A DNA stretch of 64,000 nucleotides from assembly GCA_964555735.1 (NCBI GenBank), contig CAZKTS010000038.1, forward strand, positions 6,929 through 70,928, read 5' to 3'. Shown here piece by piece: positions 1-64,000 of this stretch. Position 1 is the stretch's first letter; every line of letters starts with the position of its first letter. The translations under genes and the position numbers were made by a program. A model generated the notes under the pieces. That model saw only the letters and a list, made by a program, of their open reading frames with translations, had not been told where the DNA came from and made no database searches. Origin of the DNA: an uncultured Bifidobacteriaceae bacterium (GTDB lineage: Bacteria; Actinomycetota; Acidimicrobiia; IMCC26256; PALSA-555).

Positions 1-1200
1 CCATCCGATCGCCCCGTTGTCGTGCACGAGCGGGCGGAACTCCCAGTACGTCAGACCATGACAGACGAGGTCGGTCGCGGCGGTGATCGTCGCCATCCTC
101 CGACCCTCGTCGATGAGCGCGATCTCGCCGAAGTGGTCACCGGGCCCGAGCCTCCCACGCTCCACGCCTTGGATCGTGACCGTCGCTTCGCCGGCGTCGA
201 TCAGGAAGAACGCCGCGCCACCCGAACCTTCGAGGATGACGGTCTCGCCCGCGGCGAAACGCCGCACCTTTGACACGCGGGCGATCTGCTCGACCTCCTC
301 GCGGCTCAGCTCGGCGAAGAACGGGACCTGGTGCAGTGCGTCGGCGGGGTCGCCGGTCGGCCGCGCAGGGGCGGACGGTTCGTGTGAACCGCCGGTCGTG
401 ACCGCGCGGCACTGAAGCAGGTAGAGCGTTCCGTCGGAGAACGCGAACTCGACGTCGCGGCCGGGCCCGTAGACCTGCTCGACGCGCAGTGCGAGGTCGC
501 CGAGCTGCCGCAGCTGCCCGTCGTCGAGCGTGAGCGCCTCCGCCCGATCGGCGGCGACCGACTCCTCGACGGTGCCTCCCGTGGCGAGCGAGCGGATCGC
601 CACCTTCTTGAGCCCGGCGGTCCGGTCGAGGACCTCGCCGTCGCGTCCGACCCGATACGTGTCCGGGATCACCAGGCCGGCGACCACGGCCTCGCCGAGG
701 CCCCACGCGGCCTCGATGAGGCACTCGTCGGCCCCGGTGATCGGATTCTTGGTGAACATCACGCCGGCCACGTCGGGGTCGAGCAGGGACTGGATGACCA
801 CACCGACGCTCGGGCGCGTGAACAGTCCGACTCGTTGGCGGTACGTGATCGCGGAGTCGGAGTTGGCCGACCACCAGATCTCTGCCAACGCCGCGGGCAC
901 GTCGTCAGCGGTCGGCACGTTGAGCAACGTGAGGTGCTGACCGGCGAAGCTCGCATCCGCGCCGTCCTCGTCGGCCGCCGACGAGCGGACCGCGAGGGGT
1001 GTCGGCAGATCGGCGATCGCGGCAGCCACGCGCGCGATGGCCTCGGGGTCCTCCCCCGCCACGGCCTCGACCACCTCACCGGAGAGGGCGACACCGGGCG
1101 GCACCGGCAGACCATCGCGAATCGCCTCGCCCAGTCCGACCGCCTTCGAACCGAAGAGGGTCGTGTCGCTCGCCTCGGCGAGCGGGACGACGTCCTTCAC
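1..1200 (-). CDS. PPDK_N-type ATP-grasp (PEP/pyruvate-binding) protein fused to a C-terminal cyclic-nucleotide-binding domain; 3' end lies beyond the window
   Basis: Absent from the ORF track because the frame is open to the window edge. Hand translation of the minus frame from GTG at 1198-1200 gives VKDVVPLAEASDTTLFGSKAVGLGEAIRDGLPVPPG, ADASFAGQHLTLLNV, GVMFTKNPITG and EAAWGLGEAVVAGLVIPDTY, which are PEP synthase/PPDK N-terminal hallmarks. Codons in about 1-336 read FFAELSREEVEQIARV...GDHFGEIALIDEGRRMATITA, a cNMP-binding signature. No in-frame stop, high GC3, and a GTGA overlap with the upstream stop. Confidence 0.8.
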   Translation of the reverse strand, partial: MKDVVPLAEASDTTLFGSKAVGLGEAIRDGLPVPPGVALSGEVVEAVAGEDPEAIARVAAAIADLPTPLAVRSSAADEDGADASFAGQHLTLLNVPTADDVPAALAEIWWSANSDSAITYRQRVGLFTRPSVGVVIQSLLDPDVAGVMFTKNPITGADECLIEAAWGLGEAVVAGLVIPDTYRVGRDGEVLDRTAGLKKVAIRSLATGGTVEESVAADRAEALTLDDGQLRQLGDLALRVEQVYGPGRDVEFAFSDGTLYLLQCRAVTTGGSHEPSAPARPTGDPADALHQVPFFAELSREEVEQIARVSKVRRFAAGETVILEGSGGAAFFLIDAGEATVTIQGVERGRLGPGDHFGEIALIDEGRRMATITAATDLVCHGLTYWEFRPLVHDNGAIGW

Positions 1201-2834
1201 CCCAGCACCGTCACTTCACCGGCCGTGCCGTCGACGCGCACGCGAGCGCCGTCGGCGATGAGCTCGGTCGCCTCTCGGGTGCCCACCACACCCGGGATGC
1301 CGTACTCGCGCGCCACGATGGCGGAGTGCGAGAGGAGGCCGCCGTTGTCGGTCACGATCGCCCCGAGCAGCGGCAGGAGGATGTTGAACGCCTCGGTCGT
1401 CGCCGGGGTGAGCAGTACGTCGCCCTGCTCGATCCGTTCGAACTCAGCCGGTCCGGCGACCCGTCGCGCCGGGCCCTCGTAGACGCCGGGGCTCGCGGCG
1501 AGACCGCGCACGAGCTGCTCGTCGTGCTCGGCCTCGGAGCTCCCGAAGAGCGACTCCAGGGTGATCCCGACCGCGCGCATCACGCGCGCGCTCGCCGGCG
1601 GGAGGCCCGAGGGGTCGGGCGGTGGCTGCGGCGGGTCGCCGATCGTCGCGGGCGCATCCTTCGCGGTGTGCGTCGCTCGATACTGCGCACGGGCGGCGAG
1701 CTCTTCCGCCGAGGGTCCGCCGGCGTCCGTGACCAGCGCGACCATCTCGTCGAGACTCGCGTCGACCATGTGCTCCGGTGCATCGATGCGGCCCCGGCCC
1801 GCGACCCGACGCCCTGCCGCCAGCGCAGCCCGGCGCATCAGGCCCGAAGCCCAGATGTCGCTGTAGACACCCCGCTCGTCGCGCAGGCGGTAGGTGAGCC
1901 GCGCTTCGCCGAGCAGCTCGTCGAACTCGTCGCGATGCTCCTCGGGGACCTTGGCGCGCACGTCGTCGGTCGCGTCGCCGACGTCGGCACCGGTGAGGTC
2001 GCGTCCGGCCACGGCAACCCGGAGCGCGCGCAGCAGCGCGTCGGGCAGCTCGAGCGCGCCCGGCTCGGAGATGTCGAAGCCGTCGAGCGGGCGGAACCCG
2101 ACCAGGTCCAGGTAGCCGTCGACTGCGGCGCCGGCCGGAGTGTCGAGGGAACGCAGGTCGGCGAGCACGAGGGCCGGGTCGCCATCGGACTCGAGCAGGG
2201 CCATGGCGGCGGCGTCGTCCGGCACGGTCGCCAGCAGCTGGTCGAGCTCCGACGAGCCGCCCGCCGAGACCGACGCCGAACCCCGCGTCAAGGTCAGCAG
2301 CTCGGCGTGGGGCATCCCGGTCCAGTCGCCGACGTGGGCGAGGAAGTCGCCGGTCGGGAGCATCGCCCCGGCCGTGTAGTGCATGTGCTGCCGCATCATT
2401 GCGGCGTGGTGGTCGCGACAGCGCGCGAGGTGCGCGGCAAGCTCGTCGTCGGAGAGGGCATCGGGGTCGACTGCCTGGATCTCGCGGTGCTTGGCGATCG
2501 ACGCCGGCTTGACCTCCTCGTCCCATTCCCGCAGCTGCTCGCGCCAGAGCTTCTCGGCGAAGACCTGCTCGGCGCGCGCGAAGCGCTCCGGGATCTCGGC
2601 GTCGGGAGCCGGCTGCGGCTGGCCGTACGCGAAGCCGTTCACGTACGACGTCTGAAGCCCATCGGTGAGGAGCCCGTAGTACCGGGCGAAGTCCTGGGTA
2701 CCGAGCCGGAAGGCGGCGGGATGGGTCTCGGTCCAGTACTTCGTCACCGGGCGAGGGAAGTGCACCGCGTCACGCGCCCACGGTCCCGGGCCCACCGGCT
2801 CGAACCGCAGCTCATCGGTTCCGCTGCCTGCCAT
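1197..2834 (-). CDS. PEP-utilising enzyme mobile (phosphohistidine swivel) domain protein with a long N-terminal helical region
   Basis: 545-aa ORF with normal composition. The C-terminus GDVLLTPATTEAFNILLPLLGAIVTDNGGLLSHSAIVAREYGIPGVVG matches the swivel-domain His motif of PEP synthase, PPDK and rifampicin phosphotransferase. Confidence 0.85.
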   Translation of the reverse strand: MAGSGTDELRFEPVGPGPWARDAVHFPRPVTKYWTETHPAAFRLGTQDFARYYGLLTDGLQTSYVNGFAYGQPQPAPDAEIPERFARAEQVFAEKLWREQLREWDEEVKPASIAKHREIQAVDPDALSDDELAAHLARCRDHHAAMMRQHMHYTAGAMLPTGDFLAHVGDWTGMPHAELLTLTRGSASVSAGGSSELDQLLATVPDDAAAMALLESDGDPALVLADLRSLDTPAGAAVDGYLDLVGFRPLDGFDISEPGALELPDALLRALRVAVAGRDLTGADVGDATDDVRAKVPEEHRDEFDELLGEARLTYRLRDERGVYSDIWASGLMRRAALAAGRRVAGRGRIDAPEHMVDASLDEMVALVTDAGGPSAEELAARAQYRATHTAKDAPATIGDPPQPPPDPSGLPPASARVMRAVGITLESLFGSSEAEHDEQLVRGLAASPGVYEGPARRVAGPAEFERIEQGDVLLTPATTEAFNILLPLLGAIVTDNGGLLSHSAIVAREYGIPGVVGTREATELIADGARVRVDGTAGEVTVLG

Positions 2835-2916
2835 CGCCGTACTCCCTCATCGCGGGTGCCGCCCGGGAACCGGGCGATTCTCCGACGCCGCGCCGGTCGG
2901 CGCAAGGTGAGCGGCC

Positions 2917-3462
2917 TCAGCCGCTGACGACGGTGGCGGCCAACGCGACCCGATGGTCCTTCGTCCATGGTGGTCCCAGCCGCGCTCGCGGGCCATCGAG
3001 GACGTCCGTGGCGCGGTCACCGAGGATCGCCGTCGCGTCGGCGATCACGCGCTTCGCGTCATAGAAGTGGAGATGCCACCCCCGCGAGCGCGCGAGGTCG
3101 GCGAGCACCCGGCGGTACATGATCGCGTCGGCGCGCGCCTCGTAGGGCGAACGCCGCTGCACCGCGATGTCGTCGGGGAAGTCGGCCGGCCAGGTCCGCA
3201 GCGAGATGGACACGATCGGTCCGGGAAGCGCTCGGCCGAGCTCGTCGAACGCCGCCGCGCTCGCACGCGCGATCGACGCCCGCACGTCGGCCACGAGCGC
3301 AGCCGTCGCGGCGACGTCGAGCCGCTTGCTCTCGTAGTGGATGGGCGCCGCAGTCACGCCCGGCTCCACCAGCTCCATCCGGCGCCGGTCGACGACCTCG
3401 TGCTCGTCCGACGCGGTGACCGCGACCGCCCACCCGAAGTGATCCGCGATGCCGAGGCGCAC
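2917..3462 (-). CDS. hypothetical protein
   Basis: 181-aa ORF with a GTG start, balanced composition (MRLGIADHFGWAVAVTASDEHEVV...) and high GC3. I recognised no family. Confidence 0.55.
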   Translation of the reverse strand: MRLGIADHFGWAVAVTASDEHEVVDRRRMELVEPGVTAAPIHYESKRLDVAATAALVADVRASIARASAAAFDELGRALPGPIVSISLRTWPADFPDDIAVQRRSPYEARADAIMYRRVLADLARSRGWHLHFYDAKRVIADATAILGDRATDVLDGPRARLGPPWTKDHRVALAATVVSG

Positions 3463-3536
3463 ACGCCGATCATCCCGCTCGGCTGCCGTGGCTCGCCACC
3501 TACGATCCGGTGCAGGCCCAACCCCGGAGGTCGACC

Positions 3537-3647
3537 ATGCTCGCCCACATCACCCTCGACGAGGTGCCGTTCCTCCTCGTGCTCGTCGCCGTCGCGTTCG
3601 TGAGCGGTGGCGTGGCGTTCATGCTCGGGCGGCGCAGCGCTCGCTGA
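3537..3647 (+). CDS. small (36 aa) single-pass membrane protein
   Basis: Below the ORF-track size cutoff. ATG at 3537 follows GGAGG (3526-3530) with a 6-nt spacer. Translation is MLAHITLDEVPFLLVLVAVAFVSGGVAFMLGRRSAR: a hydrophobic helix plus a basic tail, with high GC3. Confidence 0.35.
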   Translation: MLAHITLDEVPFLLVLVAVAFVSGGVAFMLGRRSAR

Positions 3648-3655
3648 GCGCGCGG

Positions 3656-5155
3656 TCAGGCGCCCTCGACCACCTCCGGCCGGCCGTGCTCGACGGCCCA
3701 GCGGGCGCCGAGCTCCTCGTGTGCAGACGGCTCGAGCACCGTGTCCACGAACCACCACTCCGCCTGGACGCGCTCGCGGTCCACGTCGACGACGACGTAG
3801 CCGTTGCTGTCGAGCTCGCACCACTTCCAGTGCGGGAGGACCTCGACGGCCTCGCGCTCCAGCGCGAGCGACCGCTCGTCCCGGCGGGGCCAGCCCATCT
3901 TGTCGTCGATGTTCATCGACGTGAGGCTCGAGGTCACGAACTCGACCGCGACCGGCGCATCACCCGCAATCGTGTCCTCGTGCAGCTCGAGCGCGATCGC
4001 GACGTGCACGTCGCCGCTGAGCACGACGACGTTGCGCATGCCGTGATCGCGCAGGTGCCGGAGCAGGGTGGAGCGCTCGACCGGGTAGCCGTCCCACTGG
4101 TCCGGGTCCGGGCCGACGCCTCCGTCGCCCAGGAGCCGAAGCTCGTCGAGCGCAGGACGGATCGACGCCGGCAGGTGGTCGGACCACGTGTGACCCATCA
4201 CCGATGCGTTGCCGAGCAGCCGCCAGTGCGCGGTCGAGTCGTCGAACGCGCGCAGCAACCACTCCCGCTGCTCGGTCCCGAGCTGGGACCGGTCCGGCTC
4301 GTACATCGCGGGCGGAGGCACCGGTTCGTCTCGGCGGCTCCGCGTGTCGATGAGGAACAGCTCGGCGAGATCGCCGACCTCGACGCTGCGGAACACCCGC
4401 GTCGGGTCGGTGGGATCCGGCCGGCGGTACGGCTGCCACTCCCAGCGCGCGCGAAAGCCCGCAGCCTTCCGATCGGCGAACGCGCCCATCGCCTCGGTGT
4501 GCCACGACGAGCCGTCGCGCCAGGTGCCGTCGGCGAACTCGTGGTCATCCAGGGTCGCGATGACGGGGTGACGCAGATGCAACGCCTGGACGTCCGGGTC
4601 ACACCGGTACTGGGCGTAGCGCCGCCGGTAGTCGTCGAGCGTCACGCATTCGTGGAGCGGATCGAACGGACGCCCGATGTCGGGTGGCTGGGGCGCGCCC
4701 GGGGGCAGCACGTTCGGCGTCTCGTAGATGTAGTCGCCGAGGTGCAGCAGGAAGGCGATGTCGTCGCGCGCCGCGATCCGCGCGTAGGCGTTGAAGAAGC
4801 CGGCGTTGTAGCTGGCGCACGATGCGACCGCGAAACGCACGTGCTCCGCCCCCGTTGCGGGCAGGGTTCGGGTTCGGCCCACCGGCGACGATTCGCCGTT
4901 CGCCTCGAACGCGTAGAAATACGTCGTCGCCGGCTCGAGACCGTCGGCATCGACGTGGACGGTCTGGTCCGCGTCCGGCGCGGAGGTCGTGGAGCCACTC
5001 GCAACGACGTCGCGCATCGATTGGTCGCGCGCCACCCGCCAGGTGACCTCGACCGGCTCGTCCGGGCCGACGGTCAGCCTCGTCCACAGGACCACGCGGT
5101 CCTGGAGCGGATCCCCGCTGGCCACGGAGTGGCGGAACTGGCCGTCGGTCCCCAC
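3656..5155 (-). CDS. phoD: PhoD-like alkaline phosphatase/phosphodiesterase (no recognisable export signal)
   Basis: The real part of track ORF 3656..5878 begins near the GTG at 5155: (V)GTDGQFRHSVASGDPLQDRVVLWTRL...FAVASCASYNAGFFNAY...LHLGDYIYE...LDDHEFADG...VVLSGDVHVA, which are PhoD metallophosphatase motifs. The in-frame region upstream is Arg/Pro-rich shadow with no hydrophobic Tat or Sec segment. Confidence 0.8.
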   Translation of the reverse strand: MGTDGQFRHSVASGDPLQDRVVLWTRLTVGPDEPVEVTWRVARDQSMRDVVASGSTTSAPDADQTVHVDADGLEPATTYFYAFEANGESSPVGRTRTLPATGAEHVRFAVASCASYNAGFFNAYARIAARDDIAFLLHLGDYIYETPNVLPPGAPQPPDIGRPFDPLHECVTLDDYRRRYAQYRCDPDVQALHLRHPVIATLDDHEFADGTWRDGSSWHTEAMGAFADRKAAGFRARWEWQPYRRPDPTDPTRVFRSVEVGDLAELFLIDTRSRRDEPVPPPAMYEPDRSQLGTEQREWLLRAFDDSTAHWRLLGNASVMGHTWSDHLPASIRPALDELRLLGDGGVGPDPDQWDGYPVERSTLLRHLRDHGMRNVVVLSGDVHVAIALELHEDTIAGDAPVAVEFVTSSLTSMNIDDKMGWPRRDERSLALEREAVEVLPHWKWCELDSNGYVVVDVDRERVQAEWWFVDTVLEPSAHEELGARWAVEHGRPEVVEGA

Positions 5156-5260
5156 GCGCGCTCTCCTCGTCGGCGTGCTCGACCGCGGCGCCCGCGATCG
5201 TGCCGGGTACCGTACGTCGCCCTGCCCGCACCGCCTGCCGACCGGGGGACGACGGCGCCG

Positions 5261-6280
5261 ATGCCCACGACCGACGAGACGCTCGCCGACGGCCTGGCGC
5301 GGTGGCTCGCCCGCCACCTCGGTGTCAGCCGCGTCGTCGTGGACGAGCTCGAGCGACCGTCGGCCGGGTACGCAAGCTTCACGCTGCTGTTCCGCGCCCG
5401 AACGGAGGAGGCCACCCCGCGCACGCTCCACCTCGTCCTGCGGATGGGTCCGTCGCCGGCCGGGCTCTTCGCCGACTACGACCTGGTCGCGCAGCACGCC
5501 GCGCAGGGAGCGGCGGCGGCCGCGGGCGTCCCGGTCGCGACACCGATCGTGGAGTCGGACCCGGCGTGGCTCGGTGCGCCGTTCATGCTCATGCCGCGCG
5601 TCGACGGCCACATCCTCGGCGAGGTCACCGTCCTCGACCCCTGGCTGAGCGCCCTCTCGCCCGGCGAGCGGGCCGAGCTCCACGAGCACTTCGTCGCTGC
5701 GCTCGGGCGGATCCATGCGGCCCCCACCGAGATCGCGGCCGCGGGCGGGGTTCCCGTGCGCGACGAGCACGCGGAGTTCACCTACTGGGAGGAGTACCTC
5801 CAGTGGTCGTCCGGAGGTGCGCCGGTGCCGACCATCGCCGGTGCGCTCCGCTGGTGCCGGGAGCACGCGCCGCACCATCGGGAGCCGGGCTCACTCTGCT
5901 GGGGTGACGTTCGCCTGGGCAACGTCGTGTTCGGGGACGACCGGCGCCCCCTCGCGGTCCTCGACTGGGACATGGCGTCCATCGGGGCGCGTGCGCACGA
6001 CGTCGCGTGGTACACGACGCTCACCGCAACCATGACGACGCTGCTCGGCAGGAGCGTCGATGGCTTCCCCGACCGCGACGGCACCATCGCCCAGTACGAG
6101 CAGCTCACCGGGTGCGCGCTGCCCGACCTCGAGTGGTACGAAACGTTCGCGCTCGTGCGCAGCACTGCGATCATGACGCGCATCGGCTACCTCGCGATCG
6201 CCGCAGGAGAACGGCCGACGATGCCGATCGACGACAACCCTCTCCTCGACATCCTCCGAGACCGGACCGGGGCCACGTGA
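5261..6280 (+). CDS. aminoglycoside/choline-kinase-type phosphotransferase (APH family, the type often paired with acyl-CoA dehydrogenases)
   Basis: C-terminal part of track ORF 3449..6280 from ATG 5261: MPTTDETLADGLARWL...LCWGDVRLGNVVFGDDRRPLAVLDWDMASIG, the Brenner/APH catalytic loop motif (HGDxxxxN-like plus DWD). Confidence 0.8.
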   Translation: MPTTDETLADGLARWLARHLGVSRVVVDELERPSAGYASFTLLFRARTEEATPRTLHLVLRMGPSPAGLFADYDLVAQHAAQGAAAAAGVPVATPIVESDPAWLGAPFMLMPRVDGHILGEVTVLDPWLSALSPGERAELHEHFVAALGRIHAAPTEIAAAGGVPVRDEHAEFTYWEEYLQWSSGGAPVPTIAGALRWCREHAPHHREPGSLCWGDVRLGNVVFGDDRRPLAVLDWDMASIGARAHDVAWYTTLTATMTTLLGRSVDGFPDRDGTIAQYEQLTGCALPDLEWYETFALVRSTAIMTRIGYLAIAAGERPTMPIDDNPLLDILRDRTGAT

Positions 6281-7926
6281 CCGACGATCAGCCGGGCACC
6301 GTCGTCGAGCTCCTCGATCGGCGCGCCGACGACGACACAATCGGCATCGTCATCGACGACCGCACCTGGACCTGGCGCGAGGTGGTCGCCGAGAGCTCAC
6401 GATGGTCGGCCGCCATCGAGTCGCTGCGACCCATGAGCGGCCCGTTCCACCTCGGGGTGCTGCTCGGGAACGTTCCCGAGTACCTCTTCGCTCTCTTCGG
6501 CGCGGCTCGCGTCGGCGCGGTCGTCGTCGGCATCAACGAGACGCGACGCGGCGAGGAGCTCGCCCGCGACATCCGCCACACCGACTGCGCCGCAGTGCTC
6601 ACCGACGCTTCGCACGCGCCGCTGCTCGCCGGGCTCGATCTCGGCGACACACCGGTGCTCGACGTGGCGGACGACAGCTGGCAACGCCGGCTCGACGGCC
6701 CTGCCCCACCCCGCCTGCCGGCACTCTCGCCGGACGACGTCTTCATCCTCATCTTCACGTCCGGATCCACGAGCGCACCGAAGGCCGTGCAGCTGTCGCA
6801 CGGGCGCGCGGCCCGGATCGCGAACGCGACGATGTTCACCGACGACGACGTCCTCTACTGCGCGATGCCGTTGTTCCACGGCAACGCGCTCAACGCGATC
6901 GTCTTTCCGGCGCTCGCCTCCGGGGCCACGGTCGCGCTGCGCGAGCGCTACTCCGCATCGCAGTTCATGCCCGACGTCCGCCGCTACGGCGCGACCTTCT
7001 TCAGCACGGTCGGTCGTGCCCTCGCGTACATCCTTGCCACACCAGCGTCGCCCGACGACCGAGACCACCGGGTCAAGTACGCGCTCGCACCGGAGTCTTC
7101 GCCCCGCGACATGCGCGCGTTCAAGCAGCGCTTCGGCATCCTGTGCGTCTCGGGCTACGGCTCGAGCGAGAACGTGATCATCATGGTGCCTCAGCCCGGC
7201 CTGCCCAAGGAGGCGCTGGGCGTACCGCAGGCGGGACTGGACGCCGCGATCGTCGATCCCGAGACCGGCGAGGAGCGCGCGCTCGCGCGCTTCGACGACG
7301 ACGGCCGCCTCCTCAATGGAGCCGAGGCGATCGGCGAGATCGTCGGACGCAACGTCGTCGACCGGTTCGAGGGGTACTACAACAACCCGGAGGCAGAGGC
7401 CGAGCGCACCCGCAACGGGTGGTACTGGTCCGGCGACCTGGGGTACCGCGACGAGGCCGGCGTCTTCTTCTTCGCCGGGCGGTCCGGCGAGTGGCTGCGC
7501 GTCGACTCCGAGAACTTCGCCACCGCGCCGGTGGAGCGGATCCTCGGCCGCTTCCCCGGCGCGAGCGGCGTCGCGGTCTTCGCCGTGCCGGACTCCCGCA
7601 CCGCCGACGACCAGGTCATGGCCGCCCTCGAGCTCGAAGCGGGAGTCGCGTTCGACCCCGACGCCTTCGGACGCTTCGTGGCCGAGCAACCTGACCTCGG
7701 TACCAAGTGGGCGCCGCGCTACGTGCGGATCACGACGCTGCCCGTCGGGGCCACCAACAAGATCGACAAGCGTCCGCTGCGCGCCGAGCGCTGGTTCACC
7801 GACGACCCTCTCTACTGGCGACCCGGCCCGGAGCCGGCCTACCGGCGCTTCACGACCGACGACCTCGCCGCGCTCGAGGCGGCCTTCGCCGACGCCGGTC
7901 GTCCGGACGCCATGAGCCGACCCTGA
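6277..7926 (+). CDS. AMP-dependent acyl-CoA synthetase/ligase (FadD-like)
   Basis: GTG at 6277 overlaps the upstream stop (GTGA). Motifs: ILIFTSGSTSAPKAV (AMP-binding P-loop-like), GYGSSE, WYWSGDLGYRDEAGVFFFAGR, ATNKIDKRPL. Confidence 0.85.
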   Translation: MTDDQPGTVVELLDRRADDDTIGIVIDDRTWTWREVVAESSRWSAAIESLRPMSGPFHLGVLLGNVPEYLFALFGAARVGAVVVGINETRRGEELARDIRHTDCAAVLTDASHAPLLAGLDLGDTPVLDVADDSWQRRLDGPAPPRLPALSPDDVFILIFTSGSTSAPKAVQLSHGRAARIANATMFTDDDVLYCAMPLFHGNALNAIVFPALASGATVALRERYSASQFMPDVRRYGATFFSTVGRALAYILATPASPDDRDHRVKYALAPESSPRDMRAFKQRFGILCVSGYGSSENVIIMVPQPGLPKEALGVPQAGLDAAIVDPETGEERALARFDDDGRLLNGAEAIGEIVGRNVVDRFEGYYNNPEAEAERTRNGWYWSGDLGYRDEAGVFFFAGRSGEWLRVDSENFATAPVERILGRFPGASGVAVFAVPDSRTADDQVMAALELEAGVAFDPDAFGRFVAEQPDLGTKWAPRYVRITTLPVGATNKIDKRPLRAERWFTDDPLYWRPGPEPAYRRFTTDDLAALEAAFADAGRPDAMSRP

Positions 7927-9753
7927 TCAACCGGCGTCCCGTCGGCGCTCGGCCTCCGAGATCGCCCACGCCGCGTTCACCAGGCCGATGTGACTGAACG
8001 CCTGGGGGAAGTTGCCGAGGAGCTCGCCGGTCTCGGCATCGACCTCCTCGGCGAGCAGCCCGACGTCGTTGGCGAACCCGAGCGCCCGCTCGAACACCGT
8101 GCGCGCCCGATCGGGCTGGTCGGCGAGGGCCAGCGCGTGGGCGAGCCAGAACGTGCAGAGGAGAAAGGTGCCCTCCTCGCCCTCGAGGCCGTCTTCGGCG
8201 AGATACCGGTAGACGAGCCCATGGTCGTCGGTGAGCCGAGCCTCGGTCGCGTCGATGGTGGCGAGGATCCGCGGGTCGTCGGCCGGAAGGAATCCCACGA
8301 GCGCCATCATCAGGTTCGACGCGTCCAGGTCGTCAGACCCGAAGGACTGCGCAAACGCGCCCGCCGCCTCGCTCCACCCACTGGTCACGATGGCGTCGAA
8401 GATCTCGCGCTGCACGGCCTTCCAGTCGGCCACCCGGTCGACGGCGTCGAGCCGCTCGGCCAGCGCGATCCCGCGCTCGAGGGCGACCCAGCACATCAGC
8501 TTCGAGTACACGAAGTCGCGAGGCTCGCCGCGCACCTCCCAGATCCCCTGGTCGCGCTCGGTCCAGCGCTGCGCGGCCGCATCGACCAGGCTGACGAAGA
8601 AGGCCTTCGTGTGCGGCGCGAGATCGTCGAACTGGTCCGACAGCCGATACACCGAGTTCATGAGCTCGCCGTAGACGTCGAGCTGACGTTGGCTCCACGC
8701 ACCGTTCCCGACACGCACCGGGGCGCTGTTGCGCCATCCCGGAAGGTGCGGCAGCTCGCGCTCGGTGAGGTCGTGCTCGCCGCCGATGCCGAACATGATC
8801 TGGAGGTCGTTCCCGCGTCCGACCGACGCGGCCGCGGACGTCGTCATGTACTCGAAGAACTCGTCGACCTCGTCCGGACATGCGGCGACCCACAGCGCCT
8901 CGATCGTGAAGCTGGCGTCGCGCACCCACGAGTACCGGTAGTCCCAGTTCCGCTCGCCACCTTCGGTCTCCGGCAGCGACGTCGTCGCCGCCGCGCAGAT
9001 CGCGCCCGTCGGCTGGAACGAGAGCGCCTGCAGCACGCGGCCGCTCTGGTGCACCGCCTCGCGCCACGGTCCCTCGTACGCCTGGTGCAGCTCCGACCAC
9101 GACTGCCAGGCCGCGATCGTGTCGTCGAGGCGCTCGCTGATCTCGTCTTGGCTCCAGACCCTCGGCACCTCGCGCTGCGCACGCATGGCGTGGTGCAGCG
9201 CGAACCCCACGCTCGCCCCCGCCGTCAGCGTCGTGTGCGCGCGGACGCCTGCGTCGGCGATCTCCATGCCGTCGGGACCCGACAGCACGAGCAGGTCCGC
9301 GCCACCGGCGACGTGCACGCCGCCGTCGATCGCCGAGAGCAGCGGGACCACGAGGCCGTACTCGGGCCGGGGCACGAGCTCCATCTCCAGGCCGACCTCG
9401 CCCTCGATGCAGGCGGCCCGACGCACCAGCAGATGCGGGGCACCGTCGCCGAGCTCGTGCCCGCGGTTGCCCTCGCCCATCACCAGCGCGTCCTCGACCT
9501 CCAGCACCCCCGTCGGCGTGCGGAAGGTGGTCGCCAGGATCATGGTGCGATCGAGGTAGCGGCGGGAGACCTCCGTCGCACCGACCGCGCGGACGGACCA
9601 ATGGCCGGCGTCGTCGCCCAGGAGCCGCCCGAGGACCGAGCCGGCATCGAAGCGAGGCATGCAGAGCCAGTCGATCGAACCGTCGCGGCTCACGAGCGCG
9701 GCCGTGTGGCGGTCCGAGAGGAGCGCGTAGTCGGCGATCGGGGTCGTGCTCAC
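7927..9753 (-). CDS. glycoside hydrolase family 15 (glucoamylase/trehalase-like)
   Basis: 608 aa. The N-terminus IADYALLSDRHTAALVSRDGSIDWLCMPRFDAGSVLGRLLG and ...NWDYRYSWVRDASFT...LCTFWLAHALA are typical GH15 motifs. Confidence 0.85.
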   Translation of the reverse strand: MSTTPIADYALLSDRHTAALVSRDGSIDWLCMPRFDAGSVLGRLLGDDAGHWSVRAVGATEVSRRYLDRTMILATTFRTPTGVLEVEDALVMGEGNRGHELGDGAPHLLVRRAACIEGEVGLEMELVPRPEYGLVVPLLSAIDGGVHVAGGADLLVLSGPDGMEIADAGVRAHTTLTAGASVGFALHHAMRAQREVPRVWSQDEISERLDDTIAAWQSWSELHQAYEGPWREAVHQSGRVLQALSFQPTGAICAAATTSLPETEGGERNWDYRYSWVRDASFTIEALWVAACPDEVDEFFEYMTTSAAASVGRGNDLQIMFGIGGEHDLTERELPHLPGWRNSAPVRVGNGAWSQRQLDVYGELMNSVYRLSDQFDDLAPHTKAFFVSLVDAAAQRWTERDQGIWEVRGEPRDFVYSKLMCWVALERGIALAERLDAVDRVADWKAVQREIFDAIVTSGWSEAAGAFAQSFGSDDLDASNLMMALVGFLPADDPRILATIDATEARLTDDHGLVYRYLAEDGLEGEEGTFLLCTFWLAHALALADQPDRARTVFERALGFANDVGLLAEEVDAETGELLGNFPQAFSHIGLVNAAWAISEAERRRDAG

Positions 9754-9842
9754 AGGGCCTCCACGGCGTCGATCCTTGCATCGCGGTGCTCGACGAGCGC
9801 CGGGCGCCCGCGTGACGCGCCGGATTCCGACATGATGGGGCG

Positions 9843-10367
9843 ATGACGAACCGAACCATCTTCACCCGTGCGCCTCGGCGCCGCCTGATCCTTGCGAGCG
9901 CGGTGGTCGCCCTCGCCGTGATCGGCGCCGCGTGCGGCGGCGGCGACGACGACAGCGCGACCGACACCACGACGACGACCACGACGACGGTCGCAGGTCA
10001 GCAGGGCGGGGGCGGCCAGAGCGGAGGCGGGTCGGGTAGCGGTCAGTCGGGCGGCCCCACCGGGCCTGCCCCGACGATCGTCAGCTTCACCACGCCGGGC
10101 GACATCGACTGCCACAACGGCAACCAGCAGAGCTTCACCGCGAGCTGGACGACCACGAACGCGACGCGCGTCTCGATCTCGGGCGGGGCGAGCAACCTGC
10201 CGCCGAACGGCGAGACCAGCCTGCCGTTCGACTGCTCGAGCGCGCACACGTTCACGCTGACCGCGTACAGCGACGGCGGGCAGACCGCGACTCGGTCGGT
10301 GACGCTCCAGCCGCGCAACGCGCAGCAGCAGCAGAACCAGGACCAAGACCAGGACCAGGACCAGTAG
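9843..10367 (+). CDS. secreted lipoprotein with a Thr/Gly-rich linker, an Ig-like domain and a Q/D-repeat tail
   Basis: Signal sequence plus lipobox-like LAVIGAAC-GGG. Low-complexity TTTTTTTT and GGGGQSGGGSGSGQSGG, two Cys in the globular part, and a C-terminal QQQQNQDQDQDQDQ encoded by a cag/gac repeat at about 10324-10364. Confidence 0.6.
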   Translation: MTNRTIFTRAPRRRLILASAVVALAVIGAACGGGDDDSATDTTTTTTTTVAGQQGGGGQSGGGSGSGQSGGPTGPAPTIVSFTTPGDIDCHNGNQQSFTASWTTTNATRVSISGGASNLPPNGETSLPFDCSSAHTFTLTAYSDGGQTATRSVTLQPRNAQQQQNQDQDQDQDQ

Positions 10368-10373
10368 CCGACG

Positions 10374-10401
10374 CACCGGCGGCGCGCCGGCGCCGCCGGT
10401 G
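10374..10401. terminator. perfect 12-bp GC hairpin between convergent genes (candidate bidirectional intrinsic terminator)
   Basis: caccggcggcgc-gccg-gcgccgccggtg: the 12-nt arms are exact reverse complements with a 4-nt loop. It lies between the stops at 10367 (+) and 10426 (-). There is no U-tract, as is common in high-GC actinobacteria. Confidence 0.5.
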
Positions 10402-10425
10402 GAGCCCGCGATCGGTCGCGGCGGG

Positions 10426-10686
10426 TCAGCCGAGCAGCTTGGCCTTCTGCGCCGCGAACTCGTCGTCGGTGAGGACGCCCTGCTCGTGGAGCGCGGCGAG
10501 CTCCTTGAGCTGCGCGATGGGGTCGGCCTCCGGCGCCGCGGCGGGCGCCTCGACGTACTGCGGCTGCTGCTGCGCCTCTTGCTGGGCCCAACGGTTGGCC
10601 TGACGGCGCGAGACGTTGTTCGAGACCGCGGTCGCGGTCCCGGCGATGACCGCGGTGCGGGCCACTCCTCGGAGGAGTCCTGGCAT
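10426..10686 (-). CDS. SHOCT-domain small protein
   Basis: 86 aa. The C-terminus IAQLKELAALHEQGVLTDDEFAAQKAKLLG is the SHOCT (short C-terminal) motif, and the N-terminus has a hydrophobic segment. Confidence 0.75.
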   Translation of the reverse strand: MPGLLRGVARTAVIAGTATAVSNNVSRRQANRWAQQEAQQQPQYVEAPAAAPEADPIAQLKELAALHEQGVLTDDEFAAQKAKLLG

Positions 10687-10727
10687 GGTGTGTCCTCTTT
10701 CTCGAGCGGTGGTGTCTCGGGCGGTGG

Positions 10728-11159
10728 TCAGGAGCCGGTGGCGGCGAGCGATGCGACCAGCGCATCGATCGGCACACCGCCACGGGCGACGAGCTCGGCG
10801 CCCCCGCGGCGGAGCGCCGCGGCGAACGGTGCGGCCCAGCGGTTCTCGTAGATGAGGATCGCCGCGGACGACCCTGCGTCGAGCACGGTCGCCGCGTCCG
10901 CCACGTCGCTGTCGTCGATCACCCCCGACGACGCACCCTCGAAGACCGAGAGGTCGAGCGAGCCGTCGCCGTCGAGGTCCGCGAGCTCCAGCATCGTCGT
11001 GGTGCCGTCGGCCGCCTTCGTGACGAAGACGAGGTCGATGATCCGGATGAGTCCGCGGTCGACGAGGTCGACGAGGATCGGGAAGCCCTCACCGGTCATG
11101 CGGCTCCCGGGGAACTCCACGATCAGGTAGTCGATCGGTCCGAGCTCTTCGTCTGCCAT
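10728..11159 (-). CDS. conserved acidic hypothetical protein (co-oriented with the SHOCT gene)
   Basis: The real part of track ORF 10728..11375 starts at ATG 11159: MADEELGPIDYLIVEFPGSRMTGEGFPILVDLVDRGLIRIIDLVFVTK... The region upstream of this ATG is Arg-rich shadow. Confidence 0.65.
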   Translation of the reverse strand: MADEELGPIDYLIVEFPGSRMTGEGFPILVDLVDRGLIRIIDLVFVTKAADGTTTMLELADLDGDGSLDLSVFEGASSGVIDDSDVADAATVLDAGSSAAILIYENRWAAPFAAALRRGGAELVARGGVPIDALVASLAATGS

Positions 11160-11358
11160 GGGGGCCCCTTGTCGTCGGCGGCGGTGCTGCGGAACGTAGT
11201 TGTACCGGCTGCCCGGGCCGCCCGCCATCACCCCGATGGCATGACTCGGGGCGTGCCGCCGGCGCCGACCGCTCATTTTCGGGTGCTCCGACGGTCTCCC
11301 TCGCGTGACAATGTGAGCCGCCCGGCCGGGCCGGCCGTCGCTCGGCGCAGGGCGCCCG

Positions 11359-11410
11359 GCACCGACCCGAACCATCGACCCGAAGCACCGACCCGAAGCA
11401 CCGACCGTGG
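11359..11410 (+). repeat. four tandem copies of a 13-bp unit (gcaccgacccgaa) ending 12 nt before the ABC ATPase start
   Basis: Units are 11359-11371 gcaccgacccgaa, 11372-11384 ccatcgacccgaa, 11385-11397 gcaccgacccgaa and 11398-11410 gcaccgaccgtgg. The last unit overlaps the GGGAG Shine-Dalgarno. Confidence 0.7.
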
Positions 11411-11422
11411 GAGCACGCGCGC

Positions 11423-12394
11423 GTGGACCAGATCATCGAGGCCTCCGGCCTCGTCAAGCGCTACGGAGCGCTGACCGCTCTCGACGGGCTCGACCTCTCG
11501 GTGCCCCAGGGCACGGTGCTCGGGCTCCTGGGCCCGAACGGAGCCGGGAAGACGACGGCGGTGTCGATCCTCACGACGTTGCTGCTGCCCGACGCGGGTG
11601 AGGCGACGGTCAACGGGTTCGACATCCGTCGGGAGCCCGAGCAGGTGCGCAAGCAGATCGGCCTGTCCGGGCAGTACGCGGCCGTCGACGAGAACCTCAC
11701 CGGCTACGAGAACCTCGAGATGATCGGGCGCCTGTACCGCATCGGTCGCTCGCGCTCCAAGACGAGAGCCCGCGAGCTGCTCGAGCAGTTCCACCTCCAC
11801 GAGGCCGCCGACCGGCCGGTGAAGACCTACTCGGGCGGCATGCGGCGCCGACTCGACCTCGCCGGCGCTCTCGTCGGTGACGCGCCGGTGCTGTTCCTCG
11901 ACGAGCCCACCACGGGCCTGGACCTGCGCAGCCGCATCGCGCTCTGGGACGCCATCCGTGAGCTCGTCGACCGGGGCACCACTCTCTTGCTCACGACCCA
12001 GTACCTCGAGGAGGCGGACCATCTCGCGCAGGAGATCGTCGTCATCGACCACGGGCACGCGATCGCCCACGGCACGCCCGACGAGCTGAAGAGCCAGGTC
12101 GGGGGCGAGCGCATCGAGGTGACGCTCGCCTCGGCAACCGACGCTCCCGCCGCCCGCCAGGTGCTCGCGCGCTTCGCCGTCGGCGAGGTGGAGTTCGACC
12201 AGCACCGCGACGCGGTCGTCGCGCCGATCGAGGGCGGCGTGCCCACCCTCCGGGCTGCGCTGCACGAGCTGGAGGAGGCGAACGTCCCACTGCACGACGT
12301 GGGCCTGCGGCGCCCGACGCTCGACGAGGCCTTCCTCACGCTCACCGGCCACGCGGCCGAGGTCGACGACGAGGAAGAAGCGGAGGTCGCCTGA
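11423..12394 (+). CDS. ABC transporter ATP-binding protein (DrrA/ABC-2 exporter type)
   Basis: Walker A GPNGAGKTT, signature YSGGMRRRLDLA, Walker B VLFLDEPTTGLD. GTG start. Confidence 0.9.
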   Translation: MDQIIEASGLVKRYGALTALDGLDLSVPQGTVLGLLGPNGAGKTTAVSILTTLLLPDAGEATVNGFDIRREPEQVRKQIGLSGQYAAVDENLTGYENLEMIGRLYRIGRSRSKTRARELLEQFHLHEAADRPVKTYSGGMRRRLDLAGALVGDAPVLFLDEPTTGLDLRSRIALWDAIRELVDRGTTLLLTTQYLEEADHLAQEIVVIDHGHAIAHGTPDELKSQVGGERIEVTLASATDAPAARQVLARFAVGEVEFDQHRDAVVAPIEGGVPTLRAALHELEEANVPLHDVGLRRPTLDEAFLTLTGHAAEVDDEEEAEVA

Positions 12395-13200
12395 TGCTGC
12401 ACCGGTTCGCGGGAGCGTTCGGCGACGCGACCGTCGTCGCCAAGCGCAACGTGATCAAGATCAAGCGCGTCCCCGACGTGCTCGTGTTCGTCATCATCTC
12501 GCCGATCATGTTCGTGCTGCTGTTCGCGTTCGTGTTCGGCGACGCGATCGACGTCCCTGGCGGCGACTACCGCGAGTTCCTGATCGCCGGAGTGTTCGCA
12601 CAGACGGTCCTGTTCGGTGCGACGTTCACGGCCGCGGGGCTCGCGGACGACATGCAGAAGGGCATCATCGACCGGTTCCGGTCGCTGCCGATGTCGCGCG
12701 CGGCGGTGCTGGTCGGCCGCACGACGAGTGACATCGTCTACAACGCGGTCTCGATCACGATCATGGCGATCACCGGTCTCGTCATCGGCTGGCGGATCAA
12801 CAGCTCGTTCCTCGAGGCCGTCGCCGGCTTCCTGCTGCTTCTGGTCTTCGCGTACGCGTTCTCGTGGATGATGGCGTGGATCGGGCTGTCGGTCCCGAGT
12901 GTCGAGGTCGTCAACAACGCGGTCTTCATGGTGCTGTTCCCGCTGACGTTCCTCGCGAACACCTTCGTGCCGACCGAGAGCCTCCCCGACGGGCTCCGCC
13001 AGTTCGCGGAGTGGAACCCGGTGTCCAGCATCACGCAGGCGTGTCGCGAGCTCTTCGGCAACATCCCGGCCGGCACGCCGGAGCCGACCGCGTGGTCGCT
13101 CCAGAACCCCATCATCTACACACTCATCTGGATCGGGATCGTGATCGCGATCTTCGCCCCGCTCTCGGTGCGCAAGTACAAGCGCGCCAACCGCAAGTGA
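12394..13200 (+). CDS. ABC-2 type transporter permease (DrrB-like)
   Basis: 268 aa with six hydrophobic segments. The start overlaps the upstream stop (TGATG). Confidence 0.9.
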   Translation: MLHRFAGAFGDATVVAKRNVIKIKRVPDVLVFVIISPIMFVLLFAFVFGDAIDVPGGDYREFLIAGVFAQTVLFGATFTAAGLADDMQKGIIDRFRSLPMSRAAVLVGRTTSDIVYNAVSITIMAITGLVIGWRINSSFLEAVAGFLLLLVFAYAFSWMMAWIGLSVPSVEVVNNAVFMVLFPLTFLANTFVPTESLPDGLRQFAEWNPVSSITQACRELFGNIPAGTPEPTAWSLQNPIIYTLIWIGIVIAIFAPLSVRKYKRANRK

Positions 13201-13214
13201 CGACGGAGGGAACC

Positions 13215-13685
13215 ATGGCCACCAAGGACCAGTTCGAGGTCACCCGCGAGAAGACGATCCCGGCGCCTCCCGCCGCGATCTACGAGCGCATCGCCGACTT
13301 CCATCGCTGGACCGAGTGGTCGCCCTGGGAGGACCTCGACCCCGACCTCGAGCGCACCTACTCCGGCCCCGACGCCGGCGTGGGCGCGGTCTACGAGTGG
13401 AAGGGCAACCGCAAGGCCGGGCAGGGACGCATGGAGATCACCGCAGCCGACCCGTCGTCGCGCGTCGAGCTCGACCTCCAGTTCCTGAAGCCGTTCAAGT
13501 CACGCAACACCACCACCTTCACGCTCGCGGAAGCACCGGGTGGCGGCACGCACGTCACCTGGCGGATGGTCGGACCCAAGACGTTCCTCGTGAAGGTCAT
13601 GGGAATCTTCTCGAGCATGGACAAGATGGTCGGCGGCGACTTCGAGAAGGGCCTCGACCGCCTGAGCGCGGCCGCCACCGCGTAG
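13215..13685 (+). CDS. SRPBCC-superfamily (polyketide cyclase/START-like) protein
   Basis: ATG 13215 follows GGAGGG. MATKDQFEVTREKTIPAPPAAIYERIADFHRWTEWSPW... has the typical SRPBCC N-terminus. Confidence 0.8.
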   Translation: MATKDQFEVTREKTIPAPPAAIYERIADFHRWTEWSPWEDLDPDLERTYSGPDAGVGAVYEWKGNRKAGQGRMEITAADPSSRVELDLQFLKPFKSRNTTTFTLAEAPGGGTHVTWRMVGPKTFLVKVMGIFSSMDKMVGGDFEKGLDRLSAAATA

Positions 13686-13692
13686 CGCTTCG

Positions 13693-14592
13693 TCAGAGCC
13701 AGGTCACGTAGAAGTCGCGCGCCGCGGTCGCCGACCGCTGGAAGGCGTCGCCGGCGTACGGCACGAAGTGGTGACCGTCGATGACCACCAGCTCCTTCGG
13801 TCCCGCGAGGAGCTCGAACGCCCGTCGGGCGCTCGCGGTGGACGCCACGCGGTCCTCGGACGCGACCACGAACAGGGTCGGCACGGTGACGTGGGCGAGC
13901 GCGACCGCAGGATCGAAGTCGATCAGATCGCCGGGCAGCAGGACACGGTTCTCCCAGCGGGAGCCGGGGCGGCGGCCGACATCGAGGAACCACGCGGCTG
14001 ACTCGTCCTGGGGCAGCACCGCGCCCTCGGGGCCTCCGGGCTCGACCACGACCGGGACCGGGCCGATCAAGCTCGCGCCGTCGATCGGGCCGGGCTCGCG
14101 CACGCGTGCGGCCAAGCGAGAGAACGCTTCATCGTCGCCCGCGTCCGCGTCGTCCGGATTCCCGACGAAGGGAACGTTCGCGACGACCGCACGGACGCGC
14201 TCGTCGAGCGCGCCGACGACGAGCGCGCCACCTGCACTGAAGCTCGAGCCCCAGATGCCGAGACGACCGGCGTCGACGCCGTCGGTCGCGGCCAACCGAT
14301 CGAGTGCAACCATCGCGTCGCGCGCCTGGATCCAGGGATCGACGAGCTGGCGCGGATCGCCGTCGCTCTCGCCCAGGCTCCGATGGTCGTACGCGAGCAC
14401 CACGATCCCGCTCTCGGCGAAGAGCTCGGCGTAGTGGTCGAGGACCATCTCCTTCACCGCCGAGAACCCCTGGCTCATGACGACGCCCGGGGAGCCACTC
14501 GCCGGCACGCGACCCTCGGGCCGGTACAGCCAGCCCCGCAGCGTGGTGCCGTCGTGAGCAGGGAACGCGACGTCGTCACGGGTCCAGGGCAT
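13693..14592 (-). CDS. alpha/beta hydrolase
   Basis: From ATG 14592: MPWTRDDVAFPAHDGTTLRGWLYRP...; nucleophile elbow GIWGSSFSAGGA (G-x-S-x-G). Confidence 0.8.
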   Translation of the reverse strand: MPWTRDDVAFPAHDGTTLRGWLYRPEGRVPASGSPGVVMSQGFSAVKEMVLDHYAELFAESGIVVLAYDHRSLGESDGDPRQLVDPWIQARDAMVALDRLAATDGVDAGRLGIWGSSFSAGGALVVGALDERVRAVVANVPFVGNPDDADAGDDEAFSRLAARVREPGPIDGASLIGPVPVVVEPGGPEGAVLPQDESAAWFLDVGRRPGSRWENRVLLPGDLIDFDPAVALAHVTVPTLFVVASEDRVASTASARRAFELLAGPKELVVIDGHHFVPYAGDAFQRSATAARDFYVTWL

Positions 14593-14675
14593 CGCGCCAT
14601 CGTCGCAGACCACCCGGCGCGGCACCCACACGGATCGGCGAAGATGCCGACCGACCACTGCATCGAGGAGCGCCC

Positions 14676-15703
14676 GTGAAGCAGGCCGAGTTCGACGACG
14701 GCACCGTCCACATCCGCGACGCCGAGAGCCCCGAACCCGGCGCCGAGCAGGCGCGCGTGCGCATCAGCGCGGCCGGCGTCTGCCACTCGGACCTGCACCT
14801 CGCGCGCGGCGACTGGGTCGGCGCGCCGCGCACCGGCGTGATCGGTCACGAGGCGATCGGCGTCGTCGAGGCCCTCGGTCCGGGGGCCGAGCGGTTCGTC
14901 GACATCGGCGATCGGGTGATCCTCGGCCTCGGCGGCACCGGCGGCGGCTACTGGTGCGGCGCGTGCGAGTACTGCATGAGCGGCCGACCGCGTCACTGCG
15001 CGCAGGCGCAGGGGATCATGGGCACGTTCGCGGAGCAGTTCTGCGTGTGGGCGCCGTCGCTCGTCCGCCTGCCCGACACGATCGGCGACCTCGAGGCTCC
15101 GCTCGCATGCGGCGGGCTCACCGCGTACGGCGCGGTGAAGAAGCTCGCTGCGCACGGCGTGCTCCCGGGCCGGCCGATCGCCGTGCTCGGCGCCGCCGGG
15201 GTCTCGGCCACTACGCCGTGCAGCTCGCGACCGCGTTCGGCTACGACGTCGTCGGCATCGATCTCGGGGAGGAACGGCTCGAGTTCGTGCGATCGCTCGG
15301 GGCGCGCATGGCCCTGGAGCCGGACGCCGCGCTCGAAGCGGTGCACGGCGAGCTCGGTGGTGTGGACGCCGCGCTCGTGTTCTCGGCGAAGATGTCCGCC
15401 TTCCACCTCGGGCTGCGCCTGCTCCGGCGCGGCGGCCTGTTCGTCGCGGTGGGGCTCCCGGCGACGAGCGAAGGCAGCTTCGAGCTGGACCCCTTCGAGA
15501 TCTTCATGCGCGACCCGACGATCATCTACTCCGCGGTCGGCACGGTGCAGGACATGCGCGAGCTCGTCGACCTCGCCGCCGCCGGGCGCGTGAAGACGCA
15601 CGTGTCGCGCGTCGGTGCACTGTCGGAGCTCGGCGCCATCTTCGACGAGCTCGAGTCGGGCGCATACCTCGGCCGCGCCGTCGTCACCGATCTCGGGGCC
15701 TAG
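14676..15703 (+). pseudogene. zinc-dependent alcohol dehydrogenase (MDR family) interrupted by a -1 frameshift in a G run
   Basis: Track ORFs 14676..15593 and 14954..15703 are the two halves of one ADH. Frame A gives GVCHSDLH, GHEAIGVV and ...PIAVLGAAG, then degenerates. Frame B resumes GLGHYAVQLATAFGYDVVGIDL... One extra G in the run gggg (15198-15201) would restore LGAAGGLGHYAVQLA, the Rossmann GxGGxG. Confidence 0.75.
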
Positions 15704-15737
15704 GGGCACGCCGGCGACCGGCCGGTACAGTGCGGCC

Positions 15738-17885
15738 ATGTCCATCGCCATCACCGACGACCACCAGACCCTCGCCGACACCGCGTCCGACCTCCTGCGC
15801 AAGCGCGACGCACGCGGCGCGGCGCGGGCGCTGCTCGAGGCCCCGACCGAGGACCGTCCGGCACTGTGGTCCGACCTGGTCGAGCTGGGCTGGGTCGGCC
15901 TGCACGTCGCCGAAGAGCACGGGGGTTCGGGCTTCGGCATGCCCGAGCTCGTCGTGGTGGTCGAGGAGCTCGGCCGAGCCCTCGCACCCGGCGGCTTCGT
16001 ACCCACGGTCGTCGCGAGCGCGGTGCTCGCTGCCGTCGGTGGCGACGATGCGCTCCTGACCTCGCTCGCCGACGGCTCTCGCACCGCGGGCGTCGGCCTC
16101 ACCGGCGACATCACGATCGACGGTGCCACCGCGAGCGGCACCGCACCGGCGGTCCTCGGCGCCGGCATCGCCGACGTGCTCGTCCTCGCCGCGGGCGACG
16201 ACGTCGTCGTCGTCGACGCGCACGCCGACGGCGTGATCACCGAGGTCCCCCCGAACCTCGATCCGACGCGGCGGACCGGTCGCGTCACGCTCGACGGTGC
16301 CGCGGTCACGGTGCTGGCCGGCGCGCGGCGGACGTTCACCGACCTCTCGCGGCTCGTGCTCTCCGCCGAGGCCGTCGGCATCGCCCGGGAGTGCACCGAG
16401 GCTGCCGCCGAGTACGCCAAGGTGCGGGAGCAGTTCGGCCGTCCGATCGCCACGTTCCAGGCCGTCAAGCACCACTGCGCCAACATGCTCGTGGCCACCG
16501 AGCTCGCCACTGCCGCGGTCTGGGATGCCGCACGCGCGGCCGATGACGGCGGCGACCAGCTCTCGTTCGCCGCCGCGGTCGCGGCGACGCTCGCGGCCCC
16601 GGCCGCCGACCTGTGCGCCAACCTCGGCATGCAGGTGCACGGCGGCATCGGCTTCACCTGGGAGCACGACTCGCACGTGTTCCTCCGGCGCGCGACCGTC
16701 CTGCTGTCGCTCCTGGATCCCGATGCGGCCGCGACCGACGTGACCGACCTCACCCGCGCCGGTGTCCGTCGTGCGCGCACGGTCGACCTCCCTCCGGAGG
16801 CCGAGCCCATCCGCGACGAGGTGCGCGCGTTCGTGGCGCGCATCAAGGACCAGGACGCCGCAGCACAACGCGACGCCATGATCGAGACCGGCTACGTCAT
16901 GCCCCACTGGCCGAAGCCATGGGGTCGCGACGCCGGCGCGATCGAACAGCTCGTCGTCGAGCAGGAGTTCGGTGAGGCCGGCATCAAGCGGCCGGGCTAC
17001 GGCATCACCGGCTGGGTGATCCTCACGCTCATCCAGCACGCCACCGAGGATCAGGTGCAGCGCTGGGTGCCCCAGACCCTGCGCCAAGAGGTGATCTGGT
17101 GCCAGCTCTTCAGCGAGCCGGACGCCGGCTCCGACGCCGCGGGCATCAAGACGCGCGCGACCCGCGTCGACGGCGGCTGGCTCGTCAACGGACAGAAGGT
17201 GTGGACGAGCGACGCGCACCGCGCCGGCATGGGCTTCGCCACGGTGCGTACAAACCCCGACGTTCCCAAGCATGCGGGCATCACCACGATGGTGATCGAC
17301 ATGCACGCCGACGGCGTCGAGGTCCGACCGCTGCGCATGACGAGCGGTGCTTCCGAGTTCAACGAGGTGTTCTTCAACGACGTCTTCGTGCCGGACGACG
17401 ATGTCGTCGGGCCGATCGACGGCGGCTGGACCGTCGCTCGCGCGACGCTCGGCAACGAGAGCGTCAGCATCGGTGGCGGCCAGGGCGGCATGGCGTTCCC
17501 CGGCGACGCGCTGATCGCCCCGTACGATGCGCACCCCGAGCGCCTGCCCGGCGGCGCGCCGCGCATCGGCCGCTACATCGCGGAGAGCCAGGCGATGGGC
17601 CTGCTCAACCTGCGCAGCGCGAACCGATCGGTCGCCGGCGGCGGCCCGGGCCCGGAGGGCAACATCACCAAGCTGGTGATGTCGGAGATCGGCCACGAGT
17701 CGGCCGCGATCATGGCGGCGCTGAGCGGCCCCGAGAGCGCCTACCTCGACGGCGCGGGCTCGATGAGCGGCACGCTCGTGCTGTTCCACCGGGCCATGTC
17801 GATCGCAGGTGGTACGTCCGAGATCAAGCGCAACCAGATCGGCGAGCGGATCCTCGGGCTGCCCCGCGATCCGCTCATCAAGTAG
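15738..17885 (+). CDS. fused double acyl-CoA dehydrogenase (two ACAD units in one polypeptide, FadE34-like layout)
   Basis: From ATG 15738, 715 aa. The first half ends ...FQAVKHHCANMLV...QVHGGIGFTWEHDSHVFLRR. The second half has CQLFSEPDAGSDAAG (FAD/substrate loop), WTSDAH and ...IAGGTSEIKRNQIGERILGLP. Confidence 0.85.
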   Translation: MSIAITDDHQTLADTASDLLRKRDARGAARALLEAPTEDRPALWSDLVELGWVGLHVAEEHGGSGFGMPELVVVVEELGRALAPGGFVPTVVASAVLAAVGGDDALLTSLADGSRTAGVGLTGDITIDGATASGTAPAVLGAGIADVLVLAAGDDVVVVDAHADGVITEVPPNLDPTRRTGRVTLDGAAVTVLAGARRTFTDLSRLVLSAEAVGIARECTEAAAEYAKVREQFGRPIATFQAVKHHCANMLVATELATAAVWDAARAADDGGDQLSFAAAVAATLAAPAADLCANLGMQVHGGIGFTWEHDSHVFLRRATVLLSLLDPDAAATDVTDLTRAGVRRARTVDLPPEAEPIRDEVRAFVARIKDQDAAAQRDAMIETGYVMPHWPKPWGRDAGAIEQLVVEQEFGEAGIKRPGYGITGWVILTLIQHATEDQVQRWVPQTLRQEVIWCQLFSEPDAGSDAAGIKTRATRVDGGWLVNGQKVWTSDAHRAGMGFATVRTNPDVPKHAGITTMVIDMHADGVEVRPLRMTSGASEFNEVFFNDVFVPDDDVVGPIDGGWTVARATLGNESVSIGGGQGGMAFPGDALIAPYDAHPERLPGGAPRIGRYIAESQAMGLLNLRSANRSVAGGGPGPEGNITKLVMSEIGHESAAIMAALSGPESAYLDGAGSMSGTLVLFHRAMSIAGGTSEIKRNQIGERILGLPRDPLIK

Positions 17886-17929
17886 CGGGTCATCAAGCAG
17901 CGGGTCATCAAGCAGCGGTCATCGAGCAG
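17871..17929 (+). repeat. about four tandem 15-bp units spanning the stop codon of the ACAD gene
   Basis: ccgctcatcaagTAG / cgggtcatcaagcag / cgggtcatcaagcag / cgg-tcatcgagcag. The first unit carries the TAG stop where later units have CAG. Confidence 0.7.
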
Positions 17930-17947
17930 CCGGGCGCCGCGGGCCGG

Positions 17948-19270
17948 CTACCCGGCCAGCTGCACCCGCACGATGTTCTTCGGGTTGCAGTCGAACGACC
18001 CCGGCTTCTTCGGGTGCACCCGCACGTACTCACCGTCCTGCACCTGCGTGAGGTTGAAGCACGGGCTGGGCCGGCGGGCACCGACGTCGGTCGGTGCGAG
18101 CAGGCCGTCCGCGTCGAAGGTCTTGGTCTTCGCCAGCTCCTCGAGGAAGCGCTCCCGCGTGATCCCGTTGATGCCGTCGGCCTTCACGATCTTCTCGATC
18201 GTCTCGGTGAAGAGCATCCCCGCGGCCCACGCGACCTCCCCGAACGCGTCGACGTCCTCGGCACCCACGGTCTTCACGTAGGCGGCGAGTGCCTTGTTCG
18301 ACTTCGTCTCGTCGAGCGGGAGCGCGTTGAGGAACGCGTACTGACCCTCGACGTCGGCGCCGCCGGTCTCGAGGAACTGCTCGCTGTAGCAGGTGCGCGA
18401 GCAGTCCCAGACCTCGACGGTGTTCAGCCCCTGCAGCTTCGCCTCCTTGCGGAGCGAGACCACCTGCCCGAACGACTGGAGCGCGTACATGTAGGTGGAG
18501 CCGGCCTCGCGAGCCGCCGAGACCGCGGGCGTGAGCGCGGACTGCGCGGCGCGGGCGGAGACGCCGTAGAGACCGTCGCCGTCGAGCTCGATCCCCAAGC
18601 GCTTCGCCGCCTCGCAGTGCGCGGTGCCGGTGAGCGTGGTCGACCGCAGGTCGTTCTGCCCGACGCAGATCCCGTGCAGGTCCTTGTGCTGCGACACGTA
18701 GTACCGGACCTGACCGAACGCCACGTCGTACGTGGGCTCCGGGTCGTCCTTCGTCGTGCAGTCGATCTGGGGCGGGCTCACCGAGTACGAGACCGGCGAG
18801 CACTGGTGCACGAGCTCCTGGGTGAACGTGTTGACGTCGGGCAGACCGGTGGCCGCGCCCGTGCTGTCGACGCATCCGACCATGTCGTCGACGTTCGACA
18901 TGAACACCGCCGCAGTGCCGACCATGGCGAAGTCATTGGCACACGCCTCGATCGTGGCGTTGCGCGAGTCGCCCGCGTTCAGGTGGGAGTCGATGAAGTC
19001 GACGACGAGCTTGCGGCCCGCGATCCCGCCGTTCTTGTTGACGTACTTGGCGTAGCCCTGCATCGCATCGACGTTCGTCTGGAACTGCCCTGGGTTGAAC
19101 GGGTTGTCGACGTCGGCCACCACCGCGATGCGAATCTCCTTCGCGGTGATCCCGATCTCACCGGCTTCGGGCTTCTCCGACTGCGCCCCCGCCGGGACGA
19201 CCGCCACCGCCACCGCCGAGACCAAGAGCATGCCCACGAGCGCGGCGCGCGTCGTCCGTCGGTGCATCAT
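17948..19270 (-). CDS. secreted ABC-type substrate-binding protein (branched-chain amino acid / Peripla_BP_6-like), orphan
   Basis: 440 aa. Signal peptide MMHRRTTRAALVGMLLVSAVAVAVVPAGA; body ...IRIAVVADVDNPFNPGQFQ...GYAKYVNKNGGIAGRKLVVDFIDS... No cognate permease or ATPase genes are adjacent. Confidence 0.75.
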   Translation of the reverse strand: MMHRRTTRAALVGMLLVSAVAVAVVPAGAQSEKPEAGEIGITAKEIRIAVVADVDNPFNPGQFQTNVDAMQGYAKYVNKNGGIAGRKLVVDFIDSHLNAGDSRNATIEACANDFAMVGTAAVFMSNVDDMVGCVDSTGAATGLPDVNTFTQELVHQCSPVSYSVSPPQIDCTTKDDPEPTYDVAFGQVRYYVSQHKDLHGICVGQNDLRSTTLTGTAHCEAAKRLGIELDGDGLYGVSARAAQSALTPAVSAAREAGSTYMYALQSFGQVVSLRKEAKLQGLNTVEVWDCSRTCYSEQFLETGGADVEGQYAFLNALPLDETKSNKALAAYVKTVGAEDVDAFGEVAWAAGMLFTETIEKIVKADGINGITRERFLEELAKTKTFDADGLLAPTDVGARRPSPCFNLTQVQDGEYVRVHPKKPGSFDCNPKNIVRVQLAG

Positions 19271-19384
19271 CCGAGCTCCCCCTGGAACGGTGACGCCACC
19301 ACATCGAGCATGGGCGGCGGGCCGCAGTCTGCCATTCAGGAGATGCGCGCGGTGCGCACCCGGCGGCTCACCGGCCGGGCGGCG

Positions 19385-20368
19385 CTACCGCTCGGCCCGG
19401 TTGATCGACCGACTGACCTCGAGGACCGCACTGTCCTCGGCGAAGTCGACCGCAACGAGCGTGGGAGCACGACCGCGGAGCTCCGTGCACTCGGCGACGC
19501 GGTCGCGCAGCACGGCGAAGTTGACCACGCGCGACCGGCGGGGCCCCGCCGGGGTGACCCAGTGGTTGAGCTGGAAGATGGGGGCGTCGGTGACGCCACG
19601 GTTGTCGACGCACGACGCAGGGGTGCGGAGGTCACCGATCCGATGGAAGGTGAAGGGAGTCTCCTCCACCAGTGCGGCGAACGCGTTCGGCAGCAACGGG
19701 GGTGCATCGCCGTTCTCGAGCGTGACGACGAGTCGCTTCCCTGCATCGAGCATCTCGCCGAGCGTCGGCAGCGGCGAGCCCGACGGCACCGGCAGCAGCT
19801 CGTCGTGCAGCCCGGCCGCGTCGAGCACCGCGAGCAGACGGTCCGGCTGCACGTAGTCCTCGACCACGAACAGGAGGACCTCGTCGGGATGCTCGTCGAG
19901 GAACCTCGCGACGTCGTCGAAGGCGCTGCGCATGGTGATCGCGCCCAGCTCGCAGAGCGTGTGGCAGAGGTAGACCTTGCTCGTACCGTCGGCCGGCACG
20001 GACGCGAGGCGATCGTGCAGCCGGAGGCCGGCCTGCAGCAGCGGCTCGGGCAGATCGGTCTGGGCCGGCACCGACGTCGCGACATCCGTGTACACGCGAT
20101 CGCCGCGCGCCGACCCCAGGTAGGCGTCGATCTGGAACCCGCGGATCCCGTCGTCGAGCTGCTCGGCCATGGTCGCGCCCTGGTTCGGCCCCCGGAAGCC
20201 GTCGGCGGCCGACGACATCGAGTTGTGCGACGTGGGGAAGGCCACGGCGCCGAGCGGCCGGTCGCACAGCTCGGCCAGCCCGTTGCAGCGTGGGGGCGCG
20301 GCCTGTGCGCTCGGCGCCGCGACGGCACCGGTCGCGACGATCAGCAGTACGGCGACCAGGCGGCGCAC
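19385..20368 (-). CDS. secreted PLC-like phosphodiesterase (PI-PLC X-domain-like TIM barrel)
   Basis: Signal peptide MRRLVAVLLIVATGAVAAPSAQA, then ...FPTSHNSMSS...GIRGFQIDAY...LCHTLCELG..., resembling Ca-independent PI-PLC-like proteins. Confidence 0.65.
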   Translation of the reverse strand: MRRLVAVLLIVATGAVAAPSAQAAPPRCNGLAELCDRPLGAVAFPTSHNSMSSAADGFRGPNQGATMAEQLDDGIRGFQIDAYLGSARGDRVYTDVATSVPAQTDLPEPLLQAGLRLHDRLASVPADGTSKVYLCHTLCELGAITMRSAFDDVARFLDEHPDEVLLFVVEDYVQPDRLLAVLDAAGLHDELLPVPSGSPLPTLGEMLDAGKRLVVTLENGDAPPLLPNAFAALVEETPFTFHRIGDLRTPASCVDNRGVTDAPIFQLNHWVTPAGPRRSRVVNFAVLRDRVAECTELRGRAPTLVAVDFAEDSAVLEVSRSINRAER

Positions 20369-20392
20369 GTGAGACCGCCTCGACGAGCGGGG

Positions 20393-21568
20393 TCAGACCG
20401 CTGCGGCGACCCGCCCACGCGTGCGCAGCTCACGCCAACCGACGAGACGCGAGGCGTCCTCGTCCCAGAGCTTCAGCCGGATCGCGCGCAAGCCGTCGCG
20501 GAACGACACCGTGGGCACGTCGGCGAAGATCGAGCTCTCGTCGTGGGCACGCTGCAGGTGGTAGTTGGGGATGCGCGCGCTGAGGTGATGGACGTGGTGC
20601 AGGCCGATGTTGCCGGTGAAGAACTGCAGCACCTTCGGGAGCTTGAGGTACGAGCTGCCGCGCAGCGCCGACGCCTCGTAGCTCCAGTCCGGCGCGCGGT
20701 CCCAGTAGGTGGTCTCGAACTGGTGCTGCACGTAGAAGAGCCAGATGCCGGCCCCCCCGGCGAGGAACACGAAGGGCACTTCGACCAGCAGGAACGCCTG
20801 CCAGCCGATGAGCAGGCACAGGCCACCCACGAGGAGCACGAGGGCGAGGTTGGTGGCCCAGACGAGGCGGCGGATCGACGCCTTGCCCGACGGGTTCGCC
20901 CAGCGCGGCTCGAGCAGCATGGCGTAGATGGGACCGAGCCCGAACATCACCACGGGGTTGCGCAGCAGGCGATAGCCGATGCGCGTCGGCCACGCCCAGC
21001 TGTCGTACTCCGCGACGGTGTAGGTGGGGACGTCACCGACGCCGCGGCGCTCCAGGTCGCCCGTGGTCGCGTGGTGGACGGTGTGCTCGTGGCGCCAGCG
21101 CGCGTACGGCGTGAACACCAGCAGTCCGAGGATCGTGCCGACGATCTCGTTGGCGCGCTTGCCCGGGAGCAGCGAACCGTGCGCGCAGTCGTGGAACATG
21201 ATGTAGGTGCGCAGCAGGAAGCCGGCGGCGGGCACTGCCAGCGCGAGCGTGAGGAAGTACGAGACCTGCAGCGAGAAGTACATCGCCACCCAGAGGCCGA
21301 CGAACGGAACGACCGAGGTGGCGAGCGCCCAGAGGCTCCGGCGCAGGTCGGGGCGGGCGTAGAGCTGCACGCAGCGCTGCCAGCACTCGGCCTTGCGGGC
21401 GCAGCCGTCGCTCAGGTGCTCGGGTGCGGGGTCGTCCGGCGTCAGGTCGTCGGGGGTCGAGACGGTGGAGTCTGGGGTGAGCGTCTGCACGGGTGAGGTG
21501 TCACCAATCGGTTGACGGGCTTGCGGGCGGGGATGCCGGCCGACGACGGTGCCCGAACGAACGGGCAT
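20393..21568 (-). CDS. membrane fatty-acid desaturase
   Basis: Three His boxes: HDCAH, HEHTVHH and HHVHH. Several TM segments. ATG 21568 is preceded by AGGGGG; an alternative GTG lies at 21490. Confidence 0.85.
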   Translation of the reverse strand: MPVRSGTVVGRHPRPQARQPIGDTSPVQTLTPDSTVSTPDDLTPDDPAPEHLSDGCARKAECWQRCVQLYARPDLRRSLWALATSVVPFVGLWVAMYFSLQVSYFLTLALAVPAAGFLLRTYIMFHDCAHGSLLPGKRANEIVGTILGLLVFTPYARWRHEHTVHHATTGDLERRGVGDVPTYTVAEYDSWAWPTRIGYRLLRNPVVMFGLGPIYAMLLEPRWANPSGKASIRRLVWATNLALVLLVGGLCLLIGWQAFLLVEVPFVFLAGGAGIWLFYVQHQFETTYWDRAPDWSYEASALRGSSYLKLPKVLQFFTGNIGLHHVHHLSARIPNYHLQRAHDESSIFADVPTVSFRDGLRAIRLKLWDEDASRLVGWRELRTRGRVAAAV

Positions 21569-21810
21569 TCGACCCCCTGCAACCGGCGGTCGGACGGCTC
21601 GAGAAAGTGTGGCTCACCGAAGCATGACAGGTTCGAATCCTGCACGCGCGTCAGCCACATCCGGTGATCGACAGCAGGCGCCCCGCCCTTGACCGGGTGG
21701 CGGGCACCGAGAACACGTTTGGCGCCCCCACGAGGCGGGCAGGACCTGGGCACGCTCGACCCCGAGCGGTTTCCACCCATACGTCCGCTCCGAACCATGG
21801 GGGCCAAGTC

Positions 21811-21954
21811 ATGGAGTTCATCCTCTGGATCATCGCCGTCGTGCTGGTGATCGCCGGGATCGTCACGTTGTTCCGCGGCCAGCTGGCCTACGGGATCGTC
21901 CTCATCGTCGTCGGCCTGCTCGTCGGGCCCGGCGGGGTGAGCGTCTTCACCTGA
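21811..21954 (+). CDS. small (47 aa) two-helix membrane protein
   Basis: MEFILWIIAVVLVIAGIVTLFRGQLAYGIVLIVVGLLVGPGGVSVFT. This is the internal ATG of track ORF 21664..21954, whose upstream part looks non-coding. Confidence 0.5.
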   Translation: MEFILWIIAVVLVIAGIVTLFRGQLAYGIVLIVVGLLVGPGGVSVFT

Positions 21955-21987
21955 CCGTGGCCGACGACGGCCCGGCCGGTCCGCCGG

Positions 21988-22455
21988 TCAGGCCGTCGTC
22001 GGCTCCGGCGGGTGCCGCTGCCGGAAGTCGACGTGGAGCACCCGCTCGGCGATCTTCCAGTCCCCGTCGACCTGCCGGTACTCGTCCACGTAGCGGATGT
22101 ACATCACGTCGTCGACGTCCGGACTGCCCCGGCGCACGTGGTGCGCGACGCAGTACACCTCCCCCGTCGCGACGTCGCCGCGCACGTCGTAGTGCGAGGT
22201 GCCGACCATGTGGAACGTCACGTCGTAGCGCGCGATGCGCTCGGTGACCTTCGCGAGCTCGGCCGCACCCACGATCTCGGAGGTGGGCGCCGACGCGTCC
22301 GCCGGATCGAAGATGCGCAGGCGGGCATCGGGCAGGAACACGCCCACGTAGCCGGCCTGGTCGCGGCGATCGACCGCCATGGCGTACCGGGCCGCGAGCG
22401 CCCGGAGTGCGAGCTCGTCGTCCACCGAGCCGCTACGGGGAGTGCGATCGCTCAC
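21988..22455 (-). CDS. SnoaL-like / NTF2-fold protein
   Basis: GTG 22455 overlaps the stop of the upstream LLM gene (GTGA). VSDRTPRSGSVDDELALRALAARYAMAVDRRDQAGYVGVFLPDARL...DGDWKIAERVLHVDF. Confidence 0.75.
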   Translation of the reverse strand: MSDRTPRSGSVDDELALRALAARYAMAVDRRDQAGYVGVFLPDARLRIFDPADASAPTSEIVGAAELAKVTERIARYDVTFHMVGTSHYDVRGDVATGEVYCVAHHVRRGSPDVDDVMYIRYVDEYRQVDGDWKIAERVLHVDFRQRHPPEPTTA

Positions 22456-23381
22456 GACCGCGCGTCCTCGAAGGCACCCACCAGCTCGGCCAGCGTCGCT
22501 CGCGCGCCGTCGTAGCCGGGGGGAAGCGGGAGGTGGACACGGAAGTCGGTGACGCCGGCGGCCGCGAGGGCCGGGACCGCGGCCATGGTCGCGCCGAGGT
22601 CGATGGTGTCGCCGTCGCGCACCACCGCGAGGTTCCCCGCCACCTGGAAGCCCGTGGCGTCGCCGCCGGCCGCCGCCACCGCGTCGCGCATCCGCGGGAT
22701 GCTCTCCACCGGATCGGCAGCGTCCTCGCCCCACGGGATCCACCCGCTGCCGAAGCGGGCCAGCCGCCGCGCCACCCGGTCGTTGAGCCGGCCGCTCACC
22801 CAGATGGGCACACCGCCGGGCTGGAGGGGCTTCGGCATCATGTGGATGCCCTCGAACGAGAGATCCGGGTGCTCGTACGACGCCCGCTGCTCCCGCCAGA
22901 GCGTCTGGACGACGTCGAGTGACTGGTCGAGCAAGCGGCCGCGCTCGCCGTAGTCGAGCCCGGCGGCCTCGTACTCCTCGCGCTGCCAGCCGACGCCCAC
23001 GCCGAGGTCGAGGCGACCGCCCGACAGCACGTCGATGGTCGAGGTGGTCTTGGCGAGCACGACGGGTCGCCGCAGGGCCGCGAGCAAGATGTTGGTGCCG
23101 AGACGCACGCGCGTGGTGATCGCGCCCACGTGCGCCAGCACGGTGAGCGGCTCGAGCCAGTGCCCGTCGGGGCCGGTCGGCTGACGCCCGCCGACGACGC
23201 CGCCCGCCTCGGGCCGCCCGTACGCCTCGAGGTCCTCGCCGAACACCACGTGGTCGGACACGAGCACCCGGCCGATGCCGGCGTCGTCGGCGGCACGCGC
23301 CCGAGCCACGAGGTGATCCCAACCGCCGGGATCCTCGGCGGCGAAGGTCGGCAGGGTGATGGCGAGCGATGGCGTGGTCAA
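22452..23381 (-). CDS. LLM-class (luciferase-like) flavin/F420-dependent oxidoreductase
   Basis: TTG 23381 follows GGGAG. LTTPSLAITLPTFAAEDPGGW...GGRLDLGVGVGWQREEYEAAGLDY... The N-terminal 114 codons of track ORF 22452..23723 are the antisense shadow of the plus-strand gene at 23478. Confidence 0.85.
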   Translation of the reverse strand: MTTPSLAITLPTFAAEDPGGWDHLVARARAADDAGIGRVLVSDHVVFGEDLEAYGRPEAGGVVGGRQPTGPDGHWLEPLTVLAHVGAITTRVRLGTNILLAALRRPVVLAKTTSTIDVLSGGRLDLGVGVGWQREEYEAAGLDYGERGRLLDQSLDVVQTLWREQRASYEHPDLSFEGIHMMPKPLQPGGVPIWVSGRLNDRVARRLARFGSGWIPWGEDAADPVESIPRMRDAVAAAGGDATGFQVAGNLAVVRDGDTIDLGATMAAVPALAAAGVTDFRVHLPLPPGYDGARATLAELVGAFEDARS

Positions 23382-23477
23382 CGGGCTCCCGATCTCAGCG
23401 GTGACGCCCGACGTTACCGAGCGGCGCGCGTGGGGGCCGGCCGTTCGAGCACGGACGAATCCGGGTACACGCTCCTC

Positions 23478-23741
23478 ATGGAGCCTGACGAAGCCACCGA
23501 ACCCGGCGAGCACCTCGACGGTCCGGTCGAGACCCGATACCTCGACCTCGACGGCGACGGCGTCCCGGATGCCGTCCAGACCGTGAAGGTGGTCGGCGTC
23601 GATCTCACCGGCGACGGCGCGAGCGACGTCGTCGAGATCGTCGAGGGCGTCGAAGCCGACATCGGCGTCGACGGCGTGCCGCAACACGTCGTGGTGGTCG
23701 AGGACGCGGTCGTCGACCTCCACCCCGCCGACGGGGACTGA
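23478..23741 (+). CDS. small acidic protein with three DxxGDG Ca-binding-loop-like repeats
   Basis: ATG 23478. MEPDEATEPGEHLDGPVETRYLDLDGDGVPDAVQTVKVVGVDLTGDGASDVVEIVEGVEADIGVDGVPQHVVVVEDAVVDLHPADGD. The third codon position is almost always G or C, unlike the opposite strand. Confidence 0.5.
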   Translation: MEPDEATEPGEHLDGPVETRYLDLDGDGVPDAVQTVKVVGVDLTGDGASDVVEIVEGVEADIGVDGVPQHVVVVEDAVVDLHPADGD

Positions 23742-23745
23742 GCCG

Positions 23746-25659
23746 CTACATCACGTTGCGGACGTGGGCGGGCGCGGCGACGCGTCGGGTCGTTCGCCGG
23801 TTGCGCACGGTGCTCGTCACCTGCAGCGCGATGGCGATGCCGACCAGCGCGAGGCCGATGAGCGACAGAAGGCGGAAGTCGTCGCCACCGAGTGCCGAGC
23901 CGCCGCGGCCACCCTGCACCGACGTGGCGCTCCGAGTCACGACGCCACCCGGCGCAACGCGGATCGCGCGATCCCGCGCCACGAGGCGGGCCTCCGAGAG
24001 GAACACGGTGGCGTTCGCCGAGACGTCGAGCGCCCGGTCGGTGGCCTGCAGCTCTCCCCCGCTGATCGTCACCGCGTTGCGCGCGTCGACGCCGACCGGG
24101 GCCCGCACGACATCGTTCCCCAGCAGCTGCGCGCCCGGCGCCGCCACGTGCATGCCGGCGACCGATGCGTCGGAGACGTCGTTGTCGCGGATCGTGGCCG
24201 CCATCGCGCGGTCGTAGACCTTCACACCGGTGGCGACGTGGGAGATCGCGTTCCCCTCGGCGAGGACCCGGTCCGCGCCTTGGTGCGAGATCCGGACGCC
24301 GACCTCGGATCCGCTGATGGTGTTGCGCCGGATCGTCAGGTCCGCCGACGACGCCGAGACGATGCCTTCGCGACCGTTGTCGGTGACGACGTTGTCCTCG
24401 ATCAGGTTCCGATCGGAGTGCTCGTCCATCATGATGCCGTTGCCGGCGTTGTCGTGGCTGTAGTTCGCCCGCACGACGGAGTCGTGCACGAAGCGGGAGA
24501 AGATGATGCCGTGGCTCCCGTTGCCGTAGACCTCGTTCTCGACGAACACGAGCCCCGAGCTGTTGTCGTGCGGGTCGATGCCGTAGCGGACGTTGTCGGC
24601 CACCACGTTGCGCTCGAATCGGACATCGACGGCCTCGTAGGTGTAGATGCCGAAGAAGTTGCGCTGGAACGACGAGTCGGTGACGAGGCCCGTCGTCCCG
24701 AGACGCCACACGACGCCGTAGGACGACGTCCGGTCGGAGCCGAGGTCCTCGAAGCGGGAGCCGCTGATGTCGAGCCGACCACCGTTCTGGTAGCGGACGT
24801 ACGGCCGTTCGTCGACCACCGAGGTGTCCGGCGCGTTCGCAGCCTCGTTCCACGACGTGACCGTCACGCCGCTGAACGACGCGCTCGAACGGTTCCCCGA
24901 GAGCGACACCACCGGCAGGTCGGCCAGCCGTACGGTCGTGACCCGGGGAGCCCGCACGTCGAGCTGCGTGCCGTCGGTCTGCACCAATGCGGCGCGCAGC
25001 AGGAAGACACCTGGCTCGACCTCGCCGATCCAGCTCGGGTCGTCGATGACCGCGCTGATCTCGTCGAGACCGACCGGGCGACCCGCACCGGCGAACGGGA
25101 TCTGGCGGACGAGCTGCCCGCCGGCGACCAGCCGGATCGAGGTCGCGCCGAAGCGGATCGCGCGCCACTCGGCCGGATACGAGCAGGGGAATGCCACCAG
25201 GCTCGTGGGACTCGCGACGCGCTTGAGGTCGCGCGCGGGATCGTCCGTGTGGATGTCGGGCTTGCCGAGGCCCAGGTCACACGTCCCGGACGATGCGGGT
25301 GGCGTCGGGGCCGACGAGCCCGAGGACGACGACGAGCCACGCGGGGCGCTGGGAGGCGGTGCCGGCGGCACGGGTGCGGGCGCGGGCGCCGGCGCGCGCG
25401 GGCCGGGACGACCGCCATCGCCGCGGGGCCCGCCGCCACCGTGGCCGCCCCCGCCGTGACCACCGCCGCCGTCGTAGCCCCCGCCACCGGGGCCGCCCCC
25501 GTAGCCACCGCCACCGGGCCCACCGCCGTAGCCGCCACCGCCCGGACCGCCGCCCCCACCGGTCTGGAACGGAGCCGCGGCGCCACCACCGAGCACCAGC
25601 GCACCGATGCCGAGGGCCAGGGTCATCACCGTGCTCGCAACGCGCAGTCTCGAGCTCAT
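23746..25659 (-). CDS. mannuronan-C5-epimerase-family right-handed beta-helix protein: signal peptide, Gly-rich and Pro-rich linkers, C-terminal TM anchor
   Basis: ATG 25659 overlaps the GT2 stop (ATGA). Motif NVRYGIDPHDNSSGLVFVENEVYGNGSHGIIFSR (YG[FI]DPH[DE], encoded at 24565-24585), as in AlgG/AlgE epimerases. Repeated PbH1-like turns (NVVTDNGREGI, NTISGSEVGV, GNAISH...). C-terminus FRLLSLIGLALVGIAIALQVTSTVRNRRTTRR. Confidence 0.8.
   Translation of the reverse strand: MSSRLRVASTVMTLALGIGALVLGGGAAAPFQTGGGGGPGGGGYGGGPGGGGYGGGPGGGGYDGGGGHGGGGHGGGGPRGDGGRPGPRAPAPAPAPVPPAPPPSAPRGSSSSSGSSAPTPPASSGTCDLGLGKPDIHTDDPARDLKRVASPTSLVAFPCSYPAEWRAIRFGATSIRLVAGGQLVRQIPFAGAGRPVGLDEISAVIDDPSWIGEVEPGVFLLRAALVQTDGTQLDVRAPRVTTVRLADLPVVSLSGNRSSASFSGVTVTSWNEAANAPDTSVVDERPYVRYQNGGRLDISGSRFEDLGSDRTSSYGVVWRLGTTGLVTDSSFQRNFFGIYTYEAVDVRFERNVVADNVRYGIDPHDNSSGLVFVENEVYGNGSHGIIFSRFVHDSVVRANYSHDNAGNGIMMDEHSDRNLIEDNVVTDNGREGIVSASSADLTIRRNTISGSEVGVRISHQGADRVLAEGNAISHVATGVKVYDRAMAATIRDNDVSDASVAGMHVAAPGAQLLGNDVVRAPVGVDARNAVTISGGELQATDRALDVSANATVFLSEARLVARDRAIRVAPGGVVTRSATSVQGGRGGSALGGDDFRLLSLIGLALVGIAIALQVTSTVRNRRTTRRVAAPAHVRNVM
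25414..25563 (-). repeat. in-frame Gly-rich coding repeat (GGGGPGGGGY x3, GGGGH x2) followed by a Pro/Ala/Ser-rich linker (to about 25285)
   Basis: Translation is GGGGGPGGGGYGGGPGGGGYGGGPGGGGYDGGGGHGGGGHGGGGPRGDGG. The nucleotide sequence is a ggc/ggg/cca-type short tandem repeat. Confidence 0.8.
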
Positions 25660-26846
25660 ACCCGTGCCACCTCCCCGTCGACGACCGCGACGCGTCGGGT
25701 GAGCCAACGCTGGGTCGTCAACGTTCCGAGTGCGTAGATCTTCACGAGGGCCATCACGAACGTGAGGCCGACGAAGGCGGGCAGGATCACCAGGTCGACC
25801 GGGCGGCGCCGCAGGTGCGGCAGCAGCTTCGCGGCGCGGCTCACCATCCACCACGCGAACAGGATCCCCGCGAACGCGAATCGGCCGCCCACGAGTGCAA
25901 GCGTGAACACCACCGGCGACACCAAGAGCGTGAAGCCAGAGATCGCCTTGTCCACCATCGTGAACCCGAGGAACGGGTACCGCAGGATCCAGCGCGACGA
26001 CAGGGCGCGCAGGTCCGAGCGCCACGTGTTGCGGCTCCACCGGAGGCGCTGGAGCAGGAACTCTCGTGGTCGGGAAGGGAAGGTCGACCACACCCGAGCC
26101 GAACGCTGCATGTAGGTGCGCGAGCCCTGCGCGAGGAGCAGGCTCGTCAGGCGCTTGTCGTCTCCCGAGTTGCAGGGCCGACCCGCGAAGGTCTCGTCCA
26201 GGAACTCGTCACCGACGGACATGAGGAAGCTCCGGCGGTACACCGCGGTGCGCCCGGAGAGGCACGAGACCGCTCGCCCGACCACCGTCTGGGCCGCGTT
26301 CTCGTCGAAGTACCGGTAGTCCAGGTAGATGTCGTTGACGCGTTCGAGGAACGAACGCGGGTTGTACACGTTCTGGCGCGTGCCCACGCCGGTGATCCGC
26401 GGATCGACGAACGGCTCGCACACACGATCCGAGACGTCCTCGGCCCAGATGGTGTCGGAGTCCACGAGCGCGACCAGCTCGGTGCGAGCGTGCTCCCAAC
26501 CCGTTCGCAGCGCCGGCCGCTTGCCCGGGACGCTCGTGGGCACGACGGTCACCGCGTGGCTCGTGGCGAGCCGCTCGGCGATGGCCATGCAGCGCTCGTC
26601 GGTGGTGTCGATGACGCAGATCACCTCGACCACGTGGCGGTTCGCGAGCCACGACTGCACCGCGTACCGGAAGATCGTCGGATCCTCGTCGTAGACCGGA
26701 GTCACGACGGTGATCGGCTCCCGGTGATCGCTCGTGACCGGGGCGTAGTACGCGGCGGGCACGCGGCGGACCAGCCACGACGACCAGCGCACGAGCCCGA
26801 TCACCCCGAGCGGGATCACGTACCAGAAGGTCCAGATGCTGTTCAC
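25656..26846 (-). CDS. processive family-2 glycosyltransferase, hyaluronan/chitin/NodC-synthase-like, with integral membrane C-terminus
   Basis: 396 aa. VVTPVYDEDP, LVDSDT (DxD), SGDDKRLTSLLL (G-[DE]-D-[RK]-x-LT) and QRLRWSRNTWRS (QxxRW). One N-terminal and several C-terminal TM helices. The GTG start overlaps the upstream stop. Confidence 0.9.
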   Translation of the reverse strand: MNSIWTFWYVIPLGVIGLVRWSSWLVRRVPAAYYAPVTSDHREPITVVTPVYDEDPTIFRYAVQSWLANRHVVEVICVIDTTDERCMAIAERLATSHAVTVVPTSVPGKRPALRTGWEHARTELVALVDSDTIWAEDVSDRVCEPFVDPRITGVGTRQNVYNPRSFLERVNDIYLDYRYFDENAAQTVVGRAVSCLSGRTAVYRRSFLMSVGDEFLDETFAGRPCNSGDDKRLTSLLLAQGSRTYMQRSARVWSTFPSRPREFLLQRLRWSRNTWRSDLRALSSRWILRYPFLGFTMVDKAISGFTLLVSPVVFTLALVGGRFAFAGILFAWWMVSRAAKLLPHLRRRPVDLVILPAFVGLTFVMALVKIYALGTLTTQRWLTRRVAVVDGEVARV

Positions 26847-27934
26847 CGGAGGTGCTCCTCGAGGTCGGGTGCCCGATGACGCGGTCCGGGGGCGGGCAGG
26901 TGCTCGTCACAGCTCGGGTTCCGAACCGCGTCGTCGGAGATCGGGTCGTCACCGGACCCGCGGATCTCGTTGCCGCACACGCGCCCCTGCGGCGCGCGCA
27001 TCACCTTGATGCCGGCGCCGTCGTTGTCGACGAGCTCGTTGCCGATGACGTCGTTGTCGGTGCCATCGGCCTCGGTGTCACCGCCCAATCGGATCCCGGC
27101 GCCGTCGTTGCCGGTGGAGCGGTTGTACCGGATCACGTTCGCGCTGCCGCGCGAATCGAAGCCGCCGGACTCCGGGTCGCGCTGCTCCGTGCAGTCGTTG
27201 AACTCGACGACGTTGGCGGTGGCCGCCTCCTTGATGTCGACGCACTCGTTGCCGCGGGTCGAGATCGTGTTGTCCCGCACGGTCACGCGCGTCGTCGCGT
27301 CCGGTACCGACGACGGGTTGCGATCGAGCTGCTCGGGCGCGGTGCCGATGTAGACGCCCTCGCCGTTCTTGCCGGATCCGGGGCTCTCGACGAAGTCCTC
27401 ACGACCACAGTCGTGGATCGAGTTGCGCTCGATGACGACGTCCGACGACAGGTACTTCACGCGCACGCACTCGCCGCGCATGTCGGCGACCTCGTTGCCG
27501 CGCACGGTCACATCACGGGCACCTTCGATCCAGATGCCGGTGTCCAGACCGGCGAACGCCAGCCGCTCGATCACCCAATGGTCGTTCCGCACCTGGAGGA
27601 CCCGGCCGGACCGGTCGGCGTCGCCGACGAGCACCGCCCCGCGCCCCCGGAGTGTGATCGGGCTCCCCGGGGAGCCGTCGACCCTCGTGGTCAGCGCTTC
27701 GGCGTAGGTCCCTCGCGCGATCTCCACCGTCGTCCCCGGGGCGGCGCGGTCGATCGCGGCCTGCACCGTCCGCAACGGAGCGGCCTTGGTGCCGGTCGCC
27801 TCGTCGTCGCCCCGCGGCGAGACCCAGAGGTGCCGCGTCGGCGAGGCGGGAGCCGCACCGACGGGCGCGACATCGGCGATGACGACGGCGATGGCGGCAA
27901 GGACCGCGACGACCATCCCCTTGGTGGCGCTCAT
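26843..27934 (-). CDS. secreted right-handed beta-helix protein (DUF1565/pectate-lyase-fold; candidate polysaccharide lyase or hydrolase)
   Basis: Signal peptide MSATKGMVVAVLAAIAVVIADVAPVGAAPA, then HLWVSPRGDDEATGTKAAPLRTVQAAIDRAAPGTTVEIARGTYAE and repeated N/D-G beta-helix turns. Confidence 0.8.
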   Translation of the reverse strand: MSATKGMVVAVLAAIAVVIADVAPVGAAPASPTRHLWVSPRGDDEATGTKAAPLRTVQAAIDRAAPGTTVEIARGTYAEALTTRVDGSPGSPITLRGRGAVLVGDADRSGRVLQVRNDHWVIERLAFAGLDTGIWIEGARDVTVRGNEVADMRGECVRVKYLSSDVVIERNSIHDCGREDFVESPGSGKNGEGVYIGTAPEQLDRNPSSVPDATTRVTVRDNTISTRGNECVDIKEAATANVVEFNDCTEQRDPESGGFDSRGSANVIRYNRSTGNDGAGIRLGGDTEADGTDNDVIGNELVDNDGAGIKVMRAPQGRVCGNEIRGSGDDPISDDAVRNPSCDEHLPAPGPRHRAPDLEEHLR

Positions 27935-29001
27935 CGGTCGACGAGCTCCGGACGCTCGCTACCGGTCGCAGCGTCGGGCGCCGCAAGCTCACGCTTCAGC
28001 CGCTCGATCGTGCGGATCGGTTCGGCCTCGACCCCCAGCAGCTCCGCCGTGAGCAGGCTCGCCCAGGTGCCCTGGTAGGCGAGGTCGAGCAGCTGGGCCA
28101 GGAGTCCGGCACCCCCGCCGACCACGTCGACGACGCCGAAGGCGGACTCGTCGAGGATGGGACGCATGGCGGCGAATCGCCGACCGACGCGTGGGTGCTC
28201 GTACGCGTGCCGCAGGAGGACGGCGCAGTGGCGACGCGCCCCCGGTTCCCAGGCGCAGATCTCGTTGTGGTTCGCCTCGGGCAGCGCGCTGGCGAACGCG
28301 GCGATCTTGGCGTTCTCGTTGAAGTCGGCCTTCCAGCGGGCGGCGGCGACCGAGCCGGCAGCGTCACCACCGTGCACGACCGGCGTGCGCGCGGCAGCGA
28401 GCTCCGCGGCCACGTGCACGGTCGAGCTCGCGCCGGTCATCTCGTCGCGGCGCCACGCGAGCGCTTGCGCCGCGTTCAGCGCGTCGTCCAACCCGCCGGG
28501 ATAGACATCGAGGCCCTCGAGCAGCGCGACACAGGCCGCGGTCAACGATCCGAGCGCAGCGCGCGGCATCATCCCGCCCGGCACCGGCACCCGCACGATC
28601 TCCGGATCTGTCGCGGCGATCGCCGCGAGCTCACCGCCCGACGTCACGACCGCGCACCGCGTCCCTCGCGCCCGCGCCCACCGGAACGCACTGAGGGTCT
28701 CCTCGGTGTTCCCGGAGTGGGACACCGCGACCACCACGGATCGGGGCGACACCCAGCGCGGCAGCTCGTAGTCGCGCACGACCACGATCGGGATCGGACG
28801 GTTCGAATGTGCGACCGCGCCGGTGACCGCCAGCTCGGCCGCGAGCCCGGATCCGCCCATCCCACTGAACACGATGCAGTCGACGTCGCGGATCGCGCCG
28901 GCAGTCCGCAGCACGTCGCCTGCGCCGACCGCAGCGTCGACGAGCTGCTCGGGGAACGCGGTGATGGCGTCGCGAAATGTCGGTGCGGTGGCTGTCGTCA
29001 C
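27931..29001 (-). CDS. SIS-domain bifunctional phosphoglucose/phosphomannose isomerase (PGI/PMI type)
   Basis: 356 aa. ...CIVFSGMGGSGLAAELA...VAVSHSGNTEETL...; C-terminal half ...FNENAKIAAFASALPEANHNEICAWE... is typical of archaeal/actinobacterial PGI/PMI. Confidence 0.8.
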   Translation of the reverse strand: MTTATAPTFRDAITAFPEQLVDAAVGAGDVLRTAGAIRDVDCIVFSGMGGSGLAAELAVTGAVAHSNRPIPIVVVRDYELPRWVSPRSVVVAVSHSGNTEETLSAFRWARARGTRCAVVTSGGELAAIAATDPEIVRVPVPGGMMPRAALGSLTAACVALLEGLDVYPGGLDDALNAAQALAWRRDEMTGASSTVHVAAELAAARTPVVHGGDAAGSVAAARWKADFNENAKIAAFASALPEANHNEICAWEPGARRHCAVLLRHAYEHPRVGRRFAAMRPILDESAFGVVDVVGGGAGLLAQLLDLAYQGTWASLLTAELLGVEAEPIRTIERLKRELAAPDAATGSERPELVDR

Positions 29002-29930
29002 GTCGACCGACCTGTTGCCGCCAGCTCACCGTCCACCGAGGGGGCGGACGGCTCGTGCATCGCCTCCTGGGCCGCGATCGCCTCGAGCCCCTCGTTGACC
29101 GTGATCACCCCGCGCAGGAGCGGCATGTCGACGCCCATGTCCTGAGCGAAGCCGAGAAAGCCGCGCGTGTCCTTGGGCAGGCACGCACCGCCGTAGGGGC
29201 GGCCGGCGCGCACGCCGTACTCGGGGTTGAAGCTCGCCTCGGCCGACCGCGCCACCGTGGTGGCGACGCGATCGAGCTCGACGTTCGCCTGGTTGGCAAC
29301 CTGCCACATCTCGTTCCAGAAGCTGATCTTCGTGGCGTTGAAGAGGTTGTGCGCGCACTTCACGAACTCGGCTTCTGCCGGGTTGGTGAACGTGCGGATC
29401 TCGCCGCCGAACTCGCCGTACAGCTCCGCAAGGCGCTCGACGGTGCGGGCGCTGCGCGCACCGAGGACAGTCATCCACGGCATCAGGTAGTCCTCCCGCG
29501 AGCAGGCGGCACGCAGGAACTCGGGGTTCGACGCGACTGCGAAGTCGGTGCCGTTGCGCTTGCCACCGGACGCCTGCTCCAGGATCGGGAGCACGAGCTG
29601 CTCGCAGGTGCCGGGTGGGACCGTGGAGCGCACCACGACGGTGTGGAAGGCGTTGGCGCCGCGCAGGGCAGCACCCACGGTCTCGGCCGCGGCGCGCACG
29701 GCAGAGAGCTCATAGCGGTTGCCGTTGTTCGGCGTCGGCACCGTCAGGAAGATGAACGCCGGAGCACCGCTGAGATCGAGCTTCATGCTCGCGGCATGAC
29801 CGCGGCTGCGCAGCTGCTCCACACGCTCTGCATTGATGTCGACGAACTGGACGGCGTGACCCTTGGTCTCGAGCCCGGTTCCGGTCGCCGTGCCGACGAC
29901 ACCAGATCCAACGATGATCGCGCGTGCCAT
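28998..29930 (-). CDS. UDP-glucose/GDP-mannose dehydrogenase family protein, short form lacking the C-terminal nucleotide-sugar-binding domain
   Basis: ATG 29930 follows GAGGG. MARAIIVGSGVVGTATG (Rossmann), NPEFLR, and catalytic GGACLPKD. The protein ends about 40 aa after the catalytic Cys at 310 aa, whereas family members are usually around 390-440 aa. Confidence 0.8.
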   Translation of the reverse strand: MARAIIVGSGVVGTATGTGLETKGHAVQFVDINAERVEQLRSRGHAASMKLDLSGAPAFIFLTVPTPNNGNRYELSAVRAAAETVGAALRGANAFHTVVVRSTVPPGTCEQLVLPILEQASGGKRNGTDFAVASNPEFLRAACSREDYLMPWMTVLGARSARTVERLAELYGEFGGEIRTFTNPAEAEFVKCAHNLFNATKISFWNEMWQVANQANVELDRVATTVARSAEASFNPEYGVRAGRPYGGACLPKDTRGFLGFAQDMGVDMPLLRGVITVNEGLEAIAAQEAMHEPSAPSVDGELAATGRST

Positions 29931-30222
29931 TTTCACCCTCGTCTCGGTCGTGGGGATGTCCTGATCGACGGTACGGAGGCGGGCGGTCGATGCCATCCGC
30001 CGCGGCGCGCGAAATGCGTTCGGGATCTCGCGCGTCGCGACGTGCCAACGGTCACGGTGACGACGACGGAAAATCCTGGTGAAGCCCGTTTGCCGCGCGC
30101 CCACAAGGGGCATGGCGGCCGAACAGGGTGGCGCGGCGGAGCACACTGAGGCGGGGCGAAACCCGACTCCGCACGCAGCGATTGAACGTCCGACCGCGAA
30201 CGGGAGCAGGTGCCACGTGCCA

Positions 30223-31401
30223 ATGCGGATCGATGCCGCCATGTACGACGTCCCGTCGTCCGCTCGCGGCACGGACGAGGCCGTCGACAGCCTTCGCGCG
30301 GTCAACGAGTTCCTGGGTCGGGTGATCGGAGCGCTGCTCGCCGACCGGGGGCTGCCCGGTGTGGCCGAAGAGCTCGCCGCCGCGCTCGGTCGACCCGTCG
30401 CGCTCTGGGGTGCCGCCGACCAGGTGCTCGCCACGAGCGGTGACCACGCGGCGACCGCGGAGGACCGCACCCCCGAGTGGCGCCGCGTCGCGGTGTGCCA
30501 CGGCACCGATGCGGTGACGATCGGGATCCACGACCCCGACGGCTCGACGACCGACCTCGTCGCACTGGTCCTCGAGCACGCGGCGCAGATCACCGCACTC
30601 GAGCTCTACCGGATCCGCAGCGTCGCCGACACCGAGCTCAAGCTCTGGGGCGACCTCAGCCGCGCCCTGCTCGGCCCGGACGATCCCGAGCGGGTGGGGA
30701 TGCTCGCGGCGTCACTGGGCTACGACCTCGACCGCCGGCGCCGAGTCATCGTCACCGAGCCCCGGGTCTCGGACCAGGAGCTGCAGCAGCTCCACGGCCA
30801 AGTGCGCGCGCTCGACACGCAGGCCATGGCAACCCGCCACGACGAGCACCCCGTGCTCATCGTCACCGCCGACTGCGACCCGCTCGCCCTGCAGCGTCTG
30901 ATCGAGTCGCGCGACACCACCCTCTGCCTGGGCGCCAGCAGCCCGACGTCGTCAGAGCGCGGGCTGAGCGCACCACTGCGTGAGGCCCATCTCGCCCTGC
31001 GCGTGAACACCACGTTCGGGGGCGCGAACGTGCTGCCCTTCGAGGACCTCGGCCTCTACCAGCTGTTCGCACACGCCGACCCGATCGACCTCGAAGCGCA
31101 CGCGGCGCAATGGCTCCAGCCCGTCCTGGACCACGACCGCGCGCGCAACGGCGAGCTGCTCCAGACGCTCACCGAGTACCTGGAGCGCGGCGGCGCGGTC
31201 GAGGCGACGGCCCAGGCGCTGTTCATCCACCGGAGCACGCTCAGCTACCGGCTGCGCCGCATCGAGTCCTTGCTGGGTCGGGACCTCGCGAACGTCGACA
31301 CTCGCTTCAACCTCCAGCTGGCCACGCGGGCGCTCGTAGCGGCGGCCTCCATGCGCAGCGCCGTCGACGACGCGTCGGAGACCGGAGCGTCGATACGCTG
31401 A
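30223..31401 (+). CDS. PucR/CdaR-family transcriptional regulator
   Basis: The C-terminus LLQTLTEYLERGGAVEATAQALFIHRSTLSYRLRRIESLLGRDL is the PucR C-terminal HTH. The start is uncertain (ATG 30223, GTG 30217 or upstream). Divergent from the polysaccharide operon. Confidence 0.8.
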   Translation: MRIDAAMYDVPSSARGTDEAVDSLRAVNEFLGRVIGALLADRGLPGVAEELAAALGRPVALWGAADQVLATSGDHAATAEDRTPEWRRVAVCHGTDAVTIGIHDPDGSTTDLVALVLEHAAQITALELYRIRSVADTELKLWGDLSRALLGPDDPERVGMLAASLGYDLDRRRRVIVTEPRVSDQELQQLHGQVRALDTQAMATRHDEHPVLIVTADCDPLALQRLIESRDTTLCLGASSPTSSERGLSAPLREAHLALRVNTTFGGANVLPFEDLGLYQLFAHADPIDLEAHAAQWLQPVLDHDRARNGELLQTLTEYLERGGAVEATAQALFIHRSTLSYRLRRIESLLGRDLANVDTRFNLQLATRALVAAASMRSAVDDASETGASIR

Positions 31402-31405
31402 GGCC

Positions 31406-32215
31406 ATGGCGCCGGAGACCGATGCGGAGCTCACGTTCAAGGATCCGCAGAAGCGCCGATCGGTCACCTTCACCGTCTTGCCGATGACGAAGCTCGACGT
31501 CATCACGCACCAGCGCAAGCCCAGCGACACGCACGTCGGCAAGATCGTCGATTCGATCGAGCGCGTCGGCTTCGTCGCCCCGCTCGTCGTCGTGCGCAGC
31601 GAGGCCGACGATGACGCCTACCTCGTGATCGACGGCCAGCACCGCTTCCTCGCTGCGCAGCAGCTCGGCCTCAAGCGACTCCCGGCGGTGATCGTGCCCG
31701 GCGACACCGCGCGCCGGATGCTCACGCTCAACGTGGAGAAAGAGCCCAACATCCGCGAGCGGTCATCGGTGGCCCTCTCCGTCTACCGGGAGCTGGTGGA
31801 GCGTCGGCCGACGATGAGCGAGGACGACCCCGAGGTCGCGGACTCGGTCCACCACGCCCACTACGTGACCCTCGGTCTCGCGTACGCGGCGTACGGCCGC
31901 CTCGCGGGCAGCCAGTACGAGTCGATCCTCAAGAAGTGCGACGGCTACCTCGACCAACCGCTCGTCGAGTGCCTTCCCGTGCGCGAGGCGCGCGCCGAGA
32001 AGCTCGTCGAAGCCCACCGCCTCGTGCGATCGATCACGGATCAGCTCAAGGAGATGGGCGCCTGGCACGAGTTCGTCGGAGCCCAGATCGTCGCCGCGGC
32101 GAACCCGCTCCGGCGCGCCCGCAAGCAGCATTCGTTCGACGAGACCTTCGACAAGATGCTCACCAAGCTCCGCGCCCTCGATGAGCACCCCGAGAAGCTA
32201 CGGAGCAGCGACTGA
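31406..32215 (+). CDS. ParB/Srx-fold N-terminal domain protein with a DGQHR motif (DndB/ParB-like)
   Basis: 269 aa starting 4 nt after the regulator stop. ...VGKIVDSIERVGFVAPLVVVR...YLVIDGQHRFLAAQQLGLKRLPAVIV... Confidence 0.75.
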   Translation: MAPETDAELTFKDPQKRRSVTFTVLPMTKLDVITHQRKPSDTHVGKIVDSIERVGFVAPLVVVRSEADDDAYLVIDGQHRFLAAQQLGLKRLPAVIVPGDTARRMLTLNVEKEPNIRERSSVALSVYRELVERRPTMSEDDPEVADSVHHAHYVTLGLAYAAYGRLAGSQYESILKKCDGYLDQPLVECLPVREARAEKLVEAHRLVRSITDQLKEMGAWHEFVGAQIVAAANPLRRARKQHSFDETFDKMLTKLRALDEHPEKLRSSD

Positions 32216-33082
32216 CCGGTCGTTCACGAGCGCGACGCGCGAACCCAACGCGTCGAGTGCCGCCTCGGCCACCGCGTCACCGAAACGAACGACGCCCGCG
32301 GCATACACGCCGCATCGTCCGACCTCGGTCCCGGGCACCGGACAGAAGTGGAGGCCGTCGTTCGCACGCACGACGATCTCGCCGTCCCGGCACGCGGGCA
32401 TCGCGCGCTCGCCCGGAGTGCAGGGGAGCTCGCGCGGGAACCGCATCGCTCCGCTGTCGTCCCTGGTCGTGGCCGCCAAGGCCGCTTCCGGAGCGCCGCG
32501 GAACGACACGCGCGGCCCGTTGGCCGCGGCGACGAACTGGTAGACCGCGTCCAGCGGATTGCGCTCAGGCAGGAACGGCGCGACGGCCCGCGGCGGCGTG
32601 CCCACGATCACCACCTCGGTGTCTTGCCCGCCCGCGATCCAGTACGCAGCTGCGGTCATGGCATCGAGGAGGTAGCTCATCCGGACGTCGCGCTCGTCAG
32701 TGCCGCGCGCGAGCATGCAGGGCGTCATGGCGTTGCCGGCGAACTCGATGACGACGACGTCGGGCCGCAGCACCGCGTCGGAGCGCATCTGGGGGAGCCA
32801 GTCGCAGAGCGCGGTGCCACCGAACGAGCGCAGGGTCACCTCGGCAGTCGGGTCCGCGAAGTGGATGCTCGACTCGATCCGGAACTGCGCCTCGGCGATC
32901 AGTGAATCGCCGTAGACGAGGATCTTCGGCGCCAGCGGTGGGTACCGCGCCTCGGTCGGCCCCGAACCGTCGTTGCCCGCCGCGAGCCCCGGGCCGGCCA
33001 GAACCCCCGCGACGGTGACGAGCGTCGCGATCGCGACACGCACGCGTCGGCCGGACTCACGAGACGGTGCCGGCCGCTGCAT
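32198..33082 (-). CDS. secreted SGNH/GDSL-family hydrolase
   Basis: From ATG 33082: signal MQRPAPSRESGRRVRVAIATLVTVAGVLAGPGLAAG; block I ILVYGDSL; block V DGLHF. The 3' end overlaps the convergent ParB-like gene by 18 nt. Confidence 0.7.
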   Translation of the reverse strand: MQRPAPSRESGRRVRVAIATLVTVAGVLAGPGLAAGNDGSGPTEARYPPLAPKILVYGDSLIAEAQFRIESSIHFADPTAEVTLRSFGGTALCDWLPQMRSDAVLRPDVVVIEFAGNAMTPCMLARGTDERDVRMSYLLDAMTAAAYWIAGGQDTEVVIVGTPPRAVAPFLPERNPLDAVYQFVAAANGPRVSFRGAPEAALAATTRDDSGAMRFPRELPCTPGERAMPACRDGEIVVRANDGLHFCPVPGTEVGRCGVYAAGVVRFGDAVAEAALDALGSRVALVNDRSVAAP

Positions 33083-33252
33083 GAGGACGGAAGATCTCGC
33101 ACCGAGTGAAGCCGCACGGCAAAGCACCGTAAGAAGTCGTGAAGGAGAGCGTCCGACTCTTACGCCGTCCTTACCCTCGCCGGGCTCGGCGGCCGACGAC
33201 CGCGGCCGATCTGCGACACTCGCGGCATGCCGTGCGACGCGCGTCGGTCCCG

Positions 33253-33927
33253 ATGACGCGCGTGCTGGTCGCCGAGGACGATCCGTCCGCGCTCGAGTCG
33301 GTCACGCGCGCACTGGAGCTCGAGGGGTACGACGCCGAAGGTGTCGGGAATGGTGCCGAAGCGCTCCGGGTCGTCGCCGACGCCCCCGTCGATCTGCTCG
33401 TCCTCGACCTGATGATGCCGGTCATCGACGGCCTGACGGTCTGTCGACGCCTGCGAGCGGCGGGAGACCGCACGCCGGTCCTGATGATGACCGCGCGCAC
33501 TGAGCTCTCGGACCGGGTGTCCGGGCTCGACGCCGGCGCGGACGATTACCTCCCGAAGCCCTTCGCGCTCGACGAGCTGCTCGCCCGGATCCGGGCGCTC
33601 CTCCGCCGGGCCAGCTACGACCACGAGCACCGCCCGCTCGAGTTCGACGACCTGAAGATCGACGAGGCATCGCGGCGCGTTTGGAGGGGCGAGCGCGAGG
33701 TCGAGCTCACCAAGACGGAGTTCGACCTGCTCCAGCTGCTCACCCGCAACGCCGGCATCGTGCTGTCGCACACCACGATCTACGAACGGATCTGGGGCTT
33801 CGACTTCGGCGCCGACTCCAACTCGCTCCCCGTCTACATCGGCTACCTCCGGCGCAAGCTCGAAGCGGATGGGGAAGCGCGCCTCATCCAGACCGTCCGC
33901 GCGGTCGGCTACACGGTGCGCCGGTGA
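33253..33927 (+). CDS. OmpR-family response regulator
   Basis: MTRVLVAEDDPSALESV...DLLVLDLMMPVIDG... receiver domain, plus a winged-helix C-terminus ...LTKTEFDLLQLL...VRAVGYTVRR. Confidence 0.9.
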   Translation: MTRVLVAEDDPSALESVTRALELEGYDAEGVGNGAEALRVVADAPVDLLVLDLMMPVIDGLTVCRRLRAAGDRTPVLMMTARTELSDRVSGLDAGADDYLPKPFALDELLARIRALLRRASYDHEHRPLEFDDLKIDEASRRVWRGEREVELTKTEFDLLQLLTRNAGIVLSHTTIYERIWGFDFGADSNSLPVYIGYLRRKLEADGEARLIQTVRAVGYTVRR

Positions 33928-35327
33928 CGAGCCTCCGCCTGCGCCTGGCGATCGGCCTCGCGCTGCTCGCCGCACTGTCGGTCGTGGCCGTCGCCACCAG
34001 CAACTACCTCCAGACGTCGGACCGCCTCCACGCCCAGGTCGACGCGACACTGCGCTCCGACACCCGGCCGCTGGCGGGCGGCGAGGGCTCGTCGACCGCG
34101 TTCGTCGCGGCCGTGTTCTGCCAACAGATCCGCGATGGCGAGGGAGCGGTGGCGGGCTACACCGCGAAGATCACCTCGCAGCTCGGCACCTCGGTGCAAT
34201 GCTTGAACGCCGATGGCGCCGTGAGCGCCTCCATCGGCCGGGCCGATCTGCCTGCGCCGGAGGACGCGGCCGGGTCGGTCGGGAGCACCGTGGTGCTCAC
34301 CACCCAGGAGGTCGACGGGCACACCTACCGCGTCGCGTCGTTCGCGGGACCGGAGGGCGGGACGATCCGGATCATCCGCAGCCTCGCGACCACCGAGCGC
34401 GTGCTCGAATCGATCCGCGAACGGGCGCTGATCATCGGGGGAGTGGTCATCCTGCTGGCAGCTGCGCTCGGGTGGCTCATCGCCGGCTTGATCATCCGAC
34501 CGGTGGAGCGGCTCACGACGGTCGCCGAGCGGGTTGCGGCGACGGGTGAGCTCGCAGCTCCCGTGAGCACGAAGCGACGCGACGAGGTCGGACGCCTTGC
34601 GCGCGCGTTCTCGTCGATGCTCACTGCGCTCAACGAGTCGCGAAGCCAGCAGCAGCGTCTCGTGGAGGACGCGAGCCACGAGCTGCGAACGCCGCTCACC
34701 AGCCTGCGGACGAACATCGACACCCTCCGCCGCCACGAGGATCTCGATCTCGAGGTGCGCACCCGGATCCTGGAAGGGCTCGACACCGAGCTCCGGGCCC
34801 TGGGTGCCCTCACCGACGAGCTGGTCGAGCTCACGGTCGGCGCGCGGACCGAAGAGCCCGCGGAGGCGCTCGACCTCGAGCTGCTCGTCCAGCGCGCTGC
34901 GAACCTGGTCGAGCAACGCAGCGGACGGACGATCGATGTCGAGGCCACACCGAGCACCGTGGTCGCCCGGCCGTCGGCGCTGCTCCGCGCGGTGGTGAAC
35001 ATCCTCGACAACGCGGTGAAGTTCAGCCCGCCCTCCACGCCGATCGAGGTGGTGACCGGCGACGGCCGGGTCGAGGTGCGCGACCACGGCCCGGGGATCG
35101 ACGCCGACGACCTGCCGTTCGTCTTCGACCGCTTCTACCGGGCAGTGGGCGCGCGATCGCTTCCCGGCTCCGGGCTCGGCCTGTCGATCGTGCGGACCGT
35201 CGCCGAGGAGAGCGGGGGCTCCGTGCTCGCCGGCAACCACGACGCCGGCGCATTCATCGCGCTGCAGCTCCCGACGGCGGCGGCAACGAGCGACGCAACC
35301 GGAGCGGTGGTGCCCCGGCCGCGGTGA
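33924..35327 (+). CDS. sensor histidine kinase (two TM, HAMP, HisKA, HATPase_c)
   Basis: GTG 33924 overlaps the regulator stop (GTGA). H-box ASHELRTPLTSL, N-box NILDNAVKFSP, G-boxes DHGPGI and GSGLGLSIV. Confidence 0.85.
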   Translation: MTSLRLRLAIGLALLAALSVVAVATSNYLQTSDRLHAQVDATLRSDTRPLAGGEGSSTAFVAAVFCQQIRDGEGAVAGYTAKITSQLGTSVQCLNADGAVSASIGRADLPAPEDAAGSVGSTVVLTTQEVDGHTYRVASFAGPEGGTIRIIRSLATTERVLESIRERALIIGGVVILLAAALGWLIAGLIIRPVERLTTVAERVAATGELAAPVSTKRRDEVGRLARAFSSMLTALNESRSQQQRLVEDASHELRTPLTSLRTNIDTLRRHEDLDLEVRTRILEGLDTELRALGALTDELVELTVGARTEEPAEALDLELLVQRAANLVEQRSGRTIDVEATPSTVVARPSALLRAVVNILDNAVKFSPPSTPIEVVTGDGRVEVRDHGPGIDADDLPFVFDRFYRAVGARSLPGSGLGLSIVRTVAEESGGSVLAGNHDAGAFIALQLPTAAATSDATGAVVPRPR

Positions 35328-36066
35328 GGGCGACGCTCTCGACCAGCTCCTGCACGTACGGGTGCTCCGGCGTCTCCAGCACCCGGCAGGTCGGCCCGGT
35401 CTCGACGACGACACCGTCCTTCATCACCGCGACGCGGCCGGCGAGCCGCCGCGCGACCGCGAGATCGTGGGTGATGAGCACCATGCCGATGCCCGTCGTG
35501 GCACCGAGCCGGAGGAGCAGGTCGATCACTTGCGTCGTGGTCGTCGCGTCCAGGCTCGACGTGGGCTCGTCGAGCACCACGAACCGCGGCTCGAGGACGA
35601 GCGCACGTGCGAGGACCGCGCGGGCGAGCTGACCGCCGCTGCACGCGGCGGGACGCCGGTCGAGCAGCGACGGATCGAGCGCGACCGCTTCGAGGACCGG
35701 CTCGACCCGCGCCGCCACCGCGTCATCGCCGCGGCCGAGCCCGTGCACGCGAAGCGCCTGCGCGAGGGCGCGGCCGACCGAACGGCGCCGGTTGAGCGCG
35801 GTGCGTGGGTTCTGGGTCACGAGCTGCACGAGTCGCTGGTCGTGCCGCGTGCGCCGCGGCGGCAGCGTCCGCTCGTCGATCCGGACCTCGCCGGCGGTCG
35901 GGGCGGTCACCCCGGCGAGCATCCGACCAACCGTCGACTTCCCGGCACCCGACTCCCCCACGAGCGCGACGATCTCGCCGTCGTCGACCACGAGGTCGAA
36001 CGCGTCGACCGCGGCGCGGCGCTGCGCGTCGTAGCGCTTGACCAGGCCGCACGCTTCGAGCGTCAT
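35254..36066 (-). CDS. Dpp/Opp-type ABC transporter ATP-binding protein (DppF-like)
   Basis: From ATG 36066 (ATGA overlap): Walker A GESGAGKST, signature CSGGQLARAVLARAL, Walker [13 protein letters not shown]. Confidence 0.85.
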   Translation of the reverse strand: MTLEACGLVKRYDAQRRAAVDAFDLVVDDGEIVALVGESGAGKSTVGRMLAGVTAPTAGEVRIDERTLPPRRTRHDQRLVQLVTQNPRTALNRRRSVGRALAQALRVHGLGRGDDAVAARVEPVLEAVALDPSLLDRRPAACSGGQLARAVLARALVLEPRFVVLDEPTSSLDATTTTQVIDLLLRLGATTGIGMVLITHDLAVARRLAGRVAVMKDGVVVETGPTCRVLETPEHPYVQELVESVALTAAGAPPLRLRRSLPPPSGAAAR

Positions 36067-36848
36067 GCCGACGCGAGCAGCTGCTGGGTCTGCTCGTGGC
36101 TCGGGGCTGCGAAGAGCTCGTCGACCGGCGCGCACTCGACGATCCGGCCCTCGTGCATGACCGCGACACGGTCGCAGATCTGGGCGACGACGCCGAGGTC
36201 GTGCGACACGAACAGGATCGACAGCCCGAGGCGCGCCCGCACGTCGAGGAGCTCGCGCAGCACCTGCACCCGAACCGTCGCGTCCAGGGAGCTGGTGGGT
36301 TCGTCGGCCACCAGCAGGGTCGGACGGTGCGCGAACGCGGCGATCGCCACCACGAGCCGCTGCAGCTCGCCGCCCGAGAACCGGTCCGGGAGCTCGTCGA
36401 GGCGCTCGAGCACGGGCCCGAGACCGATCGCCCCGAGCGCCTCCACCAGCTCGGAACCGCCGAGGTCATCACCCAGGTACCACCGGAGCTGACGGCCGAT
36501 CGGCACCGTCGGGGTGAGCGCGGCCATCGGGTGCTGCGGGACGAGCGCGACGCGTCGACCCCGGACGCGCCGCATGTCCCGTTCGCCGAGCGCGGCGAGG
36601 TCGATCCCGTCGAGCCGCAGCTCGTCGGCGCGGAACGTCGCCGAGCGCGGCAGCAGACGGAGCAACGCGGAGCACACGCTCGACTTGCCGCTGCCGGACT
36701 CACCCACCAGGCCGAAGATCTCGCCCCGACCGACATCGAACGACACGTCGCGCACCGCGGGCACGACCGCGTCACGCCGGCCGTAGGTCACGTCCAGCCC
36801 GGCGACGCGCAGCGTCGGCGGCGTGAGCGACGCGTCCGCGAGCGTCAT
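36063..36848 (-). CDS. Dpp/Opp-type ABC transporter ATP-binding protein (DppD-like)
   Basis: Walker [10 protein letters not shown], signature [12 protein letters not shown], Walker [13 protein letters not shown]. Confidence 0.85.
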
Positions 36849-38401
36849 TCGAACGCGAGGCGCTGTGGCGCGAGCCGACTGATGCGGAGCTGCTGGCGGT
36901 CGAGCGGGCTGAGCTCGGCGCGCTGTGCGAGCGCGAGCTTCGGGTACACGGGCGGGAAGATGACCGCGTCCTCAGCGAGACGCCGGTTGAGCCGGCGCAG
37001 CGCCTCCACGCGCTCGCCGTCGTCGGACGTCTCCCAGATCGTGTCGACGAGCGCGTCCACCTCGTCGTCCTGGTACCCGCAGGCGAGCACGTTGGTGGAG
37101 CTGGCCGGTGCGATGACCAGGTAGTTGGCCGGGCCGGACGTGAAGCCGCTCTGGAACGTGTTCATCAGCATCTCGAACTCGCGCGAGAGCCACTTGTTCG
37201 ACCACGGCCCACCGGCGAGCTGCTCGATGGTGACGTCGAGCCCGGCCTCCGCCCATCCTGCCGCCAGGACCTGCGCGATGTCCTTCGCGGTCTGGCTCGT
37301 GCCGATCGTCACCGTGAACGACCGCTGCGACGTCTTCGCCTTCCGCAGAAGCCGCTTCGCGCGGTCGACGTCGGGCTCGGCCCGGTACACCGACACGCCG
37401 GGATCCCACCCGAGCTCCGCCGGGCCGATCGGACCCTGCCCGATCGTTCCCTTGCCGCCGTACACGAGCCGCAGCACACCGGCGCGATCCATCGAGTGCG
37501 CGACCGCGCGCCGGAACGCGATGTCGTCGAACGGCGGCTTCCACAAGTTGACGTAGGTCAGGACGTCGAGCGGTGCGTCCGCGAGCACGAGGTCGACGCC
37601 GTCGGCCGACTCGGCGGCGCTGAGGTTCTGGGCCGCCACGGACGTGATCAGGTCGACCTTGCCCTGTCGCAGGCTCACGAGCCGCGTGGTCGCGTCGGTG
37701 AACAGCGTGTACTGGATCCCGCCGAACGAACCCGGTGTGCCGTGATACTCGGCGAAGCGCGACATCGTGAAGCGCTGCCCGGGCACGTACTCATCGAGCA
37801 CGTACGGACCCGTGCCCATCATGGTGTCGCGCCGCTTGACGAAGTCGCGGTGCGTGATCGGCAGGTTGGTGAGGTGTGACCGCAGCAGGCCGTACGGCCG
37901 CGTGAGGAAGATCCGCACCGTCGCGTCGTCCGGAGCGTCGAAGCGGTGCACGTAGCCGACCATGTAGGTGATCCACTCACTGCCCGCTGAGAGGTCGAGC
38001 ATGTGGGCGAGCGTCGCGACGACGTCGGCGGCCTGCAGCGGGTCACCGTTGTGCCAGGTGATGTCGCGACGGATCGGGATGGTCCAGACCCGGCCGTCCG
38101 CGGAGACCTCGGGCTCGCCGGAGGCGAGGAGCGGCACCGAGCGCAGCTCGTCGTCGTAGGTGTAGAGGCTCTCCATCACCGGCTCGGCGATCCAGCGCGT
38201 GACCTCGGACCCCGAGTCGAGCGGGTTGATGTTGCTCGGCATCGCGGCGACGCCGATCTGGAGGACGCCGTCGCGCGTCCGCTCGTCGACGCGCGCCGAC
38301 GAGCTGCTCGATCCGCACGCGGCGAGGAACGCCGACGACCCACCGACGGTCAGGGCGCTCAGCGCGAGGAAGCGGCGCCGACTCAGCTCGTGCTCGCTCA
38401 T
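36845..38401 (-). CDS. family-5 (DppA/OppA/NikA-type) substrate-binding lipoprotein with Tat signal
   Basis: From ATG 38401 (ATGA overlap): MSEHELSRRRFLALSALTVGGSSAFLAAC-GSSSS (twin-Arg plus lipobox). The body is typical SBP_bac_5. The upstream 283 codons of track ORF 36845..39250 are shadow. Confidence 0.85.
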   Translation of the reverse strand: MSEHELSRRRFLALSALTVGGSSAFLAACGSSSSSARVDERTRDGVLQIGVAAMPSNINPLDSGSEVTRWIAEPVMESLYTYDDELRSVPLLASGEPEVSADGRVWTIPIRRDITWHNGDPLQAADVVATLAHMLDLSAGSEWITYMVGYVHRFDAPDDATVRIFLTRPYGLLRSHLTNLPITHRDFVKRRDTMMGTGPYVLDEYVPGQRFTMSRFAEYHGTPGSFGGIQYTLFTDATTRLVSLRQGKVDLITSVAAQNLSAAESADGVDLVLADAPLDVLTYVNLWKPPFDDIAFRRAVAHSMDRAGVLRLVYGGKGTIGQGPIGPAELGWDPGVSVYRAEPDVDRAKRLLRKAKTSQRSFTVTIGTSQTAKDIAQVLAAGWAEAGLDVTIEQLAGGPWSNKWLSREFEMLMNTFQSGFTSGPANYLVIAPASSTNVLACGYQDDEVDALVDTIWETSDDGERVEALRRLNRRLAEDAVIFPPVYPKLALAQRAELSPLDRQQLRISRLAPQRLAFE

Positions 38402-39273
38402 CCGACCTCTCCTCCTTGGCGGGCGCCCACACGGGCACCGTCGGACCCGACCAGCGAGTCGTTGAGCGAGTCGCCCAGCAGGTTGCAGGCGAGGATCCCG
38501 AGCACGAGCACCGTGCCCGGCAACGCGGCGTACCACCAGAAGCCGTCGATGATCTGCGCGCCGGCGTCGGCCACGAGGTTCCCGAGCGTCGCCTGCGGCG
38601 GTGCCACCCCGAGCCCCAGGAAGCTGAGGCCGCCCTCGGCGAAGATCGCGATCGCCATCGCCAGCAGTGCCTGCACGAGCACCACCGGCGCGATGTTCAC
38701 GGCAACGTCGCGACCGAGGATCTCGCGTGGCGGCACACCGACCGCGCGCAGCGCGAGCACGTAGTCCTGGTGCAGCTCGGTGAGCGCAGCGGCGCGGACG
38801 ACGCGGGTGAAGAACGGGAGGAACCCGATCGCCAGGCAGAAGGCGATGCGGACCTCGGTGCTGATCGAGAACGGCCCGAGCTCCGTCGTCCCCGACCCCA
38901 TGATGCTGAGCAGGAAGATGACGAGCACGAAGGTCGGGAGCGCCTGGGCCGTCTCGATCGTGCGCATGATGAGGCCGTCGGTGCGGCGACCGGCGCGCCA
39001 CGCGGCCGCGAGACCCAACGGTGCCGCGACGGCCAGCGAGAGCAGGATCGCCGCCGAGCTCACGAGCATCGAGAGCCATGCCGCGTCCGCCGTACGCGCG
39101 AGCAGGTCCCGGCCGAGGTGGTCGGTGCCGAACGGGTGCGCCCATGACGGCGACTCCGGCCCACGGGCGACGATCGCGGTCGGGTCGCCGTGGAGCTGCC
39201 CCACCGTGGCGACGAGCACGAACAGCACCGCGCACACGATCCCGAGCCACGTGACCACCCCGCTCCGTTTCAC
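38398..39273 (-). CDS. Dpp/Opp-type ABC permease (DppC-like)
   Basis: 291 aa with multiple TM segments and an EAA-like loop ...ALRAVGVPPREILGRDVAVN... GTGA overlap with the upstream gene. Confidence 0.85.
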   Translation of the reverse strand: MKRSGVVTWLGIVCAVLFVLVATVGQLHGDPTAIVARGPESPSWAHPFGTDHLGRDLLARTADAAWLSMLVSSAAILLSLAVAAPLGLAAAWRAGRRTDGLIMRTIETAQALPTFVLVIFLLSIMGSGTTELGPFSISTEVRIAFCLAIGFLPFFTRVVRAAALTELHQDYVLALRAVGVPPREILGRDVAVNIAPVVLVQALLAMAIAIFAEGGLSFLGLGVAPPQATLGNLVADAGAQIIDGFWWYAALPGTVLVLGILACNLLGDSLNDSLVGSDGARVGARQGGEVG

Positions 39274-40244
39274 GCGAACGCCTCTGTGGTCGTGACCCGA
39301 CGGGTGCGCGGGTCCACGAGCGCGCTCACGACGTCGATGACGAGGTTGAGGACCAGGAAGATCGTCGCGGTGACGACCGTCGCCCCCAGCGCGAGCGGGT
39401 AGTCACGCCGCACGAACGCGGTGACCATCAGCTGGCCGAGCCCGGGGATCTGGAAGACGTTCTCGATGAGGATCGTCCCGGACACCAGGCCGCCGAGCAG
39501 CACCCCCATCACCGCGAGGGTCGGCGTGAGCGCGTTGCGGAGCGCGATCCTCCGCACGAGGGCGCGCTCGGGCATCCCCATCGCGCGGGCGAACGTGACG
39601 TCGTCGTAGGACAGGACGTCGAGCAGGGACGCGCGGATCGAGCGCGCCACCATCGCCAGCACCGCGAGGCCGAGCACGGTCGCCGGGAGGATCATCGCCT
39701 GCAGGTTCGCCAACGGGTCCTCGGCGAAGGTGACGAACCCACCGGCGCCCGGCAGCAGCTCGGGGTTCGAGTCACCCACCAGCACGAGACAGAGGACCGC
39801 GAGCCAGTAGGAGGGGACGGAGATCGCCAGCACGGTGAGCACCCGCGTGCCGCCGTCGAGCCAGCGGCCGTGGCGGAGGGCCGCGAACGTCCCGAGCAGG
39901 AGTCCCGGCACGATCGCGACGAGCGCGGCGAGGAGCCCGAGCTCGAGCGAGACCGGCAGGCGCTCCGCGATCTGGTCGGACACCGACGAGCCGTCGTAGA
40001 ACGACGTCCCGAGGTCGCCCTGCACGAGGTCGCCCACGTACCGCCCGTACTGCACGAGGAGCGGATCGTCGATGCCGAGGCTCTCCTCGACCGCGGCGCG
40101 GGCGCGCGGGTCGGCGACGACCGCCGGCGACATCGAGTCGACCGGGCTGTCGTCGGCCGCGTGGAGCAGCAGGAACATCGCGCTGACGGAGACGAAGAGC
40201 ACGACCACCAGCGCGACCGTGCGGCGGACGACGTACCGAAGCAT
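39270..40244 (-). CDS. Dpp/Opp-type ABC permease (DppB-like)
   Basis: 324 aa. MLRYVVRRTVALVVVLFVSV... is the typical DppB/OppB N-terminus; ...FARAMGMPERALVRRIALRNAL... Confidence 0.85.
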   Translation of the reverse strand: MLRYVVRRTVALVVVLFVSVSAMFLLLHAADDSPVDSMSPAVVADPRARAAVEESLGIDDPLLVQYGRYVGDLVQGDLGTSFYDGSSVSDQIAERLPVSLELGLLAALVAIVPGLLLGTFAALRHGRWLDGGTRVLTVLAISVPSYWLAVLCLVLVGDSNPELLPGAGGFVTFAEDPLANLQAMILPATVLGLAVLAMVARSIRASLLDVLSYDDVTFARAMGMPERALVRRIALRNALTPTLAVMGVLLGGLVSGTILIENVFQIPGLGQLMVTAFVRRDYPLALGATVVTATIFLVLNLVIDVVSALVDPRTRRVTTTEAFA

Positions 40245-40276
40245 GGCGAACTCGGGGAGTCAGCGGAGACCGCGGG

Positions 40277-40936
40277 TCACGCGGTCACGTGCTCGAGGTC
40301 GGCGAGGACCGCGAGGTTGTGGTCGTACGCGAGGAGCATCTCCTCGACGATGCGAGTGCGCTCCTCGTCGTCCCACGGCGCGGCGTCCAGGCGCGCGCGG
40401 TAGTCGGCCTTGAACGCGGTGAGGTCGCCGAGGGCGTCGAAGTCGTAGAACTCGACGCCGACGCCGTCCTCGAGTGCGTACGCGCGCTCGACCGCGCCGC
40501 GGATCAACTGGCCGCCGGAGAGGTCGCCGAGGTAGCGCGTGTAGTGGTGGGCGACGAAGCCGCCCGGCCACGTCCAGCAGACCTCGCGGAGGCGGTCGCA
40601 GTAGGCCTCGGTGGCGGGCGACGCTGCGAACGCTTCCGGCCAGTCGGGACCGGCGAGCGCGTCCAGGTCGCGGCGCAGCGCGTCGCCTCGCTGCAGCTCC
40701 TCCACGACGAACGGCCCCGCCACGGGATCGTCTGCCATCGCCGATGCCGCGTCCTCGAGCACCCCGTAGATCGCGTGGTGCTGGGCCACCATCGCGACGT
40801 AGCTGTCGCGGTCGAGCGTGCCCACGAAGAGCGCACGGAGGAACGGCGCGCCGGCTGCCTCCTCGTGGCGATCCCACGTAGCCGCTCGGATCTGCTCGGC
40901 GAACGACGACGTCCGCGCCCCACCTGCACTGTTCAC
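40277..40936 (-). CDS. hmuO: heme oxygenase (biliverdin-producing, HmuO/HO-1 type)
   Basis: ...FAEQIRAATWDRHEEAAGAPFLRALFVG...HHYTRYLGDLSGGQLI... matches canonical HO motifs. I prefer the GTG at 40936 because GGGAG (40943-40947) lies 6 nt upstream; the track start is the ATG at 40954. Confidence 0.85.
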   Translation of the reverse strand: MNSAGGARTSSFAEQIRAATWDRHEEAAGAPFLRALFVGTLDRDSYVAMVAQHHAIYGVLEDAASAMADDPVAGPFVVEELQRGDALRRDLDALAGPDWPEAFAASPATEAYCDRLREVCWTWPGGFVAHHYTRYLGDLSGGQLIRGAVERAYALEDGVGVEFYDFDALGDLTAFKADYRARLDAAPWDDEERTRIVEEMLLAYDHNLAVLADLEHVTA

Positions 40937-40958
40937 TCGACGCTCCCGGGTCATTCAG

Positions 40959-40977
40959 TTAGGGTCACCTGACCTAA
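40959..40977. promoter_or_regulatory. DtxR/IdeR-type iron box 1
   Basis: TTAGGGTCACCTGACCTAA compared with the consensus TTAGGTTAGSCTAACCTAA: 15/19 by my count, with perfect TTAGG...CCTAA outer arms. It is an AT-rich island in a GC-rich divergent promoter. Confidence 0.6.
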
Positions 40978-40978
40978 C

Positions 40979-40997
40979 TTTGGTGAGGCTAACCCAA
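40979..40997. promoter_or_regulatory. DtxR/IdeR-type iron box 2
   Basis: TTTGGTGAGGCTAACCCAA compared with the consensus TTAGGTTAGSCTAACCTAA: 16/19 by my count. It sits 1 nt after box 1. A TAACTT -10-like hexamer (40975-40980) bridges the two boxes. Confidence 0.6.
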
Positions 40998-41034
40998 GCC
41001 TTGCGACGGCGACAGTCCACCGGGAGGACGCTCC

Positions 41035-49140: not shown

Positions 49141-49581
49141 TCAGGAGCAGAGCTCGAACCAGGCACGGGTGCGTCCGCCGCCCACGTCGGCGCCCCACCG
49201 TTCGGCGAGGGCCGCCACGATGAGCAGGCCGCGGCCCGAGCCCGTGATGTCGTCGGGGTGCTGAACGGTGCGCTCGCTCACGTCGTCGTCGAGGATGCTC
49301 ACGCAGATCCTCTCCCCCTCATCGACCACCTCGAGGGTGATCTCGCCTCGGCCGTGGACGACCGCGTTCGTCACGAGCTCGCTCACGAGGAGCTCGCACG
49401 CCGGGCGCAGGTGCGGAACGTGCCACTCCTCGCAGCACCGGGCGCAGTAGCGGCGAGCCAGCGCGGGAGCGTCGTGCGTCCGCGGCAGCTCGAACACTCG
49501 CGCGCGATCGGGCCGCCGCCGCCCCGCGCCGTGTGCAACGTGCAGGTCAGCCCCGTGTCGTCGATCGGAGCCGTTCCGCAT
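49141..49581 (-). CDS. RsbW/SpoIIAB-like anti-sigma regulatory factor (GHKL ATPase)
   Basis: ...ACELLVSELVTNAVVHGRGEITLEV...GSGRGLLIVAALAERWG... The start is uncertain (ATG 49581 or 49647). Confidence 0.65.
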   Translation of the reverse strand: MRNGSDRRHGADLHVAHGAGRRRPDRARVFELPRTHDAPALARRYCARCCEEWHVPHLRPACELLVSELVTNAVVHGRGEITLEVVDEGERICVSILDDDVSERTVQHPDDITGSGRGLLIVAALAERWGADVGGGRTRAWFELCS

Positions 49582-49661
49582 GGCGGGACCTTCCGAGCCG
49601 CTCGTTCGCCCCGCGTCCAGGGTGTACCCGCCCCGGTGGCGGAGCATGCACCGGCAGCCCG

Positions 49662-50564
49662 TCAGTCGGCGTCGAGCTCGGTCAGCGAGGCCCGGGCCTC
49701 CTCCGCGGCTCTGCGAGCGTCGCGCGCCGCTCGACGCGACTGCTCGGCCGCGTCACGAGCCGCTGCGGTGCGGGATCGGGCGTCGGCCAGCGCAGCCTGG
49801 GCGCGCTCGCGGGCCCGTTCGACGTCGTCGAGATGCGCCCGCGCCGCCTGCTCGTCGAGCTCGGCACTGGCCGCCTCGGCATCGGCTTCCCCCACGGCTT
49901 CATCGGCGGCACGCGCCGCGGCGGCGGCGCTCGTCGCCGCCCGCTCCGCGCGCTGACGCTCACGATTCCGTCCTCGCCGCGGCGGGGCCGGCGCAGCCCG
50001 CTCGCGAGGCGCGACGGCGACCGGCGGGCCGAAGCCGCTCGGCGGGAGGAGCGGCTTGGTCAGCCGACCGCGCCGCAGCTCGTCGGTCGCCGCGGGATCG
50101 AGGGTCGCGGCGTCGAGCGTGTCCGCGATCGCGTCCCGGTACTGCACGGGCTTCGGTGCATGGCCCCGGGCCAAGCGCACACCCTCCTCGGTGAGGCGGG
50201 TGAGGAGGTCGGCACGCGCGCGAACGGCCTCGCGCAGCTGCTCGGCATCACCGCCGCGGAGCGCGCCTTCTTGTGCCGCCGCGACCGCAGCGGTGGCGTC
50301 CACCAGGTCCTCGATGGCGTCCGGCTCGGTGCGCACGAGCTGGTTGCACGCCCACGCCGCGAGATGGGGCCGACGGTGCCGCTTCAGCGCGGCCGCCGCG
50401 TCCGGATCTCCCGCGCCGCGCAGCGCTCGCTCGAGCTTCGACCGGACCAGCACGAAGTCCTCCGGCGTGACGCCGTAGAGCTCGTCGAGCGCGGTCTCGA
50501 GGTCAGCAGTCGGAGTCTCGTCGATGTCCCGATGGTACGGGCGCCCGGCGGTGACGGAGGCCAC
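49662..50564 (-). CDS. hypothetical protein: N-terminal helical domain plus Ala/Arg/Glu-rich coiled-coil tail
   Basis: GTG 50564 lies 3 nt after the DUF488 stop. ...LDELYGVTPEDFVLVRSKLERALRGAGDPDAAAALKRHRRPHLAAWACNQLV..., then ...ERARERAQAALADARSRTAAARDAAEQSRRAARDARRAAEEARASL. Confidence 0.5.
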   Translation of the reverse strand: MASVTAGRPYHRDIDETPTADLETALDELYGVTPEDFVLVRSKLERALRGAGDPDAAAALKRHRRPHLAAWACNQLVRTEPDAIEDLVDATAAVAAAQEGALRGGDAEQLREAVRARADLLTRLTEEGVRLARGHAPKPVQYRDAIADTLDAATLDPAATDELRRGRLTKPLLPPSGFGPPVAVAPRERAAPAPPRRGRNRERQRAERAATSAAAAARAADEAVGEADAEAASAELDEQAARAHLDDVERARERAQAALADARSRTAAARDAAEQSRRAARDARRAAEEARASLTELDAD

Positions 50565-50566
50565 GA

Positions 50567-51124
50567 TCAGGTGCCCGGCACGAGGTCGAGCACCGCGCAC
50601 CGAGCTGCATCCGCGAGCCGCGCCGCGAGCAGCGAGCGGTGGCAAGCCGCCGGCTCCTGCTCGACGCAGAGCAGCGCGGTCGGGCCGGCGCCGGAGAGCC
50701 GGGCCGCGAGCGCGTCGAGGTCGACGGGCGCGAGCACCTCCTCCAGATAGCCACGCACGTAGCCAGGCGCGAGTCGACGCCGCGAGCGCTTGCCCACTCC
50801 TTGGCGTTCATCCTCCGCGTACTGGAGCCGGCGCAGCTCGGTCGTCGGAGCCAGCTCGCGGTGGTGCTCGTACCGGAAGCCCTCTCGCTCCAACCTCGGC
50901 ACCAGGCGTCCGGCGTTGGCCCACGCGTACTGGGGCCCGCGCACCCCTCGGCGCTGCCGCACGTCCCAGACGGTCAGGACCCGCGCCGCGTGGAGCGCGC
51001 CCACGAACGAGTCCACGTCCCAGTCGTAGACCCCGATCGTCACGATTCCCGGCGGCGCCACGAGCCGTCGGTACCCACGCCGCCAACCGGTCAATCGAAG
51101 CACGAGCACGAGGTGTGCGATCAT
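50567..51124 (-). CDS. DUF488-family protein
   Basis: ...IVTIGVYDWDVDSFVGALHAARVLTVWDVRQRRGVRGPQYAWAN...GFRYEHHRELAP...LLCVEQEPAACHRSLLAARL (C-x-E...CHR) follows the DUF488 pattern. Confidence 0.7.
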   Translation of the reverse strand: MIAHLVLVLRLTGWRRGYRRLVAPPGIVTIGVYDWDVDSFVGALHAARVLTVWDVRQRRGVRGPQYAWANAGRLVPRLEREGFRYEHHRELAPTTELRRLQYAEDERQGVGKRSRRRLAPGYVRGYLEEVLAPVDLDALAARLSGAGPTALLCVEQEPAACHRSLLAARLADAARCAVLDLVPGT

Positions 51125-51175
51125 CACGCCGGGCGTGACGGGTACGCGCCGCCGCTGCGGCGGAGTGGAGCTTCG

Positions 51176-52507
51176 ATGGAGATCCCGACCGATCCTCGGG
51201 TCGATGAGCACGGGGACCGCGATGCCCTGCTCGCTGCGCTCGAGGCCGCGCTCGAGCGGAGCCATCACCTCCAGGAGATCACCGCGCGCCTCGCCGACGC
51301 CCGCTCGGTGGCCGACGTGGCGCGAGCCGTGCTCGTCTCGACCCGTCGCTCACTCGACACCCTGTACGCCGGCATCGCCCTCGTCGACGAGAGCCGGCGG
51401 TTCCTCGAGTTCCAGGCGATCGACGACCTGCCCGAGCAGACCCGCGCCGAGTGGGCGCGGGTGCCGCTCTCCGTCGATGCACCCGTGACCCTGGCGAGTC
51501 GCACCGGCCGCGTGCTGTTCCACGAGTCCACCGAGGCATTGCTGCGCGACCACCCCGCGCTCGCCGAGACGATGGCGCTCGACGGCCAAGGCGCCTTCGC
51601 GAACGTCCCCCTCATCACCAACGGTCAGACCTTCGGCGTCCTCGCGATCTCGTGGCCCGCGCCCCGGAGGATCGACGAGCCCGACCGCGACTTCATCCTC
51701 ACACTCGCGAGCCAGGCGGCCCAGGCCATCGAGCGCGCGCAGGTGATCGAGCGCGAGCGCGCCGCGGCTGCGACGCTGCAGCGCGCAGTGTTCCCAGAGC
51801 TCCGCGGTGGGTTCGACGACGTGCAGTGCACGGGGCGCTACGTGGCGGCGGACGTCGGCATCGACGTCGGTGGCGACTGGTACGACGCGTTCGAGCTGAG
51901 CGACGGATCGCTGCTGTTCGCGATCGGCGACGTCGCCGGCCACGGACTGGCAGCCGCAACCACGATGGTGCAGCTCCGCAACATGCTGCGCGCGTACGCC
52001 TTCGTGGTGATGGAGCCGGCCGCGGTCCTCGAGCGGCTCGACACCATCCTCGGCGAGACCGGCAGCGACCAGTTCGCCACGTGCTTCGTCGCCCGCTTCG
52101 ATCCCACGACCCGGGTCCTGACATCGGCCAGCGCCGGCCATCCCGCGCCGATCGTGGTCGTGCCCGATCGACCGGCCGACCAGCTCACGGTGGTGCCTGC
52201 GCCCCTGCTCGGCGCCCGCGGCGAGCAGCTGCAGAGCAGGACGTGGATGCCGCCAGGCACCCGCATGTTGTGCTTCACCGACGGGCTCGTGGAGCGCCGG
52301 TCCACGCCGATCGACGAGGGGGTCGCGCGCGTGCTCGCGACCGTGGAAGAGGTGCGGGACGCGCCACTCGAAGCCGTGTGTGACCGGCTCCTGCACGCGA
52401 CTGCCGATGCCGAGCGCGGGGACGACGTCTGCCTGCTCGGCATCGACTTCGGTCGGGGCCGACGGTTGCGGTTCCCGGGTCAGCGTCGGCGCGGCCGCCG
52501 CGGCTGA
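51176..52507 (+). CDS. GAF-domain plus PP2C/SpoIIE-type serine phosphatase (RsbU-like)
   Basis: ATG 51176. GAF-like N-terminus, then ...RYVAADVGIDVGGDWYDAF...LFAIGDVAGHGLAAATTM...FTDGLVERR...DDVCLLGI, which are SpoIIE motifs. Confidence 0.85.
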   Translation: MEIPTDPRVDEHGDRDALLAALEAALERSHHLQEITARLADARSVADVARAVLVSTRRSLDTLYAGIALVDESRRFLEFQAIDDLPEQTRAEWARVPLSVDAPVTLASRTGRVLFHESTEALLRDHPALAETMALDGQGAFANVPLITNGQTFGVLAISWPAPRRIDEPDRDFILTLASQAAQAIERAQVIERERAAAATLQRAVFPELRGGFDDVQCTGRYVAADVGIDVGGDWYDAFELSDGSLLFAIGDVAGHGLAAATTMVQLRNMLRAYAFVVMEPAAVLERLDTILGETGSDQFATCFVARFDPTTRVLTSASAGHPAPIVVVPDRPADQLTVVPAPLLGARGEQLQSRTWMPPGTRMLCFTDGLVERRSTPIDEGVARVLATVEEVRDAPLEAVCDRLLHATADAERGDDVCLLGIDFGRGRRLRFPGQRRRGRRG

Positions 52508-52514
52508 GCGCGGC

Positions 52515-52757
52515 TCAGGGCGTGCCGCTCCCCGGGCTCTCGGGCCCCGGCGTGCCGGCGTTGCCGTCGTCCTGGTCGGGGCCCGCCGACGGCCCCTCGG
52601 GCAGATTCTGGCTGCCGCCGCTCGTCGGCACCACCTCCGGGGTGGTGTTGCCGGGTGTCGTCGGCGCAGTGTCCTCGTTGCTGCTGCAGGCACCCAACGC
52701 GAACGCGCCACACGCGAGCGCGGCCGCAAGGACGCGCGCGGTTCGTCGCGTCGTCAT
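52515..52757 (-). CDS. small Pro/Gly/Thr-rich lipoprotein
   Basis: From ATG 52757: MTTRRTARVLAAALACGAFALGAC-SSNED (lipobox), followed by a low-complexity tail. Confidence 0.5.
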   Translation of the reverse strand: MTTRRTARVLAAALACGAFALGACSSNEDTAPTTPGNTTPEVVPTSGGSQNLPEGPSAGPDQDDGNAGTPGPESPGSGTP

Positions 52758-52780
52758 CGGCGAGTGGTTGCGCCCTGGAC

Positions 52781-52975
52781 TCAAGCGGACCGACGGAGGT
52801 CGGCGCTCGGCGCCGACGTCGGGTACGGGTCGTCCTCGGCGGTCACGTCGCCGAACCAGGTCCGAAGCTGCTGACGGGCATCGCGACGGCGCTGGGCACC
52901 GCGTTCACCGTCCATGAACCATGCGCCGGCCGCGCCGACGGCGATCCACGGCAGTCGCTTCATGAGCTTGATCAT
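52781..52975 (-). CDS. small hypothetical protein (64 aa, one hydrophobic segment)
   Basis: MIKLMKRLPWIAVGAAGAWFMDGERGAQRRRDARQQL... High GC3. The start shares one nt with the upstream stop (TGATG). Confidence 0.45.
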   Translation of the reverse strand: MIKLMKRLPWIAVGAAGAWFMDGERGAQRRRDARQQLRTWFGDVTAEDDPYPTSAPSADLRRSA

Positions 52976-53565
52976 CAGGCCATCTCCTCATCGTGGACAG
53001 TCGAGCTCGGGGCGGACACGGCGCCGGCGCGGTCCACCGAGAGCGGCGCACTTGCGGTGGGCGGACGCACCACCTCGCTCGCGCCGAGCGTCCGGAGCGC
53101 GTCCTCCGCGTCGTCGGGGGCGTCGAGCACCGCGAGCCACGCCTCGCCCTCCCCCACGTCCTGGAACGCCAGGTGCCAGCTCTCGGAGAGCCCGACGCCT
53201 CGTTCCACCGTGGCGAAGATGCCGACGACGGCCCCGAGCATCCCGAAGGCGACGACGACCATCACCTGGGCAAGCTCGTGCTGACGCACATCTTCGAAGA
53301 GGAGCACCGAGATCCCCACGATCGCGGCGCTGACGAGGAGGCCGCCACAGAGACCGAGCACGCCGCCGCGCAGGATCATGCCGAGCACACGACGCGACAC
53401 GCGTCGGTCCGGCCCGGTCACCGTGTGCACCTCACGCGCCTTCGCGACCTGGCCCCCCACCAGCGTCAGGTCGGCGCCGTCGACACCCTGGTTCTCGAGC
53501 GCCTTCAGCGCGTCGCCGGCGGCCTCCATCGACTCGAACCTGGCCATCAGGCCCACCGCGCTCAT
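52975..53565 (-). CDS. membrane protein with a cytosolic N-terminal domain (general-stress-like)
   Basis: From ATG 53565: MSAVGLMARFESMEAAGDALKALENQGVDGADLTLVGG..., then two TM helices (VLGMILRGGVLGLCGGLLVSAAIVGISVLLF and VMVVVAFGMLGAVVGIFATV). Confidence 0.6.
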   Translation of the reverse strand: MSAVGLMARFESMEAAGDALKALENQGVDGADLTLVGGQVAKAREVHTVTGPDRRVSRRVLGMILRGGVLGLCGGLLVSAAIVGISVLLFEDVRQHELAQVMVVVAFGMLGAVVGIFATVERGVGLSESWHLAFQDVGEGEAWLAVLDAPDDAEDALRTLGASEVVRPPTASAPLSVDRAGAVSAPSSTVHDEEMA

Positions 53566-53617
53566 GGGGATCACGTGCCCACTCCCCCGCACCGGGAAAC
53601 CCCCGTGCGTCAGGTGC

Positions 53618-54025
53618 ATGGCGGGACCTGGCGCCGGGTACGAGCGCAGGGTGACCACGAGGGCGCTGCGCGAGCGCCTCCGCGACGACCACGCCGATCT
53701 CCTGCAGCTCCTCCAGCAGTACGAGCTCGGCACGAGGAACGGCGCGGCCCTCGAAGCCGCGACCCAACGCCACGTGCAGGCCGTAGAGGCCGTGCTGGTG
53801 CCGGCCGCGCGCGCGCAGCGGCCCGCACCCGACGCGTCGATCGACGCGATCGGCGCCGCGCTCGACGATGTGCGCCGAGCGGCCCCGGTGGGCTCGCAGC
53901 TCAGGGAGCCGCTCATGCGCCTCGTCGCCCTGGAGGACCTGCTCGTCGACGGCCTCGACGACGCCACCCAGGCAGGTCTGGGTGAGGACTTCGCACAGCA
54001 CCAAGCCGACGTCGGCAACAGCTGA
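53618..54025 (+). CDS. hypothetical helical protein
   Basis: ATG 53618. MAGPGAGYERRVTTRALRERLRDDHADLLQLLQQYELGTRNG... High GC3. No family recognised. Confidence 0.5.
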   Translation: MAGPGAGYERRVTTRALRERLRDDHADLLQLLQQYELGTRNGAALEAATQRHVQAVEAVLVPAARAQRPAPDASIDAIGAALDDVRRAAPVGSQLREPLMRLVALEDLLVDGLDDATQAGLGEDFAQHQADVGNS

Positions 54026-54048
54026 CGTCCCCAGCACGGAGGAAGATC

Positions 54049-54300
54049 ATGCCGAGCAAGCGAGCCAACGTGAAGAACGAGAAGCAGTACGAAGCCCTCA
54101 AGGACAAGGGCATGTCGAAGTCACGCGCGGCCAAGATCGCCAACTCGCCCGGCGCATCGAAGCGCGGCGGGAAGAGCTCGGGCTCAGCCGCGTCGAAGAG
54201 GTCCTCGGGGACGGGCTCGGGCGGCAACCGTTCGCAGAAGGCCAAGGCCGGAAGCAAGGGTGGCAAGGCCACCGCGCGGAAGCGCTCGCGCTCGTCATGA
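54049..54300 (+). CDS. small basic Lys/Ser/Gly-rich conserved protein
   Basis: Strong RBS GGAGGAAG. MPSKRANVKNEKQYEALKDKGMSKSRAAKIANSPGASKRGG... Confidence 0.65.
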   Translation: MPSKRANVKNEKQYEALKDKGMSKSRAAKIANSPGASKRGGKSSGSAASKRSSGTGSGGNRSQKAKAGSKGGKATARKRSRSS

Positions 54301-54698
54301 CGACCGAGCCGATCCTCGACACCGGCCTCGGCACCTACGGCATCGACACCCACCTGCTCGCCGGCGCGGTCGATTCGCTCGAGCGGTGCGCGGCCGCGTG
54401 CACCACGTGCGCGGACCTGTGTGTGATCGAGACACCCGGACCGGCGCACGTCACGTGCATCAGGCGGTGCTGGGCGACTGCAGACCTGTGCCGCGCGCTG
54501 GCGACGACGGTCGCTCGCGACGGTGCGGTCGAGCCCGGTGTCCTCGGACGCCTGCTCGACGGCTGCCGAGAGCTCTGTCGTTCGACGGCCGCCGAGTGCG
54601 AGCGCCACGACACGGACCACTGTCGCGAGTGCGCCGAGCTCTGTCGCCGGTGCGCGTCCGCCTGTGCGGCTCTCGAGAAGGAGCTCGCCGCACCCTGA
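54297..54698 (+). CDS. Cys-rich four-helix-bundle (DUF326-type) metal-binding protein
   Basis: ATGA overlap with the upstream gene. Repeated C-x2/3-C helices: CAAACTTCADLC, CIRRCWATADLC, CRELCRSTAAEC, CRECAELCRRCASAC. Confidence 0.75.
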   Translation: MTTEPILDTGLGTYGIDTHLLAGAVDSLERCAAACTTCADLCVIETPGPAHVTCIRRCWATADLCRALATTVARDGAVEPGVLGRLLDGCRELCRSTAAECERHDTDHCRECAELCRRCASACAALEKELAAP

Positions 54699-54707
54699 CG
54701 CGGCCGC

Positions 54708-55193
54708 TCAGCGGGCGGCGCCGCTTCGCGGAGCGCCGCGCGCTCGTTCGAGCACGCGGTCGGCAAAGCCGGCTGCGTCGTCGCCCTCGACCACATCGAC
54801 GACGGCGCCGTCCGCACCCACGAGCACCGCGACCGGATGGTCGGGTGGATCGTCGCCGAGGAACGCGTGGGAGATCGCGTGTGCCTCGTCGGCGAGGATC
54901 GTGACGGCGTACTGCGCCTCCTCACTCATGGCCCGCAACTCCCGAGGGGAGGACGGGAGGACCACGAGCAGCTGCCAGCGCCGGTGCCCGAACTCGACCA
55001 GGCACTCGTCGAGCTCGGCGAGCGCGACCTGGCCGGTGGGATCGCGGCCATCGGCCAGGAAGACCAGTGCGACAGGGACCTTCCCGTGGAAGGAGTCCGC
55101 GTCGAGCGTCTGACCGTTGCTCGACGGCGCCCGGAAGGGCGGGGCGGGGTCACCGACGCGCACACCGACCCGGGTGTCGTCCGCTGCGCTCAT
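54708..55193 (-). CDS. peroxiredoxin/redoxin-fold protein lacking the peroxidatic Cys
   Basis: From ATG 55193: ...VGDPAPPFRAPSSNGQTLDADSFHGKVPVALVFLADGRDPTGQVALAEL... This aligns to the Prx/BCP motif, but DPTGQ replaces TPGCT. Confidence 0.6.
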   Translation of the reverse strand: MSAADDTRVGVRVGDPAPPFRAPSSNGQTLDADSFHGKVPVALVFLADGRDPTGQVALAELDECLVEFGHRRWQLLVVLPSSPRELRAMSEEAQYAVTILADEAHAISHAFLGDDPPDHPVAVLVGADGAVVDVVEGDDAAGFADRVLERARGAPRSGAAR

Positions 55194-55377
55194 ACTGCTC
55201 TCCTCGCTCGGGCGATCGCTCCGCCTCGCCACGGAGCCTCCACGCACGCGTGCCCCCTTGCCACCTCTCGAAAACGTCGGAGGTCTCACAACAGGTTTCA
55301 CGACCGCAGCACCCGGGCAAGCGACCCACGACCCCTCAATGTCTTCTTCCGAGAGCACGCTTGCCGAGGAGCACGCC

Positions 55378-56346
55378 ATGGCCAACAGCTTCGGGTACAC
55401 CCTCTCCAGCGAGGAGCACGGGCCGCGCGACCTCGCCCAGAACGCGGCGTTCGCCGAGTCGTTCGGGTTCGACTTCGTCTCGGTCTCCGACCACTTCCAC
55501 CCTTGGCTCGACGCGCAAGGGCACTCCCCGTTCGTCTGGGCGGTGCTCGGCGCGGTTTCGGAACGCACCGAGCAGATCGGTGTGGCGGTCGGGGTGACCT
55601 GCCCCATCGTCCGGGTGCACCCCGCGATCGTCGCTCAGGCCGCGGCCACGACCTCGCTGCTCAGTGAGGGCCGGTTCTCGCTCGGCGTCGGTACCGGTGA
55701 GGCGCTCAACGAGCACATCCTCGGGCATCGGTGGCCCCGTCCCGAGGTGCGGCGGGCCATGCTCGAAGAGGCCGTCGAGATCATGCGCGCGCTCTGGACC
55801 GGTGAGACCATCGATCATCGGGGCGCGTTCTACGAGGTCGAGAACGCGCGCCTCTTCGATCCCCCGGAGCAGGACCTGCCGGTGATCGTGTCGGGCTTCG
55901 GCGACGCGGCCACCGAGCTCGCGGGCCGGATCGGCGACGGCTTCTGGGGCCACGCACCGGACCCGGACACGATCGCGACGTACCGCGGCGCGGGGGGCAC
56001 CGGACCCGCCTACGCGCAGCTCAACCTGTGCTGGGCGGCCGACGAGGAGTCGGCCCGCAAGACCGTGCATCGGGTCTGGGCCAACGGCGCGATCCCGGGC
56101 CAGCTCTCCCAGGACCTCCCGACGTGGACGCACTTCGAGCAGGCCGCCGAGCTCGTCGACGAGGACGCGGCGGTCGCATCAGTGCCCTGCGGCCCCGACA
56201 TCGCGGAAGCGATGGCCAAGACGGTGCGCGAGTACGTGACCGCGGGCTACGACCACCTCTACTTCCACCAGATCGGCCCGGATCAGGAAGGGTTCTTCGG
56301 CTTCTGGGAGCGCGAGCTCGCCGCTGCGGTCCGCGAGGTTGGCTGA
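55378..56346 (+). CDS. LLM-class F420-dependent oxidoreductase (G6PDH-related subgroup)
   Basis: ATG 55378 follows GAGGAG. MANSFGYTLSSEEHGPRDLAQNAAFAESFGFDFVSVSDHFHPW...RFSLGVGTGEALNEH... Confidence 0.85.
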   Translation: MANSFGYTLSSEEHGPRDLAQNAAFAESFGFDFVSVSDHFHPWLDAQGHSPFVWAVLGAVSERTEQIGVAVGVTCPIVRVHPAIVAQAAATTSLLSEGRFSLGVGTGEALNEHILGHRWPRPEVRRAMLEEAVEIMRALWTGETIDHRGAFYEVENARLFDPPEQDLPVIVSGFGDAATELAGRIGDGFWGHAPDPDTIATYRGAGGTGPAYAQLNLCWAADEESARKTVHRVWANGAIPGQLSQDLPTWTHFEQAAELVDEDAAVASVPCGPDIAEAMAKTVREYVTAGYDHLYFHQIGPDQEGFFGFWERELAAAVREVG

Positions 56347-57077
56347 GCCACGGCAAAGCCGTGCGCGTCGAGCAGGCGCGAGAAACGCGCCGCGTCGTCG
56401 GGCGCGGCGGCACCGGGATCGTTGTTGAAGTTCACCCACGCCTCGGCGTCGGTGCCGTAGGTCGATGCCAGCCGCTCGCACCAGGTAGCAAGCGCGCGCC
56501 GTCCGTACGACGGCCGGTCGTGCGCACGCCCCTCGTGGAACCGCACGTACGCCCAATCGGCCGTCCTGACCAACGGACCGTGGGCGCCGCGTCGGTCCCA
56601 CCACACGAGCGGGGCCTGGTGCTCGTACAAGACGTCGTACACCGCATCGACGTGCCACCGCTCGTCGCGCACCTCGACCGCGACCTTCGTGTCGGCGCCG
56701 AACGCGTCGAGAGTGGCGGCCAGCCGCCCCGCATCACACCGGAAGCGGGGCGGCAGCTGGAGGAGCACGACACCGAGCTTCGGTCCCAGGCGACGCGCCG
56801 CGCGCAGCAGCAGACGCGTGGGCTCACCGGGCGAGCGCAAGCGGCGGATGTGGGTGAGGTACCGGCTGGCCTTGACGGTGAAGACGAAGTCGGAGGGCGT
56901 CGCGGTGGCCCAGCGCTCGAAGGTCTCCTCGGTGGGGAGCCGGTAGAAGGAGTTGTTCACCTCGACGGTCCGAAATCGCGTCGCATACTCCTCGAGCCAT
57001 CGGCGCTGCGGCAGGCCGCGCGGGTAGAAGGTCCCGCGCCAGTCGGCGTACTGCCAGCCCGACGTGCCGATCAGCAC
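56283..57077 (-). CDS. DUF72-family protein
   Basis: From GTG 57077: VLIGTSGWQYADWRGTFYPRGLPQRRWLEEYATRFRTVEVNNSFYRLP... The 3' end overlaps the convergent LLM gene by 64 nt. Confidence 0.8.
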   Translation of the reverse strand: MLIGTSGWQYADWRGTFYPRGLPQRRWLEEYATRFRTVEVNNSFYRLPTEETFERWATATPSDFVFTVKASRYLTHIRRLRSPGEPTRLLLRAARRLGPKLGVVLLQLPPRFRCDAGRLAATLDAFGADTKVAVEVRDERWHVDAVYDVLYEHQAPLVWWDRRGAHGPLVRTADWAYVRFHEGRAHDRPSYGRRALATWCERLASTYGTDAEAWVNFNNDPGAAAPDDAARFSRLLDAHGFAVAQPTSRTAAASSRSQKPKNPS

Positions 57078-57277
57078 GCCGCCTCGACCTCCGTCGCGCC
57101 TCACCCGATCCGCTCCACGACGGCGAGCTTGTCGTAGGTGCCCAACGCCTCCATGGGCATCCCGTACCCGTACCCCCGTCGCGGCCAATCGGCGCGGCGA
57201 CCGCCGTGAGCGGTTGCGCGGCCCGTGGGACGGGTACGCCTCCCGCTCGATCACGATCCGATCACGAGGTGAACACC

Positions 57278-57901
57278 ATGGCCGAGGACCGCCTCGATGC
57301 CGTCCTGCTGAACTGCACCCTCAAGCGCGGCGGCGCGCCGTCCAGCACCGACGTGATCCTCCGGGAGGTCGCCGAGGCGCTCCGCGACGCCGGTGCCGAG
57401 CCGTCCGAGCCGATCCGCGTCGTCGACCGCGCGGTGCTGCCCGGTGTGACGTCGGACGAAGGCGACGGCGACGAGTGGCCGGCGATCCGCGAGCAGATCC
57501 TCGCCGCCGACATCCTCGTGCTCGGCACGCCGATCTGGCTCGGTCACCCCGGGTCGATCGCGCAGCGCGTGCTCGAGCGACTCGACGCGTTCCTCGACGA
57601 GACCGATGACCGCGGCCGGATGATCAGCTACGACCGGGTGGCAATGGTCGCCGTGGTGGGGAACGAGGACGGCGCGCACCACGTGTCGGCCGAGCTCTTC
57701 CAGGGCCTCAACGACGTCGGCTTCACGATCCCCGCCAATGGCGTGACGTACTGGGTCGGCGAGGCGATGCACGGCACCGACTACCGGGATCTCGACGCCC
57801 GTCCGAAGGAGACCGCCGAGACGACGCGCACCGCGGCCCGCAACGCCGCACACCTCGCCCGGGCGCTGCGCTCCGCGCCGTACCCCAACGGAGATCACTA
57901 G
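57278..57901 (+). CDS. flavodoxin-like NAD(P)H-dependent FMN reductase
   Basis: MAEDRLDAVLLNCTLKRGGAPSSTD...ADILVLGTPIWLGHPGS... Confidence 0.8.
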   Translation: MAEDRLDAVLLNCTLKRGGAPSSTDVILREVAEALRDAGAEPSEPIRVVDRAVLPGVTSDEGDGDEWPAIREQILAADILVLGTPIWLGHPGSIAQRVLERLDAFLDETDDRGRMISYDRVAMVAVVGNEDGAHHVSAELFQGLNDVGFTIPANGVTYWVGEAMHGTDYRDLDARPKETAETTRTAARNAAHLARALRSAPYPNGDH

Positions 57902-57918
57902 CCGGACCAGGAAGCGAT

Positions 57919-58974
57919 TCAGGCCGGCTCGACGCGGACCTCCGTCGCCTTCACCGCACTCCAGACGCGCGCGCCGGGTCGGAGACCGAGGTCGCTCGCC
58001 GCGCTCGACGTCACCTCCGCGACCAACGGCACCGGGCCGTCGATCCGCACTCGGACTCGCTCCGCCAGCACGTCGACGTCGGTGATCGTGCCGGCCCACC
58101 GGTTGCGCGGGCTGCCGGTCGGCTCATCGCCGTGGAGCGCGATCGCGCGGGGACTGACCACCGCGAGGACCTCGCCGGCAACGGTGCGATCCGCGACGGT
58201 GATGACACCACCACTCGGCAGCACGACCTGGCCGTCCGCGGCACGGCCACGGAGCAGGTTGAGACCGACGAGCTCGGCGACGTAGGCCGTCCGGGGATGC
58301 GCGCTGATGTCGGTGAACGTCCCCTCTTGGGAGACCGCGCCGTCCTCGACGACGACGACCCGATCAGCCAGGGTCGCCGCGTCCACCGCGTCGTGGGTGA
58401 CGAGGATGCGCACGCCGTCGAAGCCCGCGAGGTGCGACCGGAGCTCGCGACGGACATCGCGACGCGCCTCGGCATCGAGCGCGGCCAGCGGCTCGTCGAG
58501 CAGGAGGAGCCGCGGCGAGGCCGCGAGCGCTCGCGCGAGGGCGACACGCTGGGCCTGCCCACCGGACAGGGCAGTCGGCTTGCGCTCCACCGCGTCGGCG
58601 AGCCCGACCCGCTCGAGCCACTCGCGGGCGCTGCGCCGCGCATCGGCCTTCCGGACCCCGCGGCTGCGCGGACCGAACGCGACGTTGTCGAGCGCGGAGA
58701 GGAACGGGAACAAGAGGTAGTCCTGGAACACGACGCCGATGGGCCGACGCTCGGGCACCGTGAAGACGCCCGCGGCCGGATCGTCCAGCACCGCGCCATC
58801 GAGCCGGATGTGCCCGGCGTCGAGCGCCCGCAAGCCGGCGAGCACGCGGAGCAGGGTGGTCTTGCCCGCGCCGTTCGGACCGAGGATTGCGACCGTGCTC
58901 GTGGCGTCAGCCGCGATCGCGACATCGAGTGCGAGGCTCCCGACGGTCGCACAGAGCCGGGCCTCGAGTGTCAT
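57919..58974 (-). CDS. modC: molybdate ABC transporter ATP-binding protein with C-terminal TOBE domain
   Basis: Walker A GPNGAGKTT, signature LSGGQAQRVALARAL, Walker B LLLLDEPLAALD, and a TOBE-like tail. Context with modB and modA. Confidence 0.85.
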   Translation of the reverse strand: MTLEARLCATVGSLALDVAIAADATSTVAILGPNGAGKTTLLRVLAGLRALDAGHIRLDGAVLDDPAAGVFTVPERRPIGVVFQDYLLFPFLSALDNVAFGPRSRGVRKADARRSAREWLERVGLADAVERKPTALSGGQAQRVALARALAASPRLLLLDEPLAALDAEARRDVRRELRSHLAGFDGVRILVTHDAVDAATLADRVVVVEDGAVSQEGTFTDISAHPRTAYVAELVGLNLLRGRAADGQVVLPSGGVITVADRTVAGEVLAVVSPRAIALHGDEPTGSPRNRWAGTITDVDVLAERVRVRIDGPVPLVAEVTSSAASDLGLRPGARVWSAVKATEVRVEPA

Positions 58975-59819
58975 GCCGATGCCGGCCGCATCGCGGGGAA
59001 CCAGCGGTCGCGCAGCATGACCAGCACCACGATCGAGACCGCGAGCAGCACCAGGCTGAGTGCGACCGCGCCCTCGGGTCTGCTCTCGAGCGCCAGGTAG
59101 ATCGCGAGCGGCATCGTCTGGGTCCGGCCCTGGATGTTGCCCGCGAACGTGATCGTCGCCCCGAACTCACCGAGGGCCCGCGCCCAGGCGAGCGCGGCGC
59201 CGGCGATCAGCGACGGCATGATGAACGGCAGCGTCACGCGTCGGAAGGTCGTCCATCGCCCGGCGCCCAGGGTGGCCGCGGCGTCCTCGTAGCGGACGTC
59301 GACCGAGCGGAGCCCGGCCTCGACGGTGATCACGAGGAACGGCATCGCCACGAACGTCTCGGCGAGGATCGCGCCGGAGGTGCTGAACGTGAGCTGGATG
59401 CCGAACCAGTCGTAGAGCTGCTCACCGATGAGCCCCGACCGGCCGAACGCATAGAGCAGCGCGACGCCGCCCACCACCGGGGGCACCACCATCGGCAGCA
59501 GGACCAGCGCCCGCACGAGCGACCGCCCGACGAAGTCGACCCGGGCGAGCACCCACGCGAGCGGGACCCCGAAGACGATTGCCAGGAAGGTCGCCCACAG
59601 CGAACACACCAGCGAGAGCCGCAGCGCGTCCCGCGCCTCGGGAGTCGTGAGGTCGTCCCACAGGCTGGACCATGGGGCCTGCTGGAGGAGGCCGAGGAGC
59701 GGCAGGACGAAGAAGGCGACCGCGATCGAGGCGGCGACCACCACCAGCACTGGCGGCCGTCGCCCCGCGCGACGGGGCGGGGCGGCGGCACCCGGAATCG
59801 CGGGCACGTCAGGGCGCAA
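58971..59819 (-). CDS. modB: molybdate ABC transporter permease
   Basis: ...LPMVVPPVVGGVALLYAFGRSG...EDAAATLGAGRWTTFRRVTLP... (CysTW/ModB family EAA loop). The start is uncertain. Confidence 0.85.
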   Translation of the reverse strand: MRPDVPAIPGAAAPPRRAGRRPPVLVVVAASIAVAFFVLPLLGLLQQAPWSSLWDDLTTPEARDALRLSLVCSLWATFLAIVFGVPLAWVLARVDFVGRSLVRALVLLPMVVPPVVGGVALLYAFGRSGLIGEQLYDWFGIQLTFSTSGAILAETFVAMPFLVITVEAGLRSVDVRYEDAAATLGAGRWTTFRRVTLPFIMPSLIAGAALAWARALGEFGATITFAGNIQGRTQTMPLAIYLALESRPEGAVALSLVLLAVSIVVLVMLRDRWFPAMRPASA

Positions 59820-60588
59820 GGAACCCGTACTTCTTCAGGACTTTCTGTCCTGCTGGCGACGCGACGTACTTCGAGAACGCTCTGGCGGCCGTGGGGTTGG
59901 CCGCGGCGGCGACCGGCGCGATCGGGTAGACCGCGATCTGGTTGTCGGCGTCCGGGATCTGCACTCCGGCCACGGACGACCCGGCCGCCTTCACGTCGGT
60001 GACGTAGACGACGGCGGCATCGGCGTCCCCCGCCGACACTGCGGTGAGCGTCGCTCTGGCGTTCAGCCCCCGCGTGATCTTGTCCGATGGGATCGTCACG
60101 CCGGCCGCCGCGAGCGCGGCGTCCGCGTACTTCCCACACGGCACGGCGGCGGCGCACAGCGCGACGACGCCCGGCACGTCGGCGAGGTCGGCGAGTGACC
60201 TGATCTTCTCCGGGTTGGCCGGCTTGGTCGCGATCTCGAGCTTGTTCCGCGCGAACGCGACCGGCGACGCGGTGACCTGACCGCCGTCCACCAGCTTGTC
60301 CATGTTCGCCTCGTCGGCCGACGCGAACACATCGACCGGCGCCCCCTGCTGGATCTGGAGCACGAGGGCCGACGACGCGTCGAAGTTGAAGGTCACGTCG
60401 CTCCCCGGATACCGCTGCTCGAACTGCTTGCCGATCTGCGTGAAGGCTTCGGTGAGCGATGCCGCCGCGGACACCGTGATCTCGCCCGTCGGCTTCGACG
60501 GCCGCGACGCGGCCGCGACCGACGAGACGAGTGCACCCAGCGTGAGCACCACCACGAGCGGAACAACTCTGCAGATCGATCGCCGCAC
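59809..60588 (-). CDS. modA: molybdate-binding periplasmic protein
   Basis: Signal peptide, then ITVSAAASLTEAFTQIGKQFEQRYPGSDVTFNFDASSALVLQIQQGAPVDVFASAD..., the classic ModA motif. Confidence 0.85.
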   Translation of the reverse strand: MRRSICRVVPLVVVLTLGALVSSVAAASRPSKPTGEITVSAAASLTEAFTQIGKQFEQRYPGSDVTFNFDASSALVLQIQQGAPVDVFASADEANMDKLVDGGQVTASPVAFARNKLEIATKPANPEKIRSLADLADVPGVVALCAAAVPCGKYADAALAAAGVTIPSDKITRGLNARATLTAVSAGDADAAVVYVTDVKAAGSSVAGVQIPDADNQIAVYPIAPVAAAANPTAARAFSKYVASPAGQKVLKKYGFLAP

Positions 60589-60626
60589 TCGGACTCCTGG
60601 GAACCCCAGCGGCCGGTTGGGCCGGT

Positions 60627-60649
60627 GAATAGTTGCGGTGAGACTATTC
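60627..60649. promoter_or_regulatory. AT-rich inverted repeat GAATAGT-N9-ACTATTC in the modA / padR divergent region (candidate PadR operator)
   Basis: The arms at 60627-60633 and 60643-60649 are exact reverse complements. It stands out as AT-rich in a GC-rich context and lies 10 nt upstream of my preferred PadR start. Confidence 0.4.
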
Positions 60650-60658
60650 GGTGCCGCG

Positions 60659-61225
60659 ATGGTGTGCGATCCTCACCCGGTGGCCCCGAAGGGAACCGGC
60701 CCCGAGCTCTCGTTGACCGACTGGCTGGTGCTCGGCGTGCTCTGCGAGGAACCCCGCCACGGGTTCGCCGTGGCTCGCGAGCTCGACGCTGCCAGCGAGC
60801 TCGGCGGCATCTGGACCGTCCGACGACCCCTCGTCTACCGAGCCCTCGATCACCTCGTGGACGTCGGGCTCGCCGAGGCACGCGGTGTCGAGCGCGGCAC
60901 CCAGGGTCCCCACCGCACAGTGCTCGCACCCACTCGAACGGGACGCGCGCGGCTCGAGCGGTGGCTCAACCAACCCGTCGAGCATCCTCGCGACGTCCGG
61001 ACCACGCTCCTCGCGAAGCTCGCGCTGCGGACACGGCGCGGCGATGCGCTGACCCCGTTGGCCCAAGCCCAGCTCGATGCCTTCGCCGATGTCGTCGGCG
61101 GGCTCCGACGCAAACGGCGCGCGAGCGATGGCGTGGAGCGGCTGACCACCCACTGGCGCGTCGCGGCCAACCGCGCGATCACCGCCTTCCTCGAAGCGGT
61201 CGTGCGCGACGAACGACGCGGTTGA
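60659..61225 (+). CDS. PadR-family transcriptional regulator
   Basis: ...LSLTDWLVLGVLCEEPRHGFAVARELDAASELGGIWTVRRPLVYRALDHLVDVGLAE... (winged HTH). ATG 60659 is preferred over the track GTG at 60638, which lies inside the palindrome. Confidence 0.8.
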   Translation: MVCDPHPVAPKGTGPELSLTDWLVLGVLCEEPRHGFAVARELDAASELGGIWTVRRPLVYRALDHLVDVGLAEARGVERGTQGPHRTVLAPTRTGRARLERWLNQPVEHPRDVRTTLLAKLALRTRRGDALTPLAQAQLDAFADVVGGLRRKRRASDGVERLTTHWRVAANRAITAFLEAVVRDERRG

Positions 61226-61259
61226 GGCGACATCCGGCCGCGCCTGCGAGACTGCGGCG

Positions 61260-61370
61260 ATGGACGACGTCGACAACACCGGCGACCGCCGCACCATCAT
61301 CGCCTGCGGCACCGTCTTCCTCATCCTCTTGGTGCTGGCGCTGGTCGGCGTCCTCGTTCGGGTGCTCTGA
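61260..61370 (+). CDS. small (36 aa) membrane protein downstream of padR
   Basis: Below the track cutoff. MDDVDNTGDRRTIIACGTVFLILLVLALVGVLVRVL, with high GC3. Confidence 0.4.
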   Translation: MDDVDNTGDRRTIIACGTVFLILLVLALVGVLVRVL

Positions 61371-61433
61371 AGGGGTAACCGGCATCGGCTCCGACGGCGG
61401 GCTCCTCGCGACGCCCAGGCGCGCACCGCTACC

Positions 61434-62462
61434 GTGACCGACGTGGCGTCCGACGGCGAGGTGCTCGAGATCGACGGCCGGGAGGTCACGATCAGCAGCC
61501 CCGACAAGGTGTTCTTCTCCGAGCACGGTGAGACCAAGCTCGACCTGGTCCACTACTACATGCGCGTCGGGCAGCAGCTCATGAGCACGATGGGTGGTCG
61601 CCCGACGCTCATGCAGCGCTTCCCCGACGGTGCCGACGGCTCGTCGTTCTTCCAGAAGCGGGTCCCCAAGTCGGCCCCCGAGTGGCTCGAGACCACCACT
61701 GTGAGCACGCCCAACGGCACGACGTCGCGCGCCCTCGTCGCGGCGGACGTCGCCCACGTCGCGTGGGCCGTGAACCTCGGGTGCCTCGGCTTCCATCCGT
61801 GGCCATACCTGGCCGCCGACCCGGACCACACCGACGAGCTGCGCCTCGACCTCGACCCGCAGCCCGGCACCGACTTCGCCGACGTCCGCGCCGCCGCGGC
61901 CGAGGTGCGCGCCCTGCTCGACGAGGTCGGGATCACCGCGTACCCGAAGACCACCGGCAATCGGGGCCTGCACGTCTACGTGCGCCTGGAGCCTCGGTGG
62001 GACTCGTACGCGGTGCGCGCCGGCGCGGTCGCCGTCGCGCGCGAGCTCGAGCGCCGCCGGCCCGACCTCATCACCGCGGCATGGTGGAAAGAGGAGCGAG
62101 GCGAGCGAGTCTTCCTCGACTTCAACCAGAACGCACCCCACAAGACCGTCTTCGGCGCCTGGTGCGTCCGCCCACGCCCGGGCGCGCAGGTCTCCACGCC
62201 GCTGCTGTGGGACGAGGTCAGCGAGGTGCATCCCGACGACCTCACCCTCGCCACGCTGCCGGCCCTGCTCGCCGAGCGCGCCGATCCCTGGGCCGGGATG
62301 AACGCCGACCCGCAGTCGCTCGAGCCGTTGCTCGAGATGAACGAGCGGGACCGGGCGAGCGGCCTCATGGACGCACCGTGGCCACCGCAGTACCCCAAGC
62401 AGCCCGACGAGCCGCCCCGCGTCGCGCCGAGCCGCGCACGCAAGGAAGCAGAGGACGACTGA
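61434..62462 (+). CDS. stand-alone LigD polymerase/primase domain protein (NHEJ PolDom)
   Basis: ...VTISSPDKVFFSEHGETKLDLVHYYMRVG...LMQRFPDG...FFQKR...DELRLDLDP...YPKTTGNRGLHVYVRL...VFLDFNQNAPHKT... are LigD-Pol (AEP primase) motifs. Confidence 0.85.
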   Translation: MTDVASDGEVLEIDGREVTISSPDKVFFSEHGETKLDLVHYYMRVGQQLMSTMGGRPTLMQRFPDGADGSSFFQKRVPKSAPEWLETTTVSTPNGTTSRALVAADVAHVAWAVNLGCLGFHPWPYLAADPDHTDELRLDLDPQPGTDFADVRAAAAEVRALLDEVGITAYPKTTGNRGLHVYVRLEPRWDSYAVRAGAVAVARELERRRPDLITAAWWKEERGERVFLDFNQNAPHKTVFGAWCVRPRPGAQVSTPLLWDEVSEVHPDDLTLATLPALLAERADPWAGMNADPQSLEPLLEMNERDRASGLMDAPWPPQYPKQPDEPPRVAPSRARKEAEDD

Positions 62463-62464
62463 CC

Positions 62465-63148
62465 ATGGCCATCGTGGAGTACGAGCTCGCCGACGGCATC
62501 GCTGCCGTCACGATGGACGACGGCAAGGCCAACGTGCTCTCACCGACGATGCTCGGCGAGCTCGGTGGGGCACTCGACCGGGCCGAGAGCGACGAAGCGG
62601 TCGTGGTGCTCGCCGGACGCGACGGGCGCTTCTCCGGCGGCTTCGACCTCGCCACCTTGCAGGCCGGTGGCCGCACGGCCGTCGAGATGCTGCGGGGCGG
62701 GTTCGAGCTCGCCGAACGCCTGCTCACGTTCCCGCGTCCGGTGGTCGTCGAGTGCACGGGCCACGCGATCGCGATGGGGCTGTTCGTGCTGCTGTCCGGT
62801 GACTACCGCGTGGGGGCCGATGGCCCCTTCAAGCTCACGGCGAACGAGGTGGCGATCGGGCTCCCGCTGCCGATGACTGCGGTCGAGATCCTGCGCCAGC
62901 GCCTCACCCCTGCCCACTTCACCCGCGCCGCGATCCTCGCCGAGGTGTACGCGCCGCAGGACGCGGTCGCGGCGGGGATGCTCGACCGCGTCGTCGCACC
63001 CGCCGACCTGCACGACACCGCGCTGGGCCTCGCCCGGGACTTCGCGCAGCTCGACGCTGCGGCCCATCTCGCCACGAAGCTTCGCGTCCGCGCGACCGCG
63101 GTCGAGGCGCTCCGCGCCGCGATCGAGTCCGAGCTCCCGCTCCGATAG
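62465..63148 (+). CDS. enoyl-CoA hydratase/isomerase (crotonase) family protein
   Basis: MAIVEYELADGIAAVTMDDGKANVLSPTML...VVLAGRDGRFSGGFDL...GHAIAMGLFVLLSGDYRV... Confidence 0.85.
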   Translation: MAIVEYELADGIAAVTMDDGKANVLSPTMLGELGGALDRAESDEAVVVLAGRDGRFSGGFDLATLQAGGRTAVEMLRGGFELAERLLTFPRPVVVECTGHAIAMGLFVLLSGDYRVGADGPFKLTANEVAIGLPLPMTAVEILRQRLTPAHFTRAAILAEVYAPQDAVAAGMLDRVVAPADLHDTALGLARDFAQLDAAAHLATKLRVRATAVEALRAAIESELPLR

Positions 63149-63151
63149 CGC

Positions 63152-64000
63152 TCACCGGGGCGCGGTGAAGCCAGTGAGCTGCTCGGACAGCGTCCAGAGG
63201 CGCGCTGCGGATTCGAGGTCGCGCGCCCACGGCGCGTGGGCGTCGCTCACCGAGCAGTCCTCGAGGTATGCGCCGCCGTGCGCGTCGAGCGACGGCTCCG
63301 TCGCCGCCCAGACGCTGGTGGCGGCGCCGGCGGGCACCGGCTTCATCGGCGGCAGCGCGCCGTCGGCGCGCGCCGCCAGATCGACGATGTCCTGCTCGGA
63401 GAGGTGGCGACCGAGCTCGGTCAGGATCATCCCCGGGTGCACCGCGAACGCGTGGACGCCACGCTCGCCGTAGCGGCGGTCCAGCTCGAGCGCGAACAGG
63501 ACGTTGGCCGTCTTGGCCTGGCCGTACGCCTCCCACTTGTCGTAAGGGCGAGTCTCGTAGTTCGGGTCGTCCCAGATGACGTCGGACGCGAGGTGCCCCG
63601 CCGAGCTGAGCACCACGATGCGCGACGGTGCCCCAGCGAGCAGCGCGGGCAGCAGCGCGCACGTGAGCGCGAAGTGACCGAGATGGTTGGTGCCGAGCTG
63701 CAGCTCGAAGCCGTCGACGGTGCGGCCGAACGGCGTGGCCATGACCCCTGCGTTGTTGACGAGCAGGTCGAGCCGGTCGAAGCGAGCGGAGAACCATTCG
63801 CCGAACGTGCGCACGCTCGCCAGGTCGGCGAGGTCGAGCACACCGTGCTGGACCTCGGCCGTCGGCACCTGCTCCCGGATCATCGCGAGCGCCGCGCCGC
63901 CGCGCGCCGGGTCGCGCACCGCCAGCACGACCTGCGCACCCGCGGACGCGAGCGCCCGCGCGGTCTCGAGGCCCAGACCCGCGGATGCGTCGGTGACGAC
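63152..64000 (-). CDS. short-chain dehydrogenase/reductase (SDR); 5' end beyond the window
   Basis: ...LDLLVNNAGVM...VVLSSAGH...YGQAKTANVLF... (NNAG, S...YxxxK). The frame stays open to position 64000, reading VVTDASAGLGLETARALASAGAQVVLAVRD upstream of the track start. Confidence 0.85.
   Translation of the reverse strand, partial: VVTDASAGLGLETARALASAGAQVVLAVRDPARGGAALAMIREQVPTAEVQHGVLDLADLASVRTFGEWFSARFDRLDLLVNNAGVMATPFGRTVDGFELQLGTNHLGHFALTCALLPALLAGAPSRIVVLSSAGHLASDVIWDDPNYETRPYDKWEAYGQAKTANVLFALELDRRYGERGVHAFAVHPGMILTELGRHLSEQDIVDLAARADGALPPMKPVPAGAATSVWAATEPSLDAHGGAYLEDCSVSDAHAPWARDLESAARLWTLSEQLTGFTAPR

Follow-up and report, generated by a model that had tools for sequence, protein, structure and literature searches.

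A five-gene actinobacterial operon that appears to encode a minimal secreted polyuronate pathway, probably alginate-like

Epimerases and lyases with the fold of AlgG share a common first step, the abstraction of the C5 proton, and AlgE7 is bifunctional; in P. aeruginosa AlgG has an additional structural role. The CAZy families PL7 and PL14 include beta-1,4-glucuronan lyases as well, and the S. pneumoniae cps3DSUM genes follow the layout dehydrogenase, synthase, NTP-transferase and mutase. The alginate lyase PsAly (PL31) prefers polymannuronate, and upon mutation of its Tyr184 or Lys221 activity was not measurable. The biochemically characterised GDP-mannose dehydrogenases (GMDs) of brown algae have a length of 315-320 amino acids. 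Phylogenomic work on brown algae has already pointed out, one by one, homologues of GMD, ManC5-E and PL41 in actinobacteria. In a published comparison actinobacterial sequences were ~30% identical to brown-algal GMDs and UGDs alike, and an origin of the algal GMD from actinobacteria is now doubted in the literature.

The window, i.e. the whole stretch of 64,000 nucleotides which was analysed, contains five minus-strand genes from 29930 to 23746, joined by four start/stop overlaps, and a divergent regulator gene:

28998..29930, minus strand: two-domain NDP-sugar 6-dehydrogenase, 310 aa (PF03721 + PF00984)
27931..29001, minus strand: phosphoglucose/phosphomannose isomerase (PGI/PMI) paralogue, bifunctional type, 356 aa (PF10432 1.7e-35, bact-PGI_C/SIS)
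26843..27934, minus strand: secreted right-handed beta-helix protein, 363 aa (DUF1565/Beta_helix/NosD; PsAly homology)
25656..26846, minus strand: membrane-embedded processive GT2, NodC/class I hyaluronan synthase type, 396 aa (profile, phmmer, fold)
23746..25659, minus strand: AlgG-type polyuronate C5-epimerase homologue, 637 aa (AlgG homology, motif)
29931..30222, no strand: intergenic region between dehydrogenase and PucR genes, presumed promoter/operator
30223..31401, plus strand: PucR/CdaR-family regulator (HTH_30 PF13556 8.9e-22; GGDEF_2 PF17853 1.2e-10)

In the list of open reading frames the five genes end at 28998, 27931, 26843, 25656 and 23746, and the downstream genes start at 29001 (GTG), 27934 (ATG), 26846 (GTG) and 25659 (ATG), so that each junction is an overlap of 4 nt. 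These coordinates agree exactly with the overlaps given in an earlier, sequence-only reading (GTGA 28998-29001, ATGA 27931-27934, GTGA 26843-26846, ATGA 25656-25659). The ATG at 25659 is internal to the longest reading frame of the epimerase-like gene. The first gene starts with the ATG at 29930, with GAGGGTG upstream of it. Public gene calls back the starts independently by their identical lengths for the GT2 (P0001, 396 aa, 100% identity), the dehydrogenase (P0121, 310 aa, 94% identity) and the isomerase (P0400, 356 aa, 99% identity), and the metagenome relative L088 has an epimerase-like protein of 637 aa and a lyase-like protein of 364 aa. The five genes are probably co-transcribed as one operon. 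Searches with Pfam and NCBIfam profiles, phmmer searches of the PDB and AF2 models compared by Foldseek bore out the five homology assignments of the sequence-only reading, and every motif which it had quoted for the dehydrogenase, the GT2 and the epimerase-like protein was located.

Hundreds of actinobacterial genomes contain related gene sets, and dozens keep the arrangement of dehydrogenase, GT2 and beta-helix genes. Acidimicrobiia, Streptomyces and Pseudonocardia are among the groups that have the dehydrogenase-GT2 core, in most cases together with an epimerase-like protein carrying the DPH motif; a scan of 81 non-redundant loci, the window among them, gave a DPH-motif protein in 50. In the metagenome contigs L088 and L089 the five genes follow in exactly this order, again with the PucR gene divergent beside them. 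Such conservation points to more than chance. Among 59 well-flanked related loci the short dehydrogenase is found in 53, an AlgG-like protein in 49 and any alginate-lyase-family protein in 50 (PL14 in 35, PL7 in 10, a PL31-like lyase in 8). The lyase added to the core differs by lineage (Pfam E-values 3e-55 for PL14 and 8e-38 for PL7), and three unrelated alginate-lyase families would therefore have been recruited to one core. Some Streptomyces loci add an NTP-transferase homologous to GDP-mannose pyrophosphorylase and an equivalog-level PMM; the best four solved relatives of this NTP-transferase are three mannose-1-phosphate guanylyltransferases and one unnamed nucleotidyl transferase (1e-28 to 1e-29), compared with 7e-20 for UDP-glucose pyrophosphorylase. 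Mannose-activation genes thus appear to have been recruited twice independently, as PGI/PMI in the subclade of the window and as NTP-transferase plus PMM in Streptomyces. Neither GlcNAc-supply genes nor hyaluronate- or heparin-type lyases were found in any related locus examined. The earlier expectation of new biology holds in so far as no description of an experimental characterisation of the cluster was found in the literature; it has to be narrowed because the cluster is evidently not a one-off but part of a widespread, unstudied actinobacterial family, and because of the individual homologues noted before.

The last gene encodes a protein with a signal or anchor sequence (aa 5-31), a linker (aa 33-140) which is Gly-rich and then Pro/Ser-rich, a beta-helix and, by hydropathy, a C-terminal transmembrane helix (aa 593-619) followed by a basic tail, a layout which suggests tethering to the membrane. 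Its match to AlgG (4nk6, E 2e-30) covers 325 aa (209-533). The beta-helix contains Y359-G-I-D362-P-H364-D365 (DPHD 362-365) and R389; its YGIDPHD and HGIIFSR align with YGIDPHD and HGIIISR of AlgG, the catalytic Arg being retained. Its assignment as an AlgG homologue, made before from the motif, is clearly borne out by this match to the solved enzyme. Polymannuronate is the substrate of its only characterised relatives.

The other beta-helix protein has a hydrophobic N-terminus (aa 1-31) with a signal peptide and matches PsAly (6kfn, E 2.5e-12, aa 52-272), its only characterised relative. PsAly Tyr184, Lys221, Glu181, Glu216, Asp219 and Asp250 align with Y195, K235, E192, E230, D233 and D260, so that the two residues whose mutation left no measurable activity are retained, as are the three ligands of the first metal site. 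The protein, described before as DUF1565-like, can thus be assigned more narrowly as a homologue of PL31-type polyuronate (alginate) lyases, in line with the lyase role proposed for it before.

The dehydrogenase consists of the NAD-binding (UDPG_MGDP_dh_N) and central domains, while the C-terminal NDP-binding domain is absent from its Pfam matches. It carries GSGVVG at aa 8, NPEFLR at 135 and GGACLPKD at 247 with the catalytic Cys250, and scores 202 bits with TIGR03026, over the cut-off. A truncation was considered as the cause of its shortness and rejected, as all of the closest 120 homologues have 289-373 aa; the equally short brown-algal GMDs are a precedent and share with it GxGVVG, an Ala after NPEFLR and a Pro two residues before GGxCLPKD. 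The P. aeruginosa GMD (2.8e-39) is its best bacterial solved relative, with 138 bits versus at most 103 for bacterial UGDHs, and in Foldseek (AF2 pLDDT 85) 3vtf and 1mfz are tied at the top. The enzyme is probably a GDP-mannose (or UDP-glucose) dehydrogenase giving the uronate donor.

The isomerase reaches 1e-58 to 1e-68 with the NCBIfam PGI/PMI models, slightly under their cut-offs. It has only four close relatives, beyond which identity is 48% or less (named Acidimicrobiia PGI/PMIs ~42%, one of which, P0423, adjoins PMM). The gene is kept at the equivalent operon position in L088 and L089 and is missing from 85 other related loci. As a specialised paralogue it would feed Man-6-P (or Glc-6-P) to the pathway.

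The GT2 shows DSD at 129, GDDKR at 228 (GDD 228-230) and QRLRW at 266-270. Its AF2 model (pLDDT 85.6) resembles hyaluronan synthases (HAS; TM 0.73-0.75), then PcManGT, BcsA and chitin synthases, a fold consistent with channel formation, and the enzyme is likely to polymerise the chain and to translocate it. No special similarity to Alg8 was seen, Alg8 itself being outside the direct comparison; a hyaluronan-synthase-type enzyme appears to stand in the place of the known alginate synthase. The best-matching annotated plasmid gene is NodC (29.5% identity, 90% coverage by tblastn).

With moderate confidence the operon is read as a minimal synthase-dependent pathway of the monoderm type, whose secreted product would be a polyuronate, most probably a mannuronan partly turned alginate-like. 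The PGI/PMI paralogue would convert Fru-6-P to Man-6-P, from which housekeeping PMM and GDP-mannose pyrophosphorylase would yield GDP-mannose, and the dehydrogenase would oxidise this at C6 to GDP-mannuronic acid, as in the short brown-algal GMDs. The GT2 would polymerise the chain and thread it via its own transmembrane channel, in which case the Alg44/AlgK/AlgE apparatus would not be needed; domain searches found no equivalents of these in the operon or its flanks, in keeping with the earlier reading. Outside the membrane the AlgG-like enzyme, anchored to the surface through its C-terminal helix on the long Gly/Pro-rich tether, would epimerise some residues, His364 taking the C5 proton and Arg389 neutralising the carboxylate. 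The PL31-like lyase would trim or clear the polymer, a role matching that of Pseudomonas AlgL. On this account, which is supported by homology and structure models, a single actinobacterial operon would cover synthesis, export, epimerisation and trimming of an acidic sugar polymer.

The substrates are predicted from homology, and the main rival is a UDP-based version, which is possible but less likely: the dehydrogenase would form UDP-GlcA, the GT2 a beta-1,4-glucuronan or an alternating GlcA polymer (hyaluronan-, heparosan- or cellubiuronic-acid-like), some of the GlcA would be turned into L-IdoA by the AlgG-like enzyme to give a glycosaminoglycan-like product, and the lyases would be glucuronan lyases, which PL7 and PL14 also hold. 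In its favour and against an alginate-like product, the top PDB match of the dehydrogenase is an archaeal UDP-glucose dehydrogenase (9e-41), about equally near as GMD, its best named NCBIfam matches are UDP-glucose dehydrogenases (AglM 3.5e-47, TuaD 3.8e-35), and the ~30% identity to algal GMDs and UGDs alike and the doubted origin of the former weaken the algal precedent. The closest characterised relatives of the GT2, NodC (TIGR04242, its best curated family, 1e-34) and class I hyaluronan synthases, use UDP-sugars; its nearest solved structures are those of Chlorella virus HAS (CvHAS, 1e-20) and Xenopus HAS1 (5e-14), B. anthracis HasA matches with 23.9% identity over 89% of the length, and the acceptor site of CvHAS has Cys267 and Gly270 at the positions of C195 and G198. 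The Streptomyces layout resembles cps3DSUM, and the isomerase could work as a PGI. On the other side the GT2 has Asn183 and Asn273 where CvHAS has Arg256 and Ser345, the recruited accessory genes are mannose-specific by their best matches (guanylyltransferase matches at 1e-29, PMI, PMM), the genes and lyases expected around GlcNAc polymers were not found, and the characterised relatives of both beta-helix proteins point to polymannuronate. Of the two parallels which had been called equally good, that with algD, algA (PMI), alg8, algG and a lyase is therefore favoured, also by the PL14 and PL7 lyases of related loci, and that with hasB and hasA plus an epimerase, for all its HAS/NodC and UDP-glucose dehydrogenase similarities, is less supported.

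It is unlikely that a polyuronate is made without epimerisation at the polymer level, the DPHD protein being a second lyase or a non-catalytic scaffold for polymer binding or export. The chemistry shared by epimerases and lyases of this fold, the bifunctional AlgE7 and the structural role of AlgG would allow it, the NCBIfam AlgG model is matched at 2.6e-35 with 122 bits versus an equivalog cut-off of 700, and the position of AlgG Arg345 is variable among family members, where R, K, Q or N occur, with Gln in Streptomyces and Glu in Pseudonocardia. Against it, YG-DPH is kept across three divergent clades, with the Arg conserved in the window too, and dedicated lyases adjoin the protein in 50 of the 59 loci, so that a further lyase would be redundant. 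A neutral, chitin- or NodC-like product, with dehydrogenase and beta-helix genes serving something else, is very improbable in spite of the NodC matches, since NodC scores 120 bits versus a cut-off of 550, the C6-dehydrogenase accompanies the GT2 in 53 of the 59 loci and uronate-only enzymes (lyases, epimerase) do so in most, and here both genes lie in one overlapping operon with two genes between.

In the intergenic region neither a sigma-70-like promoter nor an Rfam element was found, a result which says nothing either way in an actinobacterium of 71% GC. The PucR-family protein, whose divergent gene had been noticed before and whose family is confirmed by its GGDEF-like sensor domain and HTH_30, is a candidate regulator of the operon. 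Its gene is not beside the cluster in more distant loci and adjoins it in the closest relatives, L003, L004, L088 and L089.

The five genes of the operon are read from the minus strand and are joined by four overlaps of 4 nt each, as the sequence-only reading had described and as the stop and start coordinates of the open reading frames confirm. Every motif quoted in that reading is present in the translated proteins, its overall observation of an overlapped exopolysaccharide operon held, and its interpretation as the source of an alginate- or glycosaminoglycan-like polyuronate was supported and sharpened.

Features of the operon and its regulator (window positions; genes from the ORF listing)
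29930-28998, minus strand: short dehydrogenase, 310 aa, start codon ATG
29001-27931, minus strand: phosphoglucose/phosphomannose isomerase (PGI/PMI), 356 aa, start codon GTG
27934-26843, minus strand: PL31-like lyase, 363 aa, start codon ATG
26846-25656, minus strand: GT2 synthase, 396 aa, start codon GTG
25659-23746, minus strand: AlgG-like epimerase homologue, 637 aa, start codon ATG
25240-25563, minus strand: linker of the epimerase homologue (aa 33-140), 67% Gly (GGGGPGGGGY-type repeats), then Pro/Ser-rich
30223-31401, divergent from the operon: PucR-family regulator (HTH_30 8.9e-22, GGDEF_2 1.2e-10)

The ATG of the first gene at 29930 is preceded by a Shine-Dalgarno-like sequence, GAGGGTG. 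The choice of starts is backed by public gene calls for the GT2 (396 aa, 100% identity), the dehydrogenase (310 aa, 94% identity) and the PGI/PMI (356 aa, 99% identity), and the lyase-like and epimerase-like proteins of a metagenome relative, with 364 and 637 aa, agree with the starts in the window. As the flanking genes, which encode a luciferase-like oxidoreductase, a fatty-acid desaturase, an acyl-CoA dehydrogenase and a two-component system, are unrelated to the operon, the unit consists of the five genes and the divergent PucR-family regulator. The GC content is about 71% throughout the window, and searches for promoters, terminators and Rfam elements, which are uninformative at this GC content, returned none. 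A ParB_N-domain protein of 269 aa (31406-32215, plus strand), for which PADLOC gave a weak hit to a type II methyltransferase model, begins 5 nt past the stop of the regulator gene.

The last protein of the operon matches the solved AlgG at 2e-30 over 325 residues. The comparison with AlgG which had been proposed for the placement of the DPHD motif aligned both YGIDPHD and the arginine motif HGIIFSR with their counterparts in the solved enzyme (YGIDPHD and HGIIISR), the key residues being Y359, D362, H364, D365 and R389. His319 and Arg345 of AlgG have reportedly been proposed as the catalytic base and as the residue neutralising the carboxylate, respectively. The NCBIfam AlgG equivalog model NF038177 was matched with 122 bits at a cut-off of 700; on these matches the protein is a homologue of AlgG and not an equivalog. 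It has an N-terminal hydrophobic segment and a C-terminal transmembrane helix with a basic tail, and these hydrophobic ends together with the Gly/Pro/Ser linker suggest an ectoenzyme tethered to the membrane. The linker, in which the DNA forms a tandem repeat (25465-25554, 3.3 copies of a 27-nt unit), may serve as a flexible tether and may vary in length. Epimerase-like proteins of related loci fall into three clades, and YG-DPH is kept in all of them. In several Pseudonocardia loci (L032, L034, L052, L084 and others) the epimerase-like protein is found about 3-5 kb downstream of the GT2 and carries YG(I/V)DPHT and HGIILAE, with the last aspartate changed to threonine and a glutamate at the position of Arg345 of AlgG; a PL7 alginate lyase adjoins its gene, which represents a third variant of the cluster.

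The DUF1565-like beta-helix protein, which had been guessed to be a lyase, contains a signal peptide and is a homologue of PsAly (PDB 6KFN; E 2.5e-12), an endolytic PL31 alginate lyase of Paenibacillus sp. FPU-7 with a preference for polymannuronate. The alignment argues for the guess: the essential Tyr184 and Lys221 of PsAly correspond to Y195 and K235 of the putative lyase, the metal ligands Glu181, Glu216 and Asp219 to E192, E230 and D233, and Asp250 to D260 (the offset of +34 between chain and paper numbering was verified on ten residues). From the seven invariant active-site residues of PsAly (K128, H154, R156, Y184, K221, D250 and K252) only the tyrosine, the lysine 221 and the aspartate are kept, the conservative or non-conservative replacements being K128 to T132, H154 to R158, R156 to K160 and K252 to R262. 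PsAly serves catabolism, whereas the lyase of the window is encoded within a biosynthetic operon.

The best family matches of the GT2 are NodC (1e-34, far under the equivalog cut-off) and the hyaluronan synthases (HAS; 1e-20). Identity amounts to 29.5% with NodC and 23.9% with HasA of B. anthracis, over about 90% of the length. An AF2 model (pLDDT 85.6) was found nearest to the HAS of Chlorella virus (CvHAS) and to Xenopus HAS1 (XlHAS1) with a Foldseek E of 1e-19 and TM values of 0.73-0.75, followed by an archaeal membrane mannosyltransferase, BcsA and chitin synthases. The signature of class I HAS is found in DSD129, GDDKR228 and QRLRW266 together with a predicted HAS-type architecture of transmembrane and interface helices. 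Two acceptor-site residues of CvHAS, C267 and G270, are kept as C195 and G198, and R256 and S345 align with N183 and N273.

The dehydrogenase consists of PF03721 and PF00984 only and lacks PF03720, i.e. the C-terminal NDP-binding domain; it clears the cut-off of TIGR03026. Its best solved relatives are an archaeal UDP-glucose dehydrogenase (UGDH; 9e-41) and the GDP-mannose dehydrogenase (GMD) of P. aeruginosa (2.8e-39), with bacterial UGDHs well behind, and in the structural comparison of an AF2 model (pLDDT 85) archaeal UGDH and GMD were tied again. Homology to AlgD was found at 2.8e-39, with 29% identity in the Foldseek alignment. A truncated pseudogene was rejected as an explanation, as all 120 nearest homologues are short (289-373 aa, two domains); the catalytic motifs, which are invariant among the homologues, also count against it. 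An exhaustive search of the superfamily yielded 309 representatives (of clusters at the 50%-identity level) with E <= 1e-30. Among the best 150 of these the short form dominates by a large majority, most being 280-340 aa long, and there the short forms typically carry GxGVVG and, where NPEFLR is present, mostly an alanine next to it; the long forms, which are lower in the ranking, have GxGYVG and mostly NPEFLREG. The current annotation of these short, "truncated" nucleotide-sugar dehydrogenases is not uniform, and some of them are named 2-dehydropantoate reductase domain proteins.

The GMD of Ectocarpus reportedly lacks the C-terminal residues, about 120 in number, and is nevertheless specific for GDP-mannose. 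This absence is supported by the lengths of the biochemically characterised GMDs of Saccharina, which have 320 and 315 aa and contain GxGxVG and GGxCLPKDV. As short algal GMDs have been characterised, a functional short NDP-sugar dehydrogenase has a precedent, and this precedent is a GMD. The Saccharina enzymes are set apart from bacterial GMDs by a valine in the glycine motif, an Ala-Val pair and a proline before GG, and the GSGVVG, NPEFLRAA and P245-Y-GGACLPKD of the window protein match, in a comparison at motif level only, the features listed for SjGMD1/2, GMDs of the short brown-alga type. In a published comparison actinobacterial sequences were only about 30% identical to algal GMDs and UDP-glucose dehydrogenases alike. 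When brown-algal members were sought among distant short dehydrogenases by cluster look-up, only metagenome proteins without names were returned. One distant short dehydrogenase (36% identical) is found in another conserved context on the metagenome contigs L086 (6824-11379) and L087, where the order is GHMP kinase, short dehydrogenase, Asn-synthase-like amidotransferase and NUDIX. The two-domain superfamily probably serves several uronate or uronamide pathways.

The second protein of the operon belongs to the bifunctional PGI/PMI family, with scores slightly under the curated cut-offs, and within it to a small diverged clade whose relatives outside the clade are at most 48% identical. A housekeeping copy was rejected, since named Acidimicrobiia PGI/PMIs, one of which (P0423) sits beside a phosphomannomutase (PMM), are only about 42% identical. 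The idea that the gene is unique to the window was rejected as well: it is absent from 85 related loci, yet it occupies the same position in the metagenome contigs L088 and L089, which also carry the same divergent PucR gene.

A search of 185,579 species-representative genomes with the GT2 gave 296 confirmed matches. Relatives with at least 58% identity occur in Acidimicrobiia, Streptomyces, Pseudonocardia, Actinocrinis, Kineosporiaceae and others, the nearest being Acidimicrobiia metagenome-assembled genomes, from which class the window probably derives as well. The linkage of the genes is conserved. Counted over 59 non-redundant loci with enough flanking DNA, the short dehydrogenase is present in 53, the AlgG-like protein in 49 and any of three lyase types in 50 (PL14 in 35, PL7 in 10, PL31-like in 8); a GDP-mannose pyrophosphorylase (GMPP)-like NTP-transferase is found in 11 and a PMM in 8, and the PGI/PMI gene in 0 of these loci, unlike in the two metagenome contigs. 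Across all fetched loci, as searched by tblastn, the gene for the short dehydrogenase is mostly found some 1 kb upstream of that for the GT2. Pfam matches of the lyases reached 3e-55 for PL14 (PF21294) and 8e-38 for PL7 (PF08787). The cluster is a member of a widespread, apparently uncharacterised actinobacterial gene-cluster family, the recurrent neighbours of which are lyases, GMPP, PMM, regulators and ABC transporters; genes for GlcNAc supply were found neither among these neighbours nor in the Pfam matches of the operon. Some Streptomyces loci add an NTP-transferase and an equivalog-level PMM. The four best solved relatives of this NTP-transferase (1e-28 to 1e-29) are three mannose-1-phosphate guanylyltransferases and one unnamed nucleotidyl transferase, and its UGPase match is at 7e-20.

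Several further genes were seen in these loci. A beta-helix protein of about 600 aa directly follows the GT2 in clusters of the Streptomyces and Pseudonocardia type (47 of the 59 loci); the 602-aa example in the Streptomyces locus L001 (11227-13035) lacks a DPH motif, and no solved relative of it was found. In one close relative, L004, a BcsA-like GT2 carrying a PilZ domain comes after the cluster (13478-15394), and in another, L003, a PAS-GGDEF-EAL protein is encoded two genes downstream (10212-12503); this hints at a c-di-GMP-linked regulation of the matrix not visible in the window itself. The Streptomyces loci L014-L023 and L070 contain genes for a LacI-family regulator and a sugar ABC transporter (substrate-binding protein, permease) beside the PL14 lyase, on its downstream side, and these genes could serve the re-uptake of oligo-uronates.

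For the substrates, topology, co-transcription and regulation of the cluster we infer the following scheme. A uronate donor would be formed in the cytoplasm by the PMI, housekeeping PMM and GMPP and the short dehydrogenase, and the HAS-type GT2 alone would polymerise and translocate the chain. The tethered AlgG-like enzyme would then epimerise the chain at C5 on the cell surface, the secreted PL31-like lyase would trim it, and the PucR-family protein would regulate the operon. As to the identity of the polymer, which we infer throughout, the balance tips modestly towards a mannuronan or alginate-like product, because such relatives of the epimerase homologue and of the lyase as have been characterised act on polymannuronate, because mannose-activation genes have been recruited twice, independently, and because among solved bacterial enzymes GMD comes closest to the dehydrogenase. 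The main rival, a glucuronan or HA-like polymer that would be made from UDP-GlcA and epimerised from GlcA to IdoA, appears less probable; in its favour, the relatives of the GT2 use UDP-sugars and the family matches of the dehydrogenase are UGDH-like. An extension of the mannuronan reading would regard the cluster family as a hitherto unrecognised, Alg8-independent alginate pathway of Actinomycetota, with the HAS/NodC-type GT2 as mannuronan synthase. On this view the cluster would unite the three enzyme types found in brown algae (short GMD, DPHD epimerase, PsAly/SjAly-type lyase) and would be the prokaryotic counterpart of the brown-algal pathway, perhaps even its origin; we consider this extension speculative and rather unlikely.

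Like the alg operon of Pseudomonas and Azotobacter (algD-8-44-K-E-G-X-L-I-J-F-A), the cluster brings together in one operon an NDP-sugar 6-dehydrogenase from the AlgD/UGDH superfamily, a GT2 synthase of the membrane, a beta-helix homologue of AlgG in which DPHD and the catalytic arginine are kept, a dedicated lyase and a mannose-6-phosphate isomerase. It differs in that the synthase, judged by its family matches, is NodC/HAS-like and not Alg8-like, the lyase is PL31-like and not a PL5 AlgL, the dehydrogenase is without the GDP-binding domain at the C-terminus of the three-domain AlgD, and the epimerase homologue is predicted to be tethered to the membrane on a monoderm surface. Pfam scans of the operon and flanking proteins detected no PilZ/Alg44-like co-polymerase, no AlgK or AlgE for export across an outer membrane and no AlgX or AlgI/J/F for acetylation, in agreement with the earlier claim that equivalents of Alg44, AlgK and AlgE are absent. 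Judged by its predicted proteins the cluster works like the alg system and is not a member of it, with Alg8/44/K/E/X/I/J/F missing and AlgL and AlgD replaced. In a systematic survey of synthase-dependent exopolysaccharide operons, the predicted alginate operons belonged largely to Pseudomonas spp. and Actinobacteria were mentioned for Pel operons only, and a 2024 analysis described bacterial alginate biosynthesis as a trait of Azotobacter and Pseudomonas.

The class I HAS loci (streptococcal hasABC, hasACB of B. anthracis pXO1, Chlorella virus HAS) resemble the cluster in a small GT2 of the self-translocating type with DxD, GDD(R/K) and QxxRW, for which HAS is the best structural match, in the full-length similarity of this GT2 to HasA, and in a putative uronate-forming dehydrogenase sharing the operon with the GT2. 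Unlike in these loci, identity is only 18-24%, the dehydrogenase is of the short type, the hasC/GlcNAc logic is missing, an epimerase and alginate-type lyases are added, and the acceptor-site residues are partly kept. The type 3 locus of S. pneumoniae, cps3DSUM, directs a synthase-dependent acidic polymer by a dehydrogenase, one processive HAS-related GT2, an NTP-transferase and a phosphomutase in a row; this capsule is made from UDP-Glc and UDP-GlcA, and the locus is not known to contain an epimerase or lyase. The Streptomyces version of the cluster repeats this order of functions, but its NTP-transferase best matches GDP-mannose pyrophosphorylases.

In its predicted enzyme set the closest parallel of the cluster is that with brown algae, where a dehydrogenase of the GMD family that is some 310-320 aa long and lacks the C-terminal domain (GxGVVG, RA(A/V), P-x-GGxCLPKD), DPHD epimerases and beta-helix lyases of the PsAly/SjAly type likewise occur together with the absence of an Alg8 homologue. 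The brown-algal pathway comprises a short GMD, the ManC5-E family and PL41 lyases, and its mannuronan synthase is still unidentified. The algal genes form dispersed multigene families, whereas the window has one operon with a candidate synthase. Papers on brown algae mention actinobacterial homologues of single genes in phylogenomic contexts; a characterisation of the actinobacterial cluster or its product was not found in that part of the literature which could be searched.

If the mannuronan reading is true, alginate-like polymers and extracellular uronate epimerisation would reach a new phylum with new machinery, and Actinomycetota of soil and water, Streptomyces and Pseudonocardia among them, would join the organisms with alginate-like matrix polymers. 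To our knowledge, uronate epimerisation at the polymer level has otherwise been described in brown algae and for the glycosaminoglycans of animals. In a cell that lacks an outer membrane, one HAS-type synthase would do the work of the entire Alg8/44/K/E machinery, and the very large family of "truncated" nucleotide-sugar dehydrogenases would obtain a biochemical role. It has long been proposed that brown algae acquired their alginate genes from actinobacteria; the operon would be a tractable object to test this origin, and its GT2 family would be the place to seek the brown-algal mannuronan synthase. The compact cassette of five genes may also be worth trying in heterologous hosts as a means of producing epimerised polyuronates.

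Two observations concern other reading frames of the window. Very long frames antisense to real genes (e.g. 17099-21496, plus strand, 1465 aa, and many others) were removed by a GC3 filter and rejected as genes, being artefacts of the 71% GC content. A frame of 679 aa at 41649-43688 (plus strand) contains three repeats of the neocarzinostatin family (PF00960), an unusual multi-repeat architecture for a domain of the apoprotein type.

Follow-up and report, generated by a model that had tools for sequence, protein, structure and literature searches.

What does an ABC importer of the PepT family carry when a heme oxygenase gene heads its operon? Six minus-strand genes in the window, the whole 64-kb stretch of DNA analysed here, which comes from a high-GC actinobacterium of environmental origin, raise this question, which an earlier note had answered with heme. 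The reading preferred here, at a probability of roughly 0.7, is that the locus is an iron-repressed system for heme acquisition and degradation. Heme is also the predicted ligand of the importer, on evidence that differs from the argument first given for it.

Organization of the predicted hmuO operon

The operon begins with hmuO (40277-40954, on the minus strand like the five genes behind it), which encodes a canonical HO-1-type heme oxygenase. The product matches PF01126 with 176.2 bits, where the cut-off is 23, over profile positions 2-203 of 204, and HO-1 and HmuO structures in the PDB are matched at 1e-30 to 1e-35. An alignment to the HO-1 chain 4mec_A retains the proximal His (WDRHEEA in the query opposite KEVHIRA), and the Gly-rich motif of the distal helix (GDLSGGQ) is identical as YTRYLGDLSGGQ. 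Judging from the bases upstream, GTG 40936 is more likely than ATG 40954 to be the true start, since a GGGAG Shine-Dalgarno sequence precedes it by 6 nt; ATG 40954 lacks a Shine-Dalgarno sequence and stands 4 nt from an IdeR box. The 225-aa version of HmuO is absent from the protein collection, in which the proteins of its neighbours are present.

After a gap of 32 nt (40245-40276) follow permease 1 (39270-40244, DppB/NikB-like, with BPD_transp_1 and BPD_transp_1_N domains), permease 2 (38398-39273, DppC/NikC-like, with BPD_transp_1), a Tat-exported lipoprotein substrate-binding protein (SBP) of cluster C (36845-38401, SBP_bac_5, Pfam 224 bits) and two ABC ATPases, one of 261 aa and NikD length (36063-36848), the other of 270 aa and NikE length (35254-36066). 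The 3' end of the latter overlaps a convergent histidine-kinase ORF by 74 nt. These five contiguous, overlapping genes make up a complete PepT importer set, with all Pfam matches above threshold, and the gene order described earlier is found ORF for ORF.

Every junction among the last five genes is, as reported before, a 4-nt start/stop overlap, reading GTGA at 39270-39273 and ATGA at 38398-38401, 36845-36848 and 36063-36066, and a strong Shine-Dalgarno sequence (AAGGAGGAG) lies ahead of the SBP start. Such overlaps are not peculiar to this contig, recurring at the four junctions in 35/44, 35/45, 25/46 and 30/44 orthologous loci. A terminator between hmuO and permease 1 would have split the single operon that was claimed; the 32-nt gap contains no terminator-like site, and its hairpin is unremarkable (z = -0.98). 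The six genes form a tight unit and, from this layout, are probably co-transcribed.

Control region

The description of the operon as iron-boxed is borne out by two matches to the IdeR/DtxR operator consensus (TTAGGTTAGGCTAACCTAA, a 19-bp palindrome), situated one base apart in the 80-bp divergent intergenic region directly upstream. Box 1 (40979-40997, TTTGGTGAGGCTAACCCAA) agrees with the consensus at 16/19 positions, leaving 3 mismatches, while box 2 (40959-40977) agrees at 15/19, leaving 4, and lies 4 nt upstream of hmuO ATG 40954; neither is assigned to a strand. Box 1 is the single match with at most three mismatches in 64 kb, compared with 0 in 100 shuffles. The two boxes together are the only matches with at most four, a level that yielded no box in nine of ten shuffles and one in the tenth. 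Similar boxes occur upstream of hmuO in Yinghuangia, Streptodolium and Acidimicrobiia loci. Binding of IdeR to 40959-40997 is predicted from these matches. IdeR control fits a metallophore importer equally well.

Affinities of the binding protein and transporter

The N-terminus of the SBP (MSEHELSRRRFLALSALTVGGSSAFLAAC) contains a twin-arginine motif and a lipobox, here SRRRFLA and LAAC within residues 7-29, where the pattern sought was S/T-R-R-x-F-L followed by [LVI][ASTVI][GAS]C. R8, R9 and C29 do not vary across 37 homologues. An AF2 model (pLDDT 89) has a generic cluster-C fold.

"Dpp-type", as the system had been called, holds in the broad sense of PepT family membership and fails in the strict one. 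The SBP shares 22-24% identity with E. coli DppA and NikA (22% with DppA), permease 1 shares 35% with NikB and 32% with DppB, and the permeases and ATPases share 32-39% with both E. coli Dpp and Nik. Scores against the NCBIfam equivalog models for Dpp, Opp and Nik all fall far under their cut-offs, with bits against cut-off of 53/1005 for DppA, 164/590 for DppB, 118/483 for DppC and 147/660 for DppF, and of 98/393 for NikA, 200/318.7 for NikD and 185/332.55 for NikE. The best NCBIfam matches, themselves sub-threshold, are nickel systems (Nik/Opp2 nickel, Cnt opine-metal). The ATPases are shorter than the 327 and 334 aa of E. coli DppD/F; the oligo_HPY C-terminal domain is missing from the first and sub-threshold in the second (20.2 vs 27.1).

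Ligand residues point the same way. In an alignment of about 22% identity in which the motif region is conserved, DppA Asp408 (mature numbering) falls opposite SBP Phe420, invariant in 47/47 clade members, and DppA Arg355 (mature numbering) falls opposite a gap. Of the NikA ligands, Arg137 and Arg97 fall opposite Ile and Gly, respectively, and the position opposite His416 is variable. A strict DppABCDF identity is rejected on the equivalog scores, the missing Asp408 and Arg355 and the short ATPases, and a strict NikABCDE identity on the sub-threshold NikA, NikD and NikE scores and the loss of the Ni-chelate residues. Orthology to E. coli Dpp is likewise rejected, the transporter being equidistant from Dpp and Nik, and orthology to M. 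tuberculosis Dpp is judged unlikely. M. tuberculosis DppA lies outside the 60 best PDB matches to the SBP, by phmmer and by family profile, and the SBP is no nearer to proven heme binders than to binders of sialic acid, opines, glutathione or nickel. Because Dpp scores are low, ligand residues are lost and the ATPases are Nik-like, homology to the moonlighting heme/peptide Dpp systems is not the evidence for heme. Cluster-C SBPs have no heme-binding sequence signature, since none of them has a solved structure with heme (PMC10954201).

An ordinary nutritional peptide permease of the Dpp/Opp kind, beside hmuO by chance or moonlighting as in E. coli, is accordingly a very remote prospect. PepT membership speaks for it, as does the primary role of the known heme-importing Dpp systems in peptide transport (PMC6751184, PMC10954201). 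Yet the Asp that anchors the peptide alpha-amino group is replaced by Phe, the ATPases lack the C-terminal domain and the equivalog scores reach a small fraction of the cut-offs.

Pocket residues specific to the SBP clade (55-69, 133, 140-142, 421-427) fall in the ligand loops and include acidic D62, E66 and E142 as well as R69 and H133. Acidic residues are unexpected for a ligand with two propionates. They are among the features that would suit a metal-chelate importer, for a nickel or cobalt complex or, in the manner of Nik or Cnt, an iron-metallophore, with hmuO adjacent only through a common iron-starvation regulon. The NCBIfam likeness to nickel and opine-metal systems and the NikD/E-sized ATPases also favor this explanation, and IdeR boxes suit any iron-uptake system. 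All Nik and Cnt models nevertheless score far below their cut-offs, NikA His416 and Arg137 are not kept, and the window holds no metallophore biosynthesis genes. We consider a metal chelate an unlikely cargo, also in view of the gene neighborhoods described below. The absence of both peptide-anchoring and Ni-chelate residues from the SBP, and the position of its clade-specific residues in the ligand loops, were counted for the heme reading.

Conserved linkage to hmuO

The case for heme is carried by synteny. The ortholog set comprises 49 loci whose SBP shares 50% identity or more with that of the window, among 67 related loci overall. In each of the 43 members with enough upstream flank, hmuO and the transporter lie no more than about 4 kb apart (43/43, many of them congeneric, so that independent lineages number about 15). 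These loci span at least six actinobacterial orders and include Acidimicrobiales, Embleya/Yinghuangia/Streptodolium, Nocardioides, Dactylosporangium, Streptosporangiales, Nanopelagicales and Jatrophihabitantaceae. hmuO lies directly upstream on the same strand in 27 loci, 7-231 nt away; in five, genes for a NuoF-like flavoprotein and for VIT1 come between it and the permease; and in 11 it is divergent. The linkage therefore survives rearrangement.

The hmuO-linked SBPs, that of the window included, form a monophyletic clade (NJ bootstrap 100/100). hmuO is found within 10 kb in 0/18 loci of the sister clade (41-45% identity) and in 0/11 outgroup PepT loci, and in the four genomes that harbor both paralogues it stands only beside the copy from the hmuO-linked clade. 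The heme reading is strengthened because the orthologous transporter is kept near hmuO; heme thus stands as the best-supported substrate, with this linkage in place of the Dpp-homology argument from which it had been deduced. A common regulon for a metal-chelate importer requires no physical fusion, yet proximity persists through all three arrangements. Judged from these neighborhoods, a clade-wide linkage to hmuO and to the neocarzinostatin-fold proteins described below is not fortuitous, which also weighs against the peptide permease. The framing by comparison with Corynebacteriales does not hold, as that order contributes none of the 67 related loci; the nearest grouping of the SBP is with that of an Acidimicrobiales MAG, and the gene layout of the window matches Acidimicrobiia MAGs.

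Accessory genes

In related loci, genes for a DUF2470 protein, a NuoF-like protein and a VIT1 iron transporter cluster with the transporter. The DUF2470 gene of the window (43751-44071, minus strand, 106 aa, Pfam 76 bits) is an adjacent accessory gene. Its product is a homologue of the N-terminal domain found in HugZ-type heme-utilisation proteins (NCBIfam HugZ N-terminal region, 1.9e-8), and about 24 related loci have such a gene next to the cluster. The NuoF-like FMN/4Fe-4S protein could be the electron donor to heme oxygenase. A HugZ-like gene and a candidate heme oxygenase reductase alongside the transporter argue against a metal chelate, while DUF4437 proteins with His-rich tails, found beside the transporter in some lineages, argue for one. 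DUF3598, DUF4437 and AMP-ligase genes adjoin both the hmuO-linked clade and the sister clade that lacks hmuO, a point that counts against the heme reading.

The same neighbors bear on whether the importer carries another tetrapyrrole (coproporphyrin/coproheme or a bilin), or heme for cofactor salvage where heme synthesis is weak, with HmuO mainly detoxifying an excess. Some carriers are aquatic Nanopelagicales-type MAGs, and for the acI actinobacteria, which are auxotrophic for heme, heme import has been proposed as the role of dpp-like clusters (bioRxiv 10.1101/2021.01.11.426183). The presence of the VIT1 iron exporter and of the DUF2470 protein hints at handling and detoxification, and accessory genes common to the sister clade hint at chemically related ligands. 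Against this, the IdeR operators point to a system induced when iron is scarce, and a canonical heme oxygenase in first position argues that the imported molecule is its substrate, heme b. We regard such an alternative as improbable.

Neocarzinostatin-fold surface proteins

The earlier note omitted the divergent half of the regulon, which encodes neocarzinostatin (NCS)-fold surface proteins on the plus strand. The first (41035-41805, divergent from hmuO, Shine-Dalgarno GGGAGGA) is a secreted protein with a signal peptide, one NCS domain (PF00960, 34.8 bits against a cut-off of 25), a Pro/Thr/Ala linker and a C-terminal membrane anchor. Its AF2 model (pLDDT 84) shows the seven-stranded Ig-like fold of the family, and the best Foldseek matches to it are the macromomycin, neocarzinostatin, C-1027 and kedarcidin apoproteins at TM 0.75-0.80, and the top 12 PDB matches are all enediyne apoproteins or engineered variants of them. 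The second (41862-43688, alternative start ATG 41844) is a cell-wall protein with a signal peptide, three NCS domains (66.1 bits in three stretches), an extra beta-rich domain, an LAFTG sortase signal, a TM helix and an RRRR tail.

Secreted NCS-fold proteins with a membrane or sortase anchor stand beside the hmuO-linked clade in 44 loci and in none of the sister-clade or outgroup loci. Across 99 domains, four Cys are each conserved in 84-99%, and no His, Tyr or Met is conserved, which counts against the heme reading. An enediyne chromoprotein identity is rejected, since the two proteins score 56.6 and 70.9 bits on the NF040680 equivalog against a cut-off of 86, and the 64-kb window contains no PKS or enediyne genes. 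No protein of the locus matches a NEAT or HtaA Pfam domain, and the likeness to those receptors is functional and architectural only. The NCS-fold proteins are candidate heme receptors, their domains being predicted from context to bind heme.

Proposed function

On the preferred heme reading, low iron would release an IdeR/DtxR repressor from both operators in the 80-bp region, allowing transcription of both arms. The plus-strand arm would supply the sortase-anchored wall protein and the membrane-anchored protein, with three and one NCS domains, which might take heme, or extract it from hemoproteins, at the cell surface and relay it inward. The minus-strand arm would yield one translationally coupled mRNA for HmuO, two permeases, the SBP and two ATPases. 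The SBP would then pass heme to the PepT-family permease for import powered by ATP hydrolysis, and cytoplasmic HmuO would open the ring, with biliverdin, CO and iron as products. PepT-family heme import has a precedent in M. tuberculosis Dpp (PMC6751184); E. coli Dpp, NikA and H. influenzae OppA are further precedents among the work cited in PMC10954201.

The combination of hmuO, a PepT-type importer and NCS-fold proteins looks like an undescribed Gram-positive route of heme capture and import. To our knowledge, NCS-fold domains have so far been known solely as carriers of enediyne antibiotics. We tentatively suggest, at somewhat less than even odds, that the NCS fold is a third, independently evolved class of Gram-positive surface receptor for heme or hemoproteins, after NEAT and HtaA/CR, and that it feeds the first dedicated, non-moonlighting pairing of a heme-specific cluster-C SBP with a PepT importer, widespread in environmental Actinomycetota.

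Comparison with known systems

The enediyne apoproteins (neocarzinostatin, macromomycin, C-1027 CagA, kedarcidin) share the fold and two disulfides with the NCS proteins of the locus, and members of their family are known to carry a hydrophobic small molecule in a cleft. They are free secreted carriers, whereas the locus proteins have tandem repeats or single domains anchored to wall or membrane and are linked to hmuO and IdeR boxes, with no enediyne biosynthesis genes nearby.

E. coli DppBCDF with DppA/MppA, and NikABCDE, belong to the same transporter family as the importer described here. Heme binding is established for DppA, MppA and NikA (PMC10954201, citing Letoffe 2006 and Shepherd 2007). 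These peptide and nickel systems transport heme as a sideline, whereas the genomic context here points to a dedicated role.

M. tuberculosis DppABCD (Rv3666c-Rv3663c) is likewise an actinobacterial PepT importer with a lipoprotein cluster-C SBP and is required for heme utilisation (PMC6751184, PMC10954201). It is a dual-function system, with tri- and tetrapeptides as its other substrates. The genes run A-B-C-D and include a fused double ATPase, in contrast to B-C-A-D-F with separate short ATPases; the system is unlinked to a heme oxygenase, the organism using IsdG-type MhuD, while here hmuO is in the operon. In the PDB searches described above, the window's SBP showed no special similarity to M. 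tuberculosis DppA.

The C. diphtheriae hmu system (HtaA-HmuTUV-HtaB) with hmuO is, like the present locus, actinobacterial and of the DtxR/IdeR-repressed kind, and combines membrane-anchored surface relay proteins (a role only proposed here), an ABC importer served by a lipoprotein SBP, and iron release by an HO-1-type HmuO. Its FecCD/type II HmuTUV has a cluster-A SBP, as opposed to a type I PepT-family importer with a cluster-C SBP; its surface domains are HtaA/CR instead of NCS-fold; and its hmuO is unlinked, whereas here hmuO heads the transporter operon.

S. aureus Isd differs in its NEAT domains, which the locus lacks, in its NPQTN/LPXTG sortase signals in place of LAxTG (class E type), in its IsdG/I enzymes in place of an HO-1-type oxygenase and in the ABC family of its importer. 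Both systems have receptor modules that are Ig-like beta-sandwiches, and the route proposed here would follow the same plan as Isd, from iron-repressed, sortase-anchored multi-domain receptors through a lipoprotein SBP and ABC permease to a heme-degrading enzyme in the cytoplasm.

Organization and putative control of the heme oxygenase operon

The locus is probably an iron-regulated system for heme capture, import, and breakdown (probability about 0.7), a reading carried by the conserved synteny of its transporter with hmuO in related genomes rather than by homology to Dpp. G+C content is about 71% all along the window. On the minus strand, the heme oxygenase gene hmuO (40277-40954) is followed after 32 nt by genes for a DppB/NikB-like permease (39270-40244), a DppC/NikC-like permease (38398-39273), a family-5 substrate-binding protein (SBP; 36845-38401), and two ABC ATPases (ATPase 1, 36063-36848; ATPase 2, 35254-36066). 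All six products score above their Pfam thresholds, and the junction sequences read GTGA, ATGA, ATGA, and ATGA, confirming the head-to-tail order, the 32-nt gap, and the 4-nt overlaps described in an earlier note. The overlaps recur in the majority of orthologous loci (35/44, 35/45, 25/46, and 30/44 for the four junctions). A strong ribosome-binding site, AAGGAGGAG, precedes the SBP start, and the SBP N-terminus (SRRRFLA...LAAC) comprises a twin-arginine signal and a lipobox whose R8, R9, and C29 are invariant in 37 homologues. The 3' ends of the ATPase 2 gene and a convergent histidine-kinase ORF (33681-35327, plus strand) share 74 nt (35254-35327); past its conserved domain, ATPase 2 ends in a tail (AAGAPPLRLRRSLPPPSGAAAR) that may stem from read-through of the kind typical of high-GC ORFs.

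HmuO is predicted to be a canonical HO-1-type enzyme: among solved structures, HO-1 and HmuO chains match it at 1e-30 to 1e-35, with the proximal histidine aligned and the distal-helix motif YTRYLGDLSGGQ identical. Translation more probably starts at GTG 40936, which has GGGAG 6 nt upstream, than at ATG 40954. A leaderless hmuO beginning at ATG 40954 was rejected, as no TANNNT element lies at the right distance.

Side by side in the 80 bp between hmuO and the divergent plus-strand gene are two sequences that fit the IdeR/DtxR operator consensus at 16/19 (40979-40997) and 15/19 (40959-40977) positions. With at most four mismatches allowed, the 64 kb contain no further match and shuffled sequences yield practically none, so that the operon was aptly called iron-boxed. 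IdeR-like boxes with a GTTAGGCTACC core also precede hmuO in loci of Yinghuangia, Streptodolium, and Acidimicrobiia; in Embleya loci, such a box is located near the gene for a neocarzinostatin-fold (NCS; PF00960) surface protein. None were found in Streptosporangiales or Nocardioides loci. Six Embleya loci (L005, L008, L010, L013, L014, and L019; L numbers denote related genome loci fetched for comparison) carry a recurrent CAAGTTGTCGGTAACTTAT about 205-265 nt upstream of hmuO, which may bind a different regulator; the IdeR-like box sits farther from hmuO there.

The six genes are likely co-transcribed, because a search of 34800-41300 gave no terminator-like or sigma-70-like consensus site and the small hairpin spanning the hmuO stop codon lacks a U-tract and is no stabler than shuffles (z = -0.98). 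A terminator or separate promoter in the 32-nt gap was considered and set aside on the same evidence.

Affiliation of the transporter

M. tuberculosis depends on Dpp for heme use, and the heme Kd of its DppA is about 1.5 uM (PMC6751184). The earlier note argued that Dpp systems import heme and that this importer hence does so too, but the orthology is not borne out. Judged by sequence, the name Dpp fits the transporter only loosely, as a member of the peptide/opine/nickel (PepT) family. NCBIfam equivalogs for Dpp, Opp, Nik, Gsi, Sap, and Cnt components all score at a fraction of their cut-offs, nickel models being nominally on top. The permeases and ATPases are 32-39% identical to E. coli Dpp and Nik alike; for the SBP, identity to the E. 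coli proteins DppA and NikA is 22-24%. At 261 and 270 aa, the ATPases resemble NikD/E (254 and 268 aa) rather than DppD/F (327 and 334 aa) and lack the C-terminal oligo_HPY domain of the latter.

The SBP has lost the residues by which DppA holds a peptide. DppA Asp408, which anchors the peptide alpha-amino group, is replaced by Phe420, invariant in 47/47 clade members, and Arg355 aligns to a gap; with these anchors gone, a plain peptide permease, compatible as it is with PepT membership, is very improbable. NikA His416, Arg137, and Arg97 are likewise unconserved. The nickel-leaning scores and the NikD/E-like ATPase lengths would suit a metal-chelate importer merely co-regulated with hmuO, which is nevertheless unlikely beside the missing NikA residues and the invariable company of hmuO.

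Structure adds no closer relative. In searches by sequence and by family profile, the SBP is equally distant from all solved structures: its best PDB matches are uncharacterised or bind cysteine, sialic acid, glutathione, opines, nickel, or dipeptides, and M. tuberculosis DppA falls outside the best 60. The predicted structure (pLDDT 89) adopts a generic cluster-C fold, and its identity to every neighbour is 18-22%. Assigning a ligand from the fold was abandoned as uninformative, Foldseek placing the model equally near dipeptide, sialic-acid, glutathione, opine, and nickel binders. Because equivalog scores are low, the peptide anchors are gone, and no solved structure is close, homology to Dpp fails to carry the heme conclusion.

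Conserved linkage with hmuO

The SBP family is sharply bounded, with about 95 cluster representatives at 39% identity or above and the next matches at 31% and then 27%. Scanning one genome per species gave 78 distinct loci, 67 of them in the SBP family; all window proteins were searched against the 78. hmuO lies within about 4 kb of the transporter in 43/43 loci that have enough upstream sequence and an SBP at least 50% identical to that of the window (the hmuO-linked clade), versus 0/18 loci of the sister clade (41-45% identity) and 0/11 outgroup PepT loci; many of the loci are congeneric, leaving about 15 independent lineages. In a neighbor-joining tree rooted on E. coli DppA and NikA, the hmuO-linked clade is recovered in 100/100 bootstraps and the sister clade in 83/100, and the window SBP pairs with that of an Acidimicrobiales MAG. 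Where a genome holds both SBP paralogues (four cases), hmuO is always by the hmuO-linked one. Synteny thus considerably strengthens the case for the heme substrate predicted in the earlier note and replaces Dpp orthology as its basis; the comparison with Corynebacteriales was misplaced, as none of the 67 SBP-family loci comes from that order. In related loci, synteny with the window stops at the cluster, which thus behaves as a discrete module.

The linkage outlasts rearrangement, the position of hmuO taking three forms. In arrangement (a), found in the window and in 27 loci from Acidimicrobiia, Embleya, Yinghuangia, and Streptodolium, hmuO immediately precedes the transporter genes on their own strand, 7-231 nt away. 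Five loci from Nocardioides, Dactylosporangium, and Nanopelagicales and Jatrophihabitantaceae MAGs show arrangement (b), with the order hmuO, NuoF-like FMN/4Fe-4S gene, VIT1, permease. Arrangement (c), in which hmuO and the NuoF-like gene diverge from the transporter, occurs in 11 Streptosporangiales loci. The NuoF-like protein (Complex1_51K and NADH_4Fe-4S domains) that follows HmuO in these other lineages may be an electron donor for heme oxygenase, and some of the VIT1 iron transporters have a ferritin-like N-terminal extension; both genes are absent from the window (examples are L026, 5301-7937; L033, 5103-7908; L035, 5876-7099 and 14152-14931; and L002, L022, L025, and L031). The Microtetraspora locus L035 encodes a second, divergent heme-oxygenase paralogue (4862-5572, plus strand) about 1.5 kb from the hmuO/NuoF-like pair.

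The sister-clade transporter (L046-L060, L064, L065, and L067) is accompanied by CN_hydrolase, AMP-dependent ligase, DUF4437/ChrR-cupin, and DUF3598 genes, the DUF4437/ChrR-cupin proteins having a His-rich C-terminal tail. In Streptosporangiales, Dactylosporangium, and one Nanopelagicales MAG, AMP-dependent ligase, DUF4437, and DUF3598 genes are found beside the hmuO-linked clade as well; further loci with sister-clade accessory genes are L022, L033, L035-L043, L061, and L062. Accessory genes common to both clades, which weaken the heme reading, could reflect either local duplication or chemically related ligands.

Specificity residues of the binding protein

Positions were taken as clade-specific if at least 95% of the hmuO-linked clade share a residue that the sister clade lacks. 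They lie in SBP segments 55-69 (P55, D62, G64, E66, T68, and R69), 140-142 (G140 and E142, plus H133, which is Phe in most sister-clade members), and 421-427 (T421, A425, N426, and Y427). The last is the loop that aligns with the DppA ligand-binding motif TGDNGDPDNF. Because these residues cluster in three short segments, one of them the ligand loop, the two clades probably differ in ligand. By themselves, the residues do not tell which ligand, and several in the pocket are acidic, a weak point of the heme reading. It is unlikely that the importer carries a different tetrapyrrole or serves cofactor salvage.

Surface proteins and neighbouring genes

Two secreted NCS proteins, passed over in the earlier note, are encoded divergently from hmuO across the IdeR-boxed region. 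The first (41035-41805, plus strand) has a signal peptide, one PF00960 domain, a Pro/Thr/Ala-rich linker, and a C-terminal membrane anchor. The second (41862-43688, plus strand) has a signal peptide, three PF00960 domains, and a further beta-rich domain, and ends in an LAFTG sortase signal, a TM helix, and an RRRR tail. PDB matches to an AlphaFold model of the single NCS domain (pLDDT 84) are solely enediyne-chromoprotein apoproteins (macromomycin, neocarzinostatin, C-1027, and kedarcidin; TM 0.75-0.80). The window proteins nonetheless fall below the NCBI chromoprotein cut-off, and the window has no enediyne biosynthetic genes. A homologue search from the single-domain protein gave just three matches, its word index dominated by low-complexity linkers, so a domain HMM was run on the fetched loci; it detects NCS-fold proteins in 44 hmuO-linked loci and in no sister-clade or outgroup locus. 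Across 99 NCS domains, no His, Tyr, or Met that might serve as an axial ligand is conserved, which weakens the heme reading; conservation is confined to Cys, Gly, and a few structural residues (Val, Phe, Asp, and Thr).

A 106-aa DUF2470 protein (43751-44071, minus strand) has the HugZ-type heme-utilisation N-terminal domain as its sole NCBIfam relative, and its gene lies beside the cluster in about 24 related loci. The gene has no IdeR box of its own and is possibly co-transcribed with a PAP2-family phosphatase gene (44136-45044, minus strand). A second PAP2 gene (45104-45829, plus strand) diverges from the first and overlaps by 4 nt a gene resembling diacylglycerol/lipid kinases (45826-46719, plus strand); 44136-46719 looks like an ordinary set of lipid-metabolism genes at the edge of the heme locus.

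Downstream of the operon, 33139-35327 (plus strand) encodes an OmpR-type response regulator and a HAMP/HisKA histidine kinase. A ChrSA/HrrSA-like heme-sensing role was rejected for this OmpR-type system, which is probably unrelated to heme sensing because it stands next to the cluster in no related locus. Farther on, 30079-32215 (plus strand) encodes a PucR-type regulator (GGDEF_2 and HTH_30) and a protein with a ParB N-terminal domain, unusual in a non-partition context. Rfam and tRNA scans of the window gave no matches.

Proposed pathway and comparison with known systems

Iron starvation would lift IdeR repression from both arms of the locus. The wall-anchored three-domain and membrane-anchored one-domain NCS proteins would take up heme and hand it inward, the lipoprotein SBP would bring it to the permease, and HmuO would break it down in the cytoplasm. 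In other lineages, the NuoF-like flavoprotein may feed electrons to HmuO, and VIT1 may buffer the iron released from heme.

If correct, this pathway bears on how cluster-C SBPs recognize heme, a standing structural question: none has been solved with heme bound, in part because the heme binders known so far are peptide transporters in which endogenous peptides compete with heme, and no heme-binding signature is available (PMC10954201). An SBP that has no peptide anchors and is genetically tied to hmuO would be a much cleaner subject. Clade SBPs, now annotated as 'peptide/nickel transport system substrate-binding protein', would become predictable as heme-binding. Heme acquisition is known almost entirely from pathogens; the present loci would document conserved heme scavenging in soil and aquatic actinobacteria (Acidimicrobiia, Nocardioides, Embleya, Streptosporangiales, and Nanopelagicales-type MAGs), which matters for the view of heme as a traded commodity and for the heme auxotrophy of abundant lineages in aquatic habitats. 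The neocarzinostatin fold would gain a physiological role beyond antibiotic transport. A literature search of incomplete coverage, which leaves room for earlier descriptions, found no hmuO-PepT operon and no link of neocarzinostatin-family domains to heme. The only sortase substrate with such a domain in the literature searched is CwpG, a sortase-E substrate of Actinoplanes (PMC13251363).

In architecture, this presumed iron-regulated Gram-positive heme acquisition locus parallels the Isd and Hta/Hmu relays, but its parts differ at every step except HmuO.

Follow-up and report, generated by a model that had tools for sequence, protein, structure and literature searches.

The 39 bp at positions 40959-40997 of the window (the whole 64-kb stretch of DNA analysed here) are probably, at a rough probability of 0.8, a double operator for an IdeR/DtxR-type iron regulator, which on the evidence of the sequence would repress both of the operons that diverge from it. 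The full stretch reads TTAGGGTCACCTGACCTAA-C-TTTGGTGAGGCTAACCCAA and consists of two 19-bp iron boxes, which are far from random in sequence, reach scores typical of published sites and have been conserved together. The first-pass annotation had reported both boxes at this place, with a single nucleotide between them; its coordinates and letters proved exact when the sequence was read again, the spacer is the C at 40978, and a recount against the consensus TTAGGTTAGSCTAACCTAA returned the same two match counts:

40959-40977, no strand assigned: iron box 1, TTAGGGTCACCTGACCTAA, 15/19 consensus positions, 13.8 bits, rank 2 in the window
40979-40997, no strand assigned: iron box 2, TTTGGTGAGGCTAACCCAA, 16/19 consensus positions, 16.8 bits, rank 1 in the window

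From centre to centre the two boxes are spaced by 20 bp, and the pentamer phase, read directly in the sequence, runs unbroken across both. The 39 bp have a GC content of 49%, as compared to about 71-72% in the surrounding DNA, in agreement with the AT-rich patch described earlier.

Box 1 departs from TTAGGTTAGSCTAACCTAA at four positions and box 2 at three, both within the limit of six mismatches for an IdeR/DtxR consensus site. The genome search carried out in S. erythraea tolerated up to 6 mismatches, and the sites verified there by EMSA have 2-3 (PMC8464063). When all 19-mers of the window were compared on both strands, the best match to TTAGGTTAGSCTAACCTAA outside this intergenic region was 12/19, that is, 7 mismatches.

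The boxes were also scored with a symmetrised position weight matrix (PWM) with uniform background, derived from 45 Corynebacterium DtxR sites (PMC1382209, Tables 1-2): 30 from C. glutamicum, supported by expression evidence, and 15 described earlier for C. diphtheriae. These training sites span 9.7-22.7 bits, with a median of 15.4. The boxes gave the top two scores among the approximately 64,000 positions of the window (z about 6); box 2 exceeded the training median, and both scores fell inside the range of the published sites and far above background. According to exact score distributions, the per-position chance of such a score at the GC content of the window (71.5%) is 4.4e-8 for box 2 and 4.7e-7 for box 1, and at 50% GC it is 8.5e-7 and 7.2e-6, respectively. 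At window composition, 0.003 chance matches as good as box 2 and 0.03 as good as box 1 are expected per 64 kb. Permutation of each box's own bases reached the observed score in 0 of 200,000 trials for box 2 and in 2 of 200,000 for box 1. It had been proposed that scores no better than those of random GC-poor 19-mers would speak against the boxes; by permutation and by the exact distributions alike, both boxes score better than such sequences.

Two further PWM hits were discarded. The one at 40954-72 (14/19, 12.5 bits) is the offset-5 register of box 1 and reuses the same two good quintets; an echo of this kind arises because the consensus has an internal 5-bp periodicity (four 5-bp repeats), and the same offset-5 echo accompanies the boxes at three of the loci compared below (L001, L004 and L010). 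The other, at 21603-21621, is weak (9.3 bits) and precedes a fatty-acid desaturase gene; we attribute it to chance, about 0.64 such matches being expected per 64 kb.

The genes that flank the boxes make up a coherent haem-acquisition locus:

40277-40936, minus strand: haem oxygenase (HmuO/HO-1 type), first gene of the left operon, PF01126, likely start GTG 40936
35254-40244, minus strand: Dpp/Opp/Nik-type ABC importer (Pfam BPD_transp_1, SBP_bac_5, ABC_tran)
39270-40244 and 38398-39273, minus strand: the two importer permeases
36845-38401, minus strand: family-5 solute-binding lipoprotein of the importer, start at 38401
36063-36848 and 35254-~36135, minus strand: the two importer ATPases
41035-41805, plus strand: secreted 256-aa protein, first gene of the right operon, PF00960 (1.8e-8)
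41844-43688, plus strand: secreted protein with three neocarzinostatin-fold repeats, PF00960 three times, three domains by the family HMM

The minus-strand gene, which the first-pass annotation had called hmuO, does encode a canonical HO-1/HmuO-type haem oxygenase: its match to PF01126 has an E value of 9.7e-52 and a score of 176 bits against a cut-off of 23, and extends over model positions 2-203 of 204. It is followed by the complete ABC importer, with tight or overlapping junctions between the genes. On the plus strand, the predicted surface-protein gene turned out to code for a secreted protein with a C-terminal membrane anchor, in which a signal peptide, one neocarzinostatin-fold domain, a Pro/Ala/Thr linker and a C-terminal transmembrane anchor follow one another. 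The product of 41844-43688 ends in an LAFTG motif, a hydrophobic stretch and RRRR, which together constitute a sortase-type cell-wall sorting signal and which we take to be of the class-E sortase type. A tblastn search of the 64-kb window for an ideR/dtxR homologue, with M. tuberculosis IdeR as the query, found none (best E 1.6).

The intergenic region had been given as 80 bp. This length holds only if the haem oxygenase begins at ATG 40954, and the better-supported GTG at 40936 gives 98 bp. A GGGAG ribosome-binding site is located six bases upstream of this GTG, and both are conserved in the related metagenome contig L007, in which the ATG is absent; moreover, the 219-aa product P0001, present in NCBI and Logan assemblies, begins at GTG 40936 and is 100% identical. 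No exact protein corresponding to the 225-aa ATG-start form is on record. The distance between box 1 and the haem oxygenase start codon is 22 nt.

Candidate -10 hexamers of the form TANNNT were searched for by eye in the spacer:

40975-40980, plus strand: TAACTT, candidate -10 of the surface-protein operon, spanning the junction of box 1 and box 2
40960-65, plus strand: TAGGGT, a second plus-strand TANNNT, inside box 1
40986-40991, minus strand: TAGCCT, candidate -10 of the haem oxygenase operon, at the centre of box 2

The first of these is the -10-like hexamer that had already been placed within the boxes, and it is present at 40975-80. TAGCCT is the only minus-strand TANNNT seen upstream of the haem oxygenase start, and all the TANNNT hexamers found in this way in the spacer fall within the boxes. 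A strict sigma-70 promoter and terminator scan gave no sites and no canonical -35/-10 pair. Lack of a detectable canonical pair is common in high-GC actinobacteria. A search of 40500-41500 against Rfam returned nothing beyond a sub-threshold chance match, and a repeat search detected no palindrome or repeat larger than the boxes, yielding just two short direct repeats that were judged trivial.

The boxes were compared with those of related loci. In a near-identical Logan contig (L013) both boxes are identical, and single substitutions are found in the flanks. The JGI metagenome contig L007, whose haem oxygenase is 70% identical and whose gene order is the same on both sides, carries the boxes TTAGGGTCACCTCACCATA-G-TTAGGAGAGCCTATCCAAA, with the 1-nt spacer kept. 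Over the box positions, 30/38 are identical between the window and this contig (box 1 16/19, box 2 14/19); in the adjacent coding and leader DNA the identities are 17/34, 19/37 and 10/26, about 50%. The boxes of L007 lie 23 nt from the GTG, as compared to 22 nt in the window, and score 10.5 bits (box 1) and 17.4 bits (box 2). As read from the alignment, several of the substitutions go toward the consensus or swap the permitted central G/C. Conservation in orthologous promoters, as is required of an iron box, was found in L013, in L007 and in most of the other loci examined. Haem oxygenases 88% and at least 90% identical occur in the two closest JGI relatives; those found by the species-representative genome scan and the metagenome scan are all at most 58% identical.

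Among the haem-oxygenase loci compared from other Actinomycetota, most have one box just upstream. Single boxes no more than about 60 bp upstream of the haem oxygenase were found in L001, L002, L004, L005, L009 and L010/11, and the single upstream boxes, which come from two Curtobacterium, two Microbacterium and several metagenomic contigs, score 11.7-20.7 bits. One box each was also observed in L014, where it precedes a DUF3159-DUF2470-HO operon, in L022, and in L015-L021, whose 20-bp divergent spacer is nearly all taken up by the box. Motilibacter aurantiacus has one 14-bit box in its HO/NCS-like divergent region. In Phytohabitans rumicis (L023) two near-perfect boxes (25.6 and 24.1 bits), 50 bp apart, stand between HtaA and an NCS-like-hmuTUV operon. 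No box of at least 9 bits was found upstream of the locus genes in L003, L012, L008 and the Ilumatobacter locus L024. L008 counts against the box model, since it has the same synteny as the window and contains only a degenerate box (12/19), with a different 14-bp palindrome instead.

The make-up of the boxes may be read against the binding rules established for S. erythraea IdeR, in which each monomer reads one CCTAA quintet and one 19-bp box takes two dimers with an offset of 5 bp (PMC8464063, PMC10317159). The minimal contact rule asks for T at position 3 of the quintet plus C at position 1 or 2 (PMC8464063). By this rule, three of the four quintets of box 1 are competent (R1, R3 and R4; R2 is incompetent), and this pattern, with only R2 failing, is that of the hmuO operator in C. 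diphtheriae. In box 2 the two inner quintets of the four are competent, and the other two are the near-misses CCAAA and CCCAA. Since the published hmuO operators give equal counts (3/4 in C. diphtheriae and 2/4 in C. glutamicum), these imperfect quintets need not speak against function. Occupancy may nevertheless be lower than four dimers, because of the incompetent quintets, one in box 1 and two in box 2.

From these observations a regulatory model may be proposed. When Fe2+ is plentiful, metal-loaded IdeR would bind at both boxes, each 19-bp box taking at most two dimers, and would keep RNA polymerase off both promoters together, since all plausible -10 hexamers of the divergent region fall within the boxes. 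Repression would silence the left operon, with haem oxygenase and the Dpp-type ABC importer, as well as the right operon, with the two anchored neocarzinostatin-fold surface proteins. When iron is scarce, IdeR would lose its metal and leave the DNA, and both operons would be switched on, so that the cell could capture and import haem and degrade it to release the iron. We infer all four parts of this model, namely IdeR as the binding protein, the overlap of the boxes with the promoters, repression rather than activation, and cooperativity between the boxes. Repression is the known effect of boxes placed over the -10 or over the start site (PMC10317159). Reviews describe a single box as the general rule for genes repressed by IdeR, and promoters with several boxes as tending to belong to the activated class (PMC10317159, PMC9132128), which counts against the model. 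Cooperativity is plausible, because the spacing is conserved and an SH3-domain swap occurs between neighbouring complexes in crystals (PMC10317159). As a smaller possibility, the fixed 1-nt spacing might define a compact operator acting in both directions, in which IdeR dimers on the neighbouring boxes have to touch each other, perhaps by an SH3-domain swap like that in S. erythraea IdeR-DNA crystals.

It is possible, though somewhat doubtful, that the boxes act independently, one for each divergent promoter, and that they abut as a result of the very short intergenic region, with no cooperativity between them. The arrangement of boxes elsewhere is in line with this: in L023 one box lies beside each gene, across the 50 bp mentioned above; the S. 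erythraea sites C10S1 and C10S2 are each nearer to one start codon (PMC8464063); and a single box serves the 20-bp divergent spacer of L015-21. In L007, however, the distance from box 2 to the surface-protein start, as read from the sequence, is about 68 nt, as compared to 37 nt in the window, and yet the 1-nt spacing is kept. Because this distance grew while the boxes stayed abutted, the spacing itself may be constrained, and the continuous pentamer phase over both boxes likewise argues against independent sites.

It seems unlikely that box 2 alone is the full two-dimer operator and that box 1 contributes little, either as a half site (TTAGG-N4-CCTSA) for one dimer or as a duplicate in decay. 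On that reading the tandem appearance would be an exaggeration, since the site would work as one box with an accessory beside it. The box 1 core TTAGG-GTCA-CCTSA (40959-40972) does have the format of an IdeR half site, that is, two quintets with a 4-bp spacer, which binds a single S. erythraea IdeR dimer (PMC8464063). In the window box 1 has an extra CCTAA; R2 is incompetent both here and in L007, and in the latter R4 fails too, leaving exactly the half-site format in a box that scores 10.5 bits against the 17.4 of box 2. On the other hand, 13 of the 14 positions of the half-site core are conserved between the window and L007, which argues for selection, and box 1 of the window, with three good quintets, resembles the functional C. 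diphtheriae hmuO operator. The apparent KD of S. erythraea IdeR for a half site is about 78 nM, and native full sites are bound about equally tightly (PMC8464063).

Control by another regulator, such as an Mn-responsive DtxR-family paralogue, or activation as at the tandem boxes of M. tuberculosis bfrA/bfrB, appears very improbable: multi-box promoters are indeed typical of IdeR-activated storage genes, but the neighbours here serve iron and haem acquisition rather than storage, and the sequence specifically fits the Fe-IdeR/DtxR consensus. Moreover, since only 22 nt separate box 1 from the start codon of the haem oxygenase, it would not lie upstream of the haem oxygenase promoter, unlike the activating bfrB boxes, and the two boxes hold the only -10-like hexamers. 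Chance resemblance is effectively refuted: although the boxes form the sole AT-richer patch of the spacer, and such DNA will match an AT-rich consensus more readily, the per-position probabilities at 42-50% GC are still about 1e-6 and 1e-5, permutations of the boxes' own bases almost never reach the observed scores, the two matches abut, and the pair is conserved in a relative with a 70% identical haem oxygenase.

The proteins encoded by the right operon were analysed further. The AlphaFold2 model of the domain encoded by 41035-41805 has a pLDDT of 92, and its best Foldseek matches are the macromomycin, neocarzinostatin and C-1027 apoproteins; on these and on the kedarcidin apoprotein it superposes with TM about 0.8. 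Scores with the NCBIfam equivalog model NF040680 (56.6 and 70.9 bits) lie below the cut-off of 86, so that these proteins do not qualify as enediyne chromoproteins. The first surface protein alone, used as a query, found one relative only. A family profile built from seven NCS-like domains, taken from the window and related loci, matched 366 proteins at E <=1e-4. The named matches carry no annotation other than hypothetical, neocarzinostatin-family or LPXTG-anchor protein, and their named sources include Phytohabitans, Natronosporangium, Motilibacter, Nonomuraea, Actinomadura, Actinocorallia, Micromonospora, Jatrophihabitans and Ilumatobacter. The three members for which the gene context was examined all lie in haem loci, beside haem oxygenase, HmuT/U/V-type transporters and/or HtaA-domain proteins. 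In L015-L019 a member with two domains is the first gene of a Peripla_BP_2-FecCD operon that diverges from haem oxygenase, and over all the locus DNA compared the matches of the family HMM are confined to genes inside these haem loci. The alignment of the NCS-like family shows a near-invariant Trp, a near-invariant Tyr, an RADH motif and DRSQD.

Gene context, together with a fold that provides a ligand cleft, suggests that these proteins may bind haem. It is quite possible, as a tentative proposal, that they form an actinobacterial family, so far undescribed, of surface receptors or hemophores that bind haem, co-repressed by the double IdeR operator. If so, the window proteins would fill the role that HtaA/ChtA-type proteins have in Corynebacterium, and the abutting operator would place them under common repression with the haem oxygenase and a haem importer of the Dpp type. 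A literature search found no paper joining neocarzinostatin to haem uptake, HtaA or hmuT, a weak negative given the limited coverage of that search.

As a regulatory site, the double operator would be textbook biology. The abutting pair in a repressed promoter is a mild variation and not a new kind of element, because hmuO control, a two-site divergent promoter and tandem boxes all have precedents. It would extend DtxR/IdeR control of haem oxygenase to an uncultured high-GC actinobacterium, and it offers a clean natural case of two abutting boxes in a predicted repressed promoter, where reviews expect one. The boxes also serve as an anchor, in that they mark both divergent operons as predicted to be iron-regulated and in this way point to the Dpp-type transporter and to the surface proteins with the neocarzinostatin fold as candidate components of haem acquisition. 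This candidate pathway is seen in several actinobacterial orders as well as in the Acidimicrobiia. The surface-protein family, more novel than the boxes, is the lead most worth following.

For iron boxes in tandem, adjacent or overlapping arrangement, the literature search yielded no more than the reviews PMC10317159 and PMC9132128, and the known systems closest to the present one can be set beside it as follows. That hmuO is a target of DtxR, as the first-pass annotation had stated for Corynebacterium, is established in C. glutamicum and C. diphtheriae, and for the hmuO promoters of C. diphtheriae (DIP1669) and C. glutamicum (cg2445) a single DtxR box is listed (PMC1382209). The window shares with these operators a 19-bp box upstream of a canonical haem oxygenase, a similar degeneracy and the logic by which iron represses haem use. 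It differs from them in having two abutting boxes in a divergent promoter, in belonging to a high-GC, non-corynebacterial organism, and in placing the haem oxygenase in an operon with a Dpp-type ABC importer.

The divergent siderophore promoter SACE_2689/SACE_2690 of S. erythraea contains the IdeR sites C10S1 and C10S2, verified by EMSA and with 2-3 mismatches (PMC8464063). As in the window, two IdeR boxes are present in one divergent iron-acquisition region; there the cargo consists of siderophore genes, whereas here it consists of haem genes and the predicted boxes abut with a 1-nt spacer. In M. tuberculosis, tandem boxes upstream of the promoters of the storage genes bfrA and bfrB are activating, in the case of bfrB via displacement of Lsr2 (PMC9132128, PMC10317159). 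The boxes of the window are likewise side by side, but they lie on the presumed promoters of acquisition genes, where repression is expected, and in this respect they do not correspond to an activating tandem. The Phytohabitans rumicis locus L023 also has a divergent haem-uptake promoter with two boxes, and there too a neocarzinostatin-fold gene heads one of the operons. Its boxes, however, are near-perfect (24-26 bits) and 50 bp apart, whereas those of the window abut, and its partners are HtaA and an HmuTUV-type transporter in place of the haem oxygenase and the Dpp-type transporter of the window.

For the haem oxygenase gene of the window (minus strand), two start codons are possible, and public gene calls differ (219 aa vs. 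225 aa). The GTG at 40936 is preceded by a GGGAG ribosome-binding site and is kept in L007, the locus whose haem oxygenase is 70% identical, whereas the ATG at 40954 lacks a ribosome-binding site and is missing from L007. The same 8-mer, GACGCTCC (read on the haem oxygenase strand as GGAGCGTC), was observed in both leaders, at 40939-40946 and 41027-41034, directly adjoining both ribosome-binding sites. This is probably a trivial effect of similar Shine-Dalgarno contexts.

Elsewhere in the window, a weak iron-box-like site was detected, with a fatty-acid desaturase gene 35 bp downstream of it:

21603-21621, GAAAGTGTGGCTCACCGAA, 12/19 consensus matches, 9.3 bits
20393-21568, minus strand, fatty-acid desaturase gene

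Considering that this site scores slightly under the weakest training site of the DtxR matrix, and that about 0.64 matches per 64 kb are expected by chance at this score, its resemblance to an iron box is probably fortuitous. In the related locus L008, no good iron box was found in the divergent region between the haem oxygenase and neocarzinostatin-like genes. This region contains a perfect 14-bp inverted repeat, CGACGTTCTGTCGA-N6-TCGACAGAACGTCG (L008 2829-2862), which may serve as the operator for another regulator.

The transporter encoded downstream of the window haem oxygenase includes a family-5 (Dpp/Nik-like) solute-binding lipoprotein (36845-38401) that carries a twin-arginine-type signal. 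Among NCBIfam models it is most similar to nickel and opine-metal binders, all scoring far below cut-off; haem, a metallophore or a peptide are candidate substrates. In many related loci, a DUF2470 (PF10615) gene adjoins the haem oxygenase gene or is fused to it; in the window, no DUF2470 gene was seen adjoining haem oxygenase. The domain was found in proteins P0007, P0021, P0024 and others, and at these positions:

L007 169-489
L014 2672-2968
L015 3648-3953
L021 1214-1519
L022 5553-5867

Actinobacterial haem-uptake loci repeatedly contain secreted or anchored proteins with one to four neocarzinostatin-fold domains, whose genes neighbour those for haem oxygenase, HmuTUV- or Dpp-type transporters and HtaA:

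Window 41035-41805 and 41844-43688, genes
L007 556-3176
L008 3-2772
L015 1718-2980
L022 2082-2768 and 3661-5516
L023 (Phytohabitans rumicis) 5001-5639
L024 (Ilumatobacter) 5001-5720

Gene context was retrievable for three distant members of the family, and all three showed this haem-locus setting. Across the family, Trp, Tyr, RADH and DRSQD motifs are nearly invariant. The family does not reach the score required of true enediyne chromoproteins, and it may constitute a so far undescribed group of haem receptors or hemophores.
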